60,536 nucleotides of DNA from Chthoniobacterales bacterium (GTDB lineage: Bacteria > Verrucomicrobiota > Verrucomicrobiia > Chthoniobacterales > UBA10450): contig DATDFJ010000128.1 in assembly GCA_036522675.1 (NCBI GenBank), positions 1 to 60,536 of the forward strand, in the 5' to 3' direction. Below the pieces are notes generated by a model that worked only from the letters and a program-made list of their open reading frames with translations, did not search any database and had not been told where the DNA came from. Below, in pieces: positions 1 through 60,536 of this stretch; position 1 is the stretch's first letter, and each line of letters opens with the position of its first letter. The translations under genes and the position numbers were made by a program.

Positions 1-8918: not shown

Positions 8919-10005
8919 CCGAACACCGTTCAGAATCTCGTTTTTCGGCGGCGGCACCGATTATCCCGCCTGGTACCTGAAGCATGGCGGCGCGGTGCTT
9001 GCGACCACGATCGACAAATATTGCTACATCACGTGCCGCTACCTGCCGCCGTTTTTCGAGCACAAGTACTGCGTGATCTATTCGAAGATGGAATATTGCC
9101 AAAGGCTCGATGAAATCGCGCATCCCGCCGTGCGCGAGGTGCTTCGCTATTTGAAAGAAAACCGCGGCGTCGAAATCCACCACGACGGCGATATCCCGGC
9201 CCGGAGCGGCATGGGATCGAGCTCCGCCTTTACCGTCGGGCTGCTGAATGCGCTCAACGCCCTCCAGGGCCGGATGGTGACCAAGCATGACCTGGCTACC
9301 GAAAGCATCCATCTCGAGCAGGACATTTTGCGCGAGACCGTCGGCTCGCAGGATCAGGTGCTCGCGGCCTACGGCGGTTTTAACCACATTCAGTTTCTTT
9401 CCAACGGGGAAATTTCCATCCGTCCCATGACTGTTGCGCCCGAGACAGTCGCCGGTCTGAATGCGCACCTGATGTTGTTTTATACCGGCATCAAGCGCAC
9501 CGCCTCGACCGTCGCCGAGACTTATGTGAACGGCATCGACGACAAAGAGCCGCAGATGCGGGTCATCCAAGATCTCGTCGACGAGAGCATTTCGATTCTG
9601 AACTCCGGGCGGAATATCGCCGACTTCGGCGCGCTCTTGCACCAGGCCTGGGAAGCCAAGCGGAGCCTGAGCGCCACGATTTCCAATTCTGACGTCGACG
9701 ACATATACCGCGAAGCCAGGTTGGCCGGTGCGGTTGGCGGAAAGCTGATCGGCGCAGGCGGCGGCGGCTTCCTGCTGCTTTTCGCTCCTCCCGAGCGGCA
9801 ATCCGCGGTGCGGGCCCGGCTCGACAAGCTGCTCCATGTGCCGTTCAACTTCGAGTTCGCCGGCAGCCAAATCATCTTTTTCGACCGCGAACAGGACTAT
9901 TCCGCCGCGGAAAAGGCCCGCAGCGATCAGAATCTGCGACCGTTTCGCGAGCTCACCGGCCAAGAGCCCGCCTGGGCGAAACGCGAGGCCGGAGGTAAAT
10001 CGTGA
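8908..10005 (+). CDS. hddA: GHMP-family sugar kinase, HddA-like (D-glycero-alpha-D-manno-heptose-7-phosphate kinase type)
   Basis: [23 protein letters not shown] N-terminus and the GHMP motif [12 protein letters not shown]. The ATG at 8908 has GGGAGG upstream and overlaps the gmhA stop by 11 nt. Confidence 0.7.
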   Translation: [365 protein letters not shown]

Positions 10006-10934
10006 ACATTCTCGTAACCGGCGGCGCGGGCTATATCGGTTCCGTTCTGGTGCCGCTTCTGCTTCGAGAAGGCCACCAGGTTACGGTGCTGGATAATTTT
10101 CTGTACCGCCAGCCTTCTCTGCTCGACTGCTGTTTTGAAAAGCGCCTCACCGTGATTCGCGGAGACGCTAGAGACCGCGATCTCGTCGGCAAACTGGCGG
10201 CGAAGGCCGACGCGGTGCTGCCCCTGGCGTGCTTGACGGGCGCCCCGATCTGCGCGCGCGACCCGTGGGCCGCGAAAGGAGTCAATTACGAAGCGGTGAA
10301 AATGCTGGCGGAGGGATTGAGCGCCGATCAACGGCTTATTTTTCCCTCGACCAACAGCGGCTACGGCATCGGCCAGGAAGGCATCCACTGCGACGAGAAC
10401 ACGCCGCTCAAGCCCGTGTCGCTCTACGGACGCCTGAAAGTCGACGTCGAAGCTCTTTTGCTCGATACGGGACGTTTCGTGACTTTCCGCTTCGCCACGC
10501 TTTTCGGCGTCAGCCCGCGCATGCGCGTGGACCTGCTGGTCAACGACTTCACCTATCGTGCGGTGACCGACCGGTGTGTCGTGCTGTTCGAAGCGCATTT
10601 CAAGCGCAACTACCTTCACGTGCGCGACGCGGCACGCGCCTTCATTCATGTTTTGGAAAACTATGACGCGATGAAGGGCCGGCCCTACAACGTCGGTCTG
10701 AGCGACGCCAACCTCAGCAAGCAGGAGCTCTGCGAGGTCATCAAGCGGCATGTGCCGGATTTCTATTTTACCGAGGCGAAGCTCGGCGAAGATCCCGACA
10801 AACGCAATTACATCGTGAGCAACGGGCGCATCGAGTCCACGGGATTTCTCCCTTGCACGAGTCTCGACGACGGTATCGACGAACTCATCAGGGGGTATCA
10901 AATTCTTCGCCAGAATCAATTTGCAAACGTCTGA
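10002..10934 (+). CDS. NAD-dependent epimerase/dehydratase (extended SDR)
   Basis: MNILVTGGAGYIGSVLV Rossmann motif and a YGRLK (YxxxK) catalytic motif. A GTGA overlap joins it to the upstream stop. Confidence 0.8.
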   Translation: MNILVTGGAGYIGSVLVPLLLREGHQVTVLDNFLYRQPSLLDCCFEKRLTVIRGDARDRDLVGKLAAKADAVLPLACLTGAPICARDPWAAKGVNYEAVKMLAEGLSADQRLIFPSTNSGYGIGQEGIHCDENTPLKPVSLYGRLKVDVEALLLDTGRFVTFRFATLFGVSPRMRVDLLVNDFTYRAVTDRCVVLFEAHFKRNYLHVRDAARAFIHVLENYDAMKGRPYNVGLSDANLSKQELCEVIKRHVPDFYFTEAKLGEDPDKRNYIVSNGRIESTGFLPCTSLDDGIDELIRGYQILRQNQFANV

Positions 10935-10971
10935 CTACGGGCGCAGCAACTTTATCGAAAAGGAGTTTTTT

Positions 10972-11967
10972 ATGAAAAAGATCTTAGTAACGGGCGCTGG
11001 CGGCTTTATCGGCAGTTATCTCGTGACCTATCTCAAGCGTCAAGGACATTGGGTTCGCGGGGTGGATATCAAACATCCGGAGTTCAGCCGGACGGAAGCC
11101 GACGAGTTCACGCTGCTCGACCTCAGGCGCTGGGAAAATTGCCTGCGCGCGACTTCGGGCGTCGACGAGGTTTACGCGCTCGCGGCGGATATGGGGGGCA
11201 TGGGTTTCATTTCTTGCAACCATGCGCAGATTCTTCACAACAATGCGCTGATTAACTTTCACACGCTGGAAGCCGCGCGGGCGAATTGCGTGAAGCGGTA
11301 TCTCTACGCCTCGTCGGCGTGTATTTATCCGGAGTACAAGCAGCTCGAGACGGACGTCGCTCCGTTAAAGGAGGAGGACGCTTACCCCGCCGCGCCACAG
11401 GACGCCTACGGGTGGGAGAAGCTCATCACCGAGCGTTTGTGCACGCATTACCGTGAAGACTACGGCATCGAGACGCGCATCGTGCGCTTCCATAACATCT
11501 TCGGACCGCTGGGCACATGGGAAGGAGGCCGCGAAAAGGCGCCCGCGGCGATGTGCCGCAAGATCGCCGTCGCCAAGCTGACCGGCAATCATGAGATCGA
11601 AATCTGGGGCGACGGCGCGCAGACGCGGTCGTTTTGCTACGTCGACGACTGCGTGAAAGGAATCCACAAGCTGATGGAGTCCGACTACCATGAGCCGTTG
11701 AATCTGGGTCAGGATCGCATGGTCAGCATCGACCAGCTCGCGGATATTATCGGCGACATCGCGAGCGTGCGGATCAGTAAAAAGCACGTGCCCGGACCGC
11801 AGGGCGTTCGCGGGCGAAATTCTGACAACACACGCCTGAGGGAGATCCTGCGTTGGGAACCGGAAATAACTTTGGAAGAAGGCTTGGCCCGAACCTATAC
11901 CTGGATTGAAAAGCAGGTCGCAGCCGCCGCCGCGGCCCAGCCGGTCGCTGCCAACTCCGCCGGCTAA
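10972..11967 (+). CDS. GDP-mannose 3,5-epimerase-like SDR
   Basis: LAADMGGMGFISCNHAQILHNNALINFHTLEAAR...YASSACIYPEYKQLET...PQDAYGWEKL...FHNIFGPLGTWEGGREKAPAAMCRK closely tracks the conserved blocks of GDP-mannose 3,5-epimerases. AAGGAG lies upstream of the ATG at 10972. Confidence 0.75.
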   Translation: MKKILVTGAGGFIGSYLVTYLKRQGHWVRGVDIKHPEFSRTEADEFTLLDLRRWENCLRATSGVDEVYALAADMGGMGFISCNHAQILHNNALINFHTLEAARANCVKRYLYASSACIYPEYKQLETDVAPLKEEDAYPAAPQDAYGWEKLITERLCTHYREDYGIETRIVRFHNIFGPLGTWEGGREKAPAAMCRKIAVAKLTGNHEIEIWGDGAQTRSFCYVDDCVKGIHKLMESDYHEPLNLGQDRMVSIDQLADIIGDIASVRISKKHVPGPQGVRGRNSDNTRLREILRWEPEITLEEGLARTYTWIEKQVAAAAAAQPVAANSAG

Positions 11968-12024
11968 TTCCAACGCGCATCGATCTGTTTCGGTTCTGGT
12001 GCGAATCCCCCGCAATGGAACCAT

Positions 12025-15000
12025 ATGCACTACAAACACACGCTGTTTGAGGATTTAGTAAAAGTCGCGACCGCAGTCACCCGGTTTAAGCAGCCGTGGA
12101 AATATCTGACGGCGGCATGCCTATCATGCGCGATGATCGCCCTAGTCGCGCCTCATGTCGCGGCGCAACCGAACGTTGTCGGCAAATGGCAGACGCTTTC
12201 CGGCTCGATGCCGATCAATCCCATCCATGTGGGATTGATGCGCAACGGCAAAGTCTTGATCCTGGCAGGCTCCGGCAACGACGATGCTGAGTTCGATGAG
12301 AAAATTTCCCAATTGGCCATCTGGGATCCTGTGGCAGATCCTCAGGGCAGCGCCATCACGGTGCAAAACGTCGGCTGGGACCTCTTCTGCAACGGTATGG
12401 CCTTCTTGCCGGACGGCCGGGCGCTCATTATCGGCGGCACTGATCAGTACGATCCGTTTCACGGCTCGCCGCGAGCGGCCGTATTCGATCCGCTAAAGCA
12501 GCAGTTCATCCAGGTCCAGAGTATGGCGCACGGTCGCTGGTACGGCACGGTGACCGCCTTAGGGAACGGGCAGTTGATGACATTCTCCGGCTTCACGCAG
12601 AACGATAGTGAGATCAACAAAAATGTCGAGAAGTACGAGGTGGCTTTCGGCTGGCATCCCGAAGTGCAAGCGCCGTGGACGCCGCGACTCTATCCCTGGC
12701 TACACCTCTTGCCCAGCGGCTTGATTTTTTATTCCGGTTATACGCCGGTCTCGTGGATATTCGATCCGGTGGCTCAGACCTGGGCTCTAGGCCCGACTAC
12801 CATATATAACGGCATGCGCACATACGGCAGCTCTGTTTTGCTGCCGTTGTTGCCGCCGAACTATACGCCGCGCGTGATGATCACGGGCGGCGCGCCCATC
12901 TACGATGTCAGTCCGACAGCTCCAGCTACGGCGAGCACGGAGATCATTGACCTCTCGCAACCGAGCCCGTCTTGGACTGCAGGCCCCAACATGTCGGCGC
13001 CCCGTGTCGAGATGAACTCGGTTCTTCTACCTAATGGCAAGGTGCTTCTCTTAGGAGGGTCCAGGATCGACGAGCAGGGCGACGCGCCCGATCCGATCAC
13101 GGGTATTCCTCCGGGCCACCTGGCTGATCTCTACGATCCGGTGTCGAACACGATATCGTCCGCCGGCCACAACAATTTCGACCGGCTCTATCACTCCAAC
13201 GGCATGCTGATGCCGGACGGGACCGTGTGGGTTAGCGGCTCCAACCCAGCCCGCGGCGTGTACGAGTCGCACATGGAGGTCTATTCTCCGCGGTATCTAT
13301 TTAATGCAGACGGCACGCCCGCCGCGCGTCCGCAGATCGTGAGCGCCCCCTCGATCGTCGGCTACGGCGATGCGCCGTTCACCGTTCAAGTCGATGCTCC
13401 GAACACTATTCAGTCTGTGGTGCTAATGCGGAACGGTGCCCCGACGCACGGCTTCGATATGGAGCAGCGGATGATCGGGCTCACTTTCAACTTGGTGAAC
13501 GGCGTCTTGAAAGTCACGCCGCCGCCGAGCGTCAACAGCGTTCCGTCGGGCGCGAACATCGCGCCGCCCGGATATTACATGCTCTTCGTCGTGAACAACG
13601 CCGGCGTGCCTTCCGTGGCGTCCTTCATCCAGCTCACGCTGACCGGCGCGAACCATACGCCGCCTGTTGGAATCCTCAACGCCACACCGGCGCCCGATCA
13701 GAACGGTGTCATTAATATACAAACAGGCGATTCCGTGACCTTTACCGGCAACAGCGTCGGCGGCGCCGCGACCCAGTATTCCTGGATCTTTCCCGAAGTA
13801 GTGCCGGATTCCGACCCGCTCACTTCGCAAAAAGATCCCGGCCCCATCACTTTTCCAATCGCCGGCACTTACACCGTCTCGCTCACAGTAAAAGACAGCG
13901 CGGGCGCGACGGATCCCAGTCCTCCGACTGTGACCGTGACGGTAGTGAATCCAGTCCCTGTGACGCTCAACCTCTCGAAAACCGGCGCGGGCGGCGGGAC
14001 GGTGACGAGCAATCCCGCGGGAATCGACTGCGGCGCGACGTGCAGCGGCCAGTTCTTCAGCAATATCAAGGTGACGCTCACCGCCACGCCGGACGGCCCG
14101 GGCTCGACCTTCAACGGATGGAGTGGAGGGTGGTGCAGCGGCAAGGGCGTGTGCGTACCAACGCTTGACTTCGATCCGACCACGGTCACGGCGAACTTTA
14201 TCGTTACTCCGGAGAAGTTGACGGTTGTGAAAACCGGTGCGGGCAGCGGCACGGTGACGAGCGATTTGTCTGGAATCACTTGCGGAGCGACCTGCTCGAA
14301 AAACTATAACTATGGCGATTCGGTGACGCTCACGGCTACGTCGGCCGCTCCGGGTTCGACGTTCACCGGCTGGAGCGGCGGCGGGTGCAGCGGCACGGGG
14401 GCATGCACGGTTACGCTCACTAGTCCCATCACTGTGACGGCGAATTTTGCACCCATAACGATCAATCTGAATATCTCGAAGAGCGGCACTGGCGGCGGTA
14501 CGGTCACGAGCAACCCCGCCGGCATCGACTGCGGCGCGACCTGTGCGGCGATTTATGGTTATGGTACACCCGTCACGTTGACCGCGGTTCCCGACGCCGG
14601 CTCCGCGTTCAACGGCTGGAGCGGGGGATGCACAGGGACTGGAGATTGCGCGCCGGATTTGACTGCCGACGCGAGCGTCACGGCGGACTTTATTTCGGTT
14701 CCTCCCCTCACTCTCGTGCCTTCTCCGCTTCCCGACGCGGAAGTCGGACTGGATTACAGCTTGACGCTGGTGAACGGCGGCTTACCGCCGTACACCATCA
14801 CGCCGATCAAGGGCGTCCTTCCGGCAGGGATGAGCATCGACCCGGACACCGGGACTCTAAAAGGCAAACCGGATATCGGAAAAGCCACGAGCTTCACAAT
14901 TAAAGTCGCCTATCAGTTCGGGCCCTCCATGACGAGCACTTATAAGCTTGTCGTCCGCAAGCCACTGCTCGTCGCAACCACAGCCCTCAAGGCCGGAACG

Positions 15001-15225
15001 AATAATAAAGCTTACAGCGCGAAGCTCAAAGCCACCGGAGGAAAAGCGCCGTATGCCTGGAGTGAACTGACGGGAAATCTTGTCGGCACCGGGTTAATGC
15101 TAGATTCGGCCACCGGCGCGATCACGGGGATGCCCGCGGCGGGAGCATCCCTTAATTTAACTTTTAAGGTGAGGGATGCACTAGGCGGTGAACAACAGGA
15201 AGATTTTTTGCTCACGATCAATTAG
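12025..15225 (+). CDS. Secreted copper-radical oxidase (galactose/glyoxal oxidase, AA5-like, with DUF1929-type C-domain) fused to a PKD domain, three InlB-B-repeat-like modules and two putative Ig (He_PIG-like) domains
   Basis: All catalytic motifs are present: DLFCNGMAFLPDGRALIIGG (crosslink Cys), HGRWYGT (crosslink Tyr), RLYHSNGMLMPDG (axial Tyr-His) and APTHGFDMEQR (His). The N-terminus is hydrophobic and ends in an AAQP cleavage-like site. Confidence 0.8.
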   Translation: MHYKHTLFEDLVKVATAVTRFKQPWKYLTAACLSCAMIALVAPHVAAQPNVVGKWQTLSGSMPINPIHVGLMRNGKVLILAGSGNDDAEFDEKISQLAIWDPVADPQGSAITVQNVGWDLFCNGMAFLPDGRALIIGGTDQYDPFHGSPRAAVFDPLKQQFIQVQSMAHGRWYGTVTALGNGQLMTFSGFTQNDSEINKNVEKYEVAFGWHPEVQAPWTPRLYPWLHLLPSGLIFYSGYTPVSWIFDPVAQTWALGPTTIYNGMRTYGSSVLLPLLPPNYTPRVMITGGAPIYDVSPTAPATASTEIIDLSQPSPSWTAGPNMSAPRVEMNSVLLPNGKVLLLGGSRIDEQGDAPDPITGIPPGHLADLYDPVSNTISSAGHNNFDRLYHSNGMLMPDGTVWVSGSNPARGVYESHMEVYSPRYLFNADGTPAARPQIVSAPSIVGYGDAPFTVQVDAPNTIQSVVLMRNGAPTHGFDMEQRMIGLTFNLVNGVLKVTPPPSVNSVPSGANIAPPGYYMLFVVNNAGVPSVASFIQLTLTGANHTPPVGILNATPAPDQNGVINIQTGDSVTFTGNSVGGAATQYSWIFPEVVPDSDPLTSQKDPGPITFPIAGTYTVSLTVKDSAGATDPSPPTVTVTVVNPVPVTLNLSKTGAGGGTVTSNPAGIDCGATCSGQFFSNIKVTLTATPDGPGSTFNGWSGGWCSGKGVCVPTLDFDPTTVTANFIVTPEKLTVVKTGAGSGTVTSDLSGITCGATCSKNYNYGDSVTLTATSAAPGSTFTGWSGGGCSGTGACTVTLTSPITVTANFAPITINLNISKSGTGGGTVTSNPAGIDCGATCAAIYGYGTPVTLTAVPDAGSAFNGWSGGCTGTGDCAPDLTADASVTADFISVPPLTLVPSPLPDAEVGLDYSLTLVNGGLPPYTITPIKGVLPAGMSIDPDTGTLKGKPDIGKATSFTIKVAYQFGPSMTSTYKLVVRKPLLVATTALKAGTNNKAYSAKLKATGGKAPYAWSELTGNLVGTGLMLDSATGAITGMPAAGASLNLTFKVRDALGGEQQEDFLLTIN
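13960..14691 (+). repeat. Three tandem ~80-aa InlB-B-repeat-like modules (coding repeats) inside the oxidase gene
   Basis: The units are 13960-14199, 14212-14448 and 14455-14691. Each has the pattern GxGGGTVTSxPxGIxCGxTC...VTLTAxPxxGSxFxGWSGGxCxGxGxC...VTAxF. Units 1 and 3 are also visibly similar at DNA level. Confidence 0.8.
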
Positions 15226-15274
15226 CAATCGGACGACTTGAGAAACAACCGCCGTCACGAGGGCTATTTTATCG

Positions 15275-16450
15275 ATGGGCAAGAAATGGGTTCTGTTTGC
15301 AGCGCTGATGGTTGCGCTGCTCGACAACTGGAATGCGATTTCAGACGATAGCCCCACCTTCGGCGATCCGCTTCCTACTCTGAGCAGCGAGGAGCTTGAT
15401 CTTTTCTCCCAGGGCAAAGCTGAATTCGCGCGCATCTTGACTCTAGCGGAGGGGGTGGGGCCGGTGTTCAACGGCCGATCATGCGTCGCCTGCCATGCGA
15501 TTCCCGTGCCTGGGGGAGACAGCGGCGTCGTCGAGCACCGATTCGCCACGGTCACAAACGGGGCGTTCGATCCTATGATCTCTTTTGGAGGACCGACACT
15601 TCAAACCGAAGGCATCGGTCATGTTAGCTCATGCACTTTCTCCGGTGAGACGATTCCTCCGGAGGCCACGATTATCGCCGAACGCAAAACAACGCCGCTC
15701 TTCGGCTTAGGGCTCGTGGAGAGCGTGCCGGACGGTGTATTTCGAAAAATTGCCGATCGCCAGCAAAGAAAAACTCCTGATACCGCCGGACGGCCCAACG
15801 CGGTAACGGACGTTACGACGGGGCTTACAGCGGTGGGCAAATTCGGATGGAAGGCTCAAGTTCCTTCATTGCTCCATTTTTCAGCCGAGGCATTCCATAC
15901 CGAAATGGGAATTACGAATCCTTTTTTCCCCGATGATTTATGCCCGCAGGGAAACTGCGCCGCGTTGGCGGCGTGCGATCCGGCCGCCGACCCCGAGGAC
16001 GACGGTTCGAATGTCCAGGCGGTGGCAGACTTTATGAGGTTTCTCGCCCCGCCGTCGCGGCCAACCCGGACTTCGCAAACCCGTTTCGGCGAGTCGGTTT
16101 TTATGAAGATCGGCTGCGGCGACTGTCATTTGCCAGCGCTGAAAACCGGGCGCAGTCCGGTGAAGGCGCTGAATCGTGTGAAGTTTCATCCGTTTTCGGA
16201 TTTTCTCATCCATGATATGGGAAATCTGGGCGACGGTTTCGAACAGGGCGACGCCTCAGGAAGCGAAATGCGCACGGCACCGCTCTGGGGGCTTGGCAAG
16301 CGCACGCGTTTTCTGCACGACGGGTCGGCGTCGACCATGGAAGACGCCGTCCTCGCCCACGACGGACAAGGCGCGGCGTCCAGGGACCGCTTTGCGGCGC
16401 TTGAGTCCAAAGATTTACAGAATCTTCTCGCCTTTCTCGCCTCGCTGTAG
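15275..16450 (+). CDS. DUF1111-type di-haem protein (putative cytochrome c peroxidase/oxidoreductase), secreted
   Basis: Two CxxCH haem-binding motifs (CVACH, CGDCH). Signal-like N-terminus MGKKWVLFAALMVALL. The size and spacing fit DUF1111. Confidence 0.65.
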   Translation: MGKKWVLFAALMVALLDNWNAISDDSPTFGDPLPTLSSEELDLFSQGKAEFARILTLAEGVGPVFNGRSCVACHAIPVPGGDSGVVEHRFATVTNGAFDPMISFGGPTLQTEGIGHVSSCTFSGETIPPEATIIAERKTTPLFGLGLVESVPDGVFRKIADRQQRKTPDTAGRPNAVTDVTTGLTAVGKFGWKAQVPSLLHFSAEAFHTEMGITNPFFPDDLCPQGNCAALAACDPAADPEDDGSNVQAVADFMRFLAPPSRPTRTSQTRFGESVFMKIGCGDCHLPALKTGRSPVKALNRVKFHPFSDFLIHDMGNLGDGFEQGDASGSEMRTAPLWGLGKRTRFLHDGSASTMEDAVLAHDGQGAASRDRFAALESKDLQNLLAFLASL

Positions 16451-16480
16451 ATGCCGGCCGTACGCGGCCCTTGTGTTGCA

Positions 16481-17710
16481 ATGAAACTCCTGGTCATTAC
16501 CGGCGCTTTTCCGCCGATGTCCGCAGGCGAGGCGGATCATGTGTTCCACTTGTGCCGCCGTCTGGCCGACCGCGGAGTCGACGTTCACGTGGTGACGAGC
16601 CGGGGCAACAAAGTCAGCGACTCGTTGCCTTTCAAGGTTTATCCTGTCATACGCGGCTGGTCCTGGCCTGATTTGTTTCGTCTTGTACGGCTTTTCAAGC
16701 GTATTTCACCGGATGCGGTGCTGCTCAAATACATCGGTTGGATCTACAACGATCATCCGATGGTCACATTTATGCCGACCGTATCCAAGTCGCTCAAACG
16801 ATCCGCCGTATTCGTCACCCAATTCGCTAACGCGGAGGGGGCGCCGCCGGAGAAAATGTCGTTGGGGACCCGGCTCTTGCGCAACATGATAGCGCGCAAG
16901 GCCGGCCTAGCCTGTGTCGACGATCATTATGGAACGCTGCTGCGCGACAGCGATCGTTTAATTGTGCTCAGTAATTTGCACCGCACATGGCTCGCAGGGC
17001 GGTTTTCACCTGTGCGCGATAAGAGCGTTCTGATTCCGCCGCCACCCATCATGATGATGGCGCAAGAGCCCAACGGCGTCGGCCGCGAGCGGGTCAGAAA
17101 AAAATTAGGCGTCGGGTCAGATGAATTCTTGCTCGTCTACTTCGGCTATGTTTATCCACGCAAGGGCGTCGAGACCCTGCTCCGAGCTTTCCAAATCGTG
17201 GTGCGCAAGCAACGGAACGTGAGGTTGTTGATTGTCGGAGGCTTTATCGCGCGGGATTTTCCCGACTACGCGACCTACCGTAATAGCGTTACAGCGCTTC
17301 CCAAGGAGCTCGGCATCGAAGACAAGGTCATCTGGTTTGGAGGTTACGATTGGAACAGCGACGAGGCCTCGCAAAATTTGCGGGCCGCCGATGCGGCTGT
17401 AATCCCCATGGACTATGGAGTGCAGATGAACAACAGCGCTTTTGCGGCGCTTGTAGCGCACGGTTTGCCCGTGATCGCGACGCAAGGCGCGGATCTCGAG
17501 GAGCAGTTCCTCAACGAAAATAACGTTCTTTTATGTCCTCCAAGAGATCCTGTGGCCATGGCTGCGTCAATCGAAATGCTGATCGGAGACCCCGCGCTTG
17601 CGCGCCGCCTCAAGGCCGGCGCTTCGGAACTTGCTGAGAAATGGTTCTCGTGGGACAAGGCGATTGATCGCACGATCAGTGCCCTGAACGGCGGAGAGCG
17701 GTTTTCATGA
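16481..17710 (+). CDS. Glycosyltransferase, GT-B fold (GT4-like)
   Basis: MKLLVITGAFPPMSAGEADHV N-terminus and a C-terminal group-1 GT block (AADAAVIPMDYGVQMNNSAFAALVAHGLPVIATQG). An alternative ATG at 16451 directly abuts the upstream stop. Confidence 0.75.
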   Translation: MKLLVITGAFPPMSAGEADHVFHLCRRLADRGVDVHVVTSRGNKVSDSLPFKVYPVIRGWSWPDLFRLVRLFKRISPDAVLLKYIGWIYNDHPMVTFMPTVSKSLKRSAVFVTQFANAEGAPPEKMSLGTRLLRNMIARKAGLACVDDHYGTLLRDSDRLIVLSNLHRTWLAGRFSPVRDKSVLIPPPPIMMMAQEPNGVGRERVRKKLGVGSDEFLLVYFGYVYPRKGVETLLRAFQIVVRKQRNVRLLIVGGFIARDFPDYATYRNSVTALPKELGIEDKVIWFGGYDWNSDEASQNLRAADAAVIPMDYGVQMNNSAFAALVAHGLPVIATQGADLEEQFLNENNVLLCPPRDPVAMAASIEMLIGDPALARRLKAGASELAEKWFSWDKAIDRTISALNGGERFS

Positions 17711-19065
17711 AGATCTTGGTCGTATCGAATCTTTATCCCCCACACTGCATCGGTGGATACGAGATTCGCTGCTCGCTTGTTGCGCAAGGCCTTCGAGCGG
17801 CGGGGCACGACGTCAGGATTTTGACGAGCCGCTACGGCTTGCCATCCGACCGCCTATCGCGCGAAAACATCGACGGCGTTCAGGTAGAACGATTGCTCGG
17901 TCAATATCATCATAGCAGCCGTCCGCCGACGGGATGGCCTTATTTCCTCGCCCGCGTCAGACCGCAGATCCGCGATGCGCATTGTTTCATTCGAACCCTC
18001 GAAGAGTTCAAACCCGATCTGGTGAGTTGGTGGGCGATCAGCGGCTTAACTCCGGCGCTGCTCTCAATTCCGAGGCTCCGTGGAATCCCGGATGTTTTTT
18101 TCGTCGAAGACGACTGGCTCGTCGAGGAGCGGGGGCGCGGTGAAGATCGCAAAAGACCGCAATGGGCCGGTTTGTGGAAAAGAGACGATAAGCCGTGGTA
18201 CTGGCGCCCGGCGCTTGTTGGGCTTATGGAAAAATGGCGCGCACGCCTGCTCAAGCAGGGCATTGAGACGAGCGCCGCGCCGTTTGTTCCAAGCCATGTG
18301 TGCTTTGTCAGTGAGTTTCTCCGGGATCATTATCTCGCGAGCGGATTTACTTTTCCCTCGACGGAAGTGCTTTACGGCGGCGTTCCGCTGGAAAAGTTTT
18401 TCTTTAAACGGCAAGCCGCCGCGGCCGACCGACAATCCTTGCGATTGCTTTACGCCGGCTTTATCAGCAGGGACCGAGGCCTTACTACGGTTCTCAGGGC
18501 GCTCAGCGCCCTCTCGCCGGAACGGAAATCTCGCACAACGCTGACCATAGTTGGGGAGTATAACGACGCCCAATATTATCGCGAGGTCTGCGATGAGATT
18601 TTGCGCTTGCGCCTCTCGCCGCAGGTCTGCTTCGTCGGAAAAAAGAATTATGAGGAAATGCCGGGGATTTATCGCGCGCACGACGTTCTCGTAGCGCCGT
18701 CGGCGCGACGTGAAGGTTTGCCGCTATCAATGACGGAGGCGATGCTTTCGGGCTGCGCCGTCGTCACGACCGGAAGCGGCGGAGCCGCGGAAATCGCTCG
18801 CCGCGCCGATCTTCCGCTATTTGAGAAAGACGACGCGGCGGCACTGACTCGAATTCTGGAACAACTTATCGACAGTCGCCACGAGCTGGAGCGAATCGCC
18901 GTGCACGGGCAGGACGTCGCGGTGCGCGAGTATTCTTCCGCTCGAATGATCGAGCGTTTTTGCCGCCTTGTCGAAAACTTGCATGAAACACGAAAGCCGA
19001 AGAATCTTTCGGCGGCCAGTGCCCGGCGACGCAAACTCGGCCATATCGCGCAGGATCGGTTGTGA
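17707..19065 (+). CDS. Glycosyltransferase family 4
   Basis: MKILVVSNLYPPHCIGGYEIRC and the E-x7-E block REGLPLSMTEAMLSGCAVVTTGSGGAAEI. An ATGA overlap joins it to the upstream gene. Confidence 0.85.
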   Translation: MKILVVSNLYPPHCIGGYEIRCSLVAQGLRAAGHDVRILTSRYGLPSDRLSRENIDGVQVERLLGQYHHSSRPPTGWPYFLARVRPQIRDAHCFIRTLEEFKPDLVSWWAISGLTPALLSIPRLRGIPDVFFVEDDWLVEERGRGEDRKRPQWAGLWKRDDKPWYWRPALVGLMEKWRARLLKQGIETSAAPFVPSHVCFVSEFLRDHYLASGFTFPSTEVLYGGVPLEKFFFKRQAAAADRQSLRLLYAGFISRDRGLTTVLRALSALSPERKSRTTLTIVGEYNDAQYYREVCDEILRLRLSPQVCFVGKKNYEEMPGIYRAHDVLVAPSARREGLPLSMTEAMLSGCAVVTTGSGGAAEIARRADLPLFEKDDAAALTRILEQLIDSRHELERIAVHGQDVAVREYSSARMIERFCRLVENLHETRKPKNLSAASARRRKLGHIAQDRL

Positions 19066-20378
19066 AGATCCTCAACATAACGCCGATGTATTATCCATTT
19101 GCCAGGGGCGGAGAGCGCCACGCGACGGTAGTGTCGGAGCGGCTTGCCGCACGGGGTCATGAAGTGACGGTCGTGACGACCGACGCGATGAGTGAGACGG
19201 ACATGCAGCAAGGCAGGGACGCCGGTCTGCCGCGGAGCGAAACCATTCATGGCGTGCATATCCTGCGCGTCCCCGCCTCCGATGGCGCTCTCCCCGGGAT
19301 AATCAAATTCGGTTTACGCCTCAAGGGCGGGTACCGGTCGCTCAATTATCTTTTTACTCCGGCCGGACTGGAGGTCCTCGCCCGACCGCCGCGTCACTTG
19401 GGCTTTCTTAACGCGGTCCTGCGCACGAAAGCCGATCTGATAGTCGCGTGGAATTGGTATTGGCCGCCCGCGTACCAAGCATTCTTGGCCAAAGCGTTCA
19501 AACGGTGCCGATTGGTCGGCATACCCTTCTTTCACCCCGCCGACGGATGGGTGCAAGGGCCGCTTTACGACCGCATGATCGCAGCTTGCGACGCGCTTGT
19601 TGTCAACACCGCTTACGAGAAGGATTTTGTCCTCGACCGCGTGGGTGGCAGTAATATCTTGGTCGCCGGTCCGGGAATCGAGCCGGCCTTTTTCGATTGC
19701 AGCGACGGCTCAGGGTTCCGCCGGCGCTACGGCATCGAGGGCGCGCCGCTGGTCGGATACATGGGAACGCTCAGCAAGCATAAAAAAGTCGATAAGATCG
19801 TAGAGGCGATGCCGGCGGTATGGCGCTCGAACGGCGACGCGCGCCTTTTGCTCGCGGGTTTTCCCGATGATCGCTTTCCCCGATTGAAAGAAGTCATCGA
19901 GTTCCTGCCGCCGGAACAACGCCGGAAGGTCTTGCTGCTGCCGGATTTGCCCGAAAGCGAAAAAGCGAACTTCTACGCGGCCCTCGATGTGTTTGTCATG
20001 CCTTCGGTGGGAGAGTCGTTCGGCATTTCCTACCTCGAGGCCTGGATGTGCGGCAAGCCGGTGATTGGGGCGCGAATCGGTTCGACCTGCTGCGTGATCG
20101 ACGAGGGCGAGGACGGCCTGCTCGTGAACCCCGATGATGTCTCGGAGATTTCCCGGACGGTCGTCGAGCTGCTGGCCGATCCCCAGCGGCGTGAGCGCAT
20201 GGGCGCGCGTGGACGGGACAAAACGCTAAAGCAGTTCACCTGGGGTACTCTTTGCGACGGCATCGAGGACTTTTTTCTAAAGGTCGCGATGGCGCCCGCG
20301 TCTTCGATCTCCAAGCGGCATAGAAAATCTTCGCCGCTCGCCGCCCTGGAGAATTCCGGCGCCGCTCAGAGGGATTGA
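19062..20378 (+). CDS. Glycosyltransferase family 4 (tandem paralog A)
   Basis: GESFGISYLEAWMCGKPVIGARIGSTCCVIDEGEDGLLV. GTGA overlap start. Confidence 0.85.
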   Translation: MKILNITPMYYPFARGGERHATVVSERLAARGHEVTVVTTDAMSETDMQQGRDAGLPRSETIHGVHILRVPASDGALPGIIKFGLRLKGGYRSLNYLFTPAGLEVLARPPRHLGFLNAVLRTKADLIVAWNWYWPPAYQAFLAKAFKRCRLVGIPFFHPADGWVQGPLYDRMIAACDALVVNTAYEKDFVLDRVGGSNILVAGPGIEPAFFDCSDGSGFRRRYGIEGAPLVGYMGTLSKHKKVDKIVEAMPAVWRSNGDARLLLAGFPDDRFPRLKEVIEFLPPEQRRKVLLLPDLPESEKANFYAALDVFVMPSVGESFGISYLEAWMCGKPVIGARIGSTCCVIDEGEDGLLVNPDDVSEISRTVVELLADPQRRERMGARGRDKTLKQFTWGTLCDGIEDFFLKVAMAPASSISKRHRKSSPLAALENSGAAQRD

Positions 20379-20421
20379 CGCGCGGCGGACTCGCGCGCAG
20401 CCGCGGCAGACGCGGAACGTT

Positions 20422-21690
20422 ATGAAAATCATCCACGTCGCTCCCATGTACACGCCGGCTGTCGGAGGCGCTGAGGATCACATGCGCGCCATCTCCGAGC
20501 GGCTCGCGGCGCGTGGCCACGAAGTTATTGTATTGACGGCGGATGTGAGTTTCCATGAAGATCTCTGGCCCGGCCGGCCTGGCGGCCTGCCGGAAAAGGA
20601 GACCATCAACGGAGTGCGCGTGGTTCGGATGGCGCCCGGTGGAGGCTGCGTGAGCGCGATGTTCGAAGCGTGGAAGCGGATGCGCGGCGGCTATCGTTCT
20701 CTGCGCCTCCTCTTTGGCGAGGACGGGTTAGAGTTTTTGACCCGCAGACCATTCCTCACATCGCTGATTCCGACCTTGTTGCGCACTCGTGCGGATGTCG
20801 TTACTGCGGCAAACTGGTATTGGCCGCCGGTATACCATGCTTATCTTGCGAAAAAGCTGAAACGCTTTACTCTCGTCGGGATCCCGCTCTTTCATACAGC
20901 CGAGGCCTGGTGTAATCAGGAGATCTATCGACGCATGCTCGGCGCCTGCGATGGGGTTATCGTCAATACAGAGCACGAAGGCAATTTCGTGCGAGAACGT
21001 GCTGCTACTCGTGTCATGGTAGGCGGCGTCGGTGTCGATCCGGAGCTGTTTAGGGCGCGCGATGGTTCGGTGATCCGCCGCCGGTACGGCTTGGAAAATC
21101 GCCTCATCGTAGGTTATGTCGGCAGACAAGCGGCCAACAAAGGGGCTGCCGAGCTCCTGCGCGCAATGGCGGATGTCTGGAGGTGGAACCCCGAAGTGCG
21201 GCTTGTGCTTGCGGGTCCCCGTGCTGTGCGCGATAAGGAGATGGAGCAGACGCTTTCGCGCCTTACGCCATTCGAGAACGAACGGATAGTGAGGATCAAC
21301 GAGTTTGCTCAAACCGACAAGGCTTCAATATTCGACGCCTTTGATGTTTTCGTTCTTCCCTCGACATCCGAATCCTTTGGCATCTCCTACCTCGAGGCAT
21401 GGCTATGTAAAAAGCCGGTGGTTGGGGCCAACATTGGGCCGACGAGGTGCGTGATCGACGACCGGTCTGATGGGCTTCTGGTCGATCCCGGCCAGCCGTC
21501 CGATATCGGGCGCGCGATCATCGAATTGCTTTCCAATTCTGCCATGCGGCGAGCAATGGGAGAGACAGGCTACGCGAAAACTGTCTCGCGGCATACCTGG
21601 GACCAGGTTACCGACAAGATCGAGCGACTGTATTTTTCCTTAGCTGCGAACAATCGAAACCGCCAGGCATTCGCAGCGGTGGAGTCGTAA
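20422..21690 (+). CDS. Glycosyltransferase family 4 (tandem paralog B)
   Basis: SESFGISYLEAWLCKKPVVGANIGPTRCVIDDRSDGLLV. It is collinear with the 19062-20378 product along its whole length. Confidence 0.85.
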   Translation: MKIIHVAPMYTPAVGGAEDHMRAISERLAARGHEVIVLTADVSFHEDLWPGRPGGLPEKETINGVRVVRMAPGGGCVSAMFEAWKRMRGGYRSLRLLFGEDGLEFLTRRPFLTSLIPTLLRTRADVVTAANWYWPPVYHAYLAKKLKRFTLVGIPLFHTAEAWCNQEIYRRMLGACDGVIVNTEHEGNFVRERAATRVMVGGVGVDPELFRARDGSVIRRRYGLENRLIVGYVGRQAANKGAAELLRAMADVWRWNPEVRLVLAGPRAVRDKEMEQTLSRLTPFENERIVRINEFAQTDKASIFDAFDVFVLPSTSESFGISYLEAWLCKKPVVGANIGPTRCVIDDRSDGLLVDPGQPSDIGRAIIELLSNSAMRRAMGETGYAKTVSRHTWDQVTDKIERLYFSLAANNRNRQAFAAVES

Positions 21691-21703
21691 TCGGGCGGCG
21701 GTC

Positions 21704-22897
21704 ATGCATGCGGGCGCACAGGTAGCGGTGCTCGATCACACCGCGTCGGCGCTAGGTGGGGCGCAGTTGGTGGTGTCTCGCATGGTTGCGCTTCTGTCAC
21801 AAAACTACGATGTCGAGCTGATACACAATGGCGGTGCAGGCTATTTGGCGACACTGACGTCCGCTTTTTCCGCGAACTTGGAAAGAATCCGGGAGAAGAG
21901 GATTTCTGCAATGCGGACGAGTTTCAGTCTACCCGGCGCTGCATCGCTGCTGAGGCCGGAACGACTTGATGGCATCGGTGCGAACCGATGGTACGATCTT
22001 TTTGTATATTCCGGACACGGCGTCCCGCCGCGTTCTTGTGGCAAAAAAGGAATCATCTACTGTCACTTTCCTTTCGAATCCGCGCCGGTGAATGCGCGCG
22101 ATAAAGCGGGCAACCCGAAACTCCGAGGGCCGGTACCGTGGATCAAAAATGCCGCCTATCGTTGGGACTGGAAAAGCCGCATGGCTGGATATCAGAAGAT
22201 CTTCGCCAATTCGTATTTTACGGCGGAATGGATAGACCGTCGATGGCAAATGCCCGCAGAGGTGTTGTATCCTCCCGTTGATCCGGTTCCCTCGACGAGA
22301 GGAAAAAAAAATCTTATCGTGACGCTCGGTAGATTTACCGGAGGTCCCAGAAGCAAGAATCAGCTCGCCCAAGTACAGGCATTCCGCGATTTTTGTGGTT
22401 CAGCGCGCGAGCCTTGGACGCTGCGGATCATCGGCTCATGCGGCGAATCCCTCACAGACAGGGAGTATCTGGACCGGCTACGTAATAGCATCGATGGACT
22501 ACCCATCGAGCTGCTGGTTAACGTCGAACGTAGCGTAACAGTCCAATCTCTCGCAGAGGCGCGGTTGTTTTGGCATACGGCCGGCCTAGGCGTTGATGAG
22601 AAGGAACGCCCTGAGTATGCCGAACATTTCGGCATCGCCGTAGTGGAGGCCATGCGCGCCGGCTGCGTGCCAGTTGCCGTCAACTCAGGGGGACTGCGGG
22701 AAATCATCGAACATGACAAAAACGGATTTCTTATATTCGACCTGAAGAGTATGGCCCAAACGAGTGCAAAGCTCGCTGACTGCGAGGAAAAACTCGCGCT
22801 CATGGGAGACGCCGCTCGCCGTCGCAGCGCTATTTTTGACGGCGAGCGATTTGACCGACGTTTTCGAGCCGCGGTGTCAGAGTGCCTTGCTAGCTGA
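21704..22897 (+). CDS. Glycosyltransferase family 4
   Basis: AEHFGIAVVEAMRAGCVPVAVNSGGLREIIEHDKNGFLI. The gene contains an A9 homopolymer at 22303-22311. Confidence 0.8.
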   Translation: MHAGAQVAVLDHTASALGGAQLVVSRMVALLSQNYDVELIHNGGAGYLATLTSAFSANLERIREKRISAMRTSFSLPGAASLLRPERLDGIGANRWYDLFVYSGHGVPPRSCGKKGIIYCHFPFESAPVNARDKAGNPKLRGPVPWIKNAAYRWDWKSRMAGYQKIFANSYFTAEWIDRRWQMPAEVLYPPVDPVPSTRGKKNLIVTLGRFTGGPRSKNQLAQVQAFRDFCGSAREPWTLRIIGSCGESLTDREYLDRLRNSIDGLPIELLVNVERSVTVQSLAEARLFWHTAGLGVDEKERPEYAEHFGIAVVEAMRAGCVPVAVNSGGLREIIEHDKNGFLIFDLKSMAQTSAKLADCEEKLALMGDAARRRSAIFDGERFDRRFRAAVSECLAS

Positions 22898-22942
22898 ACT
22901 ACAAGCCGGCTTGATGCAAAAAAACGCAGGACATACGGTGTT

Positions 22943-25342
22943 ATGAAGGGTACGAAGAACGTCCCATTGCTTCCTGAGATTGGCGTTTTAGCGCTGGTGC
23001 CCGATGATTGGGATGTATCGTGGCAGCCGCGGCATCACGTGCTCAGCCGTTTATCGCGCTATTTCCACGTTGCTTGGGTGAATCCGGCTCCTGAATGGCG
23101 CCAACTCGGGAAAGCCTGGTACAAGTCGTCGCTGCCTAAGCTCGGCGTAACGGCCGACTTCCCTGGATTCCTGATCTATCGTTCTCATGTTTTTCCGAAA
23201 TTGTATCGACCGGAATGGGTCGCGACGCGATTTTACGAGCAGCGTCTGAAGAACGCGCGAAAAATGCTTTTAGCAAGGGGCTGCAAAAAAATTATTCTTT
23301 ATGTCTGGCGACCAGAGTTCGAGCCCGCGCTTCGGATGATACCGCATGATGCTAGCTGCTACCATATCGACGACGAATATTCGTTTTCGGAAATCGAAGT
23401 TGCCCTCGATCCGGCTGAAATTCGCCTGATGAAGGAAGTCGATCAGGTCTTCATCCATTCGCCCGGTCTCCTGGAGAAAAAAGGCGCGATCAACCCGCGG
23501 ACGGTTTTTGTTCCGAACGGTTGCGACTATCAGGCATATTCTCAGCTGCAGCCCGAGCCGCCCGACCTTGCGCGCATTCCGCACCCGCGGATCGGCTACA
23601 CCGGCCGCATCAAGCGCCAGCTCGATTGGGGTCTGATTACAGGACTCGCGACCAAACACCCCCAGTGGTCATTCGTCTTCGTCGGTCCTGTAACTCAGGA
23701 TCCCGAGGTGGCGGAGGCGGTCCGGACACTATCCAATCGTCCGAATGTCCATTTCCTGGGCTACAAGTCCACCGAGCAGCTAGCCGCGTACCCGCAGCAC
23801 TTCGACGTCTGCATCATGCCGTACCGGTTAAACGATTACACGCGGTATATCTATCCGCTGAAGCTCCACGAATACCTCGCAAGCGGGCGGCCGGCCGTCG
23901 GCTCGCCGGTCCTTTCTCTCATGAAATTTGGACACCTCGTCCGGCTGGCACGGACGGCCGACGAGTGGTCGAGCGCGATCCAGGATTGTCTGAATCCTGC
24001 GTCCACGACGACGGTTACGGAACGCCAATCCGTTGCACAACGTCACGACTGGGACAGCCTCGTCAAGATTATCGCACTCACAATATGTGAGCGGCTGGGA
24101 GATCAATGGCTTCAAAAGATTCAGACGGAGGCGTCCGTTGAAAGCTCCGGCTTACGACCGCCCGACACGGCGCTCCAAATGTCGGTGCCCCTGAACGGGA
24201 CCGCCGGGACTGCGCAGGCGCGCGTCGCGCTGCAGCGCTGCGATCGATTCGTGGCGCGCACGATGAATTGGCTCTACGACCATTTGCGGTTCGTGACCGG
24301 CTATGCTCCGGTGATTCTGTGCGACGCGCTGCAAAATCGCGAGGAATTCCCGGAGCTCGACGCGCGTTGTTTCAATCGAGAAAGTCTGCCGCGTCAAATC
24401 TGGCGCGGTATAGCCGGAAATCGCCCCACGCCTTACGACGCCTGGCAATTGGGCAGGCTTCACCCCCAGATTCTCCACTCTCATTTCGGCTATGTCGCAA
24501 CGCAGGACATCAAGCTGCAGCGGAGCCTCGATATCCCCTGGGTCGTGAGCTTCTATGGCGCCGACGTCTATGAGATCGATTTTGCCGAAAGAGACCGGAC
24601 GTATTCCCAAGTGTTTCAGCGCGCGGATCGGGTTCTGGCCTTGGGACCGTCGATGGCGGCGCGGCTCGAGCTTCTCGGATGCCCGCGGGAGCGCATCGCG
24701 ATTCACCCGCTCGGCGTCGATGTCGAAAATCTGCCGCAGAAGCCGCGGGTGCTCGATTCCGGCGCGCCTTTGAAGATCCTTTTCGCGGGAACGTTCCGCG
24801 AAAAGAAGGGCATTCCCTACGTCGTCGAGGCGATCTCGCTGGTCAAGCGCGCAGGGATTTCCGTCGAGCTTTATCTGGTGGCGGGAGAGATGGGCAAGGC
24901 GGGCGAGCTGGAGACGAAACAGAAGGTATTCGAGCAGATCCGGCGGCTCGATCTCGAGCGCAATGTCATCTACAAGCCGCTCATGCCGTTCCGCGATCTG
25001 ATACGGCTTGCGCTCGACAGTCATATTTTTGTCGCTCCGAGCGTGACCGCCGCCGACGGCGACGCCGAAGGGACGCCGTTCGTTCTCCAACAAATGATGT
25101 CTACGGCGATGCCCGTTATTGCCACGGTGCATTCCGACATTCCGTATCTTTTCGGCGAGTATGAAAGCCGGCTTGTTGCCGAGCGGGACGCGGAGGCGAT
25201 CGCTGCACGGCTGCAGGAGTATGCGATGCGCCCGCAGATGCTCGTCGAGGACGGTCGCGCGCTCCGTGAGCGTATCCGATCGGCTTTCAACGTCAAGGAA
25301 TGTGCCGAGCGGCTGGGCGGAATTTATGATCAACTCTACTGA
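22943..25342 (+). CDS. Two-module glycosyltransferase (N-terminal TuaH-like GT-B module plus C-terminal GT4 module)
   Basis: 799 aa. The first module includes GYTGRIKRQLDWGLI...YPLKLHEYLASGRPAVGSPV. The second includes FAGTFREKKGIPYV...AEGTPFVLQQMMSTAMPVIATVHSDIPYLF. Confidence 0.75.
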   Translation: MKGTKNVPLLPEIGVLALVPDDWDVSWQPRHHVLSRLSRYFHVAWVNPAPEWRQLGKAWYKSSLPKLGVTADFPGFLIYRSHVFPKLYRPEWVATRFYEQRLKNARKMLLARGCKKIILYVWRPEFEPALRMIPHDASCYHIDDEYSFSEIEVALDPAEIRLMKEVDQVFIHSPGLLEKKGAINPRTVFVPNGCDYQAYSQLQPEPPDLARIPHPRIGYTGRIKRQLDWGLITGLATKHPQWSFVFVGPVTQDPEVAEAVRTLSNRPNVHFLGYKSTEQLAAYPQHFDVCIMPYRLNDYTRYIYPLKLHEYLASGRPAVGSPVLSLMKFGHLVRLARTADEWSSAIQDCLNPASTTTVTERQSVAQRHDWDSLVKIIALTICERLGDQWLQKIQTEASVESSGLRPPDTALQMSVPLNGTAGTAQARVALQRCDRFVARTMNWLYDHLRFVTGYAPVILCDALQNREEFPELDARCFNRESLPRQIWRGIAGNRPTPYDAWQLGRLHPQILHSHFGYVATQDIKLQRSLDIPWVVSFYGADVYEIDFAERDRTYSQVFQRADRVLALGPSMAARLELLGCPRERIAIHPLGVDVENLPQKPRVLDSGAPLKILFAGTFREKKGIPYVVEAISLVKRAGISVELYLVAGEMGKAGELETKQKVFEQIRRLDLERNVIYKPLMPFRDLIRLALDSHIFVAPSVTAADGDAEGTPFVLQQMMSTAMPVIATVHSDIPYLFGEYESRLVAERDAEAIAARLQEYAMRPQMLVEDGRALRERIRSAFNVKECAERLGGIYDQLY

Positions 25343-25391
25343 TGATTCTTTGGAAACGCTCCACGCGGAGGTTTCCGGCTAATCTCGACCC

Positions 25392-26714
25392 ATGAATCTC
25401 ACCGCAAATATCCTGACCACTTTATCCGCGCGGGTCGTCATGCTCCTGCTGGCGCTGATCTCCTCGATAGTGCTGGCGCGCTATCTGGGGCCCGAAGGCC
25501 GCGGGTTATTCGCGTTGGTCCTTTTGCTGCCCGAGCTCGCCAGGAACCTTGGCCTTCTCGGCTTCGAGCAGGCGAACGCGGTGTATGCGGGACTGCTGCC
25601 GCAACAGAGGTCGACGCTCATCTGGCATTCGGCGCTTATAGCATGCGTGCTTGGAGGCGCATTCGCCGCGCTGGGAGCGGGTTACGTCGCCTTGGGGGCG
25701 CCCGGTTTCGATACGCTGATTCAGGGGCCTATTTATCTCTATCTGATTCCGCTCGCCGTGATGCCGTGCAAATTGCTGTTTGAATATTGGACGGCGATCC
25801 TGCGCGGGATGAATCGTATTCTCTTGCTCAATGTCCTCGATGTCGGCGTAAAGGCGGTCCTGCTGCTGTTCGCCGTGCTCTTCGTGGTGTGGTTTGGACT
25901 CGGCGTGCAGGGCGCGGTGCTGGCGGACTTTCTGATCAGCGTAGCCGGCGTAGCCGTGATCGCGCTGCTGCTCAAGACTGTCGGGGTATTGGGCACGCCG
26001 AACTTTGATAAGCCGCTATGGCGTCGCTCGGTCGGCTTCGCGCTTCCGGCGTACGGCGGGAGCTTGACGGCTTACCTCAATTACCGCGTCGATGAGGTGA
26101 TCGTCGCCATGCTTCTTCCCGCCGAGCAGCTAGGTTTTTACGTCATCGCCGTCGGTCTAGCCGAGCGTCTGTGGATTCTTCCTGGAGCGGTGACTTCGGC
26201 GCTCCTGCCCCATCTCACGAATAGACGCGAGCGCGATCCGCAAATCTCCGTTGCGGTCGCGCGCCACGTCATGATCTGGATCGGCTTGATCTGCATCGGC
26301 GTTTTTGTCTTTGCGGGCCTCGGCATACGTTTGTTGTATTCTTCCGCTTACGAAGGAAGCATCGCGCCGCTGCGCTGGCTGCTGCCCGGCATATTCACGC
26401 TAAGCCTCGGAAAGGTACTGGTGACGGAGCTGCTCGCGCAAGAGAAGCCCCGCTATACCGTCTGGGCGTCGGGAATCGCCGCCTTCGTCAACATCGCGGC
26501 GAATCTCGTTCTCGTGCCGCGCATAGGGATTTCGGGCGCGGCTCTTGCCTCGTCGATCTCATATACGGTTCTTTCGGTTATTTTGATGTGGCTGTTTGTG
26601 CGCGAAACCGGTGTATCCTGGACCGCCTTTTTGATCCGGCAAAGCGACTTCACCGCGTATTCGGTGCTGTGGCGGCAGTGGCGGCCCAGCCTGAAGCGTC
26701 TTCGCTTGGCGTAA
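25392..26714 (+). CDS. Polysaccharide flippase, Wzx-like (MOP superfamily)
   Basis: 440 aa and polytopic (about 12 hydrophobic segments). The N-terminus MNLTANILTTLSARVVMLLLALISSIVLARYLGPEGRG is typical of oligosaccharide flippases. Confidence 0.75.
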   Translation: MNLTANILTTLSARVVMLLLALISSIVLARYLGPEGRGLFALVLLLPELARNLGLLGFEQANAVYAGLLPQQRSTLIWHSALIACVLGGAFAALGAGYVALGAPGFDTLIQGPIYLYLIPLAVMPCKLLFEYWTAILRGMNRILLLNVLDVGVKAVLLLFAVLFVVWFGLGVQGAVLADFLISVAGVAVIALLLKTVGVLGTPNFDKPLWRRSVGFALPAYGGSLTAYLNYRVDEVIVAMLLPAEQLGFYVIAVGLAERLWILPGAVTSALLPHLTNRRERDPQISVAVARHVMIWIGLICIGVFVFAGLGIRLLYSSAYEGSIAPLRWLLPGIFTLSLGKVLVTELLAQEKPRYTVWASGIAAFVNIAANLVLVPRIGISGAALASSISYTVLSVILMWLFVRETGVSWTAFLIRQSDFTAYSVLWRQWRPSLKRLRLA

Positions 26715-26720
26715 ACACCC

Positions 26721-28616
26721 ATGTGCGGCATCGTAGGACTCTATCGCTGGCCCGGACGCTCCGAGGCGGTCGCGGCGCGGCTCGCCGAGATGTGCCGGAC
26801 GATCGTCCACCGCGGTCCCGACGATCAGGGCACGTTCATCGACGGCGATATCGCGCTCGGGATGCGCCGGCTTAGCATCATCGACGTCGCCGGCGGCCGG
26901 CAGCCGATCGAAAACGAGGACGGCACGGTCAAGATCGTCTTCAACGGCGAAATTTACAACTACCGGGATTTGCGCGGCGAGCTGGCGGCGCGCGGCCATC
27001 GCTTCGCCACGCGCACGGACACGGAGACGATCGTTCACGCGTACGAGGAGCACGGCGTCGACTGCGTCGAGCGGCTGAACGGCATCTTCGCCTTCGCCCT
27101 GTGGGACGCATCCAGGCGGCGTCTCTTCGTCGCGCGCGACCGTATGGGCGTCAAGCCGCTCTACTACGCCGAAACGCTACGCGGGCTCGCCTTCGCGTCC
27201 GAAATCAAGGCGCTGCTGACGCTGCCGGAGATCTCCGCGACGCTCGATGTCTCGGCTGCGGCGGAGTTCTTTCGCCTCGGCTTCGTGCCGCCGCCGCGCA
27301 CGCTTTTTCAAGGAATCCGCAAGCTGCCGCCCGGCCATCGGCTGATCGCGCAGGACGGCGCCGTAAAAATCGAGCGTTACTGGGATCTCGAGTTCGCCGA
27401 GCCGTCGGCGCCGGCGAGCTTCGAGGAGTGCCGCGACGAGCTGCGGGAAATTTTGCGGCAAGCCGTCGCGGATCAGATGGTGAGCGACGTCCCGCTCGGC
27501 GCGTTTTTGAGCGGCGGCGTCGATTCGAGCGCTGTCGTCGCCTTTATGAAGCAGGCGGCGGGGAACGGCGTCCGCACGTTCACGATCGGCTTCGATTCGA
27601 AGCTGCACGCGTATCATAACGAAGCGCCGTACGCCGAGGCGGTCGCGAAAGAGCTCGGCACGCAGCATCAGACGCTCATCGTCCGCCCGCGCGTCGTCGA
27701 TCTCATGCCGGCGCTCATCGAGAAGCTCGACGAGCCGCTTACCGACACGTCGTTTCTGGTCACTTATCTAATTTCTGAGCTCGCGCACCGCGACGTGAAA
27801 GTCGCGCTCTCGGGCGTCGGCGGCGACGAGCTGTTCGGCGGCTACCGCCGCTATCTCGCGCCGGCGATACAAAAAGCCTCAGCCTGGATTCCGGGGGGTC
27901 TCCGCCGCGCGCTCGGCGAGCGCCTCGCGGCCCTGCCCGCAGATCGCGGGTCCGTCATCGGGAATCTCGGCCGCTACGCCAAGGCATGGGGGCGCAGCCT
28001 CCATCTTCCGCTCGGCCGTCAGTATCTGGATCTCGTCTCGGCGCTGCCCGCGGCCCAGGTTGCGACACTGCTTCGCGCCGACTTCGGCTCGCGCGATCCC
28101 GGCGAAGCGCTGGTCGAATGGTTCGACCAAGCCGGTTCAGCCGATGCTCTCGACCGGTTGCTTTACGTCGACGCCAAGTCGGCGCTACCGGAGAGCTTGC
28201 TGCTGTTGACGGATAAAATGGGCATGGCCACTTCCCTGGAAATTCGCGTGCCGCTGCTCGACAACCGCGTCGTCGATTTCGTCCGCCGCGTGCCGGGCGA
28301 CTACCGCCTGCGCAGCTTCAGCCTGAAGCGTTTGCTCAAGGCGGCGGTGAAAGGCGTCGTTCCCGATTTCGTGCTGACGCGATCGAAGCGCGGTTTCGGA
28401 ACGCCGATGGGCACGTGGCTCCGCGGCGATCTTCGGCCGATGATCGACGATTTGCTGAGCGAGGAGAGGCTCACGCGCGGCGGTCTGTTCGACGCGCGCG
28501 CCGTCAAGGATATCGTCGCCGCGCACAATGCCGGCCGGGAGGACTTTACCGAGGCGATCACGGCGCTATTGACGTTCGAGATATGGCGCGAACGATTCGG
28601 GGTGGCGCTGCCATGA
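26721..28616 (+). CDS. Asparagine-synthase-family glutamine amidotransferase (AsnB-like, copy 1)
   Basis: MCGIVG N-terminal nucleophile Cys, the SGGVDSS PP-loop, 631 aa. Confidence 0.9.
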   Translation: MCGIVGLYRWPGRSEAVAARLAEMCRTIVHRGPDDQGTFIDGDIALGMRRLSIIDVAGGRQPIENEDGTVKIVFNGEIYNYRDLRGELAARGHRFATRTDTETIVHAYEEHGVDCVERLNGIFAFALWDASRRRLFVARDRMGVKPLYYAETLRGLAFASEIKALLTLPEISATLDVSAAAEFFRLGFVPPPRTLFQGIRKLPPGHRLIAQDGAVKIERYWDLEFAEPSAPASFEECRDELREILRQAVADQMVSDVPLGAFLSGGVDSSAVVAFMKQAAGNGVRTFTIGFDSKLHAYHNEAPYAEAVAKELGTQHQTLIVRPRVVDLMPALIEKLDEPLTDTSFLVTYLISELAHRDVKVALSGVGGDELFGGYRRYLAPAIQKASAWIPGGLRRALGERLAALPADRGSVIGNLGRYAKAWGRSLHLPLGRQYLDLVSALPAAQVATLLRADFGSRDPGEALVEWFDQAGSADALDRLLYVDAKSALPESLLLLTDKMGMATSLEIRVPLLDNRVVDFVRRVPGDYRLRSFSLKRLLKAAVKGVVPDFVLTRSKRGFGTPMGTWLRGDLRPMIDDLLSEERLTRGGLFDARAVKDIVAAHNAGREDFTEAITALLTFEIWRERFGVALP

Positions 28617-29779
28617 TGTCTGCGTTCGCTACGCTCGCGTGGACGGCGCTCGCCGTCCTGCTCTACGTGTATATCGTTTATCCGGCGCTGCTCGCGCTGC
28701 TCGCGCGCTTCCGAACCCGTGTCGTGACGCGGAAAAATATCGCTCCGTCCGTCACGCTGATCATCTCCGCGTACAACGAAGAGCGGACGATAGAAAAAAA
28801 GCTGCGCAACACGGTCGCGCTCGACTACCCTAAAGAGCAGCTCGAGATCCTGGTCGTGTCCGACGCCTCGACCGATAAAACCGACGAGATCGTCGCCGGC
28901 TTCGCCGGGCAGGGCGTGAAGCTTCTGCGCCAGGCGCGACGCCAGGGAAAGACCGCCGGGCTCAACGCCGCCGTCCGCGCCGCGCGCGGCGACGTGCTCG
29001 TGTTTAGCGACGCCAACATCCTTTACCGCACCGATGCCGTCGGGCGGTTGGTCCAAAGTTTCGCGGATCCGTCGGTCGGATGCGTCACGGGCGACTCACG
29101 TTACGATGAAGACGAGGTCTCACAGGCGCACGCTCAGGAAAACGCCTATTGGGGTTATGAGCGGTTCATCCGTGCGATGGAAAGCCGCCTTGGCAGCACG
29201 GTGGGCGGGGACGGCGCGATCTTCGCGATCCGCCGCGGCCTCTATACGCCGCTCGCGGCCGATGCCATCAATGATCTAATGACGCCGTTGCAGATCGTTC
29301 TCGGCGGACACCGGGCGGTATTCGAGCCGGAGGCCGTCGGCTTCGAGCCGACCGCCGGCGATTTCCGCGGTGAGTTCCGCCGCAAACGACGCATCGTCAA
29401 TCGCAGCTGGCACGCGGTGATGAGTGTACCGCAGGCGCTGAGCATTCCTCGAATGGGATGCTTTGCCTGGCAGGTGTGGTCGCACAAGGTCTTGCGCTGG
29501 CTCGCTCTGCCGCTCGTCTTGCTCGGCGCGCTCGGCTGCATATTTGCGGCGCCGCTCGGGCTCGTTTATCGGCTTGGCGCATGGGGTTTTGCCGCAAGTG
29601 TGGCGCTCGCGCTGTTCGGCGCGATTATTCCCGAGAGCGCCGGCCGCTGGTCTCGGCTCCCGCACACGGCTCTATACTTCTATCTGGTCAACGTCGCGGC
29701 TCTGCTGGGCATCATCAGCGCGATGGCGGGACGCGTGGAGACGTTCTGGACGCCGGAACGAGAGAAGGCGCGCACATGA
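28613..29779 (+). CDS. Membrane-embedded family-2 glycosyltransferase (synthase-like topology)
   Basis: An N-terminal TM segment is followed by VTLIISAYNEERTIEKKL...ILVVSDASTDKTDEIV...VFSDANILY. The C-terminus has several TM segments. The ATG at 28613 forms an ATGA overlap with the AsnB-like stop; the listed 28415 start is an in-frame read-through of the upstream gene. Confidence 0.8.
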   Translation: MMSAFATLAWTALAVLLYVYIVYPALLALLARFRTRVVTRKNIAPSVTLIISAYNEERTIEKKLRNTVALDYPKEQLEILVVSDASTDKTDEIVAGFAGQGVKLLRQARRQGKTAGLNAAVRAARGDVLVFSDANILYRTDAVGRLVQSFADPSVGCVTGDSRYDEDEVSQAHAQENAYWGYERFIRAMESRLGSTVGGDGAIFAIRRGLYTPLAADAINDLMTPLQIVLGGHRAVFEPEAVGFEPTAGDFRGEFRRKRRIVNRSWHAVMSVPQALSIPRMGCFAWQVWSHKVLRWLALPLVLLGALGCIFAAPLGLVYRLGAWGFAASVALALFGAIIPESAGRWSRLPHTALYFYLVNVAALLGIISAMAGRVETFWTPEREKART

Positions 29780-31014
29780 GTGGGCAAGTAAATCTTCGGA
29801 CGCGTATATCGGCGGCGCTGCCGCCGGGATTCCGTCGGGTGGCGAGCGGCGTTGAGGATGCCGTGGCATCCCGGCTGTACGTCCCCGCTCACTTGAGATT
29901 CTGGCTCCGCGACGCGGCGCTGTCTGGAGCGAGTGTGGCGCCGCGCAGTGTTTGCGAGCGCGCGCTCGTCGATTGGCTCAAGCGAGCACAGGACGCCGCC
30001 GATGGCGGCGGCGTCGCCGCATACTACGACTTTAACGACGGCTGGAGCGCCGGATATCCCGAAACGACAGGCTACATCATCGTGACCGCACTGCAAGCGG
30101 CGGCACGCCTCGACGATTTCGACCTGAAGGAGCGCGCGCGCCGCATGGCCGATTGGGAGCTCGGTATTCAACTGCCCGAAGGTGCTTGGCAGGGCGGTGT
30201 CGTGAGCGCGCCGCGCATTCCGTCGGTCTTCAATACCGGACAGATCGTTCAAGGCATGGTCGCAGCCGCCTCCGCTTTCGGCAATCAATCCTATCTCGAC
30301 GCTGCGGCGAAAGCCGGCCGCTGGCTCGGCCTTCAACAGGATACCGACGGCGCATGGCGCCGCTACACGTATAACGATTTTCCCAACGCGTATTCGACGC
30401 GCGTCGCTTGGCCGCTGATCTCACTGGCGGACGCCGCCGGAGAGCCTGAATTCCGGCGCACCGCGGTCCGTTATCTCGAATGGGCGGCGCGCTGCCAGGA
30501 TGAAAGCGGCTGGTTCTCTAACTGCACACTCGAGCCCGGCACCGACGCGCTGACGCATACGCTAGCCTATACGATCGAGGGCTTCATCGAAGCGGGCGTG
30601 TTGCTGCGCGACGAGCGCTGGATTACGATCGGCCGCCGCGCAGCGGACGTGCTGCTGCGGCGACATGAGCTGCGCGGTCGTCTGGCGGGCGCGTACGCCT
30701 CTGGCTGGCGCGGCGATTTTTCCTACAACTGCGTCACCGGGTCCGCTCAGATGGGCCGTATCTGGGGACGGTTGTTCTCGCTCACCGACGACGCGCGCTA
30801 TCTCAACGCTGCGCTCAAGATCAACGATTACGTCTCCGGTCTCGTCGATCTCGCCTCTGTGCACGAAGGGCTTCGCGGCGGGCTCAAGGGCTCGGACCCT
30901 GTCTGGGGTCCCTACATGCGATTTCGCATGCCCAGCTGGGCGGCGAAGTTCGCCCTGGATTCCTTTTTTCACGAAGCCGACGGCTTGGCGCGTCTGGAAG
31001 AAAACAATCGATGA
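29776..31014 (+). CDS. Hypothetical alpha/alpha-toroid-like protein (prenyltransferase/terpene-cyclase-like or glycan-epimerase/lyase-like repeats)
   Basis: 412 aa from the ATG at 29776 (ATGA overlap). It has repeated helical W/G-rich segments (GGVAAYYDFNDGWSAGYPETTGYII, LPEGAWQGG, DTDGAWRRY, DESGWFSN). I recognise no catalytic motif. Confidence 0.4.
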   Translation: MSGQVNLRTRISAALPPGFRRVASGVEDAVASRLYVPAHLRFWLRDAALSGASVAPRSVCERALVDWLKRAQDAADGGGVAAYYDFNDGWSAGYPETTGYIIVTALQAAARLDDFDLKERARRMADWELGIQLPEGAWQGGVVSAPRIPSVFNTGQIVQGMVAAASAFGNQSYLDAAAKAGRWLGLQQDTDGAWRRYTYNDFPNAYSTRVAWPLISLADAAGEPEFRRTAVRYLEWAARCQDESGWFSNCTLEPGTDALTHTLAYTIEGFIEAGVLLRDERWITIGRRAADVLLRRHELRGRLAGAYASGWRGDFSYNCVTGSAQMGRIWGRLFSLTDDARYLNAALKINDYVSGLVDLASVHEGLRGGLKGSDPVWGPYMRFRMPSWAAKFALDSFFHEADGLARLEENNR

Positions 31015-31796
31015 ACGTCACGATTCTTTGCCGTTACCTGAACAGCGACTATGCGCGCGCGGTTCTGCGCGCGTTGAACGCAAGCGGGATGACAGGCGTC
31101 AACGTCGTCGCGGCCGAAGCCGTCACGCCGAGAAATCTCGACGCGCTTTGGCGCACGCACGGCTGGCGGCTTCCGCTGGTCGCCGCACGCCACCTGCTGC
31201 TGCCGCTGAGAGGAGCGGCGCGCCGCGCCGTGAGCAAGAACGGCGCAGCCGCCGGGCCGACGCTCCAATCCGAAACCATCGCCCAGGGTGGTCGGTTCAT
31301 CGCCGTCGAAGAGATAAACGGCGAAGCTTCATGCAAGGCGCTGCGCGAGCTCGCCACCGATCTCACGATCCTTGCGGGTACGCCGATCATCCGTCCGCCG
31401 GTGCTCGAAGTGCCGCGCATCGGGACACTCAACGCGCATCAGGGCGAGCTGCCGCGGTTTCGCGGCATGAACGTCATCGAATGGTCGATCTTCGAAGGGG
31501 CCGCTCCGACGATCACGATTCACTTCGTCGACCCTGGCGTCGATACCGGCGACATCGTCGCCGAAGAGCGGATCCCGCTGCGGCCGGGCGACACGTTGAT
31601 CACCGTAAAACAGCGCGCCGGGGAGCAGCAGGTCGAGATGCTCGCGCGCGTCGCCGCGCAGGCGCTCGCCGGCACGCTGAGCCGCCGGCCGCAGCGCGTG
31701 CAGGATGGCCAGCAATATTTTATAATGCATCCGAAGCTCCGGACGATCGCCGAGAAGCGGCTCCAGCAGCGGCTGCGTAGGCCGGCAGGGGCGTAG
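31011..31796 (+). CDS. Formyltransferase-family protein (Fmt/PurN/ArnA-N-like)
   Basis: LNAHQGELPRFRGMNVIEWSI (Asn-x-His) and HFVDPGVDTGDIV (Asp) give the N-H-D triad of formyltransferases. ATGA overlap start. Confidence 0.75.
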   Translation: MNVTILCRYLNSDYARAVLRALNASGMTGVNVVAAEAVTPRNLDALWRTHGWRLPLVAARHLLLPLRGAARRAVSKNGAAAGPTLQSETIAQGGRFIAVEEINGEASCKALRELATDLTILAGTPIIRPPVLEVPRIGTLNAHQGELPRFRGMNVIEWSIFEGAAPTITIHFVDPGVDTGDIVAEERIPLRPGDTLITVKQRAGEQQVEMLARVAAQALAGTLSRRPQRVQDGQQYFIMHPKLRTIAEKRLQQRLRRPAGA

Positions 31797-31805
31797 CATT
31801 TCTGC

Positions 31806-32351
31806 ATGAACGCAGAGCCGGAGAAATTTCGCGTAGCTGTCAAGGCCGACATCGCGCGTCTGCGCGAAGACGGCCCGGGCCTTCGGCCGCTCATCCGCGG
31901 CCTGTTGTCGCAGGGATTTCAGGCGCTGTTCATCTATCGCGTCTTTCGCTGGTTTCACGAGCGCAACATTCCCACGCAGCCTGTGCGATTCGTCTTCGAG
32001 CGATTTATCGAGATCACGACCGGAATTTCGATTCCTGTCGAGGCGCGGATCGGCAAGGGACTGAGAATTCATCATTTCGGCGGCATTGTCATTCACCCCG
32101 CCGCGGCGCTCGGCGAGGAGTGCACGATTTATCACGGCGTTACGCTGGGCGATCTCGGGATGCACGGCGGCGCGCCGCGCGTCGGCGATCGCGTCGTCAT
32201 CGGCGCCGGCGCGAAGATCATCGGCGAGATCGAAATCGGCGACGATAGCCGCATCGGCGCCAACGCCGTCGTTGTGCGTTCCGTCCCGCCGGGTAGCATT
32301 GCCGTCGGCGTGCCCGCGGTCGTGAAAAATTGTTCACGCGTGGATTTATAG
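31806..32351 (+). CDS. Hexapeptide-repeat O-acetyltransferase, serine acetyltransferase (CysE/EpsC)-like
   Basis: A left-handed beta-helix repeat run: IGKGLRIHHFGGIVIHPAAALGEECTIYHGVTLG...VGDRVVIGAGAKIIGEIEIGDDSRIGANAVVV. Confidence 0.8.
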   Translation: MNAEPEKFRVAVKADIARLREDGPGLRPLIRGLLSQGFQALFIYRVFRWFHERNIPTQPVRFVFERFIEITTGISIPVEARIGKGLRIHHFGGIVIHPAAALGEECTIYHGVTLGDLGMHGGAPRVGDRVVIGAGAKIIGEIEIGDDSRIGANAVVVRSVPPGSIAVGVPAVVKNCSRVDL

Positions 32352-32359
32352 GGGAATTG

Positions 32360-33136
32360 ATGACAACAGAAAAAACATCGATGCAAAGCAAGCACGAAAT
32401 CGAGCGGACATTTCACGACCATAAAGCGACATCAGACTACGGTTCGGATCCGCATAATTTTTACTCCGCCGGCGGGCTGAACATGATGTGGCGCTCGTAT
32501 CTGACCGCTGTCGGCGATCTTCATGGCAAGCACATTCTTGATTTCGGCTGTGGCGAAGGGTGGAGCAGCGTTGAATACGCCAAGCGCGGAGCAATCGTTC
32601 ACTCCTTCGATCTTTCACCGGAGAGCGTGCGGAATCTAATGCAGCAAGCCAAACGCGACGGCATCGCCGAGCGAATACATCCTGCCGTGATGGCGGCTGA
32701 ATGTTTAGCTTATCCCGACAACACCTTCGATTTGGTCCTTGGGGTCGCGATCCTGCATCACACGGATCCCATTTCTGCAGGGACGGAAGTTTCGCGCGTC
32801 TTGAAGCCCGGAGGTAGAGCTCTGTTCATTGAGCCGCTGTCTCATAATATTTTTTTGAAACTGTTTCGATGGCTGACGCCTAACCGACGCACTCCAACGG
32901 AACAGCCGATGAGCGTTCAGCAAATATCGGAATTCGGACGGTTTTTCAACCGCGCAGGATATCGCGGTTGCTACTTCTTATCGATATTTCCGCAGGGTCT
33001 CCTGTGGGCCACGGGCAATCGGAGCTTATTTCGTTGGTCTTTGGGCGCAACCGAGCTTGTCGACGGATGGCTTTTGAAAAGCTTTGCGTTTCTGAACCGA
33101 TACTGTTGGTCGTCGATCATCGAAGTAGAGAAATAA
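32360..33136 (+). CDS. Class I SAM-dependent methyltransferase
   Basis: Motif I ILDFGCGEGWSSVEYAKRGAIVHSFDLS and motif II/III DLVLGVAILHH. Start at the ATG at 32360. Confidence 0.8.
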   Translation: MTTEKTSMQSKHEIERTFHDHKATSDYGSDPHNFYSAGGLNMMWRSYLTAVGDLHGKHILDFGCGEGWSSVEYAKRGAIVHSFDLSPESVRNLMQQAKRDGIAERIHPAVMAAECLAYPDNTFDLVLGVAILHHTDPISAGTEVSRVLKPGGRALFIEPLSHNIFLKLFRWLTPNRRTPTEQPMSVQQISEFGRFFNRAGYRGCYFLSIFPQGLLWATGNRSLFRWSLGATELVDGWLLKSFAFLNRYCWSSIIEVEK

Positions 33137-33139
33137 TCG

Positions 33140-34147
33140 ATGGACGAAGTGTTCCCGCGAAAGAATCCAACTTCGGAGATCCCGATTAGGGTTTCCGTCG
33201 TCATCCCTGCGCGCAACGAGGAGATCCATGTAGGCGATCTTTTGGCCTCGCTCGAAGCGCTTGATTTCTCTCGCGAGCATTTAGAAATCATCGTGGTGAA
33301 CCACGACTCCAACGACGGTACGAGCGCGATCGCGCGAAAGGCGGGCGCGCGAGTTGTGGACAAGCATGGTGGCTCAATAGCCAGCGCGCGCAATGCCGGC
33401 GCACGTCAAGCAGCTGGCGACGTCATTGCATTTATCGATGCGGACTGCACCGTGGCGAAAGATTGGCTCAACGTTGCGTTGCCGCATTTTTCCGATCCAC
33501 GAGTCGGCGCGGTCGGAAGGAGCTGGCCGCTGGTGCCCGCCGAACCCTCGACATGGGCGCGGAGCATCCTCCGTAAGCAAGCCGAAATTCAGGCAGGATC
33601 GTCGCGCGGTCGCTGGCTCTCCTCCGGCAACATGTTGGTGCGCAGGCACGTGTTTTTCGAGGTCGGCGAGTTTGACGAAGCACTAGGGACGTGCGAAGAC
33701 GTCGATCTCTCCTATCGAATCGCAAGCAAGTACCTCATCATCGAGGATCTGAAAATACGCTGGTGGCATCACGGCGAGCCAAGGACTTTCTGGCAGCTGT
33801 TTCGGAAGGAGCTGTGGAGGGGGCGCGACGGCCTGCTCGGAGTGGCCCGCCACGGTTTTCGTCTTGACGAGATGCCCAGCCTTATTTTGCCATTGTATTT
33901 TTTGCTAACGCTGGCGCTGTTTCTCTCAAGCCTGCTGGTCGTAAGCTTCGGGCGATGGCAATTGCCTCTAGCGGCATGCGCGGGCGCCGCGTTTTTTATT
34001 CCATTGTTTTTATTGGCCGCATTCCGGAGCCTGCGGACAGGAGGGCTTCGCTATGTGGGTCATTTTACTGTTTTTTATGCGGTTTATTTTTTAGCGCGTG
34101 GCTTCAGTCCGTTTTACGCGTGGCCGAATATCAAACGGCAGAGTTAG
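33140..34147 (+). CDS. Family-2 glycosyltransferase with C-terminal TM segments (polyprenyl-phosphate glycosyltransferase-like topology)
   Basis: VSVVIPARNEEIHVGDLL...IIVVNHDSNDGTSAIA...AFIDADC (DxD). The hydrophobic C-terminus is LILPLYFLLTLALFLSSLLVV... Confidence 0.8.
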   Translation: MDEVFPRKNPTSEIPIRVSVVIPARNEEIHVGDLLASLEALDFSREHLEIIVVNHDSNDGTSAIARKAGARVVDKHGGSIASARNAGARQAAGDVIAFIDADCTVAKDWLNVALPHFSDPRVGAVGRSWPLVPAEPSTWARSILRKQAEIQAGSSRGRWLSSGNMLVRRHVFFEVGEFDEALGTCEDVDLSYRIASKYLIIEDLKIRWWHHGEPRTFWQLFRKELWRGRDGLLGVARHGFRLDEMPSLILPLYFLLTLALFLSSLLVVSFGRWQLPLAACAGAAFFIPLFLLAAFRSLRTGGLRYVGHFTVFYAVYFLARGFSPFYAWPNIKRQS

Positions 34148-34168
34148 CGCACCGTTCAGATTCCGGGA

Positions 34169-35551
34169 TTGGCCGTGAAAAAAGTTCTGATGATCTCATA
34201 TTTTTTTCCGCCCGTCGGCGGCATAGGTACCGCTGGATCGCAGCGGACCTTGAAATTTGCGAAGTACATTCAGTCGCACGATTGGACTCCCGTCATTCTG
34301 ACGGTGCGCGAGTCGCATTACGAATCCTATTTCGAGCTCGATGCAAGTCTATTGGGGAAGGTGCCTTCAGGAATCAACATCGTGAGGACGCCGGTGATCA
34401 GGTGGCTGACAAAGCTTCTGGAGCTGAAGAATCGAGGCCGCGCGAGCATCCCGACCTCCGGTCACATCGAGAACGCGACGAACGGTAATCATTCCAATGG
34501 CGCGGCGCCGGCGTCCCGTAACCGCTATCAGAAGTTAAAAAATGCGTTTACCGATCTTTTCGAGATACCTGACGGAGAAATTGGCTGGCTCATTCCGGGA
34601 GTCATCAGCGGTTTGCGGGCGATTAGACGCGAGGGCGTGGATGTCATCTACACCAGCGGAAAGCCCTGGACCGCGCATCTTATCGGGGTCGTCCTCCGGG
34701 GCCTCACCGGCAAACCGCTCGTCACCGATTTTAGGGATCCCTGGTTGACGAATCCTTTTCGCGATCAAAGCATGAAGTTTCGAAATCGAGTAGAAGGGTA
34801 TTTAGAGCAAAAGGTAGTGTCAGAGGCGGACCTCGTGATCACGAATACCGTTCTGCTTAGAGACGAGTTTATTGCGCGTTTTCCACGTGAGGCTGAAAGC
34901 AAATTCGTGGCCTTACTCAACGGGTATGACCCGGACGACTTTCCTCGCTCGGCGGCCGGAGCCGAGGTCGGCGACGGCAAGTTCGTCCTCGTCCATTCCG
35001 GTTTTTTATACGGCAAACGGGACCCTCGCAATTTCCTCGAAGCGTTGACGCTGCTGTTACGGACCCAAAGAATACCGCGCGAGAAGATCGAAGTTCATTT
35101 CGTGGGTTCAGTCGAGCTGCCTTATAACCTGCCCGAGTTCCTGCGCGCTAACGGCCTTGAGGGGGTCGTCCATTTGGTTCCTCACGTTCCTTTTCAGCGC
35201 AGCCTTGAATATCTGTCGAGAGCGACAGCGCTTCTTTTGCTTCAGCCTGGAACGGAGACTCAGATCCCCTCGAAGCTGTTTGAATACATCGCGATGGGAA
35301 GGCCGATTCTAACGATCTCCCCGCTACACGGCGCCACGTCCAAGTTGGTCATGGAGGAGTCCTTGGGAATCGCAACGGATGCGGAGAATGTGAACGAAAT
35401 AGCTCTCGCCTTAGAGCGCTTGTATCACGATTGGAAAGGCGGCTCCCGTTTCATCGGCGGGTCCACGGCGCGAGAAAAGTTTAATGTCCGGAAGGCCGCG
35501 GAGAATTTGTCGCGCAACTTCGATCGGCTCCTCGACCGCGGCGAAAGTTAA
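34169..35551 (+). CDS. Glycosyltransferase, GT-B fold (GT4-like)
   Basis: KKVLMISYFFPPVGGIGTAGSQRTLKFAKYI N-terminus and C-terminal PSKLFEYIAMGRPILTISP. The start is uncertain (TTG 34169 or GTG 34175). Confidence 0.7.
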   Translation: MAVKKVLMISYFFPPVGGIGTAGSQRTLKFAKYIQSHDWTPVILTVRESHYESYFELDASLLGKVPSGINIVRTPVIRWLTKLLELKNRGRASIPTSGHIENATNGNHSNGAAPASRNRYQKLKNAFTDLFEIPDGEIGWLIPGVISGLRAIRREGVDVIYTSGKPWTAHLIGVVLRGLTGKPLVTDFRDPWLTNPFRDQSMKFRNRVEGYLEQKVVSEADLVITNTVLLRDEFIARFPREAESKFVALLNGYDPDDFPRSAAGAEVGDGKFVLVHSGFLYGKRDPRNFLEALTLLLRTQRIPREKIEVHFVGSVELPYNLPEFLRANGLEGVVHLVPHVPFQRSLEYLSRATALLLLQPGTETQIPSKLFEYIAMGRPILTISPLHGATSKLVMEESLGIATDAENVNEIALALERLYHDWKGGSRFIGGSTAREKFNVRKAAENLSRNFDRLLDRGES

Positions 35552-35568
35552 GTTCCTTTGCATCGATC

Positions 35569-38232
35569 GTGGCCTTGGCGATGATCAACGCGGATAATTT
35601 TTTACATGGCGCTCCTATTCCTCTAATCGTCGAGGAGTTCGCCGGTATTCCCCGTAAAGACGAGCCGGTAAATGTGGGCTTTCCGCTCCCTAGGGGAGCG
35701 TTATTCGATCCCGCCAAGATCGCCGTTTATGCGCCGGATAATCGCCGTCGACCGGTTCAAGCGAGCGTTTTGTCGCGCTGGTCCGACGACAGCATTAAGT
35801 GGTTGCGGTTGGACTTTCAAGCCGACGCCGCCGCGCATGAGGCCGCCGAATATAAGATCGTCCTCGGCGGCGAAAGCTCGGAATATGCCGGCCGCGCCGG
35901 CAATGTTGTCCGTCAAGTCGGCGCTGTCATCGAGATAAATACCGGTCGCGCGAATTTTGAGGTCGATGTTCGCTGCTGCAAACCGTTTCAGCGCGTCGTG
36001 GTCAACGGGGTTGATGTCTTGGAGAACGCCGAGATTGCACTTCACGATAACGGTGGCAGACAATATCGGCCTTGGATAACGCAGGTGTCTGTGGAGAGTG
36101 AAGGCCCGCTGCGAACGACATTGTTGCAGAAGGGCCTGTTTCGCTCGGACGCCGATGCGATACTGGCTCACTTCATATCCCGTTTGAGTTTCTTCCATGG
36201 TCGCTCGATCGTCGAGTTCAAATTCACCATTCGCAATCCCAAGTCGTCGTTCCATCCGAACGGGTTTTGGGATTTAGGCGACGCGGGCTCGATTTATTTC
36301 GACCGAGTGACGCTTGGTCTGGCGCTGAAGGAAGCTCGGGGTTCTCGAATCAGCTGGTCGGAAAAACCAGGGCTCCTACCCCGACAACACGAAGGAAAGA
36401 GCCTGGAAATTTATCAGGATTCCAGCGGCGGCGAGAATTGGCGCAGCTCCAATCATGTCAACAGGCATGGAAACATCGCCAGCGTTTTTCGAGGATATCG
36501 CGTGCGGGCTGATGACACGGTGGTGTTAGAGGGCTCCAGAATTACCCCTCATTTATATCTGCAGAATGATCGCGGCGGCATAAGCGCGGCTATAGTCGGC
36601 TTCTGGCAGAACTTTCCAAAGGCCCTGTCGGCGGACGGCAACCGCCTCACGATCGGTCTTTTCCCCGAACAGTTTCAGGACTCTTTTGAACTCCAGGGTG
36701 GAGAGCAAAAAACTCATACGGTGTGGTTCGATTTCGTAGGCGGCCAAAATCAATCGACAGATCTTCAATGGGTGCATGATCGATTGATACCTCGTGCGTC
36801 GCCCGAATGGTACACCGACTGCGGCGTTTTTCCGTATTTCGCGCCGCGATTAAAAGCGGAGGAGACTCCAAAATCGGTTTCTTCTTTACAGTCGCTCGTT
36901 GATAGCGCGGTTGAAGGCGCGAATACCTTCTTCGACCGGCGGGAGATTATAGACGAGTACGGCTGGCGTAATTTTGGCGACCTTTATGCCGATCATGAAG
37001 CTGTCGGTCATCGCGGTAGCGCCCCGTTGGTCGCCCATTACAACAATCAATACGATGTGATCTACGGCGCCATACGGGAGTTCACCAGGAGCGGCAACCG
37101 TAACTGGTATCGGCTTTTCGACGAGCTTGCGAGGCATGTCGTCGACATCGACCTTTATCATACTTCTGAGGATAGGCCGGCGTTCAACGGCGGGTTTTTT
37201 TGGCATACGGAACATTATACGGACGCGGCTTTGGCTACTCACCGCGCGTACTCACGATCCGCGCAGACGAAAGAGCGGCATCTCGCCGGGGGTGGACCGT
37301 CAAGCGAACATAACTACACCAGCGGGTTGACCAACTACTATTTCCTCACCGGGGACAGTATGGCGCGAGAAGCCGTCCTGGACTTGGCGAACTGGGTCAT
37401 CGCGATGGATGCGCCCAGCGGGGGTGCGCTTGGCCTGTTGGACCGCCGGCCAAGGGGACTCTCCACGATGACCGCGTCGTGGAAATATCATGGTCCCGGT
37501 CGGGGATCGGCGAATTCCATCAACGCGCTGCTGGACGCATATGCGCTAACTCGCGATCAAGGGTATCTAAACAAAGCGGAAGCATTGATAAGGCGATGCA
37601 TTCACCCAAAGGAAAACATCGAGATCAGAAAATTAGACGACGTGGAATACCGATGGTCGTATACTGTCTTCCTTCAGATGCTGGGGAAATACCTGGACGC
37701 GAAAATAGAAGAAGGCGAGATCGATTTCATGTACGCTTACGCCAGGGAGAGTCTGCTTCATTATGCACGCTGGATGCTCGATCACGAAGTCCCCTATAAA
37801 GAAGTTTACCACAAGGTGCTGATTCCGACCGAAACTTGGCCCGCTCAGGATATTCGAAAGAGTAATGCTTTCAAGTTTGCCGCCAGGCACGCAGATGAAC
37901 CGCTACGCTCGCTATTTCTTCAGAAGTCCGATTACTTTTTCGAGCGCTGCATAACAGATTTGCTGGCGTTCCAAACCTGCGGCTTGACGCGGCCTATCGT
38001 CTTGATGCTGACCAACGGATTCATGCATTCTTACGTTTTGGCTCGCGGACTAGACCGCGCGCCCGCTCCGGCGGCGGAATACGATTTCGGACCGTTTCGC
38101 AACTTTCGTCCGCAATTTTATGAGCTCTGCTGGCTGAGGGAGCGATTACGGACCGCGGTCGGCAAGGGCATCTCTGTTGCGCGACGCCTCGGCCAGAGCT
38201 TGCGTATAAGACAACAGGAAGCCGTCAACTAA
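35569..38232 (+). CDS. Large hypothetical protein with an N-terminal beta-barrel-like domain and a central alpha/alpha region; possible glycan lyase/hydrolase-like enzyme
   Basis: 887 aa, no signal peptide or TM seen. The N-terminal pattern PVNVGFPLPRGALFD...VQASVLSRWSDDSIKWLRLDF resembles the N-domain of exo-rhamnogalacturonan-lyase-like (PL26-type) proteins. It also has a central HTEHYTD...SSEHNYTSGLTNYYFLTGD. The assignment is tentative. Confidence 0.35.
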   Translation: MALAMINADNFLHGAPIPLIVEEFAGIPRKDEPVNVGFPLPRGALFDPAKIAVYAPDNRRRPVQASVLSRWSDDSIKWLRLDFQADAAAHEAAEYKIVLGGESSEYAGRAGNVVRQVGAVIEINTGRANFEVDVRCCKPFQRVVVNGVDVLENAEIALHDNGGRQYRPWITQVSVESEGPLRTTLLQKGLFRSDADAILAHFISRLSFFHGRSIVEFKFTIRNPKSSFHPNGFWDLGDAGSIYFDRVTLGLALKEARGSRISWSEKPGLLPRQHEGKSLEIYQDSSGGENWRSSNHVNRHGNIASVFRGYRVRADDTVVLEGSRITPHLYLQNDRGGISAAIVGFWQNFPKALSADGNRLTIGLFPEQFQDSFELQGGEQKTHTVWFDFVGGQNQSTDLQWVHDRLIPRASPEWYTDCGVFPYFAPRLKAEETPKSVSSLQSLVDSAVEGANTFFDRREIIDEYGWRNFGDLYADHEAVGHRGSAPLVAHYNNQYDVIYGAIREFTRSGNRNWYRLFDELARHVVDIDLYHTSEDRPAFNGGFFWHTEHYTDAALATHRAYSRSAQTKERHLAGGGPSSEHNYTSGLTNYYFLTGDSMAREAVLDLANWVIAMDAPSGGALGLLDRRPRGLSTMTASWKYHGPGRGSANSINALLDAYALTRDQGYLNKAEALIRRCIHPKENIEIRKLDDVEYRWSYTVFLQMLGKYLDAKIEEGEIDFMYAYARESLLHYARWMLDHEVPYKEVYHKVLIPTETWPAQDIRKSNAFKFAARHADEPLRSLFLQKSDYFFERCITDLLAFQTCGLTRPIVLMLTNGFMHSYVLARGLDRAPAPAAEYDFGPFRNFRPQFYELCWLRERLRTAVGKGISVARRLGQSLRIRQQEAVN

Positions 38233-39440
38233 TGGCTAAGGTTCGACTTCTGGAGCTCCGCAACACCTACAAGTGGGGTGGAGGGCCCGACAAGACGATT
38301 CTGCTCTCCGCGGAGCGCCACGACCAAACGCGGGTCGAGGTCGTGGTCGCTTACATACGGGACGTTCGTGATCGGGAATTCGAGATCGGTCAAAAAGCGC
38401 TCGCAAAGGGCTTGACGTTTTATGAGGTTCCCGAGCGAGGGAAGTTTGATCTGCGGGTGCTCCCCGCGCTGCGCGATATCATCGAGCGCCATGATATCAA
38501 TGTGATCCATTCGCACGATTACAAAAGCGATCTGTTCGCCTATTTATTGCGACGATGGATATGCCGGCGGCACATAGCGCTGATGTCCACGGCGCACGCA
38601 TGGGTGATGTTGGGACCTAAAGGCGAGCTTTACCGCAGATTGGATCTCTTCTTGATGAAAAGATTCGATCGTCTCATCGCGGTCTCGCATGCCACCAAGT
38701 CTGAAATGGTAAATGGCGGAGTTCCGGCGAACAAGATCACGGTGCTGCACAACGGCATTGATACCGACGCCTGGTCGAGAGCCGGCGTTAAAACTACGCT
38801 GCGGGATGAACTCCAGTTACTGGACGCTTTCCCGGTGATCGGCTACGTCGGGCGAATAACGCCGGAAAAGGATCTGGAAACGTGGCTGCGAGCGGCCGCG
38901 ATACTGGCCGAAAAATTTCCACGCGCGCGTTTCCTCCTAGTGGGGGACGGCAAAGAAAACAATGCCCAACAGGGTCTCGACAATCTAGCCAAGACGCTGG
39001 GAATACGCGACAACGTGATCTTCGCCGGATATCGACGGCAACTGCTGCCGGTTTACGCTGCTTTCGACGTCTTTTTCCTGAGCTCGCGACGCGAGGGGCT
39101 TCCCAACAGCCTGCTCGAGGCGATGGCCATGCGCCTGCCCGTGGTTACGAGCGATGTCGCCGGAGCCAGGGAGCTGGTTGTGGACGGCGAGACGGGTTTT
39201 GTTTTGCCCCAGGGCGACGTTCGCGGAATGGCGGAGGCGCTTTTGAATTTGGCCAACCGCGGCGAGGTGCGGATGCGTTTGGCGCAAGCGGGCCGCGAAA
39301 GAGTGGAAAAGGAATTTTCTTTCGCCCATCGCTTGCAAAAAATCGAAGAGATCTACGAACGGTTGACGGATCGAACCGCAAACTTGCCTCCGAGCTCGCG
39401 CGAGCCGAAAGCGGTATCGGACGAGGCGTCTCTCGTTTAG
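38232..39440 (+). CDS. Glycosyltransferase family 4
   Basis: REGLPNSLLEAMAMRLPVVTSDVAGARELVVDGETGFVL. TAATG junction with the upstream gene. Confidence 0.85.
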   Translation: MAKVRLLELRNTYKWGGGPDKTILLSAERHDQTRVEVVVAYIRDVRDREFEIGQKALAKGLTFYEVPERGKFDLRVLPALRDIIERHDINVIHSHDYKSDLFAYLLRRWICRRHIALMSTAHAWVMLGPKGELYRRLDLFLMKRFDRLIAVSHATKSEMVNGGVPANKITVLHNGIDTDAWSRAGVKTTLRDELQLLDAFPVIGYVGRITPEKDLETWLRAAAILAEKFPRARFLLVGDGKENNAQQGLDNLAKTLGIRDNVIFAGYRRQLLPVYAAFDVFFLSSRREGLPNSLLEAMAMRLPVVTSDVAGARELVVDGETGFVLPQGDVRGMAEALLNLANRGEVRMRLAQAGRERVEKEFSFAHRLQKIEEIYERLTDRTANLPPSSREPKAVSDEASLV

Positions 39441-39470
39441 GTCCGTGAACGCGATGGCGGGAACAACATA

Positions 39471-41399
39471 ATGTGCGGGATTTCTGGAATATTGTATTTT
39501 GATCCGGCGCGGTCGGTTTCGGCGCAGAGCGTGCGAAACATGTCGCGGACGCTCGCCCATCGAGGTCCCGATGGGGAGGGAGTTTGGATCGAGCGCAACG
39601 TCGGTATGGCGCACCGGAGGCTCGCGATCATCGACCTTCGCCCCGAAGCCGGCCAGCCGATGTGCAATGAGGACGGAACCGTATGGATTACTTTCAACGG
39701 CGAAATTTATAACTTCCAGGAGCTGCGGCAAGATCTGGAAGCCAGGGGCCATCAATTCAAAACGGCCAGCGACACGGAAGCGATCATTCACGCGTATGAA
39801 GAATACGGTCGCGATTGCCTGTCCCGCCTGCGCGGCATGTTCGCCTTTGCCATCTGGGACAGCAGAACGCGGACCCTGTTTCTGGCCCGAGACCGCGTCG
39901 GCAAAAAGCCGCTGTACTATTACGCCGACCGCGAGCGATTTCTCTTCGCTTCGGAAATCAAAGCGATTCTTTCGGAACGGGATGTGCCTGTCGAAGCGGA
40001 CCCGGTCGGCATCGATCATTTCATCGCTTTAGGCTATGTGCCGGCGCCCTATTCCGCTTTCAAGGGGGTGCGCAAACTGCCGGCGGCTCATTGGCTCGAG
40101 ATCCGAAACGGCCGCATCGAGACGGGCCGCTATTGGAAGTTGCGATATCAGCCAAAAAGAGATTTGAATCTGCGCGATGCCGCGGCCGAGCTCCGGTGGC
40201 GAATTGCCGAAGCCGTGCGCATCCGATTGATCAGCGACGTTCCTATAGGAGCTTTCTTGAGCGGCGGCATTGATTCCAGCGCCGTCGTCGCTTCGATGGC
40301 GGGCGCGATGAGCATGCCGGTCAGAACTTTTGCCGTCGGTTTCGAAGAGAGCGAGTTCGATGAGCGGCATTTTGCGCGAATGGTAGCGGAGAAGTTCCAT
40401 ACCGATCACACGGAGCTCATCGTCAAGGCGCCGGTCGCGGATATCCTGCCGAAATTGGTGTGGTACTACGATGAGCCCTTTGGCGATTCCTCGGCTGTTC
40501 CAAGCTACGCCATCGCGCAGTTGACGCGGCAACATGTAACCGTGGTTCTTAACGGCGACGGCGGCGATGAAAATTTCGCCGGCTACGATCGCTACGTTGT
40601 CAACCGCCGCGCGTATCACGGCGAGATCATTCCTGCTGCTCTTCGTCGCGGCCTATGGAGTGCGTTGAGAACCGTTCCCAAGCATTGGCGGAATCGTCGG
40701 CCGTTAGCAAAAATTGCCAGCGTTGCGGAAGCCATGGCCCAAACTCCCGAGTACCGATATGCGCGCTGGATCGCGATTTCCACCGCGGACGATCGGAACG
40801 GACTATACGCCGATGGGTTTCGGCATTTGCTGGATGGCGACCCGTTGGAACGCTTCGTGGAACAGTTCCGGCAGAGTGACGCCGAGGACTGGACCGACGC
40901 GACGCTAGACGCGGATGTCAACCTATATCTCGCGGATGATCTGTTAGTGAAAATGGATCGCGCGACCATGGCGCACTCGCTGGAGGCCCGCTCGCCGTTT
41001 CTCGACCACGTGTTGATGGAATTTGTCGCCACTCTCCCGCCCCAGCTGAAGTTGTCGGGTTCAGAGAAAAAACGGGTGTTAAAGCAGTCTCTTCGGGGTG
41101 TGTTGCCCGACGCTGTTTTGGACCGGCCAAAAATGGGTTTCGGCGCGCCGATCGATGCCTGGTTTCGTAAGGATTTGCGCGAAATGGCGCATGATGTCTT
41201 GTTGTCCTCGAAAGCGAAACAGCGGGGATATTTTCGACCTGGTGCGGTCGAACGCTTACTCGCCGAACATTGTTCCCAAGAAACGGATTACGCGGCGATG
41301 CTTTGGGATCTGTTGGTGCTCGAACTCTGGCATAGAGCTTTTATCGATGATTCATCAGGGCACTTACGCCGCGTCTCCGGTTCTGCCGTGGGCGCCTAA
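39471..41399 (+). CDS. Asparagine-synthase-family glutamine amidotransferase (AsnB-like, copy 2)
   Basis: MCGISG N-terminal Cys, the SGGIDSS PP-loop, 642 aa. Confidence 0.9.
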   Translation: MCGISGILYFDPARSVSAQSVRNMSRTLAHRGPDGEGVWIERNVGMAHRRLAIIDLRPEAGQPMCNEDGTVWITFNGEIYNFQELRQDLEARGHQFKTASDTEAIIHAYEEYGRDCLSRLRGMFAFAIWDSRTRTLFLARDRVGKKPLYYYADRERFLFASEIKAILSERDVPVEADPVGIDHFIALGYVPAPYSAFKGVRKLPAAHWLEIRNGRIETGRYWKLRYQPKRDLNLRDAAAELRWRIAEAVRIRLISDVPIGAFLSGGIDSSAVVASMAGAMSMPVRTFAVGFEESEFDERHFARMVAEKFHTDHTELIVKAPVADILPKLVWYYDEPFGDSSAVPSYAIAQLTRQHVTVVLNGDGGDENFAGYDRYVVNRRAYHGEIIPAALRRGLWSALRTVPKHWRNRRPLAKIASVAEAMAQTPEYRYARWIAISTADDRNGLYADGFRHLLDGDPLERFVEQFRQSDAEDWTDATLDADVNLYLADDLLVKMDRATMAHSLEARSPFLDHVLMEFVATLPPQLKLSGSEKKRVLKQSLRGVLPDAVLDRPKMGFGAPIDAWFRKDLREMAHDVLLSSKAKQRGYFRPGAVERLLAEHCSQETDYAAMLWDLLVLELWHRAFIDDSSGHLRRVSGSAVGA

Positions 41400-41476
41400 G
41401 CACCAGCTCAAGCGAATTGCTTCGATGGCGATCTTCGGGCCATGAAAGCTTGTAGCCAACTTAGAAAGTAACGACG

Positions 41477-42649
41477 ATGTGGAAAAGTTTTGTTCCCCTA
41501 TTGTGCTGCCCCATGTGCAAGGCGGCTCTGGAATTGGTTCCGTTCGCGCAGGCCTCCGTCGACATTGACGCGCCTTATGAACGTCTGGCGAAGCAGCGGG
41601 GAATTTATAATGCCGATTTCAATCAGTCTATTGAATCAGGCTTGCTGCTGTGCCACGACGGTCGCCACTGGTTTCCGATCGTTTCCGGCGTCCCGATCCT
41701 TTTGCCGTACCAGACACCGGTCCATGAACTATTCGTCAGTCGTTTCGGCAATGAGATGGCGCGGCTGCCTTTCCATTATGAATTCGCCTCCGGCAGGCCA
41801 GTAAGCGGCGAGGAATTCGTCATGAAATCCTTTTCGCAGGAATGGCTCGACTATTCCTACGACGGGGTCATGTGGGGAATGAACTATGAGGATCACGAGA
41901 AGAGATTTTTGTACGAGGTCGGGGCGGGATGTCGTCCAAAGGATAACGGACTTTTTATCGAGATAGGATGCGGGCTGGGGCTCACGAGTTATTGCGCGCA
42001 GAAGAACTTCGGCGTGCAGGCGATCGGCGTGGATCTCAGCCTGGCGGTGTTGAAGGCGGCCGAATATTATAAAACCAATCCATTTCTTCACTTTGTCCAG
42101 GCGTCCGCATTTAAGTTGCCTTTTCGGGAAGGCATTGCCGACGTCGTGTATACGCACGGCGTGCTACACCACACCTATTCGACCTCCAAGGCATTCCAAG
42201 CTGTTGCGCCTCTATGCAAGCCGGGCGGCTTGCTGTACGTCTGGGTTTACGGAATCGAATCCACGCGAGGAAGTCCGCTTCGCCGGATCGCTTATTTGCT
42301 CGAGGAAAAAACTCGCCCGGTGTTCGCTACGCACGACTCGTTGCCGGTTGCGAAGACGTTCATACGCCTGCTCGCCGTCGGGTACATGGGCGTTAACGCA
42401 TATCATCGTTTTCGCAATCCGCGGATGCAACGCTATAATTTTCAACGGGCACTGCACGCGGCTCGCGATCGGTTTACGCCTTTATATGCCCATCGTCACG
42501 ATCACGAAGAGGTCGCGCAATGGTTTCGTGAGGCCGGCTTCGATCAGATCCAGAAAGTGGACTGGCAGATTATGCCGTTGGCAGACAGAGACAACTACCG
42601 GCGCAATGTCGGCGTCCGAGCGCGGCGCAGACATACTCCTGAACCTTAA
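41477..42649 (+). CDS. SAM-dependent methyltransferase with an N-terminal Trm112-like zinc-ribbon segment
   Basis: LLCCPMCKAALEL ... LLCHDGRHWFPIVSGVPILLP is followed by motif I IEIGCGLGLTSYCAQ. Confidence 0.7.
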   Translation: MWKSFVPLLCCPMCKAALELVPFAQASVDIDAPYERLAKQRGIYNADFNQSIESGLLLCHDGRHWFPIVSGVPILLPYQTPVHELFVSRFGNEMARLPFHYEFASGRPVSGEEFVMKSFSQEWLDYSYDGVMWGMNYEDHEKRFLYEVGAGCRPKDNGLFIEIGCGLGLTSYCAQKNFGVQAIGVDLSLAVLKAAEYYKTNPFLHFVQASAFKLPFREGIADVVYTHGVLHHTYSTSKAFQAVAPLCKPGGLLYVWVYGIESTRGSPLRRIAYLLEEKTRPVFATHDSLPVAKTFIRLLAVGYMGVNAYHRFRNPRMQRYNFQRALHAARDRFTPLYAHRHDHEEVAQWFREAGFDQIQKVDWQIMPLADRDNYRRNVGVRARRRHTPEP

Positions 42650-42711
42650 AGCGCCTACGGACGCCGCACAGCGCGCCCGAACCCAAGTCTTGTCATCTCC
42701 ACGAAGCTGAA

Positions 42712-43671
42712 ATGAGCAACACGGCGCAGCTCGTCGTCGTCATCGATACCGAGGAGGACTTCGACTGGTCGGGGGAGTTCTCGCGCGACAACACCGCGGT
42801 CGGCTCCATGCGCTCAATCGGACGCGCGCAGCGACTTTTTGAAGAGTACGGCGTCACGCCGGTGTATGTCATCGATTATCCGATCGCTTCTCAGCGGGGC
42901 GGTTACGAACCGCTGGCGGAAATTCACGCGCAAAAGGCTTGTGTCGTCGGCGCCCATCTTCACCCGTGGGTCAATCCGCCGTTCGTTGAGGAGGTCAATC
43001 GCTACAACAGCTTTCCCGGCAATCTCGGCCGTTCCCTGGAAGCGGCGAAGCTGAAAGTTCTCACCGATACGATAGCCGCACGGTTCGGGCAGCCGCGCAT
43101 CTACAAAGCTGGTCGCTACGGGTTAGGACCGCACACCGCGGCGATTCTGGAAGAGCAGGGTTATGAGGTCGATTTGAGCGTATGCCCGTATATGAATTAC
43201 TCCGCCGAAGGCGGTCCGGATTTCAGCGCGAACTCCGCCTGGCCGTCGAGAGTCGGCGAACGTCTGCTTGAGCTGCCGCTGACCGTCGGTTATGCAGGAG
43301 CTCTGCGGCGGTGGGGTCCGTGCCTGCACGATCTCGCGACTAAAAAGCCGTTTCTATCGCTTCGCATTCCGGGTATACTTGCGCGTATCGGATTCCTGAA
43401 CAAGATTTGGCTCTCGCCGGAAGGCTATCTACCGGAAGAGCTAATTGCGCTGACGACAGCGCTCTACCGCAGCGGCCTTAGAGTTTTCTCTTTCGCATTT
43501 CATAGTCCTTCGCTGGAAGCCGGGCATACGCCGTACGTACGTTCCCAAGCCGACCTCGAGCGATTTTTCCTCACCTGTCGGCGTTTTTTCGATTTCTTTT
43601 TCGGCGAGCTCGGCGGCGTCGCAACCACGCCGCTGGAACTGAGAGCGAATTTCGCCATCAAGCATTCATGA
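42712..43671 (+). CDS. Polysaccharide-deacetylase-like protein (WalW-type family)
   Basis: The N-terminal VVVIDTEEDFDWSGEFSR...YGVTPVYVIDYPIA pattern is one I associate with the WalW/deacetylase-like family. No search was run. Confidence 0.5.
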   Translation: MSNTAQLVVVIDTEEDFDWSGEFSRDNTAVGSMRSIGRAQRLFEEYGVTPVYVIDYPIASQRGGYEPLAEIHAQKACVVGAHLHPWVNPPFVEEVNRYNSFPGNLGRSLEAAKLKVLTDTIAARFGQPRIYKAGRYGLGPHTAAILEEQGYEVDLSVCPYMNYSAEGGPDFSANSAWPSRVGERLLELPLTVGYAGALRRWGPCLHDLATKKPFLSLRIPGILARIGFLNKIWLSPEGYLPEELIALTTALYRSGLRVFSFAFHSPSLEAGHTPYVRSQADLERFFLTCRRFFDFFFGELGGVATTPLELRANFAIKHS

Positions 43672-43681
43672 AAGCCAAACT

Positions 43682-45526
43682 ATGGTCATTCTAGGAATTT
43701 CGCCGCTGGACAAAGATTCCACGGTAACCATCGTGCAGGACGGCAAAGTTTTGTTCGCCGCCGGCGAGGAGCGCTTCACGCGGAATAAGCTTCAGGACGG
43801 CTTTCCCGCCCAGGCGCTCGAGGCCGGGTTGAATTTTACCGGCGTGCGAGCCGCGGACATCGATAGTGTCGCTTATCCTTTCTTCGACTGGAGAAAGGAG
43901 ACGGAGCTATTCAGCAAGAATTTGCAAAGCGAGAAAAAATTTCTCGACGCGACCGCCGTCAACGGCACGCAACGGCGGATTAGAGAAGCTCTGGCGAAAG
44001 TGCCGCACCGCACGGAGCCGATTCACGGTCTTGCCGATCCCAATGAGAAGATGCAGAAGCCGCTTCTCAACCGGGCTTTTTACCGTCTGGCGGGCGCGGA
44101 AGGCGTCCTGTCGCGAAACCTGGCTAAAAAGGCTTCTAGCGAGTGGGGGAACGAATCCAAGGCCTATCACAAGGCCTGGCAAGAGAATCTCGAAAGCGGA
44201 TTGACGGAATTCGGTCTCTTGCCGAAGCTCAAGCGCTACGAGCACCACATGGCGCACGCCGCGGCCGCCTTCTACGCGAGCGGATTCGAGCGCTCGCTGA
44301 TCGTCACGCTTGACGGATACGGATCGGGACTCGCGGGCTCGGTGAGCGTCGCGGAAGGCGGCCACATCCGGCGCATTCACAGCCTCGAATATCCGCATTC
44401 ACTGGGAACCTTTTACGAAAGCGTCACGTCGTCGTTGGGATTTCGGCCGAGCCGCCACGAAGGCAAAATCGTCGGTCTCGCCGCCTACGGCGATCCCGAC
44501 ATCCTGCTCGATGTGGTGCTGGGACGCTTTCGCCAGACGCCCGGCGATTTCCGGATCGTTGAGAGCAATAATATTTATTTTTCGCGCCATCTGGCCTCTT
44601 TGTTTCCCAAAGTCGATGTCGCCGCGGCGTATCAGCGCGCGCTCGAAGTCGTCGCAAGCAATTACATACGCCACTTCGTTCAAAAGACGGGAATCGACGC
44701 GGTGGCGCTCGCGGGCGGCGTCGCCGCCAACGTCAAGCTGAACCAGCGCATTCTCGAAATTCCGGAGGTCAAACGGCTGTTCATCTATCCGAACATGGGC
44801 GACGGAGGGTGCGGAACCGGCGCGGCGTTTTTGGCTGCCGGAGGCGACCTGCGAGAGCGGCAGCCGTATCAGACGGTTTACTTCGGCCCCGAATACTCCG
44901 ACGACGACATTGTAGCCGCGCTCAGAGCCGCCGGACTCACCTTCGAACGCTTGACGCCGATCGAGCCTGCGATCGCTAAACTGATCCATGAAGGTCATGT
45001 CGTCGCACGTTTCAACGGGCGCATGGAATACGGTCCACGCGCGCTCGGCAACCGCTCGATCCTGTACCGGGCGACCGAGCCCGACGTCAACCAGTGGCTC
45101 AACCAACGCTTAGGCCGCACGGAATTCATGCCGTTCGCGCCGGTCACTTTGTTCGAGGAGCGGCATCGGTGTTATAATGCGATCGGCGGAGCGGAACACG
45201 CCGCTCAGTTCATGACCATTACCTTCGACTGCACCGACTATATGAGGAAGGCCTCTCCGGCCGCGGTGCACGTCGATGGGACAGCGCGTCCACAGCTGAT
45301 CCGCGAGGAGGCGAACCCGAGTTATTATCGCATCCTCAGCGAATACCACCGGCTGAGCGGCATTCCATCGCTGATCAACACCAGCTTCAACATGCACGAA
45401 GAGCCGATCGTGAATTCGCCCGCCGACGCGGTGCGCGCGTTTCTCGAGGGCAACCTGGATTATTTGGCGATCGGGAATTTCCTCGTGAAACAGCCGTCGG
45501 CGAGCGGCGCGTCGAGGAGAATGTAA
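43682..45526 (+). CDS. Carbamoyltransferase, NodU/CmcH family (copy 2)
   Basis: 614 aa. MVILGISPLDKDSTVTIVQDGKVLFAAGEERFTRNK and SLINTSFNMHEEPIV are collinear with copy 1. Confidence 0.9.
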   Translation: MVILGISPLDKDSTVTIVQDGKVLFAAGEERFTRNKLQDGFPAQALEAGLNFTGVRAADIDSVAYPFFDWRKETELFSKNLQSEKKFLDATAVNGTQRRIREALAKVPHRTEPIHGLADPNEKMQKPLLNRAFYRLAGAEGVLSRNLAKKASSEWGNESKAYHKAWQENLESGLTEFGLLPKLKRYEHHMAHAAAAFYASGFERSLIVTLDGYGSGLAGSVSVAEGGHIRRIHSLEYPHSLGTFYESVTSSLGFRPSRHEGKIVGLAAYGDPDILLDVVLGRFRQTPGDFRIVESNNIYFSRHLASLFPKVDVAAAYQRALEVVASNYIRHFVQKTGIDAVALAGGVAANVKLNQRILEIPEVKRLFIYPNMGDGGCGTGAAFLAAGGDLRERQPYQTVYFGPEYSDDDIVAALRAAGLTFERLTPIEPAIAKLIHEGHVVARFNGRMEYGPRALGNRSILYRATEPDVNQWLNQRLGRTEFMPFAPVTLFEERHRCYNAIGGAEHAAQFMTITFDCTDYMRKASPAAVHVDGTARPQLIREEANPSYYRILSEYHRLSGIPSLINTSFNMHEEPIVNSPADAVRAFLEGNLDYLAIGNFLVKQPSASGASRRM

Positions 45527-45530
45527 GCGA

Positions 45531-46706
45531 TTGTCGCTTCCTCTCGAGATCCGGGATCGAACCGCGACGAAGCGGGTCGTCGTCGGGCATGCAATTTACG
45601 CGTTCCACAGCGGCGGCATGGAGCGCGGACTCTTGAATCTTATCAACTACGGCGACTCCGAGCGTTTCCGCCACGTCATTTTGTGTCTCACCGACGCTGG
45701 AGAATACGCCGCGTTGCTTAACGCTCCCGATTGTCAGGTCGTCGAGCTGCGCAAGAAAAGCGGCAATGACTGGCACCTGCCCTGGCGCATCGCCGAAGCC
45801 GCACGGCGTCATCGCGTCGATATTATCCACGCGCGCGGCTGGCCGGCGCTCGTTGAAAGCGCCATCGGCGCTCGTCTCGCCGGTATTTCGAAGACGGTTT
45901 ACACATTTCACGGGAAAACCATCGATGATCTCAACGGCATCAGCTTAAAGCGCCGCTGGATGCAAAAAGCAGTAATCCGCTCCTATCAGAAAGTGATCAC
46001 CCTCAACCGACAGATGCGCTCGGACCTCGCGGCCGAGTCTTCGATAGGGGAGAGCCGGATCGGCATCATCAATAACGGCGTCGATATCGAAAAATTCCGG
46101 CCGCGGTGCGATCGCGCCGCGCTGCGCCGAGATTTCGGACTTCCGAGCGATAAACTGATTATAGGCAATGTGGCGCGCCTGGATCCGGTGAAAAATCATG
46201 AGGTGATTCTGCGAGCTCTGCGCCGTCTCCTCGACCAACAACTAGACATTTTCTTTTTGCTCGTCGGAGATGGTCCGAACCGGGCGGTTTTGGAGCGGGA
46301 GATCGACAGGCTGGGAGTAGGCTCGCAGGTCCGATTGTTCGGACATACGAGCGCTATCCCTGAATTGTTGAACTGCATGGACGTCTACGTTCAGTCGTCG
46401 TTCTATGAGGGGTTCAGCAATACGGTCTTGGAGGCCATGGCATGCGGAGTGCCTGTGGTCGCGACGGATGTGGGCGGCACTAAGGACGTGTTCGAGGACT
46501 GCGCCTTTTTCGAACCTGTTGACGATCAAAGTTTGGCGGCACTGATCGCCCGGCTTGCGAAGGACGCGGCGTATCGGAGCGATCTCGGTACGAAGGCGCG
46601 GCGCCGCGCCGTTTCGCAGTTTCCGATCCAAGCGATGGTTACGAGCTACGAAGCGGTTTACTTGCAGTTGGCTGCGCGGTCCGGCGGGGATAACGCGCGC
46701 AATTAA
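45531..46706 (+). CDS. Glycosyltransferase family 4
   Basis: YEGFSNTVLEAMACGVPVVATDVGGTKDVFED. TTG start 4 nt after the upstream stop. Confidence 0.8.
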   Translation: MSLPLEIRDRTATKRVVVGHAIYAFHSGGMERGLLNLINYGDSERFRHVILCLTDAGEYAALLNAPDCQVVELRKKSGNDWHLPWRIAEAARRHRVDIIHARGWPALVESAIGARLAGISKTVYTFHGKTIDDLNGISLKRRWMQKAVIRSYQKVITLNRQMRSDLAAESSIGESRIGIINNGVDIEKFRPRCDRAALRRDFGLPSDKLIIGNVARLDPVKNHEVILRALRRLLDQQLDIFFLLVGDGPNRAVLEREIDRLGVGSQVRLFGHTSAIPELLNCMDVYVQSSFYEGFSNTVLEAMACGVPVVATDVGGTKDVFEDCAFFEPVDDQSLAALIARLAKDAAYRSDLGTKARRRAVSQFPIQAMVTSYEAVYLQLAARSGGDNARN

Positions 46707-46718
46707 AAGCGAGGGATT

Positions 46719-48068
46719 ATGAGAATATTAGTCCTGTCAATTTTGTACTATGGATGCGCTTTCGTCGGTTTGGTAAACCCGTTTTTCGGCCTGCTGTTTT
46801 TAATTCATATAATTATTTTTAGACCGGAGAGCTTGGTGTGGGGTGGCGCGTACTTTGGCCGACTCCATTTAATCACCGCGGTCCTGGTCATTATCGGGTG
46901 CTTCCTCCATAAGCGAGATCTGGCGAAAAACGCCGCGTATCCGCACCAGAAACGCAATATTGCATTATTTCTGATATTTATTCTCTGGCTCGGCATCGTA
47001 ACGGTGTTGGCCAACGTATCCGTCCAGATGAGCTTCGACAAAACGGTGGAGGTCATCAAAATATTCGCGATTTGTACGGTATTCACGGTGCTTGTCACGA
47101 CTGAAAAACGACTGGATCTCTATGTGTGGGTCAGCGTCATTTCCTTCGGTTTGGTGAGTTTCTGGGGTTTTCTCCAAGCGCTCGCCGGGAACCAACGCCT
47201 TGACGATTTATGGCCCGGGGGATCGAACTACGTGGGAGCGCAACTCGCGCTAATGACGCCGTTGGCGATCGCCAAGGCCATGGATAAAAATGTAAGACTG
47301 AATGTAAAGCTCCTGTTTTTGGCGTGCGCTGTGTCGATGGTTCTGTGCATTTTTGCGACCGAATCTCGAGGCGCCTTCCTCGGGCTTAGCGCGGCTTTAT
47401 TCACATTCGTTTTATTCACACGATATCGGGCCCGCGCCATAATCGTCATGGCGTTCATCGCTCTTTTATCTTATCCCTGGATACTTCAGCCTTCCGTCGA
47501 GCGCCTCTCGACGATTTTCAGCTCTGCAAAATACGAAGACCCGACTATAGAAGGCCGCGTCTTCTTGTGGAAGTTGGCGATCGAGATGTGGCAGGATAAT
47601 CCCATTGCGGGGATTGGATTGGACAATTTTTCTGACTACCGCAAAAACTATGAGGGCAGACTCGATCGGTTGATTCAATCGGACGAAACGCGGGAAATTG
47701 TTTTCGGAGGCAGGGCTCGATATCCACACGGTATGTATACGGGAGTTTTGGCCGAAACAGGTATAGTGGGGTTGGCGCTCTTGCTAATTGTGCTTTTCAG
47801 AAACCTCTGGCTTCCTTTCCCTAAATACTTTGTCCGGGACCCCGCCTATAGCAGCCTTTACTTGCAGGCGCGAGCAGCCCAGGCGGGTTTGTTGGGCTTT
47901 GCTATTGCCGCGATATTTGGAGATTTCCAATACTTGGAAATGTTTTATCTACAAATGTTCTTTATCGGCGCGGTTCGTGGATATGCGGAGGTACTTATTT
48001 CACAGGCACGACTGACCGATAACGTCCCACGACCCGAAATGGCGGTCGCTGCCCGAGCGACGATTTAG
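46719..48068 (+). CDS. O-antigen polymerase/ligase family membrane protein (Wzy/WaaL-like)
   Basis: 449 aa and polytopic. It has the Wzy_C-like region ATESRGAFLGLSAALFTFVLF and a large loop with HGMYTGVLAETGIVG. GAGGGA lies upstream of the ATG. Confidence 0.75.
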   Translation: MRILVLSILYYGCAFVGLVNPFFGLLFLIHIIIFRPESLVWGGAYFGRLHLITAVLVIIGCFLHKRDLAKNAAYPHQKRNIALFLIFILWLGIVTVLANVSVQMSFDKTVEVIKIFAICTVFTVLVTTEKRLDLYVWVSVISFGLVSFWGFLQALAGNQRLDDLWPGGSNYVGAQLALMTPLAIAKAMDKNVRLNVKLLFLACAVSMVLCIFATESRGAFLGLSAALFTFVLFTRYRARAIIVMAFIALLSYPWILQPSVERLSTIFSSAKYEDPTIEGRVFLWKLAIEMWQDNPIAGIGLDNFSDYRKNYEGRLDRLIQSDETREIVFGGRARYPHGMYTGVLAETGIVGLALLLIVLFRNLWLPFPKYFVRDPAYSSLYLQARAAQAGLLGFAIAAIFGDFQYLEMFYLQMFFIGAVRGYAEVLISQARLTDNVPRPEMAVAARATI

Positions 48069-48105
48069 AAAGCCTCGTTCCACTCGAATAAGCACAGGGA
48101 TCCTA

Positions 48106-49302
48106 TTACGGCGTCACTGACAGCGACGCCGGCGGGGTCGGAGGTGTACTGGCGACAGTGCCGCCAGGAGGGCCTATATACGCTTTAGAGACGATCAGGT
48201 TGTCGATAACCTGTTGACCATTCCATACGGTGGGGTCGAGACCGTTGTGATACGCATCGATATTGATTGCGCCAATCCCGGTACAATCACCAAGCCCATT
48301 GCCGCACGTAATTAAATCACTCGCCGAGTATACTTTGCTGCCGTTTACCCAAACCTCAACGATGCCGTCGTTTTTTCCCGCAACGCTCGACAATTTATAA
48401 CGGTATTCAAGCGTATACCACCGGTCGGTATTCAAGCGAAAGATTTTGCCTAAAATGGGAGAATCTCCGGGATTCCTCAAGATCAAAGACTGATAAGGCC
48501 CATACTCATTGTGCTGCGGCTTCACGGTGCAGACAGTGCACATAGGAAACCAGGGATAATTATCGCTCGTGTCGCCATAGCGAACCACTAACGCGTCCGA
48601 AAAGCGGGCCACGGAAAGGGAATCAAACACGCCACACTCGGTCGTGAAGCCGGACGAATAGGCTGAGTTGGTCGGATTGTCGACACCCTCGGGAGGGAAT
48701 GCATAAAAAATCTTGTTATCGTAGCACTGCCCGCTTGAGCCGTAGCCATATTTATCGATTTTGGGGTCACCGGGCCACGTGTAATTGGGCGTGACGTAGT
48801 ACTGCATGCGGATGTAAATATCTTTCGCCGGAGGGCTGCCGTTCGCATAATTGCCACCTGGCTCCCGCAGCTTTCCCCACGTCGAGCCGTTCCCTACCGC
48901 GCCCTTGGTCGAATCCCAGTTCGCGACCCAAACATAATCCGGTTGCGTGCCGCTCGGCATCGCGCCGGAGGGCTTACTTGGATACGACGACGCAGGATTG
49001 ATCTGTCTGCCCTGGAGACCATAAATGAAACCGAATAGACCGGTCGTCAAACCAGGATTGATCCAATTTGAATTGTTGCGGTCAACGACTCCGCTGTAGA
49101 TTAAATTCCCGGGATAGTTGAAATCTTCACAAAAAATGATGTTGGGGTCGGTGTTGCAAATGGACTCGGCGTAGGGTTGCCCAACGCGTGCGGGCGCAGC
49201 GGCGTGCGCCGGCAATTCCGTTCCCAAAAACGCGACCATCGCCAAAAGAGAGAGCGCTACCGCGCGGCTGCGCTTCCGAGTGCCGATTTGAATGCCGTTC
49301 AT
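48106..49302 (-). CDS. Secreted protein, possibly a beta-jelly-roll (ConA-like) polysaccharide lyase/hydrolase
   Basis: I moved the start to the ATG at 49302 (MNGIQIGTRKRSRAVALSLLAMVAFLGTELPAHAAAP is a signal peptide, with GAGGGGG upstream). The C-terminal WYTLEYRYKLSS...NDGIVEVWVNGSKVY resembles PL/GH jelly-roll families. The function is tentative. Confidence 0.6.
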   Translation of the reverse strand: MNGIQIGTRKRSRAVALSLLAMVAFLGTELPAHAAAPARVGQPYAESICNTDPNIIFCEDFNYPGNLIYSGVVDRNNSNWINPGLTTGLFGFIYGLQGRQINPASSYPSKPSGAMPSGTQPDYVWVANWDSTKGAVGNGSTWGKLREPGGNYANGSPPAKDIYIRMQYYVTPNYTWPGDPKIDKYGYGSSGQCYDNKIFYAFPPEGVDNPTNSAYSSGFTTECGVFDSLSVARFSDALVVRYGDTSDNYPWFPMCTVCTVKPQHNEYGPYQSLILRNPGDSPILGKIFRLNTDRWYTLEYRYKLSSVAGKNDGIVEVWVNGSKVYSASDLITCGNGLGDCTGIGAINIDAYHNGLDPTVWNGQQVIDNLIVSKAYIGPPGGTVASTPPTPPASLSVTP

Positions 49303-49340
49303 TAATGAATTCCCCCTCGAGTTACTGTAGCTGTCGCGTT

Positions 49341-51191
49341 CTACCATCTGCCGACGACAGGCCGGTCGCCTTGCATACCGAACTTCGCGCACAGGTCGAC
49401 AGCGCAGCCCTCCCATATGCCGTTGCCGTTCAGATCTAGCAGCCAGTCGCCCGTGCTGGGCCGAAAGACGCCGATCTTATCGATACCGCTGCCGTCCCAA
49501 TCTCCGACGACAGGGATGTCACCGAACTGACCAAAGGAGGCGACACAAACATCTCCGGAACAACGTTTCCCGGCTTTTTTATCTCCATTGGCATCGAGAA
49601 TCCATTGACCCGTCGTCGGACGAAACACTCCGATCTTGGTGGTGCCGCTTCCCGTCCAGTCGCCGACCACAGGAAGGTCCGTGCTGAGACCGAAGCTCTT
49701 CTTGCACAGGTCGCCTGCTTTGCAGCTGTCCAGAGTGCCATTGCCGTTGAGATCAAAATACCAAGTGTGCGAGCTCGGCCGAAAGATTCCTACGCGAACC
49801 TGCCCGGTGCCGGTCCAATCGCCGACAACCGGCTTGTCCCCCGGCATCCCGAAGACGAAGGCGCACGTGCTGAGTTCGCAGCCGTCAAAAGTCCAGTTGC
49901 CGTTGACATCGACATACCATGTCGCTGTGCTGGGATCGAATAATCCCGGAAAATCCGACTGACCGCCGTTCCAGGGGCCGACGATGGGCAGGTCGTTCTG
50001 GTCTCCCATGTTGGTGAGACAAGTATCGACATTGCAGCCGTCCCACGCGCCGTTGCCGTTCGCGTCAAAGTACCATTGTCCGGTGCTCGGGCGGAAGACG
50101 CCTATGGATGCCGCCGTATTCGAAGTAAAGTTTGCCGTCACCGACACATTCGCGCCGAGCGTCACGGTGCAACCCCCCAAGCCGCTGCAGCCGCCGCCGC
50201 TCCAGCCCAAAAAGGCCGCGCCGGGCGCGGGCTGAGGCGATAATGTTACAGTCGTTCCGGTGGCATAAGTCGTAGAACATGTCGACCCACAGTCGATGCC
50301 GGTCGGGCTGCTGAGTATTTTGCCGTTGCCGTTCTTGTTCACGACGAGGTCGGCGCCTTGTGGCGAGAAAGTTGCCGTCACAGACTTGCTGCTCGTCATG
50401 GATACCGTGCATGATCCTCTTCCGTTGCATGCGCCGCTCCAGCCGGTGAACGTCGAACCGGTCGCCGCCGTCGCCGTTAAATTGACCGACGTGCCGCTCG
50501 AATAGGTCTCCGAACAATCGGCGCCGCACGAAATACCTGCGGGCGAGCTCGACACCGAGCCGTTGCCGGTTCCTGAGCTCGTTATATTTTTTACGAGATT
50601 CACCGAGAGCGTAAAGGTTTGAAGCTGAAAGGTCGCTGTACAGGAGGTATTCGCGTTAAGCGTGACGGTTCCATCGCTGCAATCGGCCGCACCGGTCCAG
50701 CCCGTGAAAGTCGAGCCGCTGGCGGCCGCGGCCGTGAGCGTCACGACCGCTCCCGCGGTGAAACTTGCCGTACAGGTGGCGCCGCAATTCAGGCCGGTCG
50801 GCGACGTAGTCACTGTGCCGCTGCCGGTTCCCGACTTCGTTACAGACAGACTGACCGTTCCGGGCGCTGACTGAGCTGTCCCGCAAGCCGCATTCGAGTA
50901 CGGCGAGTCGCCCGCGACGTTGTATGCGCGGATGCGGTAACAATATTGTGTTCCAACGACAACGCTTGTATCCGCATAAGTCGTGATATTCGCGCCGACC
51001 GTGGCCAGCTGAGAAAAAGTTCCACCACTGCCGATCGATCTTTCAACCTTGAAACCGTCTTCGTTTGTGGAGTTGTCCGCCCAGTTGAGTTGTAATTGCG
51101 CTGCGAGTGCGGCACGCGAATCGATGCCGCTTAGGATCAACAGCATTGCTACGACGAAGGCAAGCAAGGTTATTGGTTTTTTTAGGTTCAT
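49341..51191 (-). CDS. Secreted repeat protein: signal peptide, FN3 domain, three InlB-B-repeat-like modules and five FG-GAP/VCBS-like repeats with paired Cys
   Basis: MNLKKPITLLAFVVAMLLILSG signal peptide. FN3-like aa 31-105 (LNWADNSTNEDGFKVERS...YCYRIRAYN). The B-repeats are at aa 111-355. Five units of G(V/I)FRPxTGxWxxDxNGNGxxDxCxxDxCxxFGxxxDxPVVGDW follow. Confidence 0.85.
   Translation of the reverse strand: MNLKKPITLLAFVVAMLLILSGIDSRAALAAQLQLNWADNSTNEDGFKVERSIGSGGTFSQLATVGANITTYADTSVVVGTQYCYRIRAYNVAGDSPYSNAACGTAQSAPGTVSLSVTKSGTGSGTVTTSPTGLNCGATCTASFTAGAVVTLTAAAASGSTFTGWTGAADCSDGTVTLNANTSCTATFQLQTFTLSVNLVKNITSSGTGNGSVSSSPAGISCGADCSETYSSGTSVNLTATAATGSTFTGWSGACNGRGSCTVSMTSSKSVTATFSPQGADLVVNKNGNGKILSSPTGIDCGSTCSTTYATGTTVTLSPQPAPGAAFLGWSGGGCSGLGGCTVTLGANVSVTANFTSNTAASIGVFRPSTGQWYFDANGNGAWDGCNVDTCLTNMGDQNDLPIVGPWNGGQSDFPGLFDPSTATWYVDVNGNWTFDGCELSTCAFVFGMPGDKPVVGDWTGTGQVRVGIFRPSSHTWYFDLNGNGTLDSCKAGDLCKKSFGLSTDLPVVGDWTGSGTTKIGVFRPTTGQWILDANGDKKAGKRCSGDVCVASFGQFGDIPVVGDWDGSGIDKIGVFRPSTGDWLLDLNGNGIWEGCAVDLCAKFGMQGDRPVVGRW
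49344..50105 (-). repeat. Five tandem ~52-aa FG-GAP/VCBS-like coding repeats
   Basis: The units start at aa 363, 416, 468, 520 and 573. Each carries two Cys spaced 4-5 residues apart and ends in PVVGDW or a close variant. Confidence 0.75.
50127..50861 (-). repeat. Three InlB-B-repeat-like coding modules
   Basis: They show the same GxGxGxVxSxPxGIxCGxxC...VxLTAxxxxGSTFTGWSG...C motif as the modules at 13960-14691. Confidence 0.75.
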
Positions 51192-51193
51192 AC

Positions 51194-51243
51194 TACCTCT
51201 AAGTTTTCTCGAAAGGGCGATCGCGCACCTGCTGTTAGAGGTA
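51194..51243 (-). promoter_or_regulatory. Leader hairpin that sequesters the Shine-Dalgarno sequence of the 51191 gene
   Basis: The minus-strand RNA is UACCUCUAA (51243-51235), then a 31-nt loop, then UUAGAGGUA (51202-51194), followed by GU and AUG. The arms form 9 perfect base pairs that cover the GAGG SD. Confidence 0.5.
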
Positions 51244-51357
51244 GCCGAGTTCGCCCGGCGGTCCTGCTGCCATATCTCGCGAGAGACTTAGGCCAGAAAC
51301 TTTGCGTCCCATCCTTTCGGATGGTTTGCCTTTATCGGGTAACCAATGGGTGAACTA

Positions 51358-51373
51358 AGCAACGACAGTGCCA
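51358..51373 (-). promoter_or_regulatory. Sigma-54 (RpoN) -24/-12 promoter
   Basis: The minus strand reads TGGCACTGTCGTTGCT, that is TGGCAC-N5-TTGC, an exact match to the GG/GC core and spacing. It lies about 165 nt upstream of the ATG at 51191 in an AT-rich intergenic region. A sigma-54 activator is encoded at 56288-57844. Confidence 0.7.
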
Positions 51374-51561
51374 ACGTTAATTCCGCAATATAAGAGGAAA
51401 TGCTACTTGCAAAACAACGTGAATTGACAAGATTTGTTATTTTGAAGTGGCAGCAACACGTCAAGTGAAATTTGTAATGACATGTAGGTAAAAGCAGTCA
51501 GTTCCTGATAATGTCCTACAATCTTTATGAAAAAAACGTATTTCTTGGAAGGAGACAAAAA

Positions 51562-51789
51562 ATGTTCGTTGCGACTATTGTGGCCTGTTCGGTTATAATA
51601 GGTGGGACTTGTGCGTTGCAGGTCCTGACCCTTTCGGATTCAACAAGGGTTGTTGTCCTCGGACTGGTTCTTCTTGTCATTGCCGCTTGGACGCATCGGT
51701 TTTTTAAGCGGGAAGGCCGCTCGGAAGGCAGTACTGTAGAAGTTGTCCCAAAAAAAAAGCCGAGGGCGACGAATGACCATCTGCAATAG
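51562..51789 (+). CDS. Small hypothetical membrane protein (75 aa, two hydrophobic segments)
   Basis: GGAAGGAG lies 7 nt upstream of the ATG at 51562. The sequence is MFVATIVACSVIIGGTCALQVL...VVVLGLVLLVIAAW. The 3-prime end overlaps the PPTase start by 17 nt. No family was recognised. Confidence 0.35.
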   Translation: MFVATIVACSVIIGGTCALQVLTLSDSTRVVVLGLVLLVIAAWTHRFFKREGRSEGSTVEVVPKKKPRATNDHLQ

Positions 51790-52516
51790 TGAATGGCGCC
51801 TGCCGCCAGAAGGTATTTCAGTCACGGCGGGCGAGTTGCATATCTGGCGCGCGTTCCTGAACGACGCCAAATCGCGCCTAAAAGAGCTAAGTCGATTTCT
51901 CTCATACGACGAACGGGAACGCGCCGGGCGCTTTCGATTCGCGCGCGACCGGGAGCATTTCATCGTGAGTCGCGCGATATTGCGCATTCTGCTCCATCGT
52001 TATGTGGGGACGCCCGCGGGCGACATTCAGTTCGGCTACGGCGCTAATGGGAAACCCTATTTTGCCGACGAGACGCATCGCTGGCTGCGCTTTAATCTCT
52101 CGCATTCACACGGAGTCGCGCTCTATGCGATCAGCGCCGAGCGCGAGATCGGGATCGATGTCGAGTATGTTGGGGGAATGCCGGACGTGGATGTAGAAAA
52201 TATTTTTTCTGCAAGCGAGATCGCTGCGCTGAAAGCACTGCCGGAAAGCGTTCGCCCGCGAGCCTTTTTTGCATGCTGGACGCGCAAAGAGGCTTACATC
52301 AAAGCGCGTGGGGGCGGGCTGTCGATTCCTCTGAAGAGTTTCAGCGTCTCATTATCTCCAGGGGAGCCCGCTGCCCTGTTGGATGCTTCTCCGCCCGAGT
52401 TTTCCCGATGGTCGCTGCGGGAGATTGCGGTCGATCCGCGCTACGCGGCAGCCGTCGCGGTGGAGGGCTCTCCCTCGCGTATCAGATATTGGGAAGTGCG
52501 AGAGAGCGATTTTTAG
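51773..52516 (+). CDS. 4-prime-phosphopantetheinyl transferase, Sfp type
   Basis: ERERAGRFRFARDREHFIVSRAILR...NGKPYF...FNLSHSHGVALYA...IGIDVE...FFACWTRKEAYIKARG are the canonical Sfp-type PPTase blocks. Confidence 0.85.
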   Translation: MTICNSEWRLPPEGISVTAGELHIWRAFLNDAKSRLKELSRFLSYDERERAGRFRFARDREHFIVSRAILRILLHRYVGTPAGDIQFGYGANGKPYFADETHRWLRFNLSHSHGVALYAISAEREIGIDVEYVGGMPDVDVENIFSASEIAALKALPESVRPRAFFACWTRKEAYIKARGGGLSIPLKSFSVSLSPGEPAALLDASPPEFSRWSLREIAVDPRYAAAVAVEGSPSRIRYWEVRESDF

Positions 52517-52564
52517 GAACCCAGGTAAGCTAACAACATTGTCCTCAAATCCATAGGAGGCTTC

Positions 52565-53518
52565 ATGTATCTTGTTACAGGCGGCGGCGGCTTTATCGGA
52601 TCACATATCGTCGAAAAGCTCGTCGGCATGGGTGAGAAGGTTCGCGTCTTCGACAACTTTAGCTTCGGCAAAGCCGACAACCTCAAGCAAGTCGAAGGAC
52701 AAGTGGAGATTATCTCCGGCGATCTTCTCGACGCGGCGGCGCTCGGTCAGGCGATGAGCGGCGTGCGCGTCGTTTTTCATCAAGCGGCTCTGCGGTCGGT
52801 GCCTTTCTCCGTTGAAAATCCGACGCTGGTCAACCGCGTCAATGTCGAAGGTACGCTGAATGTTTTCGTAGCTGCGCGCGATGCCGGAGTGAAGCGCGTG
52901 GTATATGCGTCTTCCTCATCGGTGTACGGCAAATCGCCGACGCTGCCGAAAAGAGAGCAGGACGTGCCGGCGCCGATCTCACCGTACGCCGCTTCGAAAG
53001 CCGCGGGTGAATATTACGGGAAAGTTTTTACCGAGCTGTACAGTTTGGAAACCATCGGACTTCGGTACTTCAATGTCTATGGACCGCGGCAGGATCCGAA
53101 TTCGCAATACGCCGCTGTGATTCCGCGGTTTATCAATTGGGCGTTTCAAGGGGAACCGCTTGAGATCCATGGCGACGGCCTGCAGTCTCGCGACTTCACG
53201 TACATCGACAATGTTGTTTCCGCCAATCTGCACGCGGCGGAAAGCCAATTGGGCGCTGGCGGAGTCTTCAACGTCGGCCAGGGGCGTGCGCACACACTCC
53301 TGGAGGTCGTCGACTTGCTCGAGGATATTATAGGGACGAAGCTCCAGTTGCTCCATATTGCCGGGAGAGCGGGCGATGTGCGGCACACGCAAGCCGACAT
53401 TTCCGAAGCGCAACGCTGCCTGGGCTACGCGCCCGAAATATCGTTCGAGGATGGGTTGTCCCGAACCGTCGCGTATCTTGGCAAGCAAATTGCGTGGTCT
53501 TTGCCGGCGCAAGTGTAG
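52565..53518 (+). CDS. NAD-dependent UDP-sugar 4-epimerase family SDR (WbpP/TviC-like)
   Basis: MYLVTGGGGFIGSHIV, SSSSVYG and YAASKAAGE (S/YxxxK). AGGAGG RBS. Confidence 0.8.
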   Translation: MYLVTGGGGFIGSHIVEKLVGMGEKVRVFDNFSFGKADNLKQVEGQVEIISGDLLDAAALGQAMSGVRVVFHQAALRSVPFSVENPTLVNRVNVEGTLNVFVAARDAGVKRVVYASSSSVYGKSPTLPKREQDVPAPISPYAASKAAGEYYGKVFTELYSLETIGLRYFNVYGPRQDPNSQYAAVIPRFINWAFQGEPLEIHGDGLQSRDFTYIDNVVSANLHAAESQLGAGGVFNVGQGRAHTLLEVVDLLEDIIGTKLQLLHIAGRAGDVRHTQADISEAQRCLGYAPEISFEDGLSRTVAYLGKQIAWSLPAQV

Positions 53519-53544
53519 AATTCCGTGAGAAAGGATACGAAAAA

Positions 53545-60536: not shown

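Follow-up and report, generated by a model that had tools for sequence, protein, structure and literature searches.

Does a di-haem DUF1111 protein encoded directly downstream of a secreted copper-radical oxidase (CRO) act as the redox partner of that oxidase, and do the two work on the polysaccharide made by the surrounding genes? This question is raised by a locus in a 60,536-nt stretch of DNA from a Chthoniobacterales bacterium (GCA_036522675.1 DATDFJ010000128.1:1-60536), the whole of which is referred to here as the window. Soil bacteria encode thousands of CROs, which are almost unstudied outside Streptomyces, and to our knowledge no DUF1111 protein has been characterized biochemically and no function in this family has been tested. 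With a putative H2O2-producing enzyme encoded directly upstream of a DUF1111 gene, and with relatives that serve as natural controls, a concrete DUF1111 function becomes testable using two recombinant proteins.

Gene layout of the locus

Two open reading frames proposed in an initial annotation of the region, at 12025-15225 and 15275-16450, were both found there on the plus strand, encoding 1066 and 391 amino acids, respectively. They occupy a variable slot in a long, co-directional operon:

3084..48068, plus strand: co-directional Wzx/Wzy-type exopolysaccharide (EPS) operon, 45 kb, surrounding the CRO and DHOR genes
10921..11967, plus strand: SDR epimerase/dehydratase 'Epim2', conserved left border of the variable slot with the CRO and DHOR genes
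12025..15225, plus strand: CRO gene, 1066 aa, predicted secreted and multidomain (Pfam; PDB matches to GlxA and galactose oxidase; L009 orthologue of the same architecture)
15226..15274, plus strand: CRO-DHOR spacer, 49 nt, with a GAGGG ribosome-binding (Shine-Dalgarno-like) site and without a terminator-like hairpin
15275..16450, plus strand: DHOR/DUF1111 gene, 391 aa, predicted secreted and di-haem (Pfam PF06537; AF2 model; Foldseek; profile matches to bCcPs)
16451..17710, plus strand: PslF-like GT4 glycosyltransferase 'GT4a', conserved right border of the same slot
25392-26714: Wzx, within the Wzx/Wzy operon
46719-48068: Wzy-like protein, within the Wzx/Wzy operon

Domain scans of the window proteins identified sugar-nucleotide genes upstream of the CRO and, downstream of DHOR, glycosyltransferases (GTs; at least ten GT4s and three GT2s), Wzx and the Wzy-like protein, in agreement with the earlier statement that the pair lies beside glycan genes. 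Amidotransferases (two AsnB-like ones in the operon), carbamoyltransferases (also two) and methyltransferases are encoded on this downstream side as well, and Pfam detected no imelysin, EfeO-like, DUF1513, Sco-type copper chaperone or DyP gene among the window proteins scanned. The start of GT4a abuts the DHOR stop with a gap of 0 nt, and a search of the 49-nt gap between CRO and DHOR for a terminator-like hairpin was negative. Given this short gap, the Shine-Dalgarno-like site, the lack of a terminator and the abutting next gene, CRO and DHOR look co-transcribed. A sigma-70 promoter scan returned matches no more frequently than in shuffled sequence and was discarded.

Domains and active site of the oxidase

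From its N- to its C-terminus, the CRO comprises a signal peptide, a kelch propeller, a GO-like E-set domain, a PKD domain, three B-repeats and two He_PIG modules, confirming that the oxidase is fused to further modules. Pfam matched Glyoxal_oxid_N (PF07250) at residues 109-289, with 38.3 bits against a cutoff of 37.5 and accompanied by Kelch matches, and GO-like_E_set/DUF1929 (PF09118) at residues 435-536 (E 4.7e-23). In phmmer searches of the PDB, matches spanned residues 38-540, the best one for the catalytic domain being Streptomyces GlxA (4unm, E 2.7e-52), with galactose oxidase (1gof) matching at E 4.6e-31. Alignment to GlxA located the following features:

12388..12390, plus strand: Cys122 (DLFCNGM), thioether cross-link Cys, aligned with GlxA chain index 91
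12538..12543, plus strand: Trp172-Tyr173 (RWYGT), stacking Trp and equatorial cross-linked Tyr, GlxA chain index 258/259
13189..13194, plus strand: Tyr389-His390 (LYHS), axial Tyr and first His copper ligand, GlxA chain index 471/472
13447..13449, plus strand: His475 (PTHGFD), second His copper ligand, in the GO-like E-set domain, GlxA chain index 559
13678..15222, plus strand: non-catalytic C-terminal modules, with PKD at aa 552-639, three Flg_new_2 B-repeats at ~aa 646-889 and two He_PIG at ~aa 894-1066

These chain indices differ by a constant offset of 30 from the GlxA numbering of Chaplin et al. 2015, that is, Cys121, Trp288/Tyr289, Tyr501/His502 and His589. All five active-site residues (C122, Y173, Y389, H390 and H475) were invariant in 25 relatives, and the claim of a complete set of CRO catalytic motifs stood. 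The mature catalytic domain contains no Cys besides C122; the remaining 12 are spread over the B-repeats, four in each. Together, these sequence data support a catalytically intact copper-radical oxidase of the AA5 type (galactose/glyoxal oxidase superfamily), which would be expected to load copper, and its PKD, B-repeat and He_PIG modules probably serve attachment to a matrix or surface.

Orthology to GlxA itself was considered and rejected. NF052501 matched the window CRO in two separate stretches at 258.4 bits, as compared to an equivalog cutoff of 800, and the protein is devoid of the ~110-aa GlxA insert between the first propeller blades (chain residues 118-229 unaligned), query residue 148 joining directly to residue 144 of the next aligned block.

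The DUF1111 protein and its predicted fold

The second protein had been described as a secreted DUF1111 protein with two CxxCH motifs, starting 49 nt downstream of the oxidase, and this description proved accurate. PF06537 (DHOR/DUF1111) matched the 391-aa sequence at 169.4 bits (cutoff 22), the N-terminus is signal-peptide-like, forming a hydrophobic helix of low pLDDT, and both motifs are in place:

15482..15496, plus strand: CVACH, first haem-binding motif, DHOR aa 70-74
16115..16129, plus strand: CGDCH, second haem-binding motif, DHOR aa 281-285

C70/C73/H74 and C281/C284/H285 were invariant in an alignment of 48 sequences. A single-sequence PDB search returned only a haem-motif match to cytochrome c555, and it took profile and fold searches to reveal the relation to bacterial di-haem cytochrome c peroxidases (bCcPs) and MauG. 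The AF2 model (pLDDT 85.9) matched 3o5c, 2vhd, 3rn0, 2c1v and 5c2v_C in Foldseek with probability 1.0 and E values of 4e-7 to 1e-5, covering di-haem cytochrome c peroxidases, MauG, BthA and hydrazine synthase gamma. In the same line, a DHOR profile matched bCcPs (1iqc at E 1e-4; also 3o5c and 1eb7), with the motif P-L-(R/W)-x...FLHDG...L-E-x-A conserved between them. PF03150, the CCP_MauG profile, had no match to DHOR at E <= 0.01, leaving PF06537 as the only hit. The protein shares with the PF03150 superfamily its predicted two-domain di-haem fold, two c-type haem sites and a C-terminal-domain P-L-x-x...HDG motif, but differs from it in sequence (12-16% identity) and reaches TM-scores of only 0.45-0.53 when normalized to the target. 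The model and profile data support DHOR as a distant structural member of the bacterial di-haem peroxidase/MauG superfamily, for which haem loading and peroxidase chemistry would be expected.

MauG structures were among the best fold matches, and DHOR could accordingly be pictured as a MauG- or MbnH-like protein-modifying enzyme that employs H2O2 or O2 to oxidize residues of the oxidase during cofactor maturation, or of another secreted protein of the cluster; DtpA, the peroxidase partner of GlxA, is reportedly required for GlxA maturation (PMC4736821). We judge this very unlikely, however, as the CRO orthologue in the closest genome has all catalytic residues without an adjacent DHOR and the bCcP Met-ligand position appears to align with an invariant His of DHOR. 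Moreover, CROs form their Tyr-Cys cross-link in an autocatalytic reaction with copper and O2.

That alignment would place the Met-ligand position of 1iqc ('ETMG') at H362 of DHOR ('LAHDGQG'); the C-terminal haem may then be bis-His and hence of lower potential. Such a haem, in a two-haem c-type protein encoded beside an oxidase, offers circumstantial grounds for viewing DHOR as an electron acceptor or conduit that replaces O2 in taking electrons from the Cu(I)-CRO; the pair would then function as an alcohol dehydrogenase that spares O2 and feeds periplasmic cytochromes. A haem of low potential would, however, be poorly suited to oxidize the Cu(I)/Tyr site, the modelled fold class is that of peroxidases and MauG, and no CRO with a protein electron acceptor is known to us, so that we regard this arrangement as extremely improbable.

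DUF1111 proteins are numerous. A homologue search yielded ~8,000 matches, the best-scoring of which were mostly ~390 aa long, and stand-alone DHORs of this length are very common in related bacteria. The only published DUF1111 context is that of imelysin/EfeO-like putative iron-uptake operons, and the literature treats the protein as a putative di-haem peroxidase (PMC3143127; bioRxiv 10.1101/072470). DHORs from imelysin/EfeO-like/DUF1513 operons resemble the window protein in Pfam family, in their two CxxCH motifs and in predicted periplasmic location, but the latter is a short form (391 aa versus a 499-position profile) that lies among oxidase and glycan genes, not iron-uptake genes.

Distribution of the pair in orthologous operons

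Related operons provide natural controls, carrying neither gene, the oxidase only or both between Epim2 and GT4a. Four lineages have neither (L170/L171, L172, L173 and L175, the last counted with the caveat that its upstream SDR epimerase is merely 39% identical to Epim2), and L174, in which the upstream gene is another GT4, was left out of the comparison. CRO alone occupies the slot in two lineages, namely L009 and the P0245 contig, for which the gene table gives a CRO of 734 aa. CRO followed by DHOR is present in the window, L001 and L169. In L002 and L006, a CRO-tail/DHOR pair precedes a different GT4, with a DHOR of 66% identity, indicating that the two genes stay together as their neighbours change. 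Paired DHORs were thus found in the window and four contigs (L001, L169, L002, L006) at 66-99% identity, or 66-79% in the more distant ones; these linked cases represent about three phylogenetically clustered lineages, and in four out of five the contig covers no more of the upstream protein than its C-terminal tail.

The closest sequenced genome, the metagenome-assembled L009, carries in its syntenic operon a CRO orthologue of the same architecture, with every catalytic residue retained, and no DHOR. We searched its 430-nt CRO-GT4a spacer for a decayed DHOR, without a match at E <= 50; the DHOR of this genome is located on another contig. DHOR is therefore not required in cis. This operon of L009 also contains another CRO, which is fused to LamG/Big modules.

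All linked DHORs (window and P0002-P0005) fall into one clade, distinct from a clade of stand-alone DHORs whose genes adjoin a PPIase gene and a 64-aa ORF, and this separation suggests that the linked copies are specialized. Together with the tight operon spacing, which speaks against a chance passenger, the separate clade argues against adjacency without direct coupling, in which DHOR would be a general periplasmic di-haem oxidoreductase for peroxide or iron redox housekeeping and one paralogue was carried along in a permissive operon slot. DHOR was, in addition, seen in the Epim2|GT4a slot solely right after a CRO protein and never without one, and the pair was kept down to 66% DHOR identity and before a different GT4. 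Uncoupled adjacency would, in turn, fit a slot that is a hotspot varying between relatives, a closest syntenic operon with CRO but no DHOR, the abundance of ~390-aa DHORs on their own in related bacteria and the absence of enrichment across 160 loci described below. We consider it a somewhat unlikely explanation; if the coupling is false, the locus illustrates how neatly adjacent genes can reflect a chance event of narrow, local reach.

Family-wide linkage surveys

Co-occurrence statistics, suggested in the initial annotation as a check, gave no sign of enrichment at the scale of the families, an outcome which that annotation had named as speaking against its own reading. A DUF1111 gene was present within 10 kb in only 2 of 80 CRO loci from other species, both from Terriglobia, where the genes share one convergent arrangement and the DHOR is only 31% identical, and none of 80 DUF1111 loci had a CRO nearby. 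Likewise, Pfam annotations of the best 120 matches of each family contained no CRO-DHOR fusion protein. Occurring in a small clade only, the CRO-DHOR pairing seems to be a local version of an oxidase-plus-peroxidase partnership that is already known, not a general rule.

The wider CRO family is not tied to EPS genes either, as GT, Wzx or Wzy homologues were found near 13 of 80 related loci. The uncharacterized CRO-PKD proteins of Acidobacteria/Terriglobia, which resemble the window CRO in their catalytic domain (48-57% identity) and often carry PKD, but are mostly 700-800 aa long and lack the B-repeat/He_PIG tail, are rarely located near EPS genes (13/80) or DUF1111 genes (2/80). Both this low count and the several orthologous operons without an oxidase would be in line with a CRO that acts on environmental alcohols or sugars instead of the polysaccharide of the cluster, its H2O2 serving antagonism or degradation of external polymers and DHOR protecting the producer. 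Evidence against an environmental substrate comes from the position of the CRO gene, which in at least three lineages lies in the middle of the operon, flanked by sugar-nucleotide and GT genes, and from the second, LamG/Big-fused CRO in the L009 operon; we find such a substrate quite unlikely.

A candidate oxidase-haem partner pair

The oxidase/peroxidase couple initially proposed is thus sustained in part: the apparently intact CRO, the modelled peroxidase/MauG fold, the likely co-transcription and the persistence of the pair at 66-79% DHOR identity speak for it, whereas there is no family-wide linkage, the CRO of the closest genome has no adjacent DHOR and other lineages lack both genes. By analogy to known systems, DHOR may be a lineage-specific haem partner that uses the H2O2 of the oxidase and/or re-activates it, a tentative reading whose chances we place just short of even. 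The consumption of H2O2 is only one of two partner roles documented in those systems, the other being oxidative activation of the CRO.

With DHOR as such a partner, the CRO would be an active, optional accessory of the Wzx/Wzy exopolysaccharide operon, probably tethered to the polymer or the cell surface through the PKD, B-repeat and He_PIG modules, and would generate H2O2 while oxidizing primary alcohols, or else aldehydes, in the glycan or in a substrate close by. In the lineage of the window, a specialized paralogue of the local DUF1111 family would have been added directly downstream. Its peroxidatic haem would react with H2O2 from the oxidase, and the resulting oxidizing power could go into peroxide removal in the periplasm or matrix and/or into re-oxidation of the CRO, converting the inactive Cu(II)-Tyr enzyme to the active Cu(II)-Tyr radical, as DtpA does for GlxA and CorPerox for CorAlcOx. 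We infer physical or redox coupling of the two proteins, and the polysaccharide as substrate, from the genomic context, which would likewise accommodate oxidation or cross-linking of the EPS by the pair.

In a more far-reaching version, a dedicated DUF1111 clade would be the natural redox partner, that is, H2O2 sink and radical-state activator, of a matrix-anchored CRO in a Gram-negative EPS operon, and the pair would oxidize or cross-link the secreted glycan; we regard this version as somewhat unlikely. If true, it would constitute the first biochemical role for DUF1111 and imply that such tandems originated on at least three independent occasions (with a DyP in actinobacteria, with a class II peroxidase in fungi and with DUF1111 in this case). 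Coupling as such, if true, would bring the oxidase/peroxidase tandem principle into the polysaccharide biogenesis of Gram-negative bacteria and provide a bacterial activator for copper-radical oxidase biocatalysis.

Comparison with known oxidase-peroxidase pairs

The pairing had been thought undescribed. This holds for DUF1111, which our literature search did not link to a CRO in any paper, but not for the partnership concept, which has parallels in GlxA-DtpA of Streptomyces (PMC4736821) and in the AlcOx-peroxidase pair of Colletotrichum (PMC9770985); what is new here is DUF1111 in the candidate role of oxidase partner.

In Streptomyces lividans, a secreted bacterial CRO is likewise encoded with glycan-synthesis genes (GlxA with CslA) and a secreted haem peroxidase uses its H2O2, DtpA forming compound I from the H2O2 made by GlxA (PMC4736821). 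The window CRO differs from GlxA in carrying PKD, B-repeat and He_PIG modules and in its neighbours, which are SDR epimerases and GT4s of a Wzx/Wzy operon, not a CslA-type processive GT2 synthase. Its putative partner is a c-type di-haem DUF1111 protein with a Sec-type signal, whereas DtpA is a Tat-exported b-type DyP, and is encoded by an adjacent gene, whereas dtpA is unlinked to glxA.

In Colletotrichum and Magnaporthe, the product of an adjacent, co-regulated peroxidase gene activates AlcOx, a dedicated peroxidase clade acting on this CRO type by one-electron oxidation (PMC9770985; PMC12951238). The window pair resembles Perox-AlcOx in the adjacency of genes for a secreted CRO (AA5_2 in the fungi) and a secreted haem protein, a peroxidase in the fungi and a putative one in the window. 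The fungal system is eukaryotic, with head-to-head genes, a class II peroxidase that has a single haem, substrates that are long-chain plant alcohols and a function in host penetration; the window pair, in contrast, is bacterial, arranged in tandem within an EPS operon and has an unrelated di-haem fold.

Gene content of the exopolysaccharide operon

A co-directional array on the + strand dominates the window; it spans roughly 3084-48068, and its genes are separated by short gaps or overlap. Upstream of the copper-radical oxidase gene (CRO), it holds sugar-nucleotide genes (a nucleotidyltransferase, a SIS isomerase, a GHMP kinase and two SDR epimerases), together with a TauD-type dioxygenase, a carbamoyltransferase and a GDSL esterase. 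Downstream of the gene for the di-haem DUF1111 protein (DHOR), six GT4 genes lead to a Wzx flippase and an AsnB-like amidotransferase; further GT2 and GT4 genes, methyltransferases and another amidotransferase follow, and the array closes with another carbamoyltransferase and a Wzy-like protein. This is a Wzx/Wzy-type exopolysaccharide (EPS) operon with the CRO and DHOR reading frames in its middle, and its dioxygenase, carbamoyltransferases and amidotransferases indicate a heavily decorated polymer.

Features in and beside the EPS operon
3084-3983, 4960-6747, 26721-28616, 39471-41399 and 43682-45526, +, within the operon: TauD-type dioxygenase, two NodU-like carbamoyltransferases, two AsnB-like amidotransferases
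10921-11967: Epim2, SDR epimerase
12025-15225, +: CRO, 1066 aa
15275-16450, +: DHOR, 391 aa
16451-17710: GT4a, PslF-like GT4
35569-38232 and 29458-31014, +, inside the biosynthetic operon: large proteins with weak PcRGLX-like / GH127-like matches
48106-49416, -, convergent to the operon end: weak polysaccharide-lyase-14 match, neighbour of the next protein
49341-51191, -, convergent to the operon end: 616-aa protein with three Flg_new_2 B-repeats, the module type of the CRO tail
55178-57844, +, immediately to the right of the cluster: PAS-domain protein, then a sigma-54-dependent response regulator

Judging from their matches, the PcRGLX-like and GH127-like proteins may be glycan-trimming or lyase-type enzymes, and the B-repeats may represent a matrix-binding module common to the CRO tail and the 616-aa protein. 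The PAS protein and response regulator form a candidate regulator; our sigma-70 promoter scan is blind to sigma-54 promoters. One AsnB-like amidotransferase reaches 598 bits with the XrtA/PEP-CTERM amidotransferase model, under the cutoff of 817, and the window showed no exosortase.

Sequence and predicted structure of the two proteins

Pfam assigns CRO a Glyoxal_oxid_N and a GO-like_E_set (DUF1929) domain, one PKD domain, three Flg_new_2 B-repeats and two He_PIG domains. Among solved structures, Streptomyces GlxA (4unm, E 2.7e-52) comes closest, ahead of the fungal galactose oxidases (E about 1e-31). Alignment to GlxA places C122, W172/Y173, Y389/H390 and H475 at chain indices 91, 258/259, 471/472 and 559, which, with a constant offset of 30, we take to be GlxA Cys121, Trp288/Tyr289, Tyr501/His502 and His589 (numbering of Chaplin et al. 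2015). All five CRO active-site residues are invariant across 25 homologues, bearing out the initial annotation, which had described complete catalytic motifs fused to PKD and B-repeat modules. Within the mature catalytic domain, C122 is the single cysteine; each B-repeat contributes four of the other twelve, a pattern expected of disulfide-bonded modules outside the cytoplasm. On every sequence-level criterion, the catalytic domain belongs to the copper-radical oxidase superfamily. CRO is not a GlxA orthologue: its score of 258 bits falls short of the cutoff of 800, and the inserted domain of GlxA (about 110 aa) is missing.

DHOR matches PF06537 (DHOR/DUF1111) with 169 bits. The earlier description of a secreted protein with two CxxCH motifs holds: the N-terminus is signal-peptide-like and both motifs are invariant in 48 homologues. 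Its AlphaFold2 model (pLDDT 85.9) matched bacterial di-haem cytochrome c peroxidases (bCcPs), MauG, BthA and the hydrazine synthase gamma subunit in Foldseek with probability 1.0, at TM-scores of only 0.45-0.53 and 12-16% identity, and the family profile finds bCcPs by sequence (1iqc, E 1e-4; 3o5c, E 3e-3). These fold matches and the reach of the profile make DHOR a distant, uncharacterised branch of the bCcP/MauG superfamily. In the profile alignment, the invariant His362 stands at the bCcP Met-ligand position, so the C-terminal haem may be bis-His. A role for DHOR as a MauG-like maturase is very improbable in our estimation, and one as electron acceptor scarcely probable at all.

In the literature, DUF1111 genes occur in putative iron-uptake operons alongside imelysin/EfeO-like and DUF1513 genes (PMC3143127; bioRxiv 10.1101/072470); our literature search found no other context, and the window holds neither an imelysin/EfeO-like nor a DUF1513 gene. 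DHOR is thus a PF06537 member outside the canonical context of that family.

A variable slot between Epim2 and GT4a

Using GT4a orthologues as anchors, we compared the Epim2|GT4a junction and found three states among these loci: neither gene (L170/L171, L172, L173 and probably L175), CRO only (L009 and the contig of protein P0245, whose 734-aa CRO carries Flg_new_2 and He_PIG), and CRO followed by DHOR (the window, L001 at 99% and L169). GT4a, DHOR and the CRO tail of L169 are 83%, 79% and 67% identical to those of the window. Two further loci, L002 and L006, encode a protein with a tail 43-51% identical to the CRO tail, then DHOR (66%), then a different GT4. DHOR was never seen in the slot without a CRO protein in front among the loci compared. 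As read from gene content, CRO is an optional accessory of the polysaccharide operon, and the DHOR gene is a further lineage-specific addition travelling with it. The linked cases represent about three lineages of one clade, and four of the five contigs hold just the tail of the upstream protein.

Contig L009 comes from MAG GCA_964572145.1, whose label reads uncultured Syntrophobacteraceae, and shares its gene order with the window. It carries a LamG/Big protein, nucleotidyltransferase, SIS, GHMP, Epim1, Epim2 (84% identical) and a 974-aa CRO orthologue of the same architecture (58% identity in a pairwise full-length alignment), followed by a 430-nt spacer and GT4a (75% identical), GT4b, GT4c and so on. 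Neither DHOR nor a remnant of it follows the oxidase; the spacer (L009:12809-13237) shows no DHOR similarity and is far longer than other operon gaps. The L009 oxidase is catalytically intact with no DHOR gene beside it, so DHOR is dispensable in cis; action in trans would be possible, as the same genome has a DHOR elsewhere. This protein (P0009, 59% identical) lies on a separate contig, where its neighbours are a PPIase gene and a conserved ORF of 64 aa, a context common to other stand-alone relatives.

In related bacteria, that 64-aa ORF always lies 5' of the stand-alone DHORs (L003:9497-9691, L007:8841-9035, L008:1895-2089, L004:786-980); it is absent from the window. Its product (MAQRVKIDCRKYPS..GCT....HAKIHHDHKD...) contains two Cys and one His-rich segment, lacks a signal peptide and looks like a small metal-binding protein.

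A neighbour-joining tree groups the linked DHORs (window, P0002-P0005) in a single clade, separate from the stand-alone copies. The CRO tails of L009 (48% identity to the window) and L002 (51%) are about equally distant, and the history of DHOR is either a single gain or a loss in L009 and in the P0245 lineage.

Linkage at family scale and function of the pair

We surveyed 80 CRO loci from different species genomes (catalytic domains 48-58% identical, with flanks of up to 10 kb either side, 1.45 Mb) and 80 metagenomic loci of DUF1111 relatives at 47-61% identity (629 kb). A DUF1111 homologue occurred in only two of the former, L043 and L049, and no CRO or CRO tail in any of the latter. General enrichment of the gene pair in other genomes, whose lack the initial annotation had named as evidence against its proposal, is therefore lacking at family scale. 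Both positive loci are from Terriglobia and share a convergent arrangement with a 433-aa DHOR 31% identical to that of the window; they may represent a second, independent CRO-DUF1111 adjacency. In these two MAG loci (L043:9941-14404, L049:674-5142), a 1035-aa CRO carrying four IPT/TIG domains lies about 54 nt from its DUF1111 neighbour.

Neutral hitch-hiking of DHOR is an explanation that we hold to be unlikely, if by no means negligible. A functional tie is favoured by the nested pattern, by retention of the pair where identity has fallen to 66% and where the downstream neighbour differs, and by the separate DHOR clade. Operon spacing points the same way: the gap is 49 nt, as initially annotated, with a Shine-Dalgarno-like site and no terminator, and the next start abuts the DHOR stop.

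The most economical mechanism would be the one documented for copper-radical oxidases. GlxA-made H2O2 drives DtpA to compound I, and GlxA maturation needs DtpA (PMC4736821). In Colletotrichum and Magnaporthe, the natural activator of AlcOx is encoded by an adjacent peroxidase gene and converts the inactive Cu(II) enzyme by oxidation into its Cu(II)-radical state (PMC9770985; PMC12951238). Because of these precedents we propose DHOR as the haem partner of CRO: it would remove and use the H2O2 of CRO and/or hold CRO in its active radical state, a tentative reading that we place just short of evenly balanced. CRO-DHOR would resemble the GlxA-DtpA and Perox-AlcOx tandems in working, although its haem protein is unrelated; glxA and dtpA are unlinked genes. 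The view that the pairing was undescribed stands in so far as our literature search found no paper tying DUF1111 to a copper-radical oxidase, whereas partnership of such oxidases with haem peroxidases is documented in both tandems. The locus offers a good experimental handle on the uncharacterised DUF1111 family, on support that is purely genomic and narrow.

Gene position and attachment-type modules make the polysaccharide a plausible putative substrate of CRO; GT, Wzx or Wzy homologues lay near CRO in only 13 of the 80 related loci. That CRO is instead aimed at external substrates, with DHOR serving self-protection, we regard as rather improbable.

At the left edge of the window (1-2988, +), a LamG/Big/GH114-associated protein has a reading frame open from base 1 and is thus cut by the edge. 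Its homologue in L009 (158-4921, 1587 aa) has an N-terminal CRO domain (Glyoxal_oxid_N and GO-like_E_set). The sequence just beyond the left edge probably encodes a second oxidase domain, which would give two CROs in one EPS operon.

Follow-up and report, generated by a model that had tools for sequence, protein, structure and literature searches.

A conserved toroid-formyltransferase pair in an exopolysaccharide locus of a Chthoniobacterales bacterium, a candidate two-part sugar-decorating enzyme

A block of four genes in a Chthoniobacterales bacterium raises the question of which neighbours a formyltransferase works with, and on which acceptor, when no DegT aminotransferase accompanies it. 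The block encodes an amidotransferase (AsnB1), a glycosyltransferase (GT2m), a toroid protein (Tor) and the formyltransferase (Fmt), and is followed by Hex and MT1 (Table 1). The window analysed here is the entire contig of 60,536 bp. A sequence-only reading had joined the four genes into one pathway, with AsnB-type amidation as a possible source of the amine.

Table 1. Positions of the block genes and of features in the surrounding locus
Feature	Position	Strand	Length	Description
AsnB1	26721..28616	+	631 aa	glutamine-hydrolysing asparagine-synthase-family amidotransferase, Cys after Met1
GT2m	28613..29779	+	388 aa	membrane family-2 glycosyltransferase
Tor	29776..31014	+	412 aa	cytoplasmic (alpha/alpha)6 toroid, QW-like repeats
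Fmt	31011..31796	+	261 aa	formyltransferase-fold protein
Hex	31806..32351	+		left-handed beta-helix acetyltransferase, CysE/EpsC/WcaB-like; Hexapep 45 bits
MT1	32330..33136	+		class I SAM methyltransferase; Methyltransf_11 67.6 bits
Exopolysaccharide locus	16451..48068	+	~32 kb	Wzx/Wzy-type; many GT4 and GT2 genes
Wzx	25392-26714			in exopolysaccharide locus
Second AsnB	39471-41399			in exopolysaccharide locus
Carbamoyltransferase	43682-45526			in exopolysaccharide locus
Carbamoyltransferase	4960-6747			
Wzy/O-ligase-like gene	46719-48068			in exopolysaccharide locus

The gene block and its surroundings

The identities given to the four genes by the sequence-only reading were borne out by Pfam matches, the predicted model of Tor and an alignment of the Fmt triad, and the acetyltransferase and methyltransferase it had noticed downstream are in place. 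Hex (136 bits to EPS_EpsC, below the cut-off of 150) directly follows Fmt and is itself followed by MT1, an arrangement kept by synteny in the loci L001-L004. As had been described, ATGA stop/start overlaps at 28613, 29776 and 31011 are read from the sequence and join AsnB1, GT2m, Tor and Fmt. Because 4-nt overlaps are frequent across the operon (6 of 32 same-strand junctions), three of them in a row are notable, not remarkable. The 'stoichiometric co-translation' attributed to them goes too far, as an overlap permits translational coupling and nothing further. In base composition, too, the four genes stand out as a GC-rich island, with values of 0.64-0.67 against 0.50-0.62 for the 29 other genes.

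AsnB1 starts with MCGIVG and matches Asn_synthase (323 bits) and GATase_7 (164 bits) in Pfam. It exceeds the cut-off of TIGR01536 (487.7 bits against 267) and stays below that of the XrtA/PEP-CTERM amidotransferase model TIGR03108 (598 bits against 816.9); probably it is a uronate-to-uronamide amidotransferase. Two enzymes encoded at 52.5-54.9 kb can provide AsnB with uronic acids, namely a UDP-HexNAc dehydrogenase of UDP-ManNAc-DH-like type, with 301 bits, and a TviC-like epimerase, with 232 bits. In the case of GT2m, Glycos_transf_2 is matched with 95.6 bits, and hydropathy gives hydrophobic segments at 1-33, 292-340 and 352-375. With one such segment at the N-terminus and about three at the C-terminus, GT2m is consistent with a synthase-like topology in the membrane. 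As a whole, the locus resembles exosortase/PEP-CTERM-type loci, with genes scoring below cut-off against PEP_O_lig_1 (140 bits) and stp2 (292 bits), and the metagenome-assembled genome that carries it is Nitrospirota-like.

Neighbourhood comparison did not uphold the four genes as a conserved pathway. Among 80 related loci, the order AsnB-GT2-Tor-Fmt was found in three (L001-L003), all from Nitrospiraceae, and these are also the only ones with GT2m orthologues (518-534 bits). There the overlap from AsnB to GT2 is retained, but even in these loci the one from GT2m to Tor is missing. In 14 other Nitrospirota loci, no AsnB was located within 1.5 kb of the GT2m homologues, and in L004 a carbamoyltransferase occupies the place upstream. 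Within 8 kb on either side, an AsnB homologue is present in 22 of 38 Tor-Fmt loci and absent from the remaining 16. The ATGA linkage of AsnB1 and GT2m to Tor-Fmt is lineage-specific.

Tor and Fmt as a pair

Fmt matches Formyl_trans_N with 72.2 bits (cut-off 26.1), and its residues N141, H143 and D178 fall on the catalytic residues of E. coli Fmt when the two are aligned. Across 30 Tor-linked Fmt sequences, H143 and D178 never vary and at least 90% keep N141, in agreement with the intact N-H-D triad noted earlier. The predicted model (pLDDT 90.8) has the full formyltransferase fold, and the FDH hydrolase domain, ArnA, the reference Fmt and WbkC match it with Z of 20-21; the sugar formyltransferases WbkC, ArnA, FdtF and PseJ are among the matches at Z 17-21. 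Both by sequence and by structure, Fmt is no nearer to sugar N-formyltransferases than to the reference Fmt, PurN or the FDH hydrolase domain. A helix of 34 residues (43-76) is inserted in the model, and the C-terminal helix contacts Tor in the predicted complex. The genome's only other Formyl_trans_N genes are located on contigs C132 and C216 and are stronger matches (176 and 154 bits). Because these are read as the housekeeping pair, we take Fmt as an extra copy.

In 36 of 80 genome loci, the gene immediately downstream of Tor is Fmt, and two further Tor-Fmt loci consist of a fusion (L044) and of an Fmt gene 958 nt away (L079). Tor-Fmt loci come from Nitrospirota, Methylomirabilota, Pseudomonadota, Latescibacterota, Hydrogenedentota, Actinomycetota, Bacteroidota and Planctomycetota. 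In the proteobacterial clade, Fmt is present in 27 of 29 rows, and in the two rows without it (L021 and L039) the contig ends after just 367 and 773 nt on the downstream side. Tor and Fmt overlap at their stop and start in 33 of 37 loci (4 nt in 17, 8 nt in 16), a count biased toward overlaps because the start of Fmt was set at whichever in-frame start codon came closest to the end of Tor. Fused forms were also detected: P0085 (646 aa, Tor then Fmt), P0154 (705 aa, 38% identity to Tor across 349 residues) and, in the ESM Atlas, a 69-member cluster (675 aa) in which 91% carry PF00551 and whose TM to Tor is 0.87.

Prediction of the Tor and Fmt complex gave ipSAE values of 0.90, 0.91 and 0.90 in three runs, and 0.01 for the best of three controls; contact agreement was at least 93% and partner pLDDT at least 82. 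Of 157 solved complexes, 116 came up to the mark applied to this score, as did 2 of 215 mismatched pairs; these counts are approximate here, since our own alignments were used. Prediction supports binding of Tor to Fmt and does not show it. On a quick tree of Tor, the Fmt label changes nine times, at least six of them forced, and therefore the pairing was gained or lost repeatedly. Tor with Fmt is the conserved unit in the block and is read as its functional and evolutionary unit. Like an accessory 'decoration' cassette, the pair can be there or missing in loci that are otherwise alike. No description of a toroid combined with a formyltransferase was found in the literature searched, consistent with the earlier remark that the combination maps to no characterised pathway. 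The coupled or fused pair points to an undescribed two-part sugar-decorating enzyme.

Tor, a single-copy gene in the genome, is predicted with high confidence as an (alpha/alpha)6 toroid (pLDDT 95, pTM 0.92), and hydropathy detected no hydrophobic segment. The structure-based search that the sequence-only reading had proposed was carried out with this model and VIA-align, and gave Z of about 32, tied among AGE epimerases, GH88 and YPO2471. Because all six-hairpin families are tied, these matches name no activity. Sequence comparison places Tor nearest, among solved proteins, to squalene-hopene cyclases via QW-type repeats (profile E 2e-11, each stretch weak), and Pfam matches all stay below cut-off (25.7/26.1, 22.1/24.9 and 21.6/23.3 bits), the best being SQHop_cyclase_C. 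Among 34 sequences, 43 columns are invariant, including E96, D191, H261, C319, K391 and E400 as well as 8 Trp, 5 Tyr and 1 Phe. These columns stay whatever the transferase partner, and in the model the polar and aromatic ones are placed at the starts of alternate helices. Conservation of this kind is more in keeping with an enzyme than with a passive holder.

Different partners are found when Fmt is absent. Downstream neighbours of 39 Tor genes without Fmt include GT4 (17), methyltransferase (3), AsnB (2), FemAB-like (2), aminoglycoside-type N-acetyltransferase (2) and others, and relatives of Tor are fused to GT4, ATP-grasp (the source's own label), methyltransferase with Trm112, FemAB-like, GT2 and radical SAM domains. 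Such diverse transferase partners fit a common substrate-holding role.

The acceptor amine and competing explanations

As noted before, the window lacks a DegT aminotransferase: a Pfam scan covering 43 ORFs found none, and a six-frame search of the genome gave five DegT matches, none on this contig. The two strong ones are located on C213 (DesI-like, 543 bits to TIGR04427, below the cut-off of 650) and on C187 (cut by the contig end). No PF01522 deacetylase was found on the contig, and deacetylase genes are present on others. A phmmer search within 8 kb on either side of the 38 Tor-Fmt loci, using the genome's own DegT and deacetylase proteins as queries, gave a single hit, a partial DegT-like ORF of 47 bits at the edge of L004.

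We favour, with a probability of roughly 0.55, a two-subunit formyltransferase in which Tor holds a glycan acceptor. Fmt would be a catalytically intact N10-formyl-tetrahydrofolate-dependent enzyme, co-produced with the cytoplasmic Tor via the start/stop overlap and at times as one polypeptide, and its C-terminal helix would dock on the outer helices of Tor. The conserved central pocket of Tor would most likely hold the acceptor, taken to be an amino sugar in a nucleotide- or undecaprenyl-diphosphate-linked intermediate, which Fmt would N-formylate. AsnB1 would most likely act separately, converting the carboxylate of a hexosaminuronic acid to the uronamide, and GT2m would add one sugar.

An ordinary formamido-sugar pathway seems rather unlikely. 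Here Fmt would be a soluble enzyme whose substrate is a nucleotide amino sugar, for instance dTDP-4-amino-4,6-dideoxyglucose, the aminotransferase would be encoded elsewhere, and Tor would be a separate enzyme, e.g. an epimerase, hydratase or hydrolase on another sugar. The aminotransferases on C213 and C187, Fmt as the sole Formyl_trans_N gene beyond the housekeeping pair, and the sugar formyltransferases among its structural matches all suit this pathway, as does the co-occurrence of formamido and uronamide sugars in the Francisella O-antigen, in the portion of PMC10924466 consulted. However, the fusions, the conserved overlap and the complex score argue against Tor as an independent bystander, the C213 aminotransferase is adjoined by its own candidates for acylating an amine (ATP-grasp and FemAB-like genes), and a DegT-like ORF is near just one Tor-Fmt locus. 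We consider it unlikely, too, that Tor is itself catalytic and makes the acceptor in place, passing it straight to the bound transferase, whether by exposing or generating a free amine (e.g. N-acetyl to N-formyl exchange) or by isomerising a sugar residue. Its six invariant polar residues named above are positioned where six-hairpin enzymes have their active site, several partners (formyltransferase, aminoglycoside-type N-acetyltransferase, FemAB-like, ATP-grasp) acylate free amines, and the 8-kb search found no separate amine-generating gene near the cassette. Yet GT4, the commonest partner, and the methyltransferases require no amine, none of the tied fold matches points to deacetylation, and we know of no amidase or aminotransferase with this fold.

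Binding of the polyprenyl (undecaprenyl) carrier, making Tor an adaptor through which soluble transferases reach lipid-linked repeat units, appears quite improbable. The squalene-hopene cyclase relationship, the invariant aromatic columns and the chemically diverse partners would agree with it, but the Pfam match is sub-threshold, a membrane segment is lacking by hydropathy, and sugar-acting six-hairpin enzymes match better (Z 29-32) than terpene cyclases (Z 25-26). Least probable is the earlier idea that AsnB1 makes the nitrogen function formylated by Fmt in a single four-gene pathway. The ATGA linkage, the GC-rich island, the AsnB-GT2 overlap in L001-L003 and the AsnB homologues near 22 Tor-Fmt loci speak for it. 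Nevertheless, enzymes of the AsnB family convert a carboxylate to a carboxamide and make no amine, so that AsnB is a poor source of the formyl acceptor; the rarity of the four-gene order, the 16 Tor-Fmt loci lacking AsnB and the carbamoyltransferase in L004 weigh in the same direction. Moreover, Rubrivivax psc1 and Thauera MZ1T, as far as the portion of PMC3684757 consulted describes them, have the order GT-AsnB-GT-GT-CapK-Wzy without Tor-Fmt.

Relation to known systems

The favoured two-subunit enzyme has its closest known counterparts in the sugar N-formyltransferases of O-antigen pathways (WbtJ, VioF, WbkC, FdtF/QdtF and the ArnA N-terminal domain), with which Fmt has in common the catalytic fold, the Asn-His-Asp triad, a surface-polysaccharide locus and presumably the donor N10-formyl-THF. 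QdtF carries an additional domain of helical (ankyrin) repeats, which offers a loose precedent for a helical module in an accessory role. Fmt differs by the inserted helix, by having no cognate DegT alongside and by its obligate toroid partner, which occurs in no characterised member. GalNAcAN in Francisella and in P. aeruginosa O6 (WbpS) is made by an AsnB-like enzyme. The Francisella O-antigen locus likewise combines a formyltransferase with an AsnB-type amidotransferase, and in the portion of PMC10924466 consulted the repeat is Qui4NFm-GalNAcAN-GalNAcAN-QuiNAc, aminated by WbtI and formylated by WbtJ. There the amine comes from inside the locus, whereas this contig has no such gene, and the Francisella system is without a toroid partner.

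Tor itself matches the six-hairpin enzymes (AGE family, GH88/GH105, GH127 and QW toroids of the squalene-hopene cyclase type) over about 330 residues, with similar QW-like repeats and helix-start conservation. Unlike them, it is cytoplasmic and paired with biosynthetic transferases in place of degradative genes; identity is 10-15%, and no named family's catalytic residues can be mapped onto it. With XrtA/PEP-CTERM loci of the Haft type, such as those of Rubrivivax psc1 and Thauera MZ1T, the present locus has in common an AsnB-type amidotransferase, an stp2-like GT4, a DUF5935-bearing Wzy/O-ligase and a nearby sigma-54 response regulator with PAS kinase, but all locus-specific NCBIfam models stay below cut-off here. 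The genome carries three exosortase-like genes, all on other contigs, and at 101-117 bits they fall short of the 208 bits set as cut-off for XrtA. Unlike the present locus, the described Rubrivivax and Thauera loci have no Tor-Fmt. In Betaproteobacteria, Tor-Fmt is placed within such an XrtA/PEP-CTERM-type locus, between a CapK-like gene and Wzy, and Thiobacillus-type loci have the order CapK-like-Tor-Fmt-Wzy.

Gene content and setting of the block

Profile searches with Pfam and NCBIfam bore out the gene identities and order proposed by the sequence-only reading, namely an AsnB-family protein (AsnB1), a GT2 protein (GT2m), a toroid protein (Tor) and a formyltransferase-fold protein (Fmt), followed by an acetyltransferase (Hex) and a methyltransferase (MT1). 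The three ATGA start/stop overlaps at 28613, 29776 and 31011 could likewise be read in the window sequence. Because 4-base overlaps are no rarity here, with 6 among the operon's 32 same-strand junctions, three successive ones are notable without being exceptional. The run permits translational coupling; the 'stoichiometric co-translation' once drawn from it was an overstatement, as stoichiometry does not follow from overlaps.

Features of the window around the Tor and Fmt genes
Feature	Position	Strand	Description
Sugar gene group	3084-11967		TauD-family dioxygenase, HddC-like nucleotidyltransferase, carbamoyltransferase, GDSL protein, HddA-like GHMP kinase, two epimerase/reductases
Carbamoyltransferase	4960-6747		upstream of the exopolysaccharide locus
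Kelch/peroxidase genes	12025-16450		mid polysaccharide operon; 1066-aa galactose-oxidase-like protein (Kelch, PKD, Ig), then di-haem peroxidase-like protein
Exopolysaccharide locus	~16.4 to 48.1 kb	+	Wzx/Wzy type, single-strand run
GC-rich island	26721-31796		partly to 32351
AsnB1	26721..28616	+	631 aa; Asn_synthase/GATase_7 (Pfam/NCBIfam); N-terminus MCGIVG
GT2m	28613..29779	+	388 aa from ATG at 28613; Glycos_transf_2
Tor	29776..31014	+	412 aa; sub-threshold six-hairpin family matches only
Fmt	31011..31796	+	261 aa; Formyl_trans_N
Hex	31806..32351	+	hexapeptide acetyltransferase, 3' of Fmt
MT1	32330..33136	+	methyltransferase, after Hex
PcRGLX-like protein	35569-38232		887 aa; PcRGLX-like N-terminal domains, weak GH127-like toroid stretch
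AsnB2	39471-41399		second AsnB
Methyltransferase	41477-42649		N-terminal Trm112-like zinc ribbon
Carbamoyltransferase	43682-45526		in exopolysaccharide locus
UDP-HexNAc dehydrogenase, TviC-like epimerase	52.5-54.9 kb		
PAS kinase, sigma-54 response regulator	55-58 kb		
Acyltransferase pair	58139-60240		contig end; OlsA-like lyso-ornithine-lipid acyltransferase head to head with OlsF C-terminal-like N-acyltransferase

In the case of GT2m, hydropathy placed hydrophobic segments at residues 1-33, 292-340 and 352-375. This is compatible with the topology of processive membrane GT2 synthases (PgaC/NodC/cellulose synthase type), as had been noticed from the sequence. The protein stays below the processive-synthase equivalogs (PgaC_IcaA 74 bits vs 422, NodC 46 vs 550), whose models align to its N-terminal GT2 part only.

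The block lies in an exopolysaccharide locus with many GT4 and GT2 genes, Wzx, a Wzy/O-ligase with DUF5935, two AsnB paralogues and two methyltransferases. The locus is like exosortase/PEP-CTERM loci, yet all locus-specific NCBIfam models remained under their cut-offs. The cut-off of the XrtA/PEP-CTERM amidotransferase TIGR03108 (816.9 bits) was reached by neither AsnB1 (598.4) nor AsnB2 (668.5), and both exceeded that of TIGR01536 (487.7 and 515.7 bits, cut-off 267.1). The three exosortase-like genes of the genome all score below the XrtA cut-off and all lie on contigs other than that of the window. Elsewhere in the window, the gene group with the TauD-family member suggests a sugar pathway of the GDP-heptose type that includes an unusual dioxygenase, and the acyltransferase pair at the contig end belongs to ornithine or glycine lipid synthesis.

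In base composition the four ATGA-linked genes stand out as a GC-rich island (GC 0.64-0.67, GC3 0.73-0.83) against 0.50-0.62 GC in the remaining 29 operon genes. An inherited feature of the block was ruled out, as the syntenic blocks of three related loci (L001-L003) lack the island; a higher-GC allele may have replaced the genes recently. The window makes up the entire contig C128 of the MAG, which comprises 2.99 Mb in 343 contigs and is 92.85% complete; the closest relatives of its Tor gene come from Nitrospira and Nitrospiraceae MAGs. Near-twin genes on the contig pairs C342/C284 and C196/C301 encode 293-aa deacetylases of almost equal scores and 528-aa exosortase-like ORFs; the MAG may hold two strain variants or duplicated contigs.

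Conservation of the block and pairing of Tor with Fmt

In species-representative genomes at least 583 toroid loci were located; 80 of them were retained, and their stop-to-stop ORFs were searched with the window proteins (phmmer, E 1e-8). The order AsnB-GT2m-Tor-Fmt, the signature proposed earlier for neighbourhood mining, did recur, in L001-L003. It was found in only 3 of the 80 loci, all Nitrospiraceae, which does not fit four genes conserved as one unit; the conserved, and probably the functional, unit is two genes, Tor and Fmt. In L001-L003 synteny spans the entire block down to the PcRGLX-like gene, with an ATGA or GTGA overlap kept at the AsnB-to-GT2m junction and absent at GT2m-to-Tor. 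The PcRGLX-like protein, the second toroid-bearing protein of the window operon, is itself syntenic there (911-982 bits). An AsnB-GT2m pair was also considered and rejected: in a 150-genome phylum sample, all 14 GT2m-like loci lacked AsnB within 1.5 kb. L004 (Methylomirabilales) has a carbamoyltransferase ahead of Tor-Fmt-Hex-MT1.

In 36 of the 80 loci the gene immediately 3' of Tor is Fmt; L044 has both in one ORF, and in L079 they stand 958 nt apart. Of 37 loci, 17 show a 4-nt overlap between the Fmt start and the Tor stop and 16 an 8-nt one, counts that take the start codon nearest the Tor stop and so favour overlaps. In a quick IQ-TREE phylogeny of Tor (81 rows, none dropped), the window protein groups with L001-L004 (support 99), and a proteobacterial clade of 29 rows (support 100) carries Fmt in 27; the remaining two rows come from contigs with only 367 and 773 nt beyond Tor. 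Fmt presence requires 9 changes over this tree, at least 6 of them forced, vs 27 with shuffled labels.

Natural Tor-Fmt fusions were detected as well: P0085 (646 aa), P0154 (705 aa, 38% identity to Tor over 349 residues) and an ESM Atlas cluster of 69 members (675 aa, PF00551 on 91%). A further candidate, P0153 (667 aa), was not counted, its N-terminal part having no significant Tor similarity (E 0.66). Complex prediction for Tor and Fmt returned ipSAE values of 0.90, 0.91 and 0.90 in three runs, against 0.01 for the best of three controls. Of 157 solved complexes, 116 pass the mark applied, as do 2 of 215 mismatched pairs; this calibration holds only roughly because custom alignments of Tor and Fmt were used. 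The runs share at least 93% of contacts, with partner pLDDT of at least 82. The predicted interface joins outer helices of Tor (295, 298-299, 340-348, 404-411) to Fmt 161-162 and 234-253, and the C-terminal stretch on the Fmt side is kept in P0085. The prediction supports, and does not show, that Tor and Fmt bind.

In betaproteobacteria the order is stp2-like GT4, AsnB, GT4, GT4, CapK-like adenylate-forming gene, Tor, Fmt, Wzy. The part of the published account that covers the Rubrivivax gelatinosus and Thauera MZ1T loci gives GT-AsnB-GT-GT-CapK-Wzy with no Tor-Fmt pair (PMC3684757). Therefore, Tor-Fmt behaves as an optional decoration module. The CapK-like gene (weak AMP-binding match, DVU1553/PaaK-like) stands directly upstream of Tor in 28 proteobacterial loci, e.g. 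L005 6467-7846. In the window an AsnB, likewise an adenylating enzyme, stands two genes upstream of Tor, which may be no more than a coincidental parallel.

Folds and family relations of the two proteins

The AlphaFold2 model of Tor (pLDDT 95, pTM 0.92, 34-sequence alignment) is a twelve-helix (alpha/alpha)6 double barrel, with paired helices from residue 57 to 411 by DSSP. Its VIA-align matches at Z 29-32 over 322-345 residues are all tied; they include the entries 7tem, 5zig, 3wiw, 4z4j and 1vd5 and comprise cellobiose and glucose 2-epimerases, unsaturated glucuronyl hydrolases, YPO2471, YteR and sulfoquinovose isomerase. Z for terpene cyclases was 25-26. Foldseek agreed, with six-hairpin matches at E 3e-9 and below. 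The structure search advised for the 412-aa protein thus delivered a fold, and the tied matches of both programs indicated no single specific family. Against solved structures, a single-sequence search gave no match at E up to 1, and a profile search gave weak matches only, to squalene-hopene cyclases via QW-type repeats. Scores stayed under the Pfam gathering cut-offs of SQHop_cyclase_C (25.7/26.1 bits), GH127 (22.1/24.9) and C5-epim_C (21.6/23.3). Hydropathy detected no hydrophobic segment, and no second Tor paralogue was found in the genome.

Homologues of Tor number at least 1,473 at E 0.001 among 8,000 candidates scored. Forty-three columns are invariant in the 34-sequence alignment, including E96, D191, H261, C319, K391 and E400 as well as 8 Trp, 5 Tyr and 1 Phe. 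A large share of these residues lies where alternate helices begin in the model, the site of the pocket in six-hairpin enzymes.

This conserved pocket is constant across different partners. For the 39 Tor genes without Fmt, the 3' neighbour is a GT4 (17), a methyltransferase (3), AsnB, Wzx, a FemAB-like protein or an aminoglycoside-type N-acetyltransferase (2 each), a GT2, class I/II aminotransferase, sulfatase, Kelch protein or ACP (1 each), or of no family (6). In longer homologues the toroid is joined to GT4, ATP-grasp (a name taken from the source), methyltransferase+Trm112, FemAB-like, GT2 or radical SAM domains. The methyltransferase+Trm112 architecture, also present in the window, is the one fused in P0128, P0139 and P0140, and it lies 3' of the toroid gene in L058. 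A pocket unchanged by its partner suggests one role throughout the family: its members may hold a substrate moiety, or perform a preparatory step, that is common to them all.

Fmt exceeds the PF00551 (Formyl_trans_N) cut-off (72.2 bits vs 26.1), matching profile positions 69-181 only. The intact N-H-D triad reported from the sequence was recovered: in the alignment, N141, H143 and D178 fall on the triad region of E. coli Fmt. Across 30 toroid-linked homologues, H143 and D178 do not vary and N141 occurs in at least 90%. The model (pLDDT 90.8) shows both subdomains of the fold in full, with two additions, a long inserted helix (43-76) and a helix at the C-terminus (241-256). Its matches to 2bw0, 1z7e, 4iqf and 5vyr (202-217 residues aligned, rmsd 3.6-5.1) tie the FDH hydrolase domain, ArnA, methionyl-tRNA Fmt and WbkC at Z 20-21, with other sugar N-formyltransferases at Z 17-18. 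By sequence it is equally near to sugar N-formyltransferases (WbtJ/VioF/ArnA type), methionyl-tRNA Fmt, PurN and the FDH hydrolase domain (E 1e-12 to 1e-7). It fails the methionyl-tRNA formyltransferase equivalog TIGR00460 (55.7 bits vs 201.5), and the C-terminal tRNA-binding domain is absent, the protein ending at residue 261, one helix after the core. Two further Formyl_trans_N genes on other contigs match more strongly (176 and 154 bits), and we take them to be the housekeeping pair.

Source of the amine and role of the pair

As stated by the sequence-only reading, no DegT aminotransferase was found among the 43 window ORFs scanned, and the window contig showed no PF01522 deacetylase. A six-frame search of the genome gave five DegT matches, every one on another contig. 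One is a DesI-like aminotransferase (543 bits) on C213, which carries a separate glycan cluster (L110 1-19749) with an ATP-grasp protein, a FemAB-like protein, a 4,6-dehydratase, FkbM and other methyltransferases, a sulfotransferase and a 1199-aa GT2-GT2-GT4 protein; a second DegT gene is cut off by a contig end. The genome's five deacetylases are mostly of peptidoglycan or PgaB type. When the 38 Tor-Fmt loci (±8 kb) were queried with the DegT and deacetylase proteins of this genome, one partial DegT-like ORF resulted.

These observations bear on where the formylated amine comes from. The idea that AsnB supplies it draws on an AsnB gene within 8 kb in 22 of the 38 loci. This frequency reflects the place of AsnB in such loci, where it also occurs without Tor-Fmt, and the AsnB family forms carboxamides; for that reason AsnB is an unlikely amine source, and of all readings weighed here we consider this the most improbable. 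Fmt could instead be an ordinary nucleotide-sugar formyltransferase and Tor an unrelated neighbour. Its ties to ArnA are consistent with this; nucleotide-sugar N-formyltransferases of the WbtJ/VioF/ArnA type, however, have their cognate aminotransferase in the same locus, while Fmt has none on its contig, and together with the fusions this leaves the reading rather unlikely.

Two other alternatives give Tor a role in making or presenting the acceptor. A catalytic toroid that makes the acceptor would suit the invariant pocket residues; with the fold matches tied, we hold it to be somewhat less likely still. A polyprenyl-binding adaptor would recall the squalene-hopene cyclase repeats, and seems improbable given the lower Z of terpene cyclases. 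We favour, at a probability of roughly 55%, that Tor and Fmt are the two subunits, fused in some cases, of a formyltransferase in which the toroid holds or prepares a glycan acceptor, with N10-formyl-THF as the putative formyl donor.

More tentatively, the toroid family could be a general, interchangeable acceptor module of exopolysaccharide assembly that binds the growing lipid- or nucleotide-linked glycan or exposes its amine, and recruits the adjacent or fused transferase; such partners would be formyl-, acetyl-, aminoacyl-, ATP-grasp-, glycosyl- or methyl-transferases. On this view Tor-Fmt would be the first formyltransferase heterodimer to act on a glycan and not on a free nucleotide amino sugar, and such action would explain why no aminotransferase travels with the pair. 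Toroid homologues are named only 'hypothetical', 'squalene cyclase repeat' and the like, and an assigned role would annotate a large gene set. Carriers of the cassette include nitrifiers, sulfur oxidisers and floc formers, whose exopolysaccharides, of mostly unknown chemistry, shape biofilms and activated-sludge flocs.

The earlier remark that this combination maps onto no characterised pathway stands, as no description of the Tor-Fmt pair was found in the literature searched, with subscription journals outside its coverage. Sugar N-formyltransferases are understood as stand-alone enzymes acting on nucleotide amino sugars that an aminotransferase encoded nearby supplies. A formyltransferase that is widespread, comes with a six-hairpin partner and has no aminotransferase travelling along is a misfit with this stand-alone picture.

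Follow-up and report, generated by a model that had tools for sequence, protein, structure and literature searches.

Sigma-54 (-24/-12) promoters control cell-exterior functions (Francke et al. 2011, PMC3162934), and in Geobacter, genes for surface proteins with FN3 domains are preceded by GEMM elements (PMC2996986). The locus described here, which lies in a stretch of DNA of 60,536 nucleotides that was analysed as a whole (hereafter the window), shares features with both. With regard to the sigma-54 promoters of Francke et al., it exhibits the same GG-N10-GC arrangement, the extended consensus, secreted or EPS-related targets and a nearby GAFTGA activator; it differs in that its transcript is predicted to start directly with a riboswitch, which would act as a second-messenger checkpoint after initiation. 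Like other c-di-GMP-I riboswitches (Vc2 of Vibrio cholerae and the Geobacter GEMM, PMC2996986), this riboswitch has the full RF01051 core with the G20 and C92-type positions and, as in the Geobacter type, it occupies the leader of a gene for a secreted FN3-domain protein. In contrast to these, it follows a sigma-54 promoter, belongs to a Nitrospira-type genome of soil origin and uses a predicted anti-Shine-Dalgarno helix as its expression platform.

The PrsK/PrsR pair of PEP-CTERM/exosortase EPS systems (TIGR02915/TIGR02916) resembles the locus in that an NtrC-family activator is encoded among EPS genes, together with XrtA-system-like amidotransferases and GT4 enzymes. The window differs in its regulator, which scores below the family cutoff, in its kinase, which is not PrsK, and in having no exosortase or PEP-CTERM proteins among those scanned. 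Another parallel is the pair of c-di-GMP riboswitches of Clostridioides difficile, by which an adhesin is turned ON and an adhesin-removing protease is turned OFF. The likeness lies in the idea that high c-di-GMP can, through a riboswitch, stop the production of an enzyme that removes matrix or adhesin, whereas riboswitch class, organism, enzyme type and promoter are all different, and the OFF sign is only modelled in the window. As the riboswitch of the window lies between the promoter and the start codon, the operon is probably under two controls in series, activator-dependent initiation by sigma-54 and then c-di-GMP sensing by the riboswitch, with an AND-NOT gate as our best guess (Table 1).

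Table 1. Features of the operon, its leader and its candidate regulators in the window
Feature	Position	Strand	Remarks
Sigma-54 type -24/-12 promoter, TGGCAC-TGTCG-TTGCT	51358..51373	-	GG at 51372/51371, GC at 51360/51359
Predicted transcription start	51345..51349	-	From sigma-54 geometry, some 12 nt past the -12 GC
Full-length aptamer of a c-di-GMP-I (GEMM-I) riboswitch	51254..51340	-	Rfam RF01051; ligand binding predicted
Putative anti-Shine-Dalgarno segment GCUACCUCUAA of the expression platform	51235..51245	-	Predicted to pair with UUAGAGGUAGU (51202-51192)
Shine-Dalgarno GAGG and ATG of gene A	51189..51202	-	GAGG at 51199-51196, ATG at 51191-51189
Gene A, secreted 616-aa protein	49341..51191	-	Signal peptide, FN3-like N-terminus, B-repeats, FG-GAP-like C-terminal repeats
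Gene B, secreted 398-aa beta-jelly-roll protein	48106..49302	-	Polysaccharide-lyase-like fold; conserved operon partner
PAS histidine kinase and NtrC/AtoC-type sigma-54 activator	55178..57844	+	Candidate activator pair; kinase 55178-56260, activator 56288-57844
Weak palindrome ACATGTCA-N14-TGACGTGT	51456..51485		Some 123 nt ahead of the predicted start; speculative candidate activator-binding site

The -24/-12 element and its conservation

On the minus strand, 51373-51358 reads TGGCACTGTCGTTGCT, which matches the consensus exactly, with the GG and GC elements that the sequence-only reading had pointed out. The site TTGGCACTGTCGTTGCT scores 16/16.5 weighted points against YTGGCACG-N4-TTGCW, with a GG-GC separation of exactly 10 bp; scoring confirmed it as the best -24/-12 site of the window, and no other strong one is intergenic. 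By chance, TGGCAC-N5-TTGCW should turn up without mismatch 0.05 times per window (5/100 shuffles), but 1.37 matches are expected at one mismatch or fewer, so the motif by itself is only mildly significant. The gap in which it lies (51192-51562, 371 bp) had been described as the only long AT-rich intergenic region: it does have the lowest GC content of the window (0.435 in 51201-51600), but other gaps measure 240-633 bp. The statement that no comparable motif precedes the biosynthetic genes stands, except for one weaker site at 53478-53494.

The orthologous regions are more informative. In all seven regions compared, the window and six Nitrospira-type loci (L001-L006), the first gene has exactly one GGCAY-N5-TTGCY core upstream of it, with a chance of 0.001-0.0045 per upstream region, and the core is kept also in orthologous loci that have no riboswitch. 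Additional sigma-54 sites are present in L008, L016/17, L018 and L141, and L002 and L141 each have one more exact site, immediately ahead of gene B. In the alignments of L002 and L141, no identical stretch amid the diverged intergenic DNA is longer than the motif blocks (21 and 24 nt). In L004 and L005, AGGCAT takes the place of TGGCAC and about 100 nt separate the motif from the aptamer downstream, so a different promoter could be in use in these two loci. Conservation across orthologues strongly supports 51373-51358 as a real sigma-54 promoter, and its presence in every orthologous locus bears out the earlier claim that such a promoter drives the two-gene operon. In the Nitrospira relatives, the promoter is probably the ancestral part of the operon and the one that has been conserved, and the riboswitch a lineage-specific addition.

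At sigma-54 promoters, transcription starts about 12 nt past the -12 GC. The start predicted in this way lies about 7 nt ahead of the Rfam aptamer start and 8 nt ahead of P1. RNA polymerase with sigma-54 would bind the -24/-12 element, and transcription from near 51347 would proceed only once an ATP-dependent enhancer-binding activator is on. The gene for sigma-54 itself, rpoN, is not encoded within the window; it is present in Nitrospira (PMC8553950). The suggestion to look upstream for conserved dyads of an activator gave little: the sole candidate activator-binding site in the gap is the weak palindrome of Table 1, with 18-nt arms that are 72% complementary, and it is not conserved in the orthologues. 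The words shared among ten upstream regions in a k-mer comparison were AT-rich ones only, with no conserved activator-binding site, and no IHF consensus was found in the gap.

The nearby activator and the PrsR analogy

The sequence-only reading had proposed that the sigma-54 regulator about 5 kb away probably switches on the operon, by analogy with PrsR in PEP-CTERM/EPS systems, and one explanation would be that this is the whole story. Part of this is sound: the promoter is well supported by its conservation, the encoded regulator comprises REC, sigma-54 AAA+ and HTH_8 domains with an intact GAFTGA loop, as had been noted, a partner kinase is encoded next to it, and the window, with its XrtA-system-like amidotransferases and its glycosyltransferases (GT4), represents an EPS locus. 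The analogy itself fails. Against TIGR02915 (PrsR), the regulator scores 370.1 bits, with a cutoff of 502.6; its best match is AtoC-like, also below its own cutoff. The neighbouring kinase is a 360-aa PAS kinase, not PrsK. Among the window proteins scanned, there is no exosortase, PrsK, PrsT or PEP-CTERM tail, and the products of genes A and B do not carry such tails either. Membership in the PrsR/PEP-CTERM systems was rejected on these grounds. Furthermore, the regulator was not found in the 7 kb flanking each of the six orthologous loci and is thus not syntenic in relatives, an activator gene is found nearby in only 6 of 118 similar sigma-54 and riboswitch modules (see below), and a full c-di-GMP-I riboswitch in the leader has no place in this explanation, which we consider improbable. 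One candidate for activating the promoter is the local PAS-kinase/NtrC-type pair.

The riboswitch, the sign of the switch and the secreted pair

The Rfam model RF01051 matches 51340-51254 over model positions 1-87 with 80.3 bits (gathering score 35, E 3e-14). The P1 stem pairs CCCG (51339-51336) with CGGG (51257-51254), in a register that agrees with the RF03167 consensus. The succession AAAG-GC...GACGC-AAAG...GCC aligns to the consensus, and the equivalents of G20, A47 and C92 are present; the mapping of this numbering onto the aptamer is in part our assumption. The element lies on the sense strand in the 5' leader and ends 63 nt ahead of the ATG of gene A. According to the c-di-GMP-I specificity rule on the G20-equivalent position (PMC6140456), the G at this position places the aptamer in the c-di-GMP class, and 51340-51254 is a c-di-GMP-I riboswitch for which binding of this ligand is predicted. 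The earlier account was right about the promoter and incomplete in missing this riboswitch.

In the folding model, GCUACCUCUAA and UUAGAGGUAGU form a helix of 11 bp when the aptamer is closed, whereas in the free model the ACCU of the anti-Shine-Dalgarno segment pairs with a Shine-Dalgarno-like AGGU at 51230-51227. The first 95 nt or so of the transcript would fold as the aptamer; ligand would close P1 and free the anti-Shine-Dalgarno segment, which would then sequester the ribosome-binding site of gene A. In the ligand-free state, aptamer strands would pair just 5' of the Shine-Dalgarno sequence, which would itself be weakly paired, the anti-Shine-Dalgarno segment being held by its mimic. From these modelled pairings follows the AND-NOT gate as best guess: production of the proteins would require an active activator together with low c-di-GMP. 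L061 and L064 exhibit the same anti-Shine-Dalgarno design. The orthologous loci L004 and L005 also carry a c-di-GMP-I riboswitch, with a terminator instead of the anti-Shine-Dalgarno helix, and a search of L003 and L006, both of which have a long leader, revealed no hidden riboswitch there at E<=1.

The sign is the weakest step of the model. The modelled cost of opening the Shine-Dalgarno sequence of gene A is 5.1 kcal/mol in the free state versus 9.3 kcal/mol with P1 enforced. In L004 and L005, the terminator is located outside the aptamer, and in the unliganded state the aptamer core is paired with the 5' arm of this terminator, again according to the folding model. Equilibrium folding of L061, L064 and L110 left the Shine-Dalgarno sequence locked in both states (10-17 kcal/mol), and as bound and free states were not separated in these three related leaders, the OFF assignment is based on two modelled cases. 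With low confidence, we slightly favour the reading in which c-di-GMP turns expression OFF in the window. Known c-di-GMP-I switches ahead of adhesin-type genes are often ON.

With regard to the encoded proteins, domain searches and coordinates agree with the sequence-only reading, which had described an FN3/B-repeat/FG-GAP protein followed, 38 nt past its stop, by a secreted jelly-roll lyase-like protein. The FN3-like N-terminal domain of gene A carries LQLNWADNSTNEDGF and is followed by three to four InlB-type B-repeats (PF18998, 8e-24); the protein of L110 is 50% identical to it. This N-terminal motif and these domain types dominate the genes behind sigma-54 and riboswitch modules elsewhere. 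The gene ends with TAG at 49343-49341, the 38 nt contain GAGGGGGA, and the ATG of gene B starts at 49302. Against PF21294, gene B scores 19.9 bits, below the gathering score of 27, and family membership is not assigned, although many of its homologues carry precomputed PF21294/PF14099 matches. A profile search against PDB sequences gave nothing meaningful. Its AlphaFold model (pLDDT 88.6) matches, by Foldseek, 6kzk (5.6e-9), 2zzj (4.1e-8), 5gmt (2.3e-7) and 3a0n (7.1e-7), which are PL36, PL20 and PL14 lyases, with a TM-score to target of 0.5-0.55. The fold is thus shared with PL14 (vAL-1, Aplysia AkAly30), PL20 glucuronan lyase and PL36 Aly36B (E 5.6e-9 to 7e-7), whereas sequence identity is about 10% and the Pfam score is below cutoff. 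According to this model, gene B has a polysaccharide-lyase fold and is a candidate lyase.

A homologue that is 84% identical to gene B sits in a phage tail module, and gene B might degrade or trim matrix instead of building it. The description of the pair as matrix-type secreted proteins is right about secretion; it is too narrow for gene B, given the lyase fold and the phage-tail homologue. The AND-NOT gate would fit a lyase-like gene B that trims or dissolves an exopolysaccharide containing uronic acid, gene A being a surface protein with FN3 and B-repeats; UDP-glucose dehydrogenase, which supplies uronic acid, is a conserved neighbour of the operon. The same neighbour, and the position of the operon in an EPS biosynthesis locus, would also suit a riboswitch of opposite sign. 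In that case, the two layers would form an AND gate in which high c-di-GMP permits translation, the operon would be made together with the matrix, and gene B would be a trimming enzyme associated with biosynthesis, as AlgL and PslG are. A lyase or hydrolase that export requires is a common component of EPS loci. In L061, the anti-Shine-Dalgarno segment can be captured by a Shine-Dalgarno mimic, CGAGGA, which lies right after P1 and is complementary to an aptamer strand; this gives a kinetic ON design. We regard an ON switch as the less likely sign, as the window model has the higher opening cost with the aptamer closed, the terminators of L004 and L005 resemble OFF designs, and the phage-borne homologue points to degradation.

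Recurrence of the tandem and its meaning

The proposed promoter-riboswitch tandem recurs across many other phyla. In a survey of 185,579 species genomes, TGGCAY-N5-TTGC was found 15-45 nt upstream of an aptamer core in at least 118 genomic stretches, versus 1 with an N8 spacer. These 118 matches represent 97 leaders that are unrelated to each other, and about 40 families of proteins are involved. The free positions also follow the consensus, with Y before TGGCA in 88/118 and W after TTGC in 95/118. The gap between promoter and aptamer core is never below 19 nt, as expected if the start has to precede P1. The tandems mostly lie ahead of genes for secreted FN3/PKD/B-repeat proteins, with enrichment of fn3 (28/102), PKD (18/102) and B-repeat (13/102) domains downstream. 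The spacer result suggests a selected design in several poorly studied phyla and not an accident. The tandem is a minority arrangement, since none of 116 aptamer cores in an unbiased sample exhibits the exact sigma-54 consensus.

This last count could also be taken to mean that the -24/-12 match of the window is unused, that a sigma-70-type promoter lies elsewhere in the AT-rich gap and that the riboswitch is the only specific regulator; the modest significance of the motif in one window and the poor knowledge of Nitrospira promoters would agree with this. Such an arrangement is very improbable: the motif is kept in all orthologous loci, riboswitch-less ones included, and forms islands of conservation, the 118-to-1 ratio argues against chance, the predicted start lies just ahead of P1, and a simple scan of 51100-51700 revealed no sigma-70-like site.

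As for transcripts, no RNA run was found to cover the locus of the window. Metatranscriptome contigs of the Brocadia example cover only 31-50-nt fragments of the aptamer core that are common to paralogues, the unique leader being unassembled, and the Desulfosarcina RNA runs exhibit a flat, low, DNA-like depth. No description of the sigma-54/c-di-GMP-I pairing was found in the full-text literature searched, the coverage of which is limited and does not prove absence. We tentatively propose, as a reading less likely than not to hold, an undescribed and widespread sigma-54 and c-di-GMP-I module (Desulfobacterota, Methylomirabilota/Rokubacteria, Gemmatimonadota, Nitrospirota, Brocadia and others) in which FN3/PKD/B-repeat surface proteins would need activator and c-di-GMP signals in series. 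In Nitrospira, its AND-NOT gate would free a matrix lyase as c-di-GMP falls, as a switch for dispersal or remodelling.

Nitrospira are key nitrite oxidisers in flocs and biofilms of soil and wastewater plants, and to our knowledge little is known about the regulation of their matrix. The locus offers a concrete, testable circuit with one promoter, one riboswitch and two secreted proteins. The tandem shows how an all-or-none, activator-dependent promoter and a second-messenger checkpoint may combine on one transcript. Should gene B prove to be a self-made exopolysaccharide lyase that is produced when c-di-GMP is low, dispersal would be a candidate role for this enzyme, which has a phage-borne relative.

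The probable sigma-54 promoter of the operon

With regard to the promoter, the sequence-only reading had placed a sigma-54 site ahead of a two-gene operon for secreted proteins (genes A and B), and the -24/-12 motif was confirmed at that place. The weighted scoring that had been proposed, applied to both strands of the window, ranks this motif first (16 of 16.5), and it is the sole high-scoring -24/-12 site outside genes. An exact TGGCAC-N5-TTGCW is expected 0.05 times per window of the same composition, whereas 1.37 matches are expected when one mismatch is allowed, so the motif by itself is only suggestive. The gap bearing the motif (51192-51562, 371 bp) has the lowest GC content of the window (0.435), as its description as AT-rich implied; however, it is not the only long intergenic gap, since further ones are present. 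A simple scan of 51100-51700 revealed no sigma-70 promoter-like site. From the GC of the -12 element (51360/51359), transcription is predicted to start near 51347.

Features of the window, in forward-strand numbering
Feature	Position	Strand	Description
-24/-12 motif	51373-51358	minus	TGGCACTGTCGTTGCT
c-di-GMP-I aptamer RF01051	51340-51254	minus	80.3 bits, gathering threshold 35, E 3e-14
Helix P1	51339-51336 and 51257-51254	minus	CCCG with CGGG; helix of the aptamer
11-bp pairing	51245-51235 and 51202-51192		GCUACCUCUAA with UUAGAGGUAGU
Complementary leader end	51347-51341 and 51178-51172	minus	AUUGGUU with AACCAAU
Weak palindrome	51456-51485
Gene A	49341-51191	minus	signal peptide, FN3-like start, InlB-type B-repeats, FG-GAP-like repeats
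Gene B	48106-49302	minus	second gene of the operon
Small ORF	51563-51789	plus	hydrophobic N-terminus, own GGAGA ribosome site
Second-best -24/-12-like site	53478-53494	plus	TTGGCAAGCAAATTGCG; at the end of the epimerase gene
Regulator	56288-57844		REC, sigma-54 AAA+ and HTH domains
First ORF of the window	61-2988	plus	975 aa; 'choice-of-anchor Z' repeats and a TafC-like part
Protein within the EPS locus	12025-15225	plus	1066 aa; GlxA-like radical copper oxidase region
AsnB-like amidotransferases	26721-28616 and 39471-41399	plus	paralogous; 598 and 668 bits, XrtA/PEP-CTERM model cutoff 816.9
Divergent pair	58139-59077 and 59248-60240	minus and plus	resembles ornithine-lipid synthesis genes: OlsA-like acyltransferase and OlsF C-terminal-like N-acyltransferase, both below cutoffs

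Six Nitrospira or Nitrospiraceae-type genomes contain relatives of gene B (loci L001-L006, 34-65% identity), and the window sequence itself was found in soil metagenomes. Synteny is kept in five of the six loci, L006 being the exception: a UDP-glucose dehydrogenase gene is oriented divergently to the operon, and beyond gene B come genes for Wzy, GT4, and carbamoyltransferase in convergent orientation. The first gene of the operon is variable, encoding a BACON-repeat/FN3 protein in five loci and a gene-A-like protein in L003. GGCAY-N5-TTGCY occurs exactly once in each of the seven upstream regions (window and L001-L006), 93-340 nt ahead of the start codon, and the chance of such a match is 0.001-0.0045 per region. 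Metagenome and contig look-ups yielded additional loci that bear the site, L008, L016/L017, L018, and L141. When the diverged intergenic DNA of L002 and L141 was aligned, the longest identical runs were the motif blocks (21 and 24 nt). In these two lineages each gene of the pair has a separate -24/-12 site, with a second exact consensus, TGGCACCCAACTTGCT, immediately 5' of the gene B orthologue (L002 6830-6845, L141 4829-4844). As a single motif is present in all seven regions, the L002/L141 blocks are conserved, and Nitrospira possesses an rpoN gene (PMC8553950), we conclude that the putative sigma-54 promoter is a conserved, ancestral control of the operon, which bears out the first reading on this point.

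The second-best -24/-12-like site of the window lies about 150 nt ahead of the UDP-glucose dehydrogenase domain start and may be an internal sigma-54 promoter. The small ORF is the first of the divergent transcription unit (PPTase, epimerase, UGDH), and a comparable small divergent ORF is found in L003. No promoter for the ORF of the window was identified.

The c-di-GMP-I riboswitch of the leader

The sequence-only interpretation holds for the sigma-54 promoter and the secreted operon but is incomplete, having missed a riboswitch. An Rfam scan of the whole window gave a single match, a full-length c-di-GMP-I aptamer placed between the -24/-12 motif and the start codon of gene A, with the predicted transcription start about 7 nt 5' of the aptamer model and 8 nt 5' of P1. 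A G precedes the GC of GGCAAAC, and as G at this position is found in c-di-GMP sensors and A in cGAMP sensors (PMC6140456), this residue would mark the aptamer as belonging to the c-di-GMP rather than the cGAMP class. Further downstream, GCUACCUCUAA can form 11 bp with UUAGAGGUAGU, a pairing that spans the Shine-Dalgarno (SD) sequence of gene A. Among the orthologous loci, the aptamer is carried by the window, L004, and L005 only, and Rfam models find nothing in the long leaders of L003 and L006, even at E<=1; the operon thus acquired the riboswitch as a lineage-specific addition. In L004 and L005, the aptamer lies about 100 nt past the motif, with an intrinsic terminator downstream of it, whereas the window has an SD-sequestering helix in place of the terminator.

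The sign of the switch was approached by folding. In the window, opening the SD-AUG region costs 5.1 kcal/mol in the free ensemble versus 9.3 kcal/mol with P1 enforced. In the modelled free structure, the aptamer strands CUAAGU and UCUCG pair with ACUUAG and CGAGA adjoining the SD, and the anti-SD pairs with an SD-like AGGU. The terminator of L004 and L005 is positioned outside the aptamer; in the free state, while the 3' arm has yet to be transcribed, the 5' arm is paired to the core of the aptamer (-60.7 kcal/mol free versus -50.5 kcal/mol with the aptamer locked), which corresponds to an OFF-switch layout. From the SD opening costs and this terminator layout we weakly infer that an OFF switch is somewhat the likelier sign. 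Folding of three related leaders was uninformative in this respect, and one of these, L061, could be a kinetic ON switch. The predicted transcript opens with 7 nt that are perfectly complementary to a stretch in codons 5-7 of gene A, and this pairing closes the entire leader in the aptamer-bound model; the complementarity may be due to chance.

Gene products, regulator, and EPS locus

The two-gene arrangement is as first described: the stop codon of gene A is followed by 38 nt containing GAGGGGGA and then by the ATG of gene B at 49302. The gene B family comprises 82 unnamed clusters, many with lyase-family Pfam matches, and the AlphaFold model of gene B (pLDDT 88.6) resembles PL36, PL20, and PL14 polysaccharide lyases (E 5.6e-9 to 7e-7). 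Because UDP-glucose dehydrogenase is a conserved neighbour, a uronic-acid polymer would fit as its substrate. At 84% identity, the closest homologue of gene B is encoded in a lambda-like phage tail module, alongside minor tail proteins, NlpC/P60, and central tail fibre J (L139 1175-2329, L140 1113-2267). This location suggests that the phage-borne homologue is a depolymerase related to the host enzyme.

The regulator does possess the intact GAFTGA loop attributed to it. In contrast, the analogy with PrsR proved wrong: the protein scores 370 bits against the PrsR model TIGR02915 (cutoff 502.6), the kinase partnered with it is a PAS kinase of 360 aa, and no exosortase, PrsK, or PrsT is found in the window. 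It is a generic NtrC/AtoC-type protein and is absent from the flanks of the orthologous loci. A search for conserved activator sites, suggested earlier, found no conserved enhancer site at the operon promoter or its orthologues, and one weak palindrome upstream of the promoter. The window is a large EPS locus, which encodes numerous GT4 enzymes, a flippase, and a Wzy-like protein; its two AsnB-like (asparagine-synthase-like) amidotransferases resemble XrtA-system proteins.

The promoter-riboswitch tandem across bacteria

One genome per species (185,579 species) was scanned for a sigma-54 promoter directly upstream of a c-di-GMP-I aptamer, as TGGCAY-N5-TTGC followed after 15-45 nt by the aptamer core GGCAAAC-N11-25-GACGCAAAG. 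At least 118 stretches showed this tandem, versus one match for a control that differed only in its N8 spacer, a length unusable by sigma-54. Two positions left free in the pattern agree with the extended sigma-54 consensus: among the 118 matches listed, a pyrimidine precedes TGGCA in 88 and an A or T follows TTGC in 95. No gap among the matches listed is shorter than 19 nt, although 15-18 nt were permitted, as expected if the start has to precede P1. The matches listed represent 97 unrelated leader sequences and about 40 protein families, and include Desulfobacterota, Rokubacteria/Methylomirabilota, Gemmatimonadota, Acidobacteriota, Myxococcota, Brocadia, and others; an activator gene lies within 8 kb in 6 of the 118. 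Domains in 102 downstream ORFs of the matches listed include fn3 (28), PKD (18), and InlB B-repeat (13), and, as in gene A, a signal peptide and an 'L-L-W-N-E-GF' motif stand at the start of many downstream ORFs. In an unbiased sample, none of 116 aptamer cores had an exact sigma-54 consensus within 170 nt upstream, so the tandem is a minority arrangement among aptamers.

Candidatus Brocadia pituitae (L081) carries two c-di-GMP-I riboswitches 1.2 kb apart (4241-4357 and 3012-3108). In anammox metatranscriptomes, aptamer-core fragments reach word depths in the thousands versus tens to about a hundred for the downstream gene; numerous leaders that are paralogous, strongly expressed or terminated early would account for the difference. 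Nearly identical loci composed of promoter, riboswitch, and a gene for a 235-aa protein, of a kind typical of Methylomirabilota/Rokubacteria (L034, L052, L105, and similar), come from bins assigned to Nitrosotalea (an archaeon), Verrucomicrobiia, and Limnocylindria, and are likely mis-binned contigs.

The individual parts are of known kinds. GEMM riboswitches upstream of FN3-domain surface protein genes were reported in a Geobacter genome paper (PMC2996986), and sigma-54 is an established regulator of the cell exterior (PMC3162934). Full-text literature searches found no description of the sigma-54/c-di-GMP-I pairing. Their combination in series, the fact that it recurs in different phyla, and its association with FN3/PKD/B-repeat surface proteins appear to be undescribed so far.
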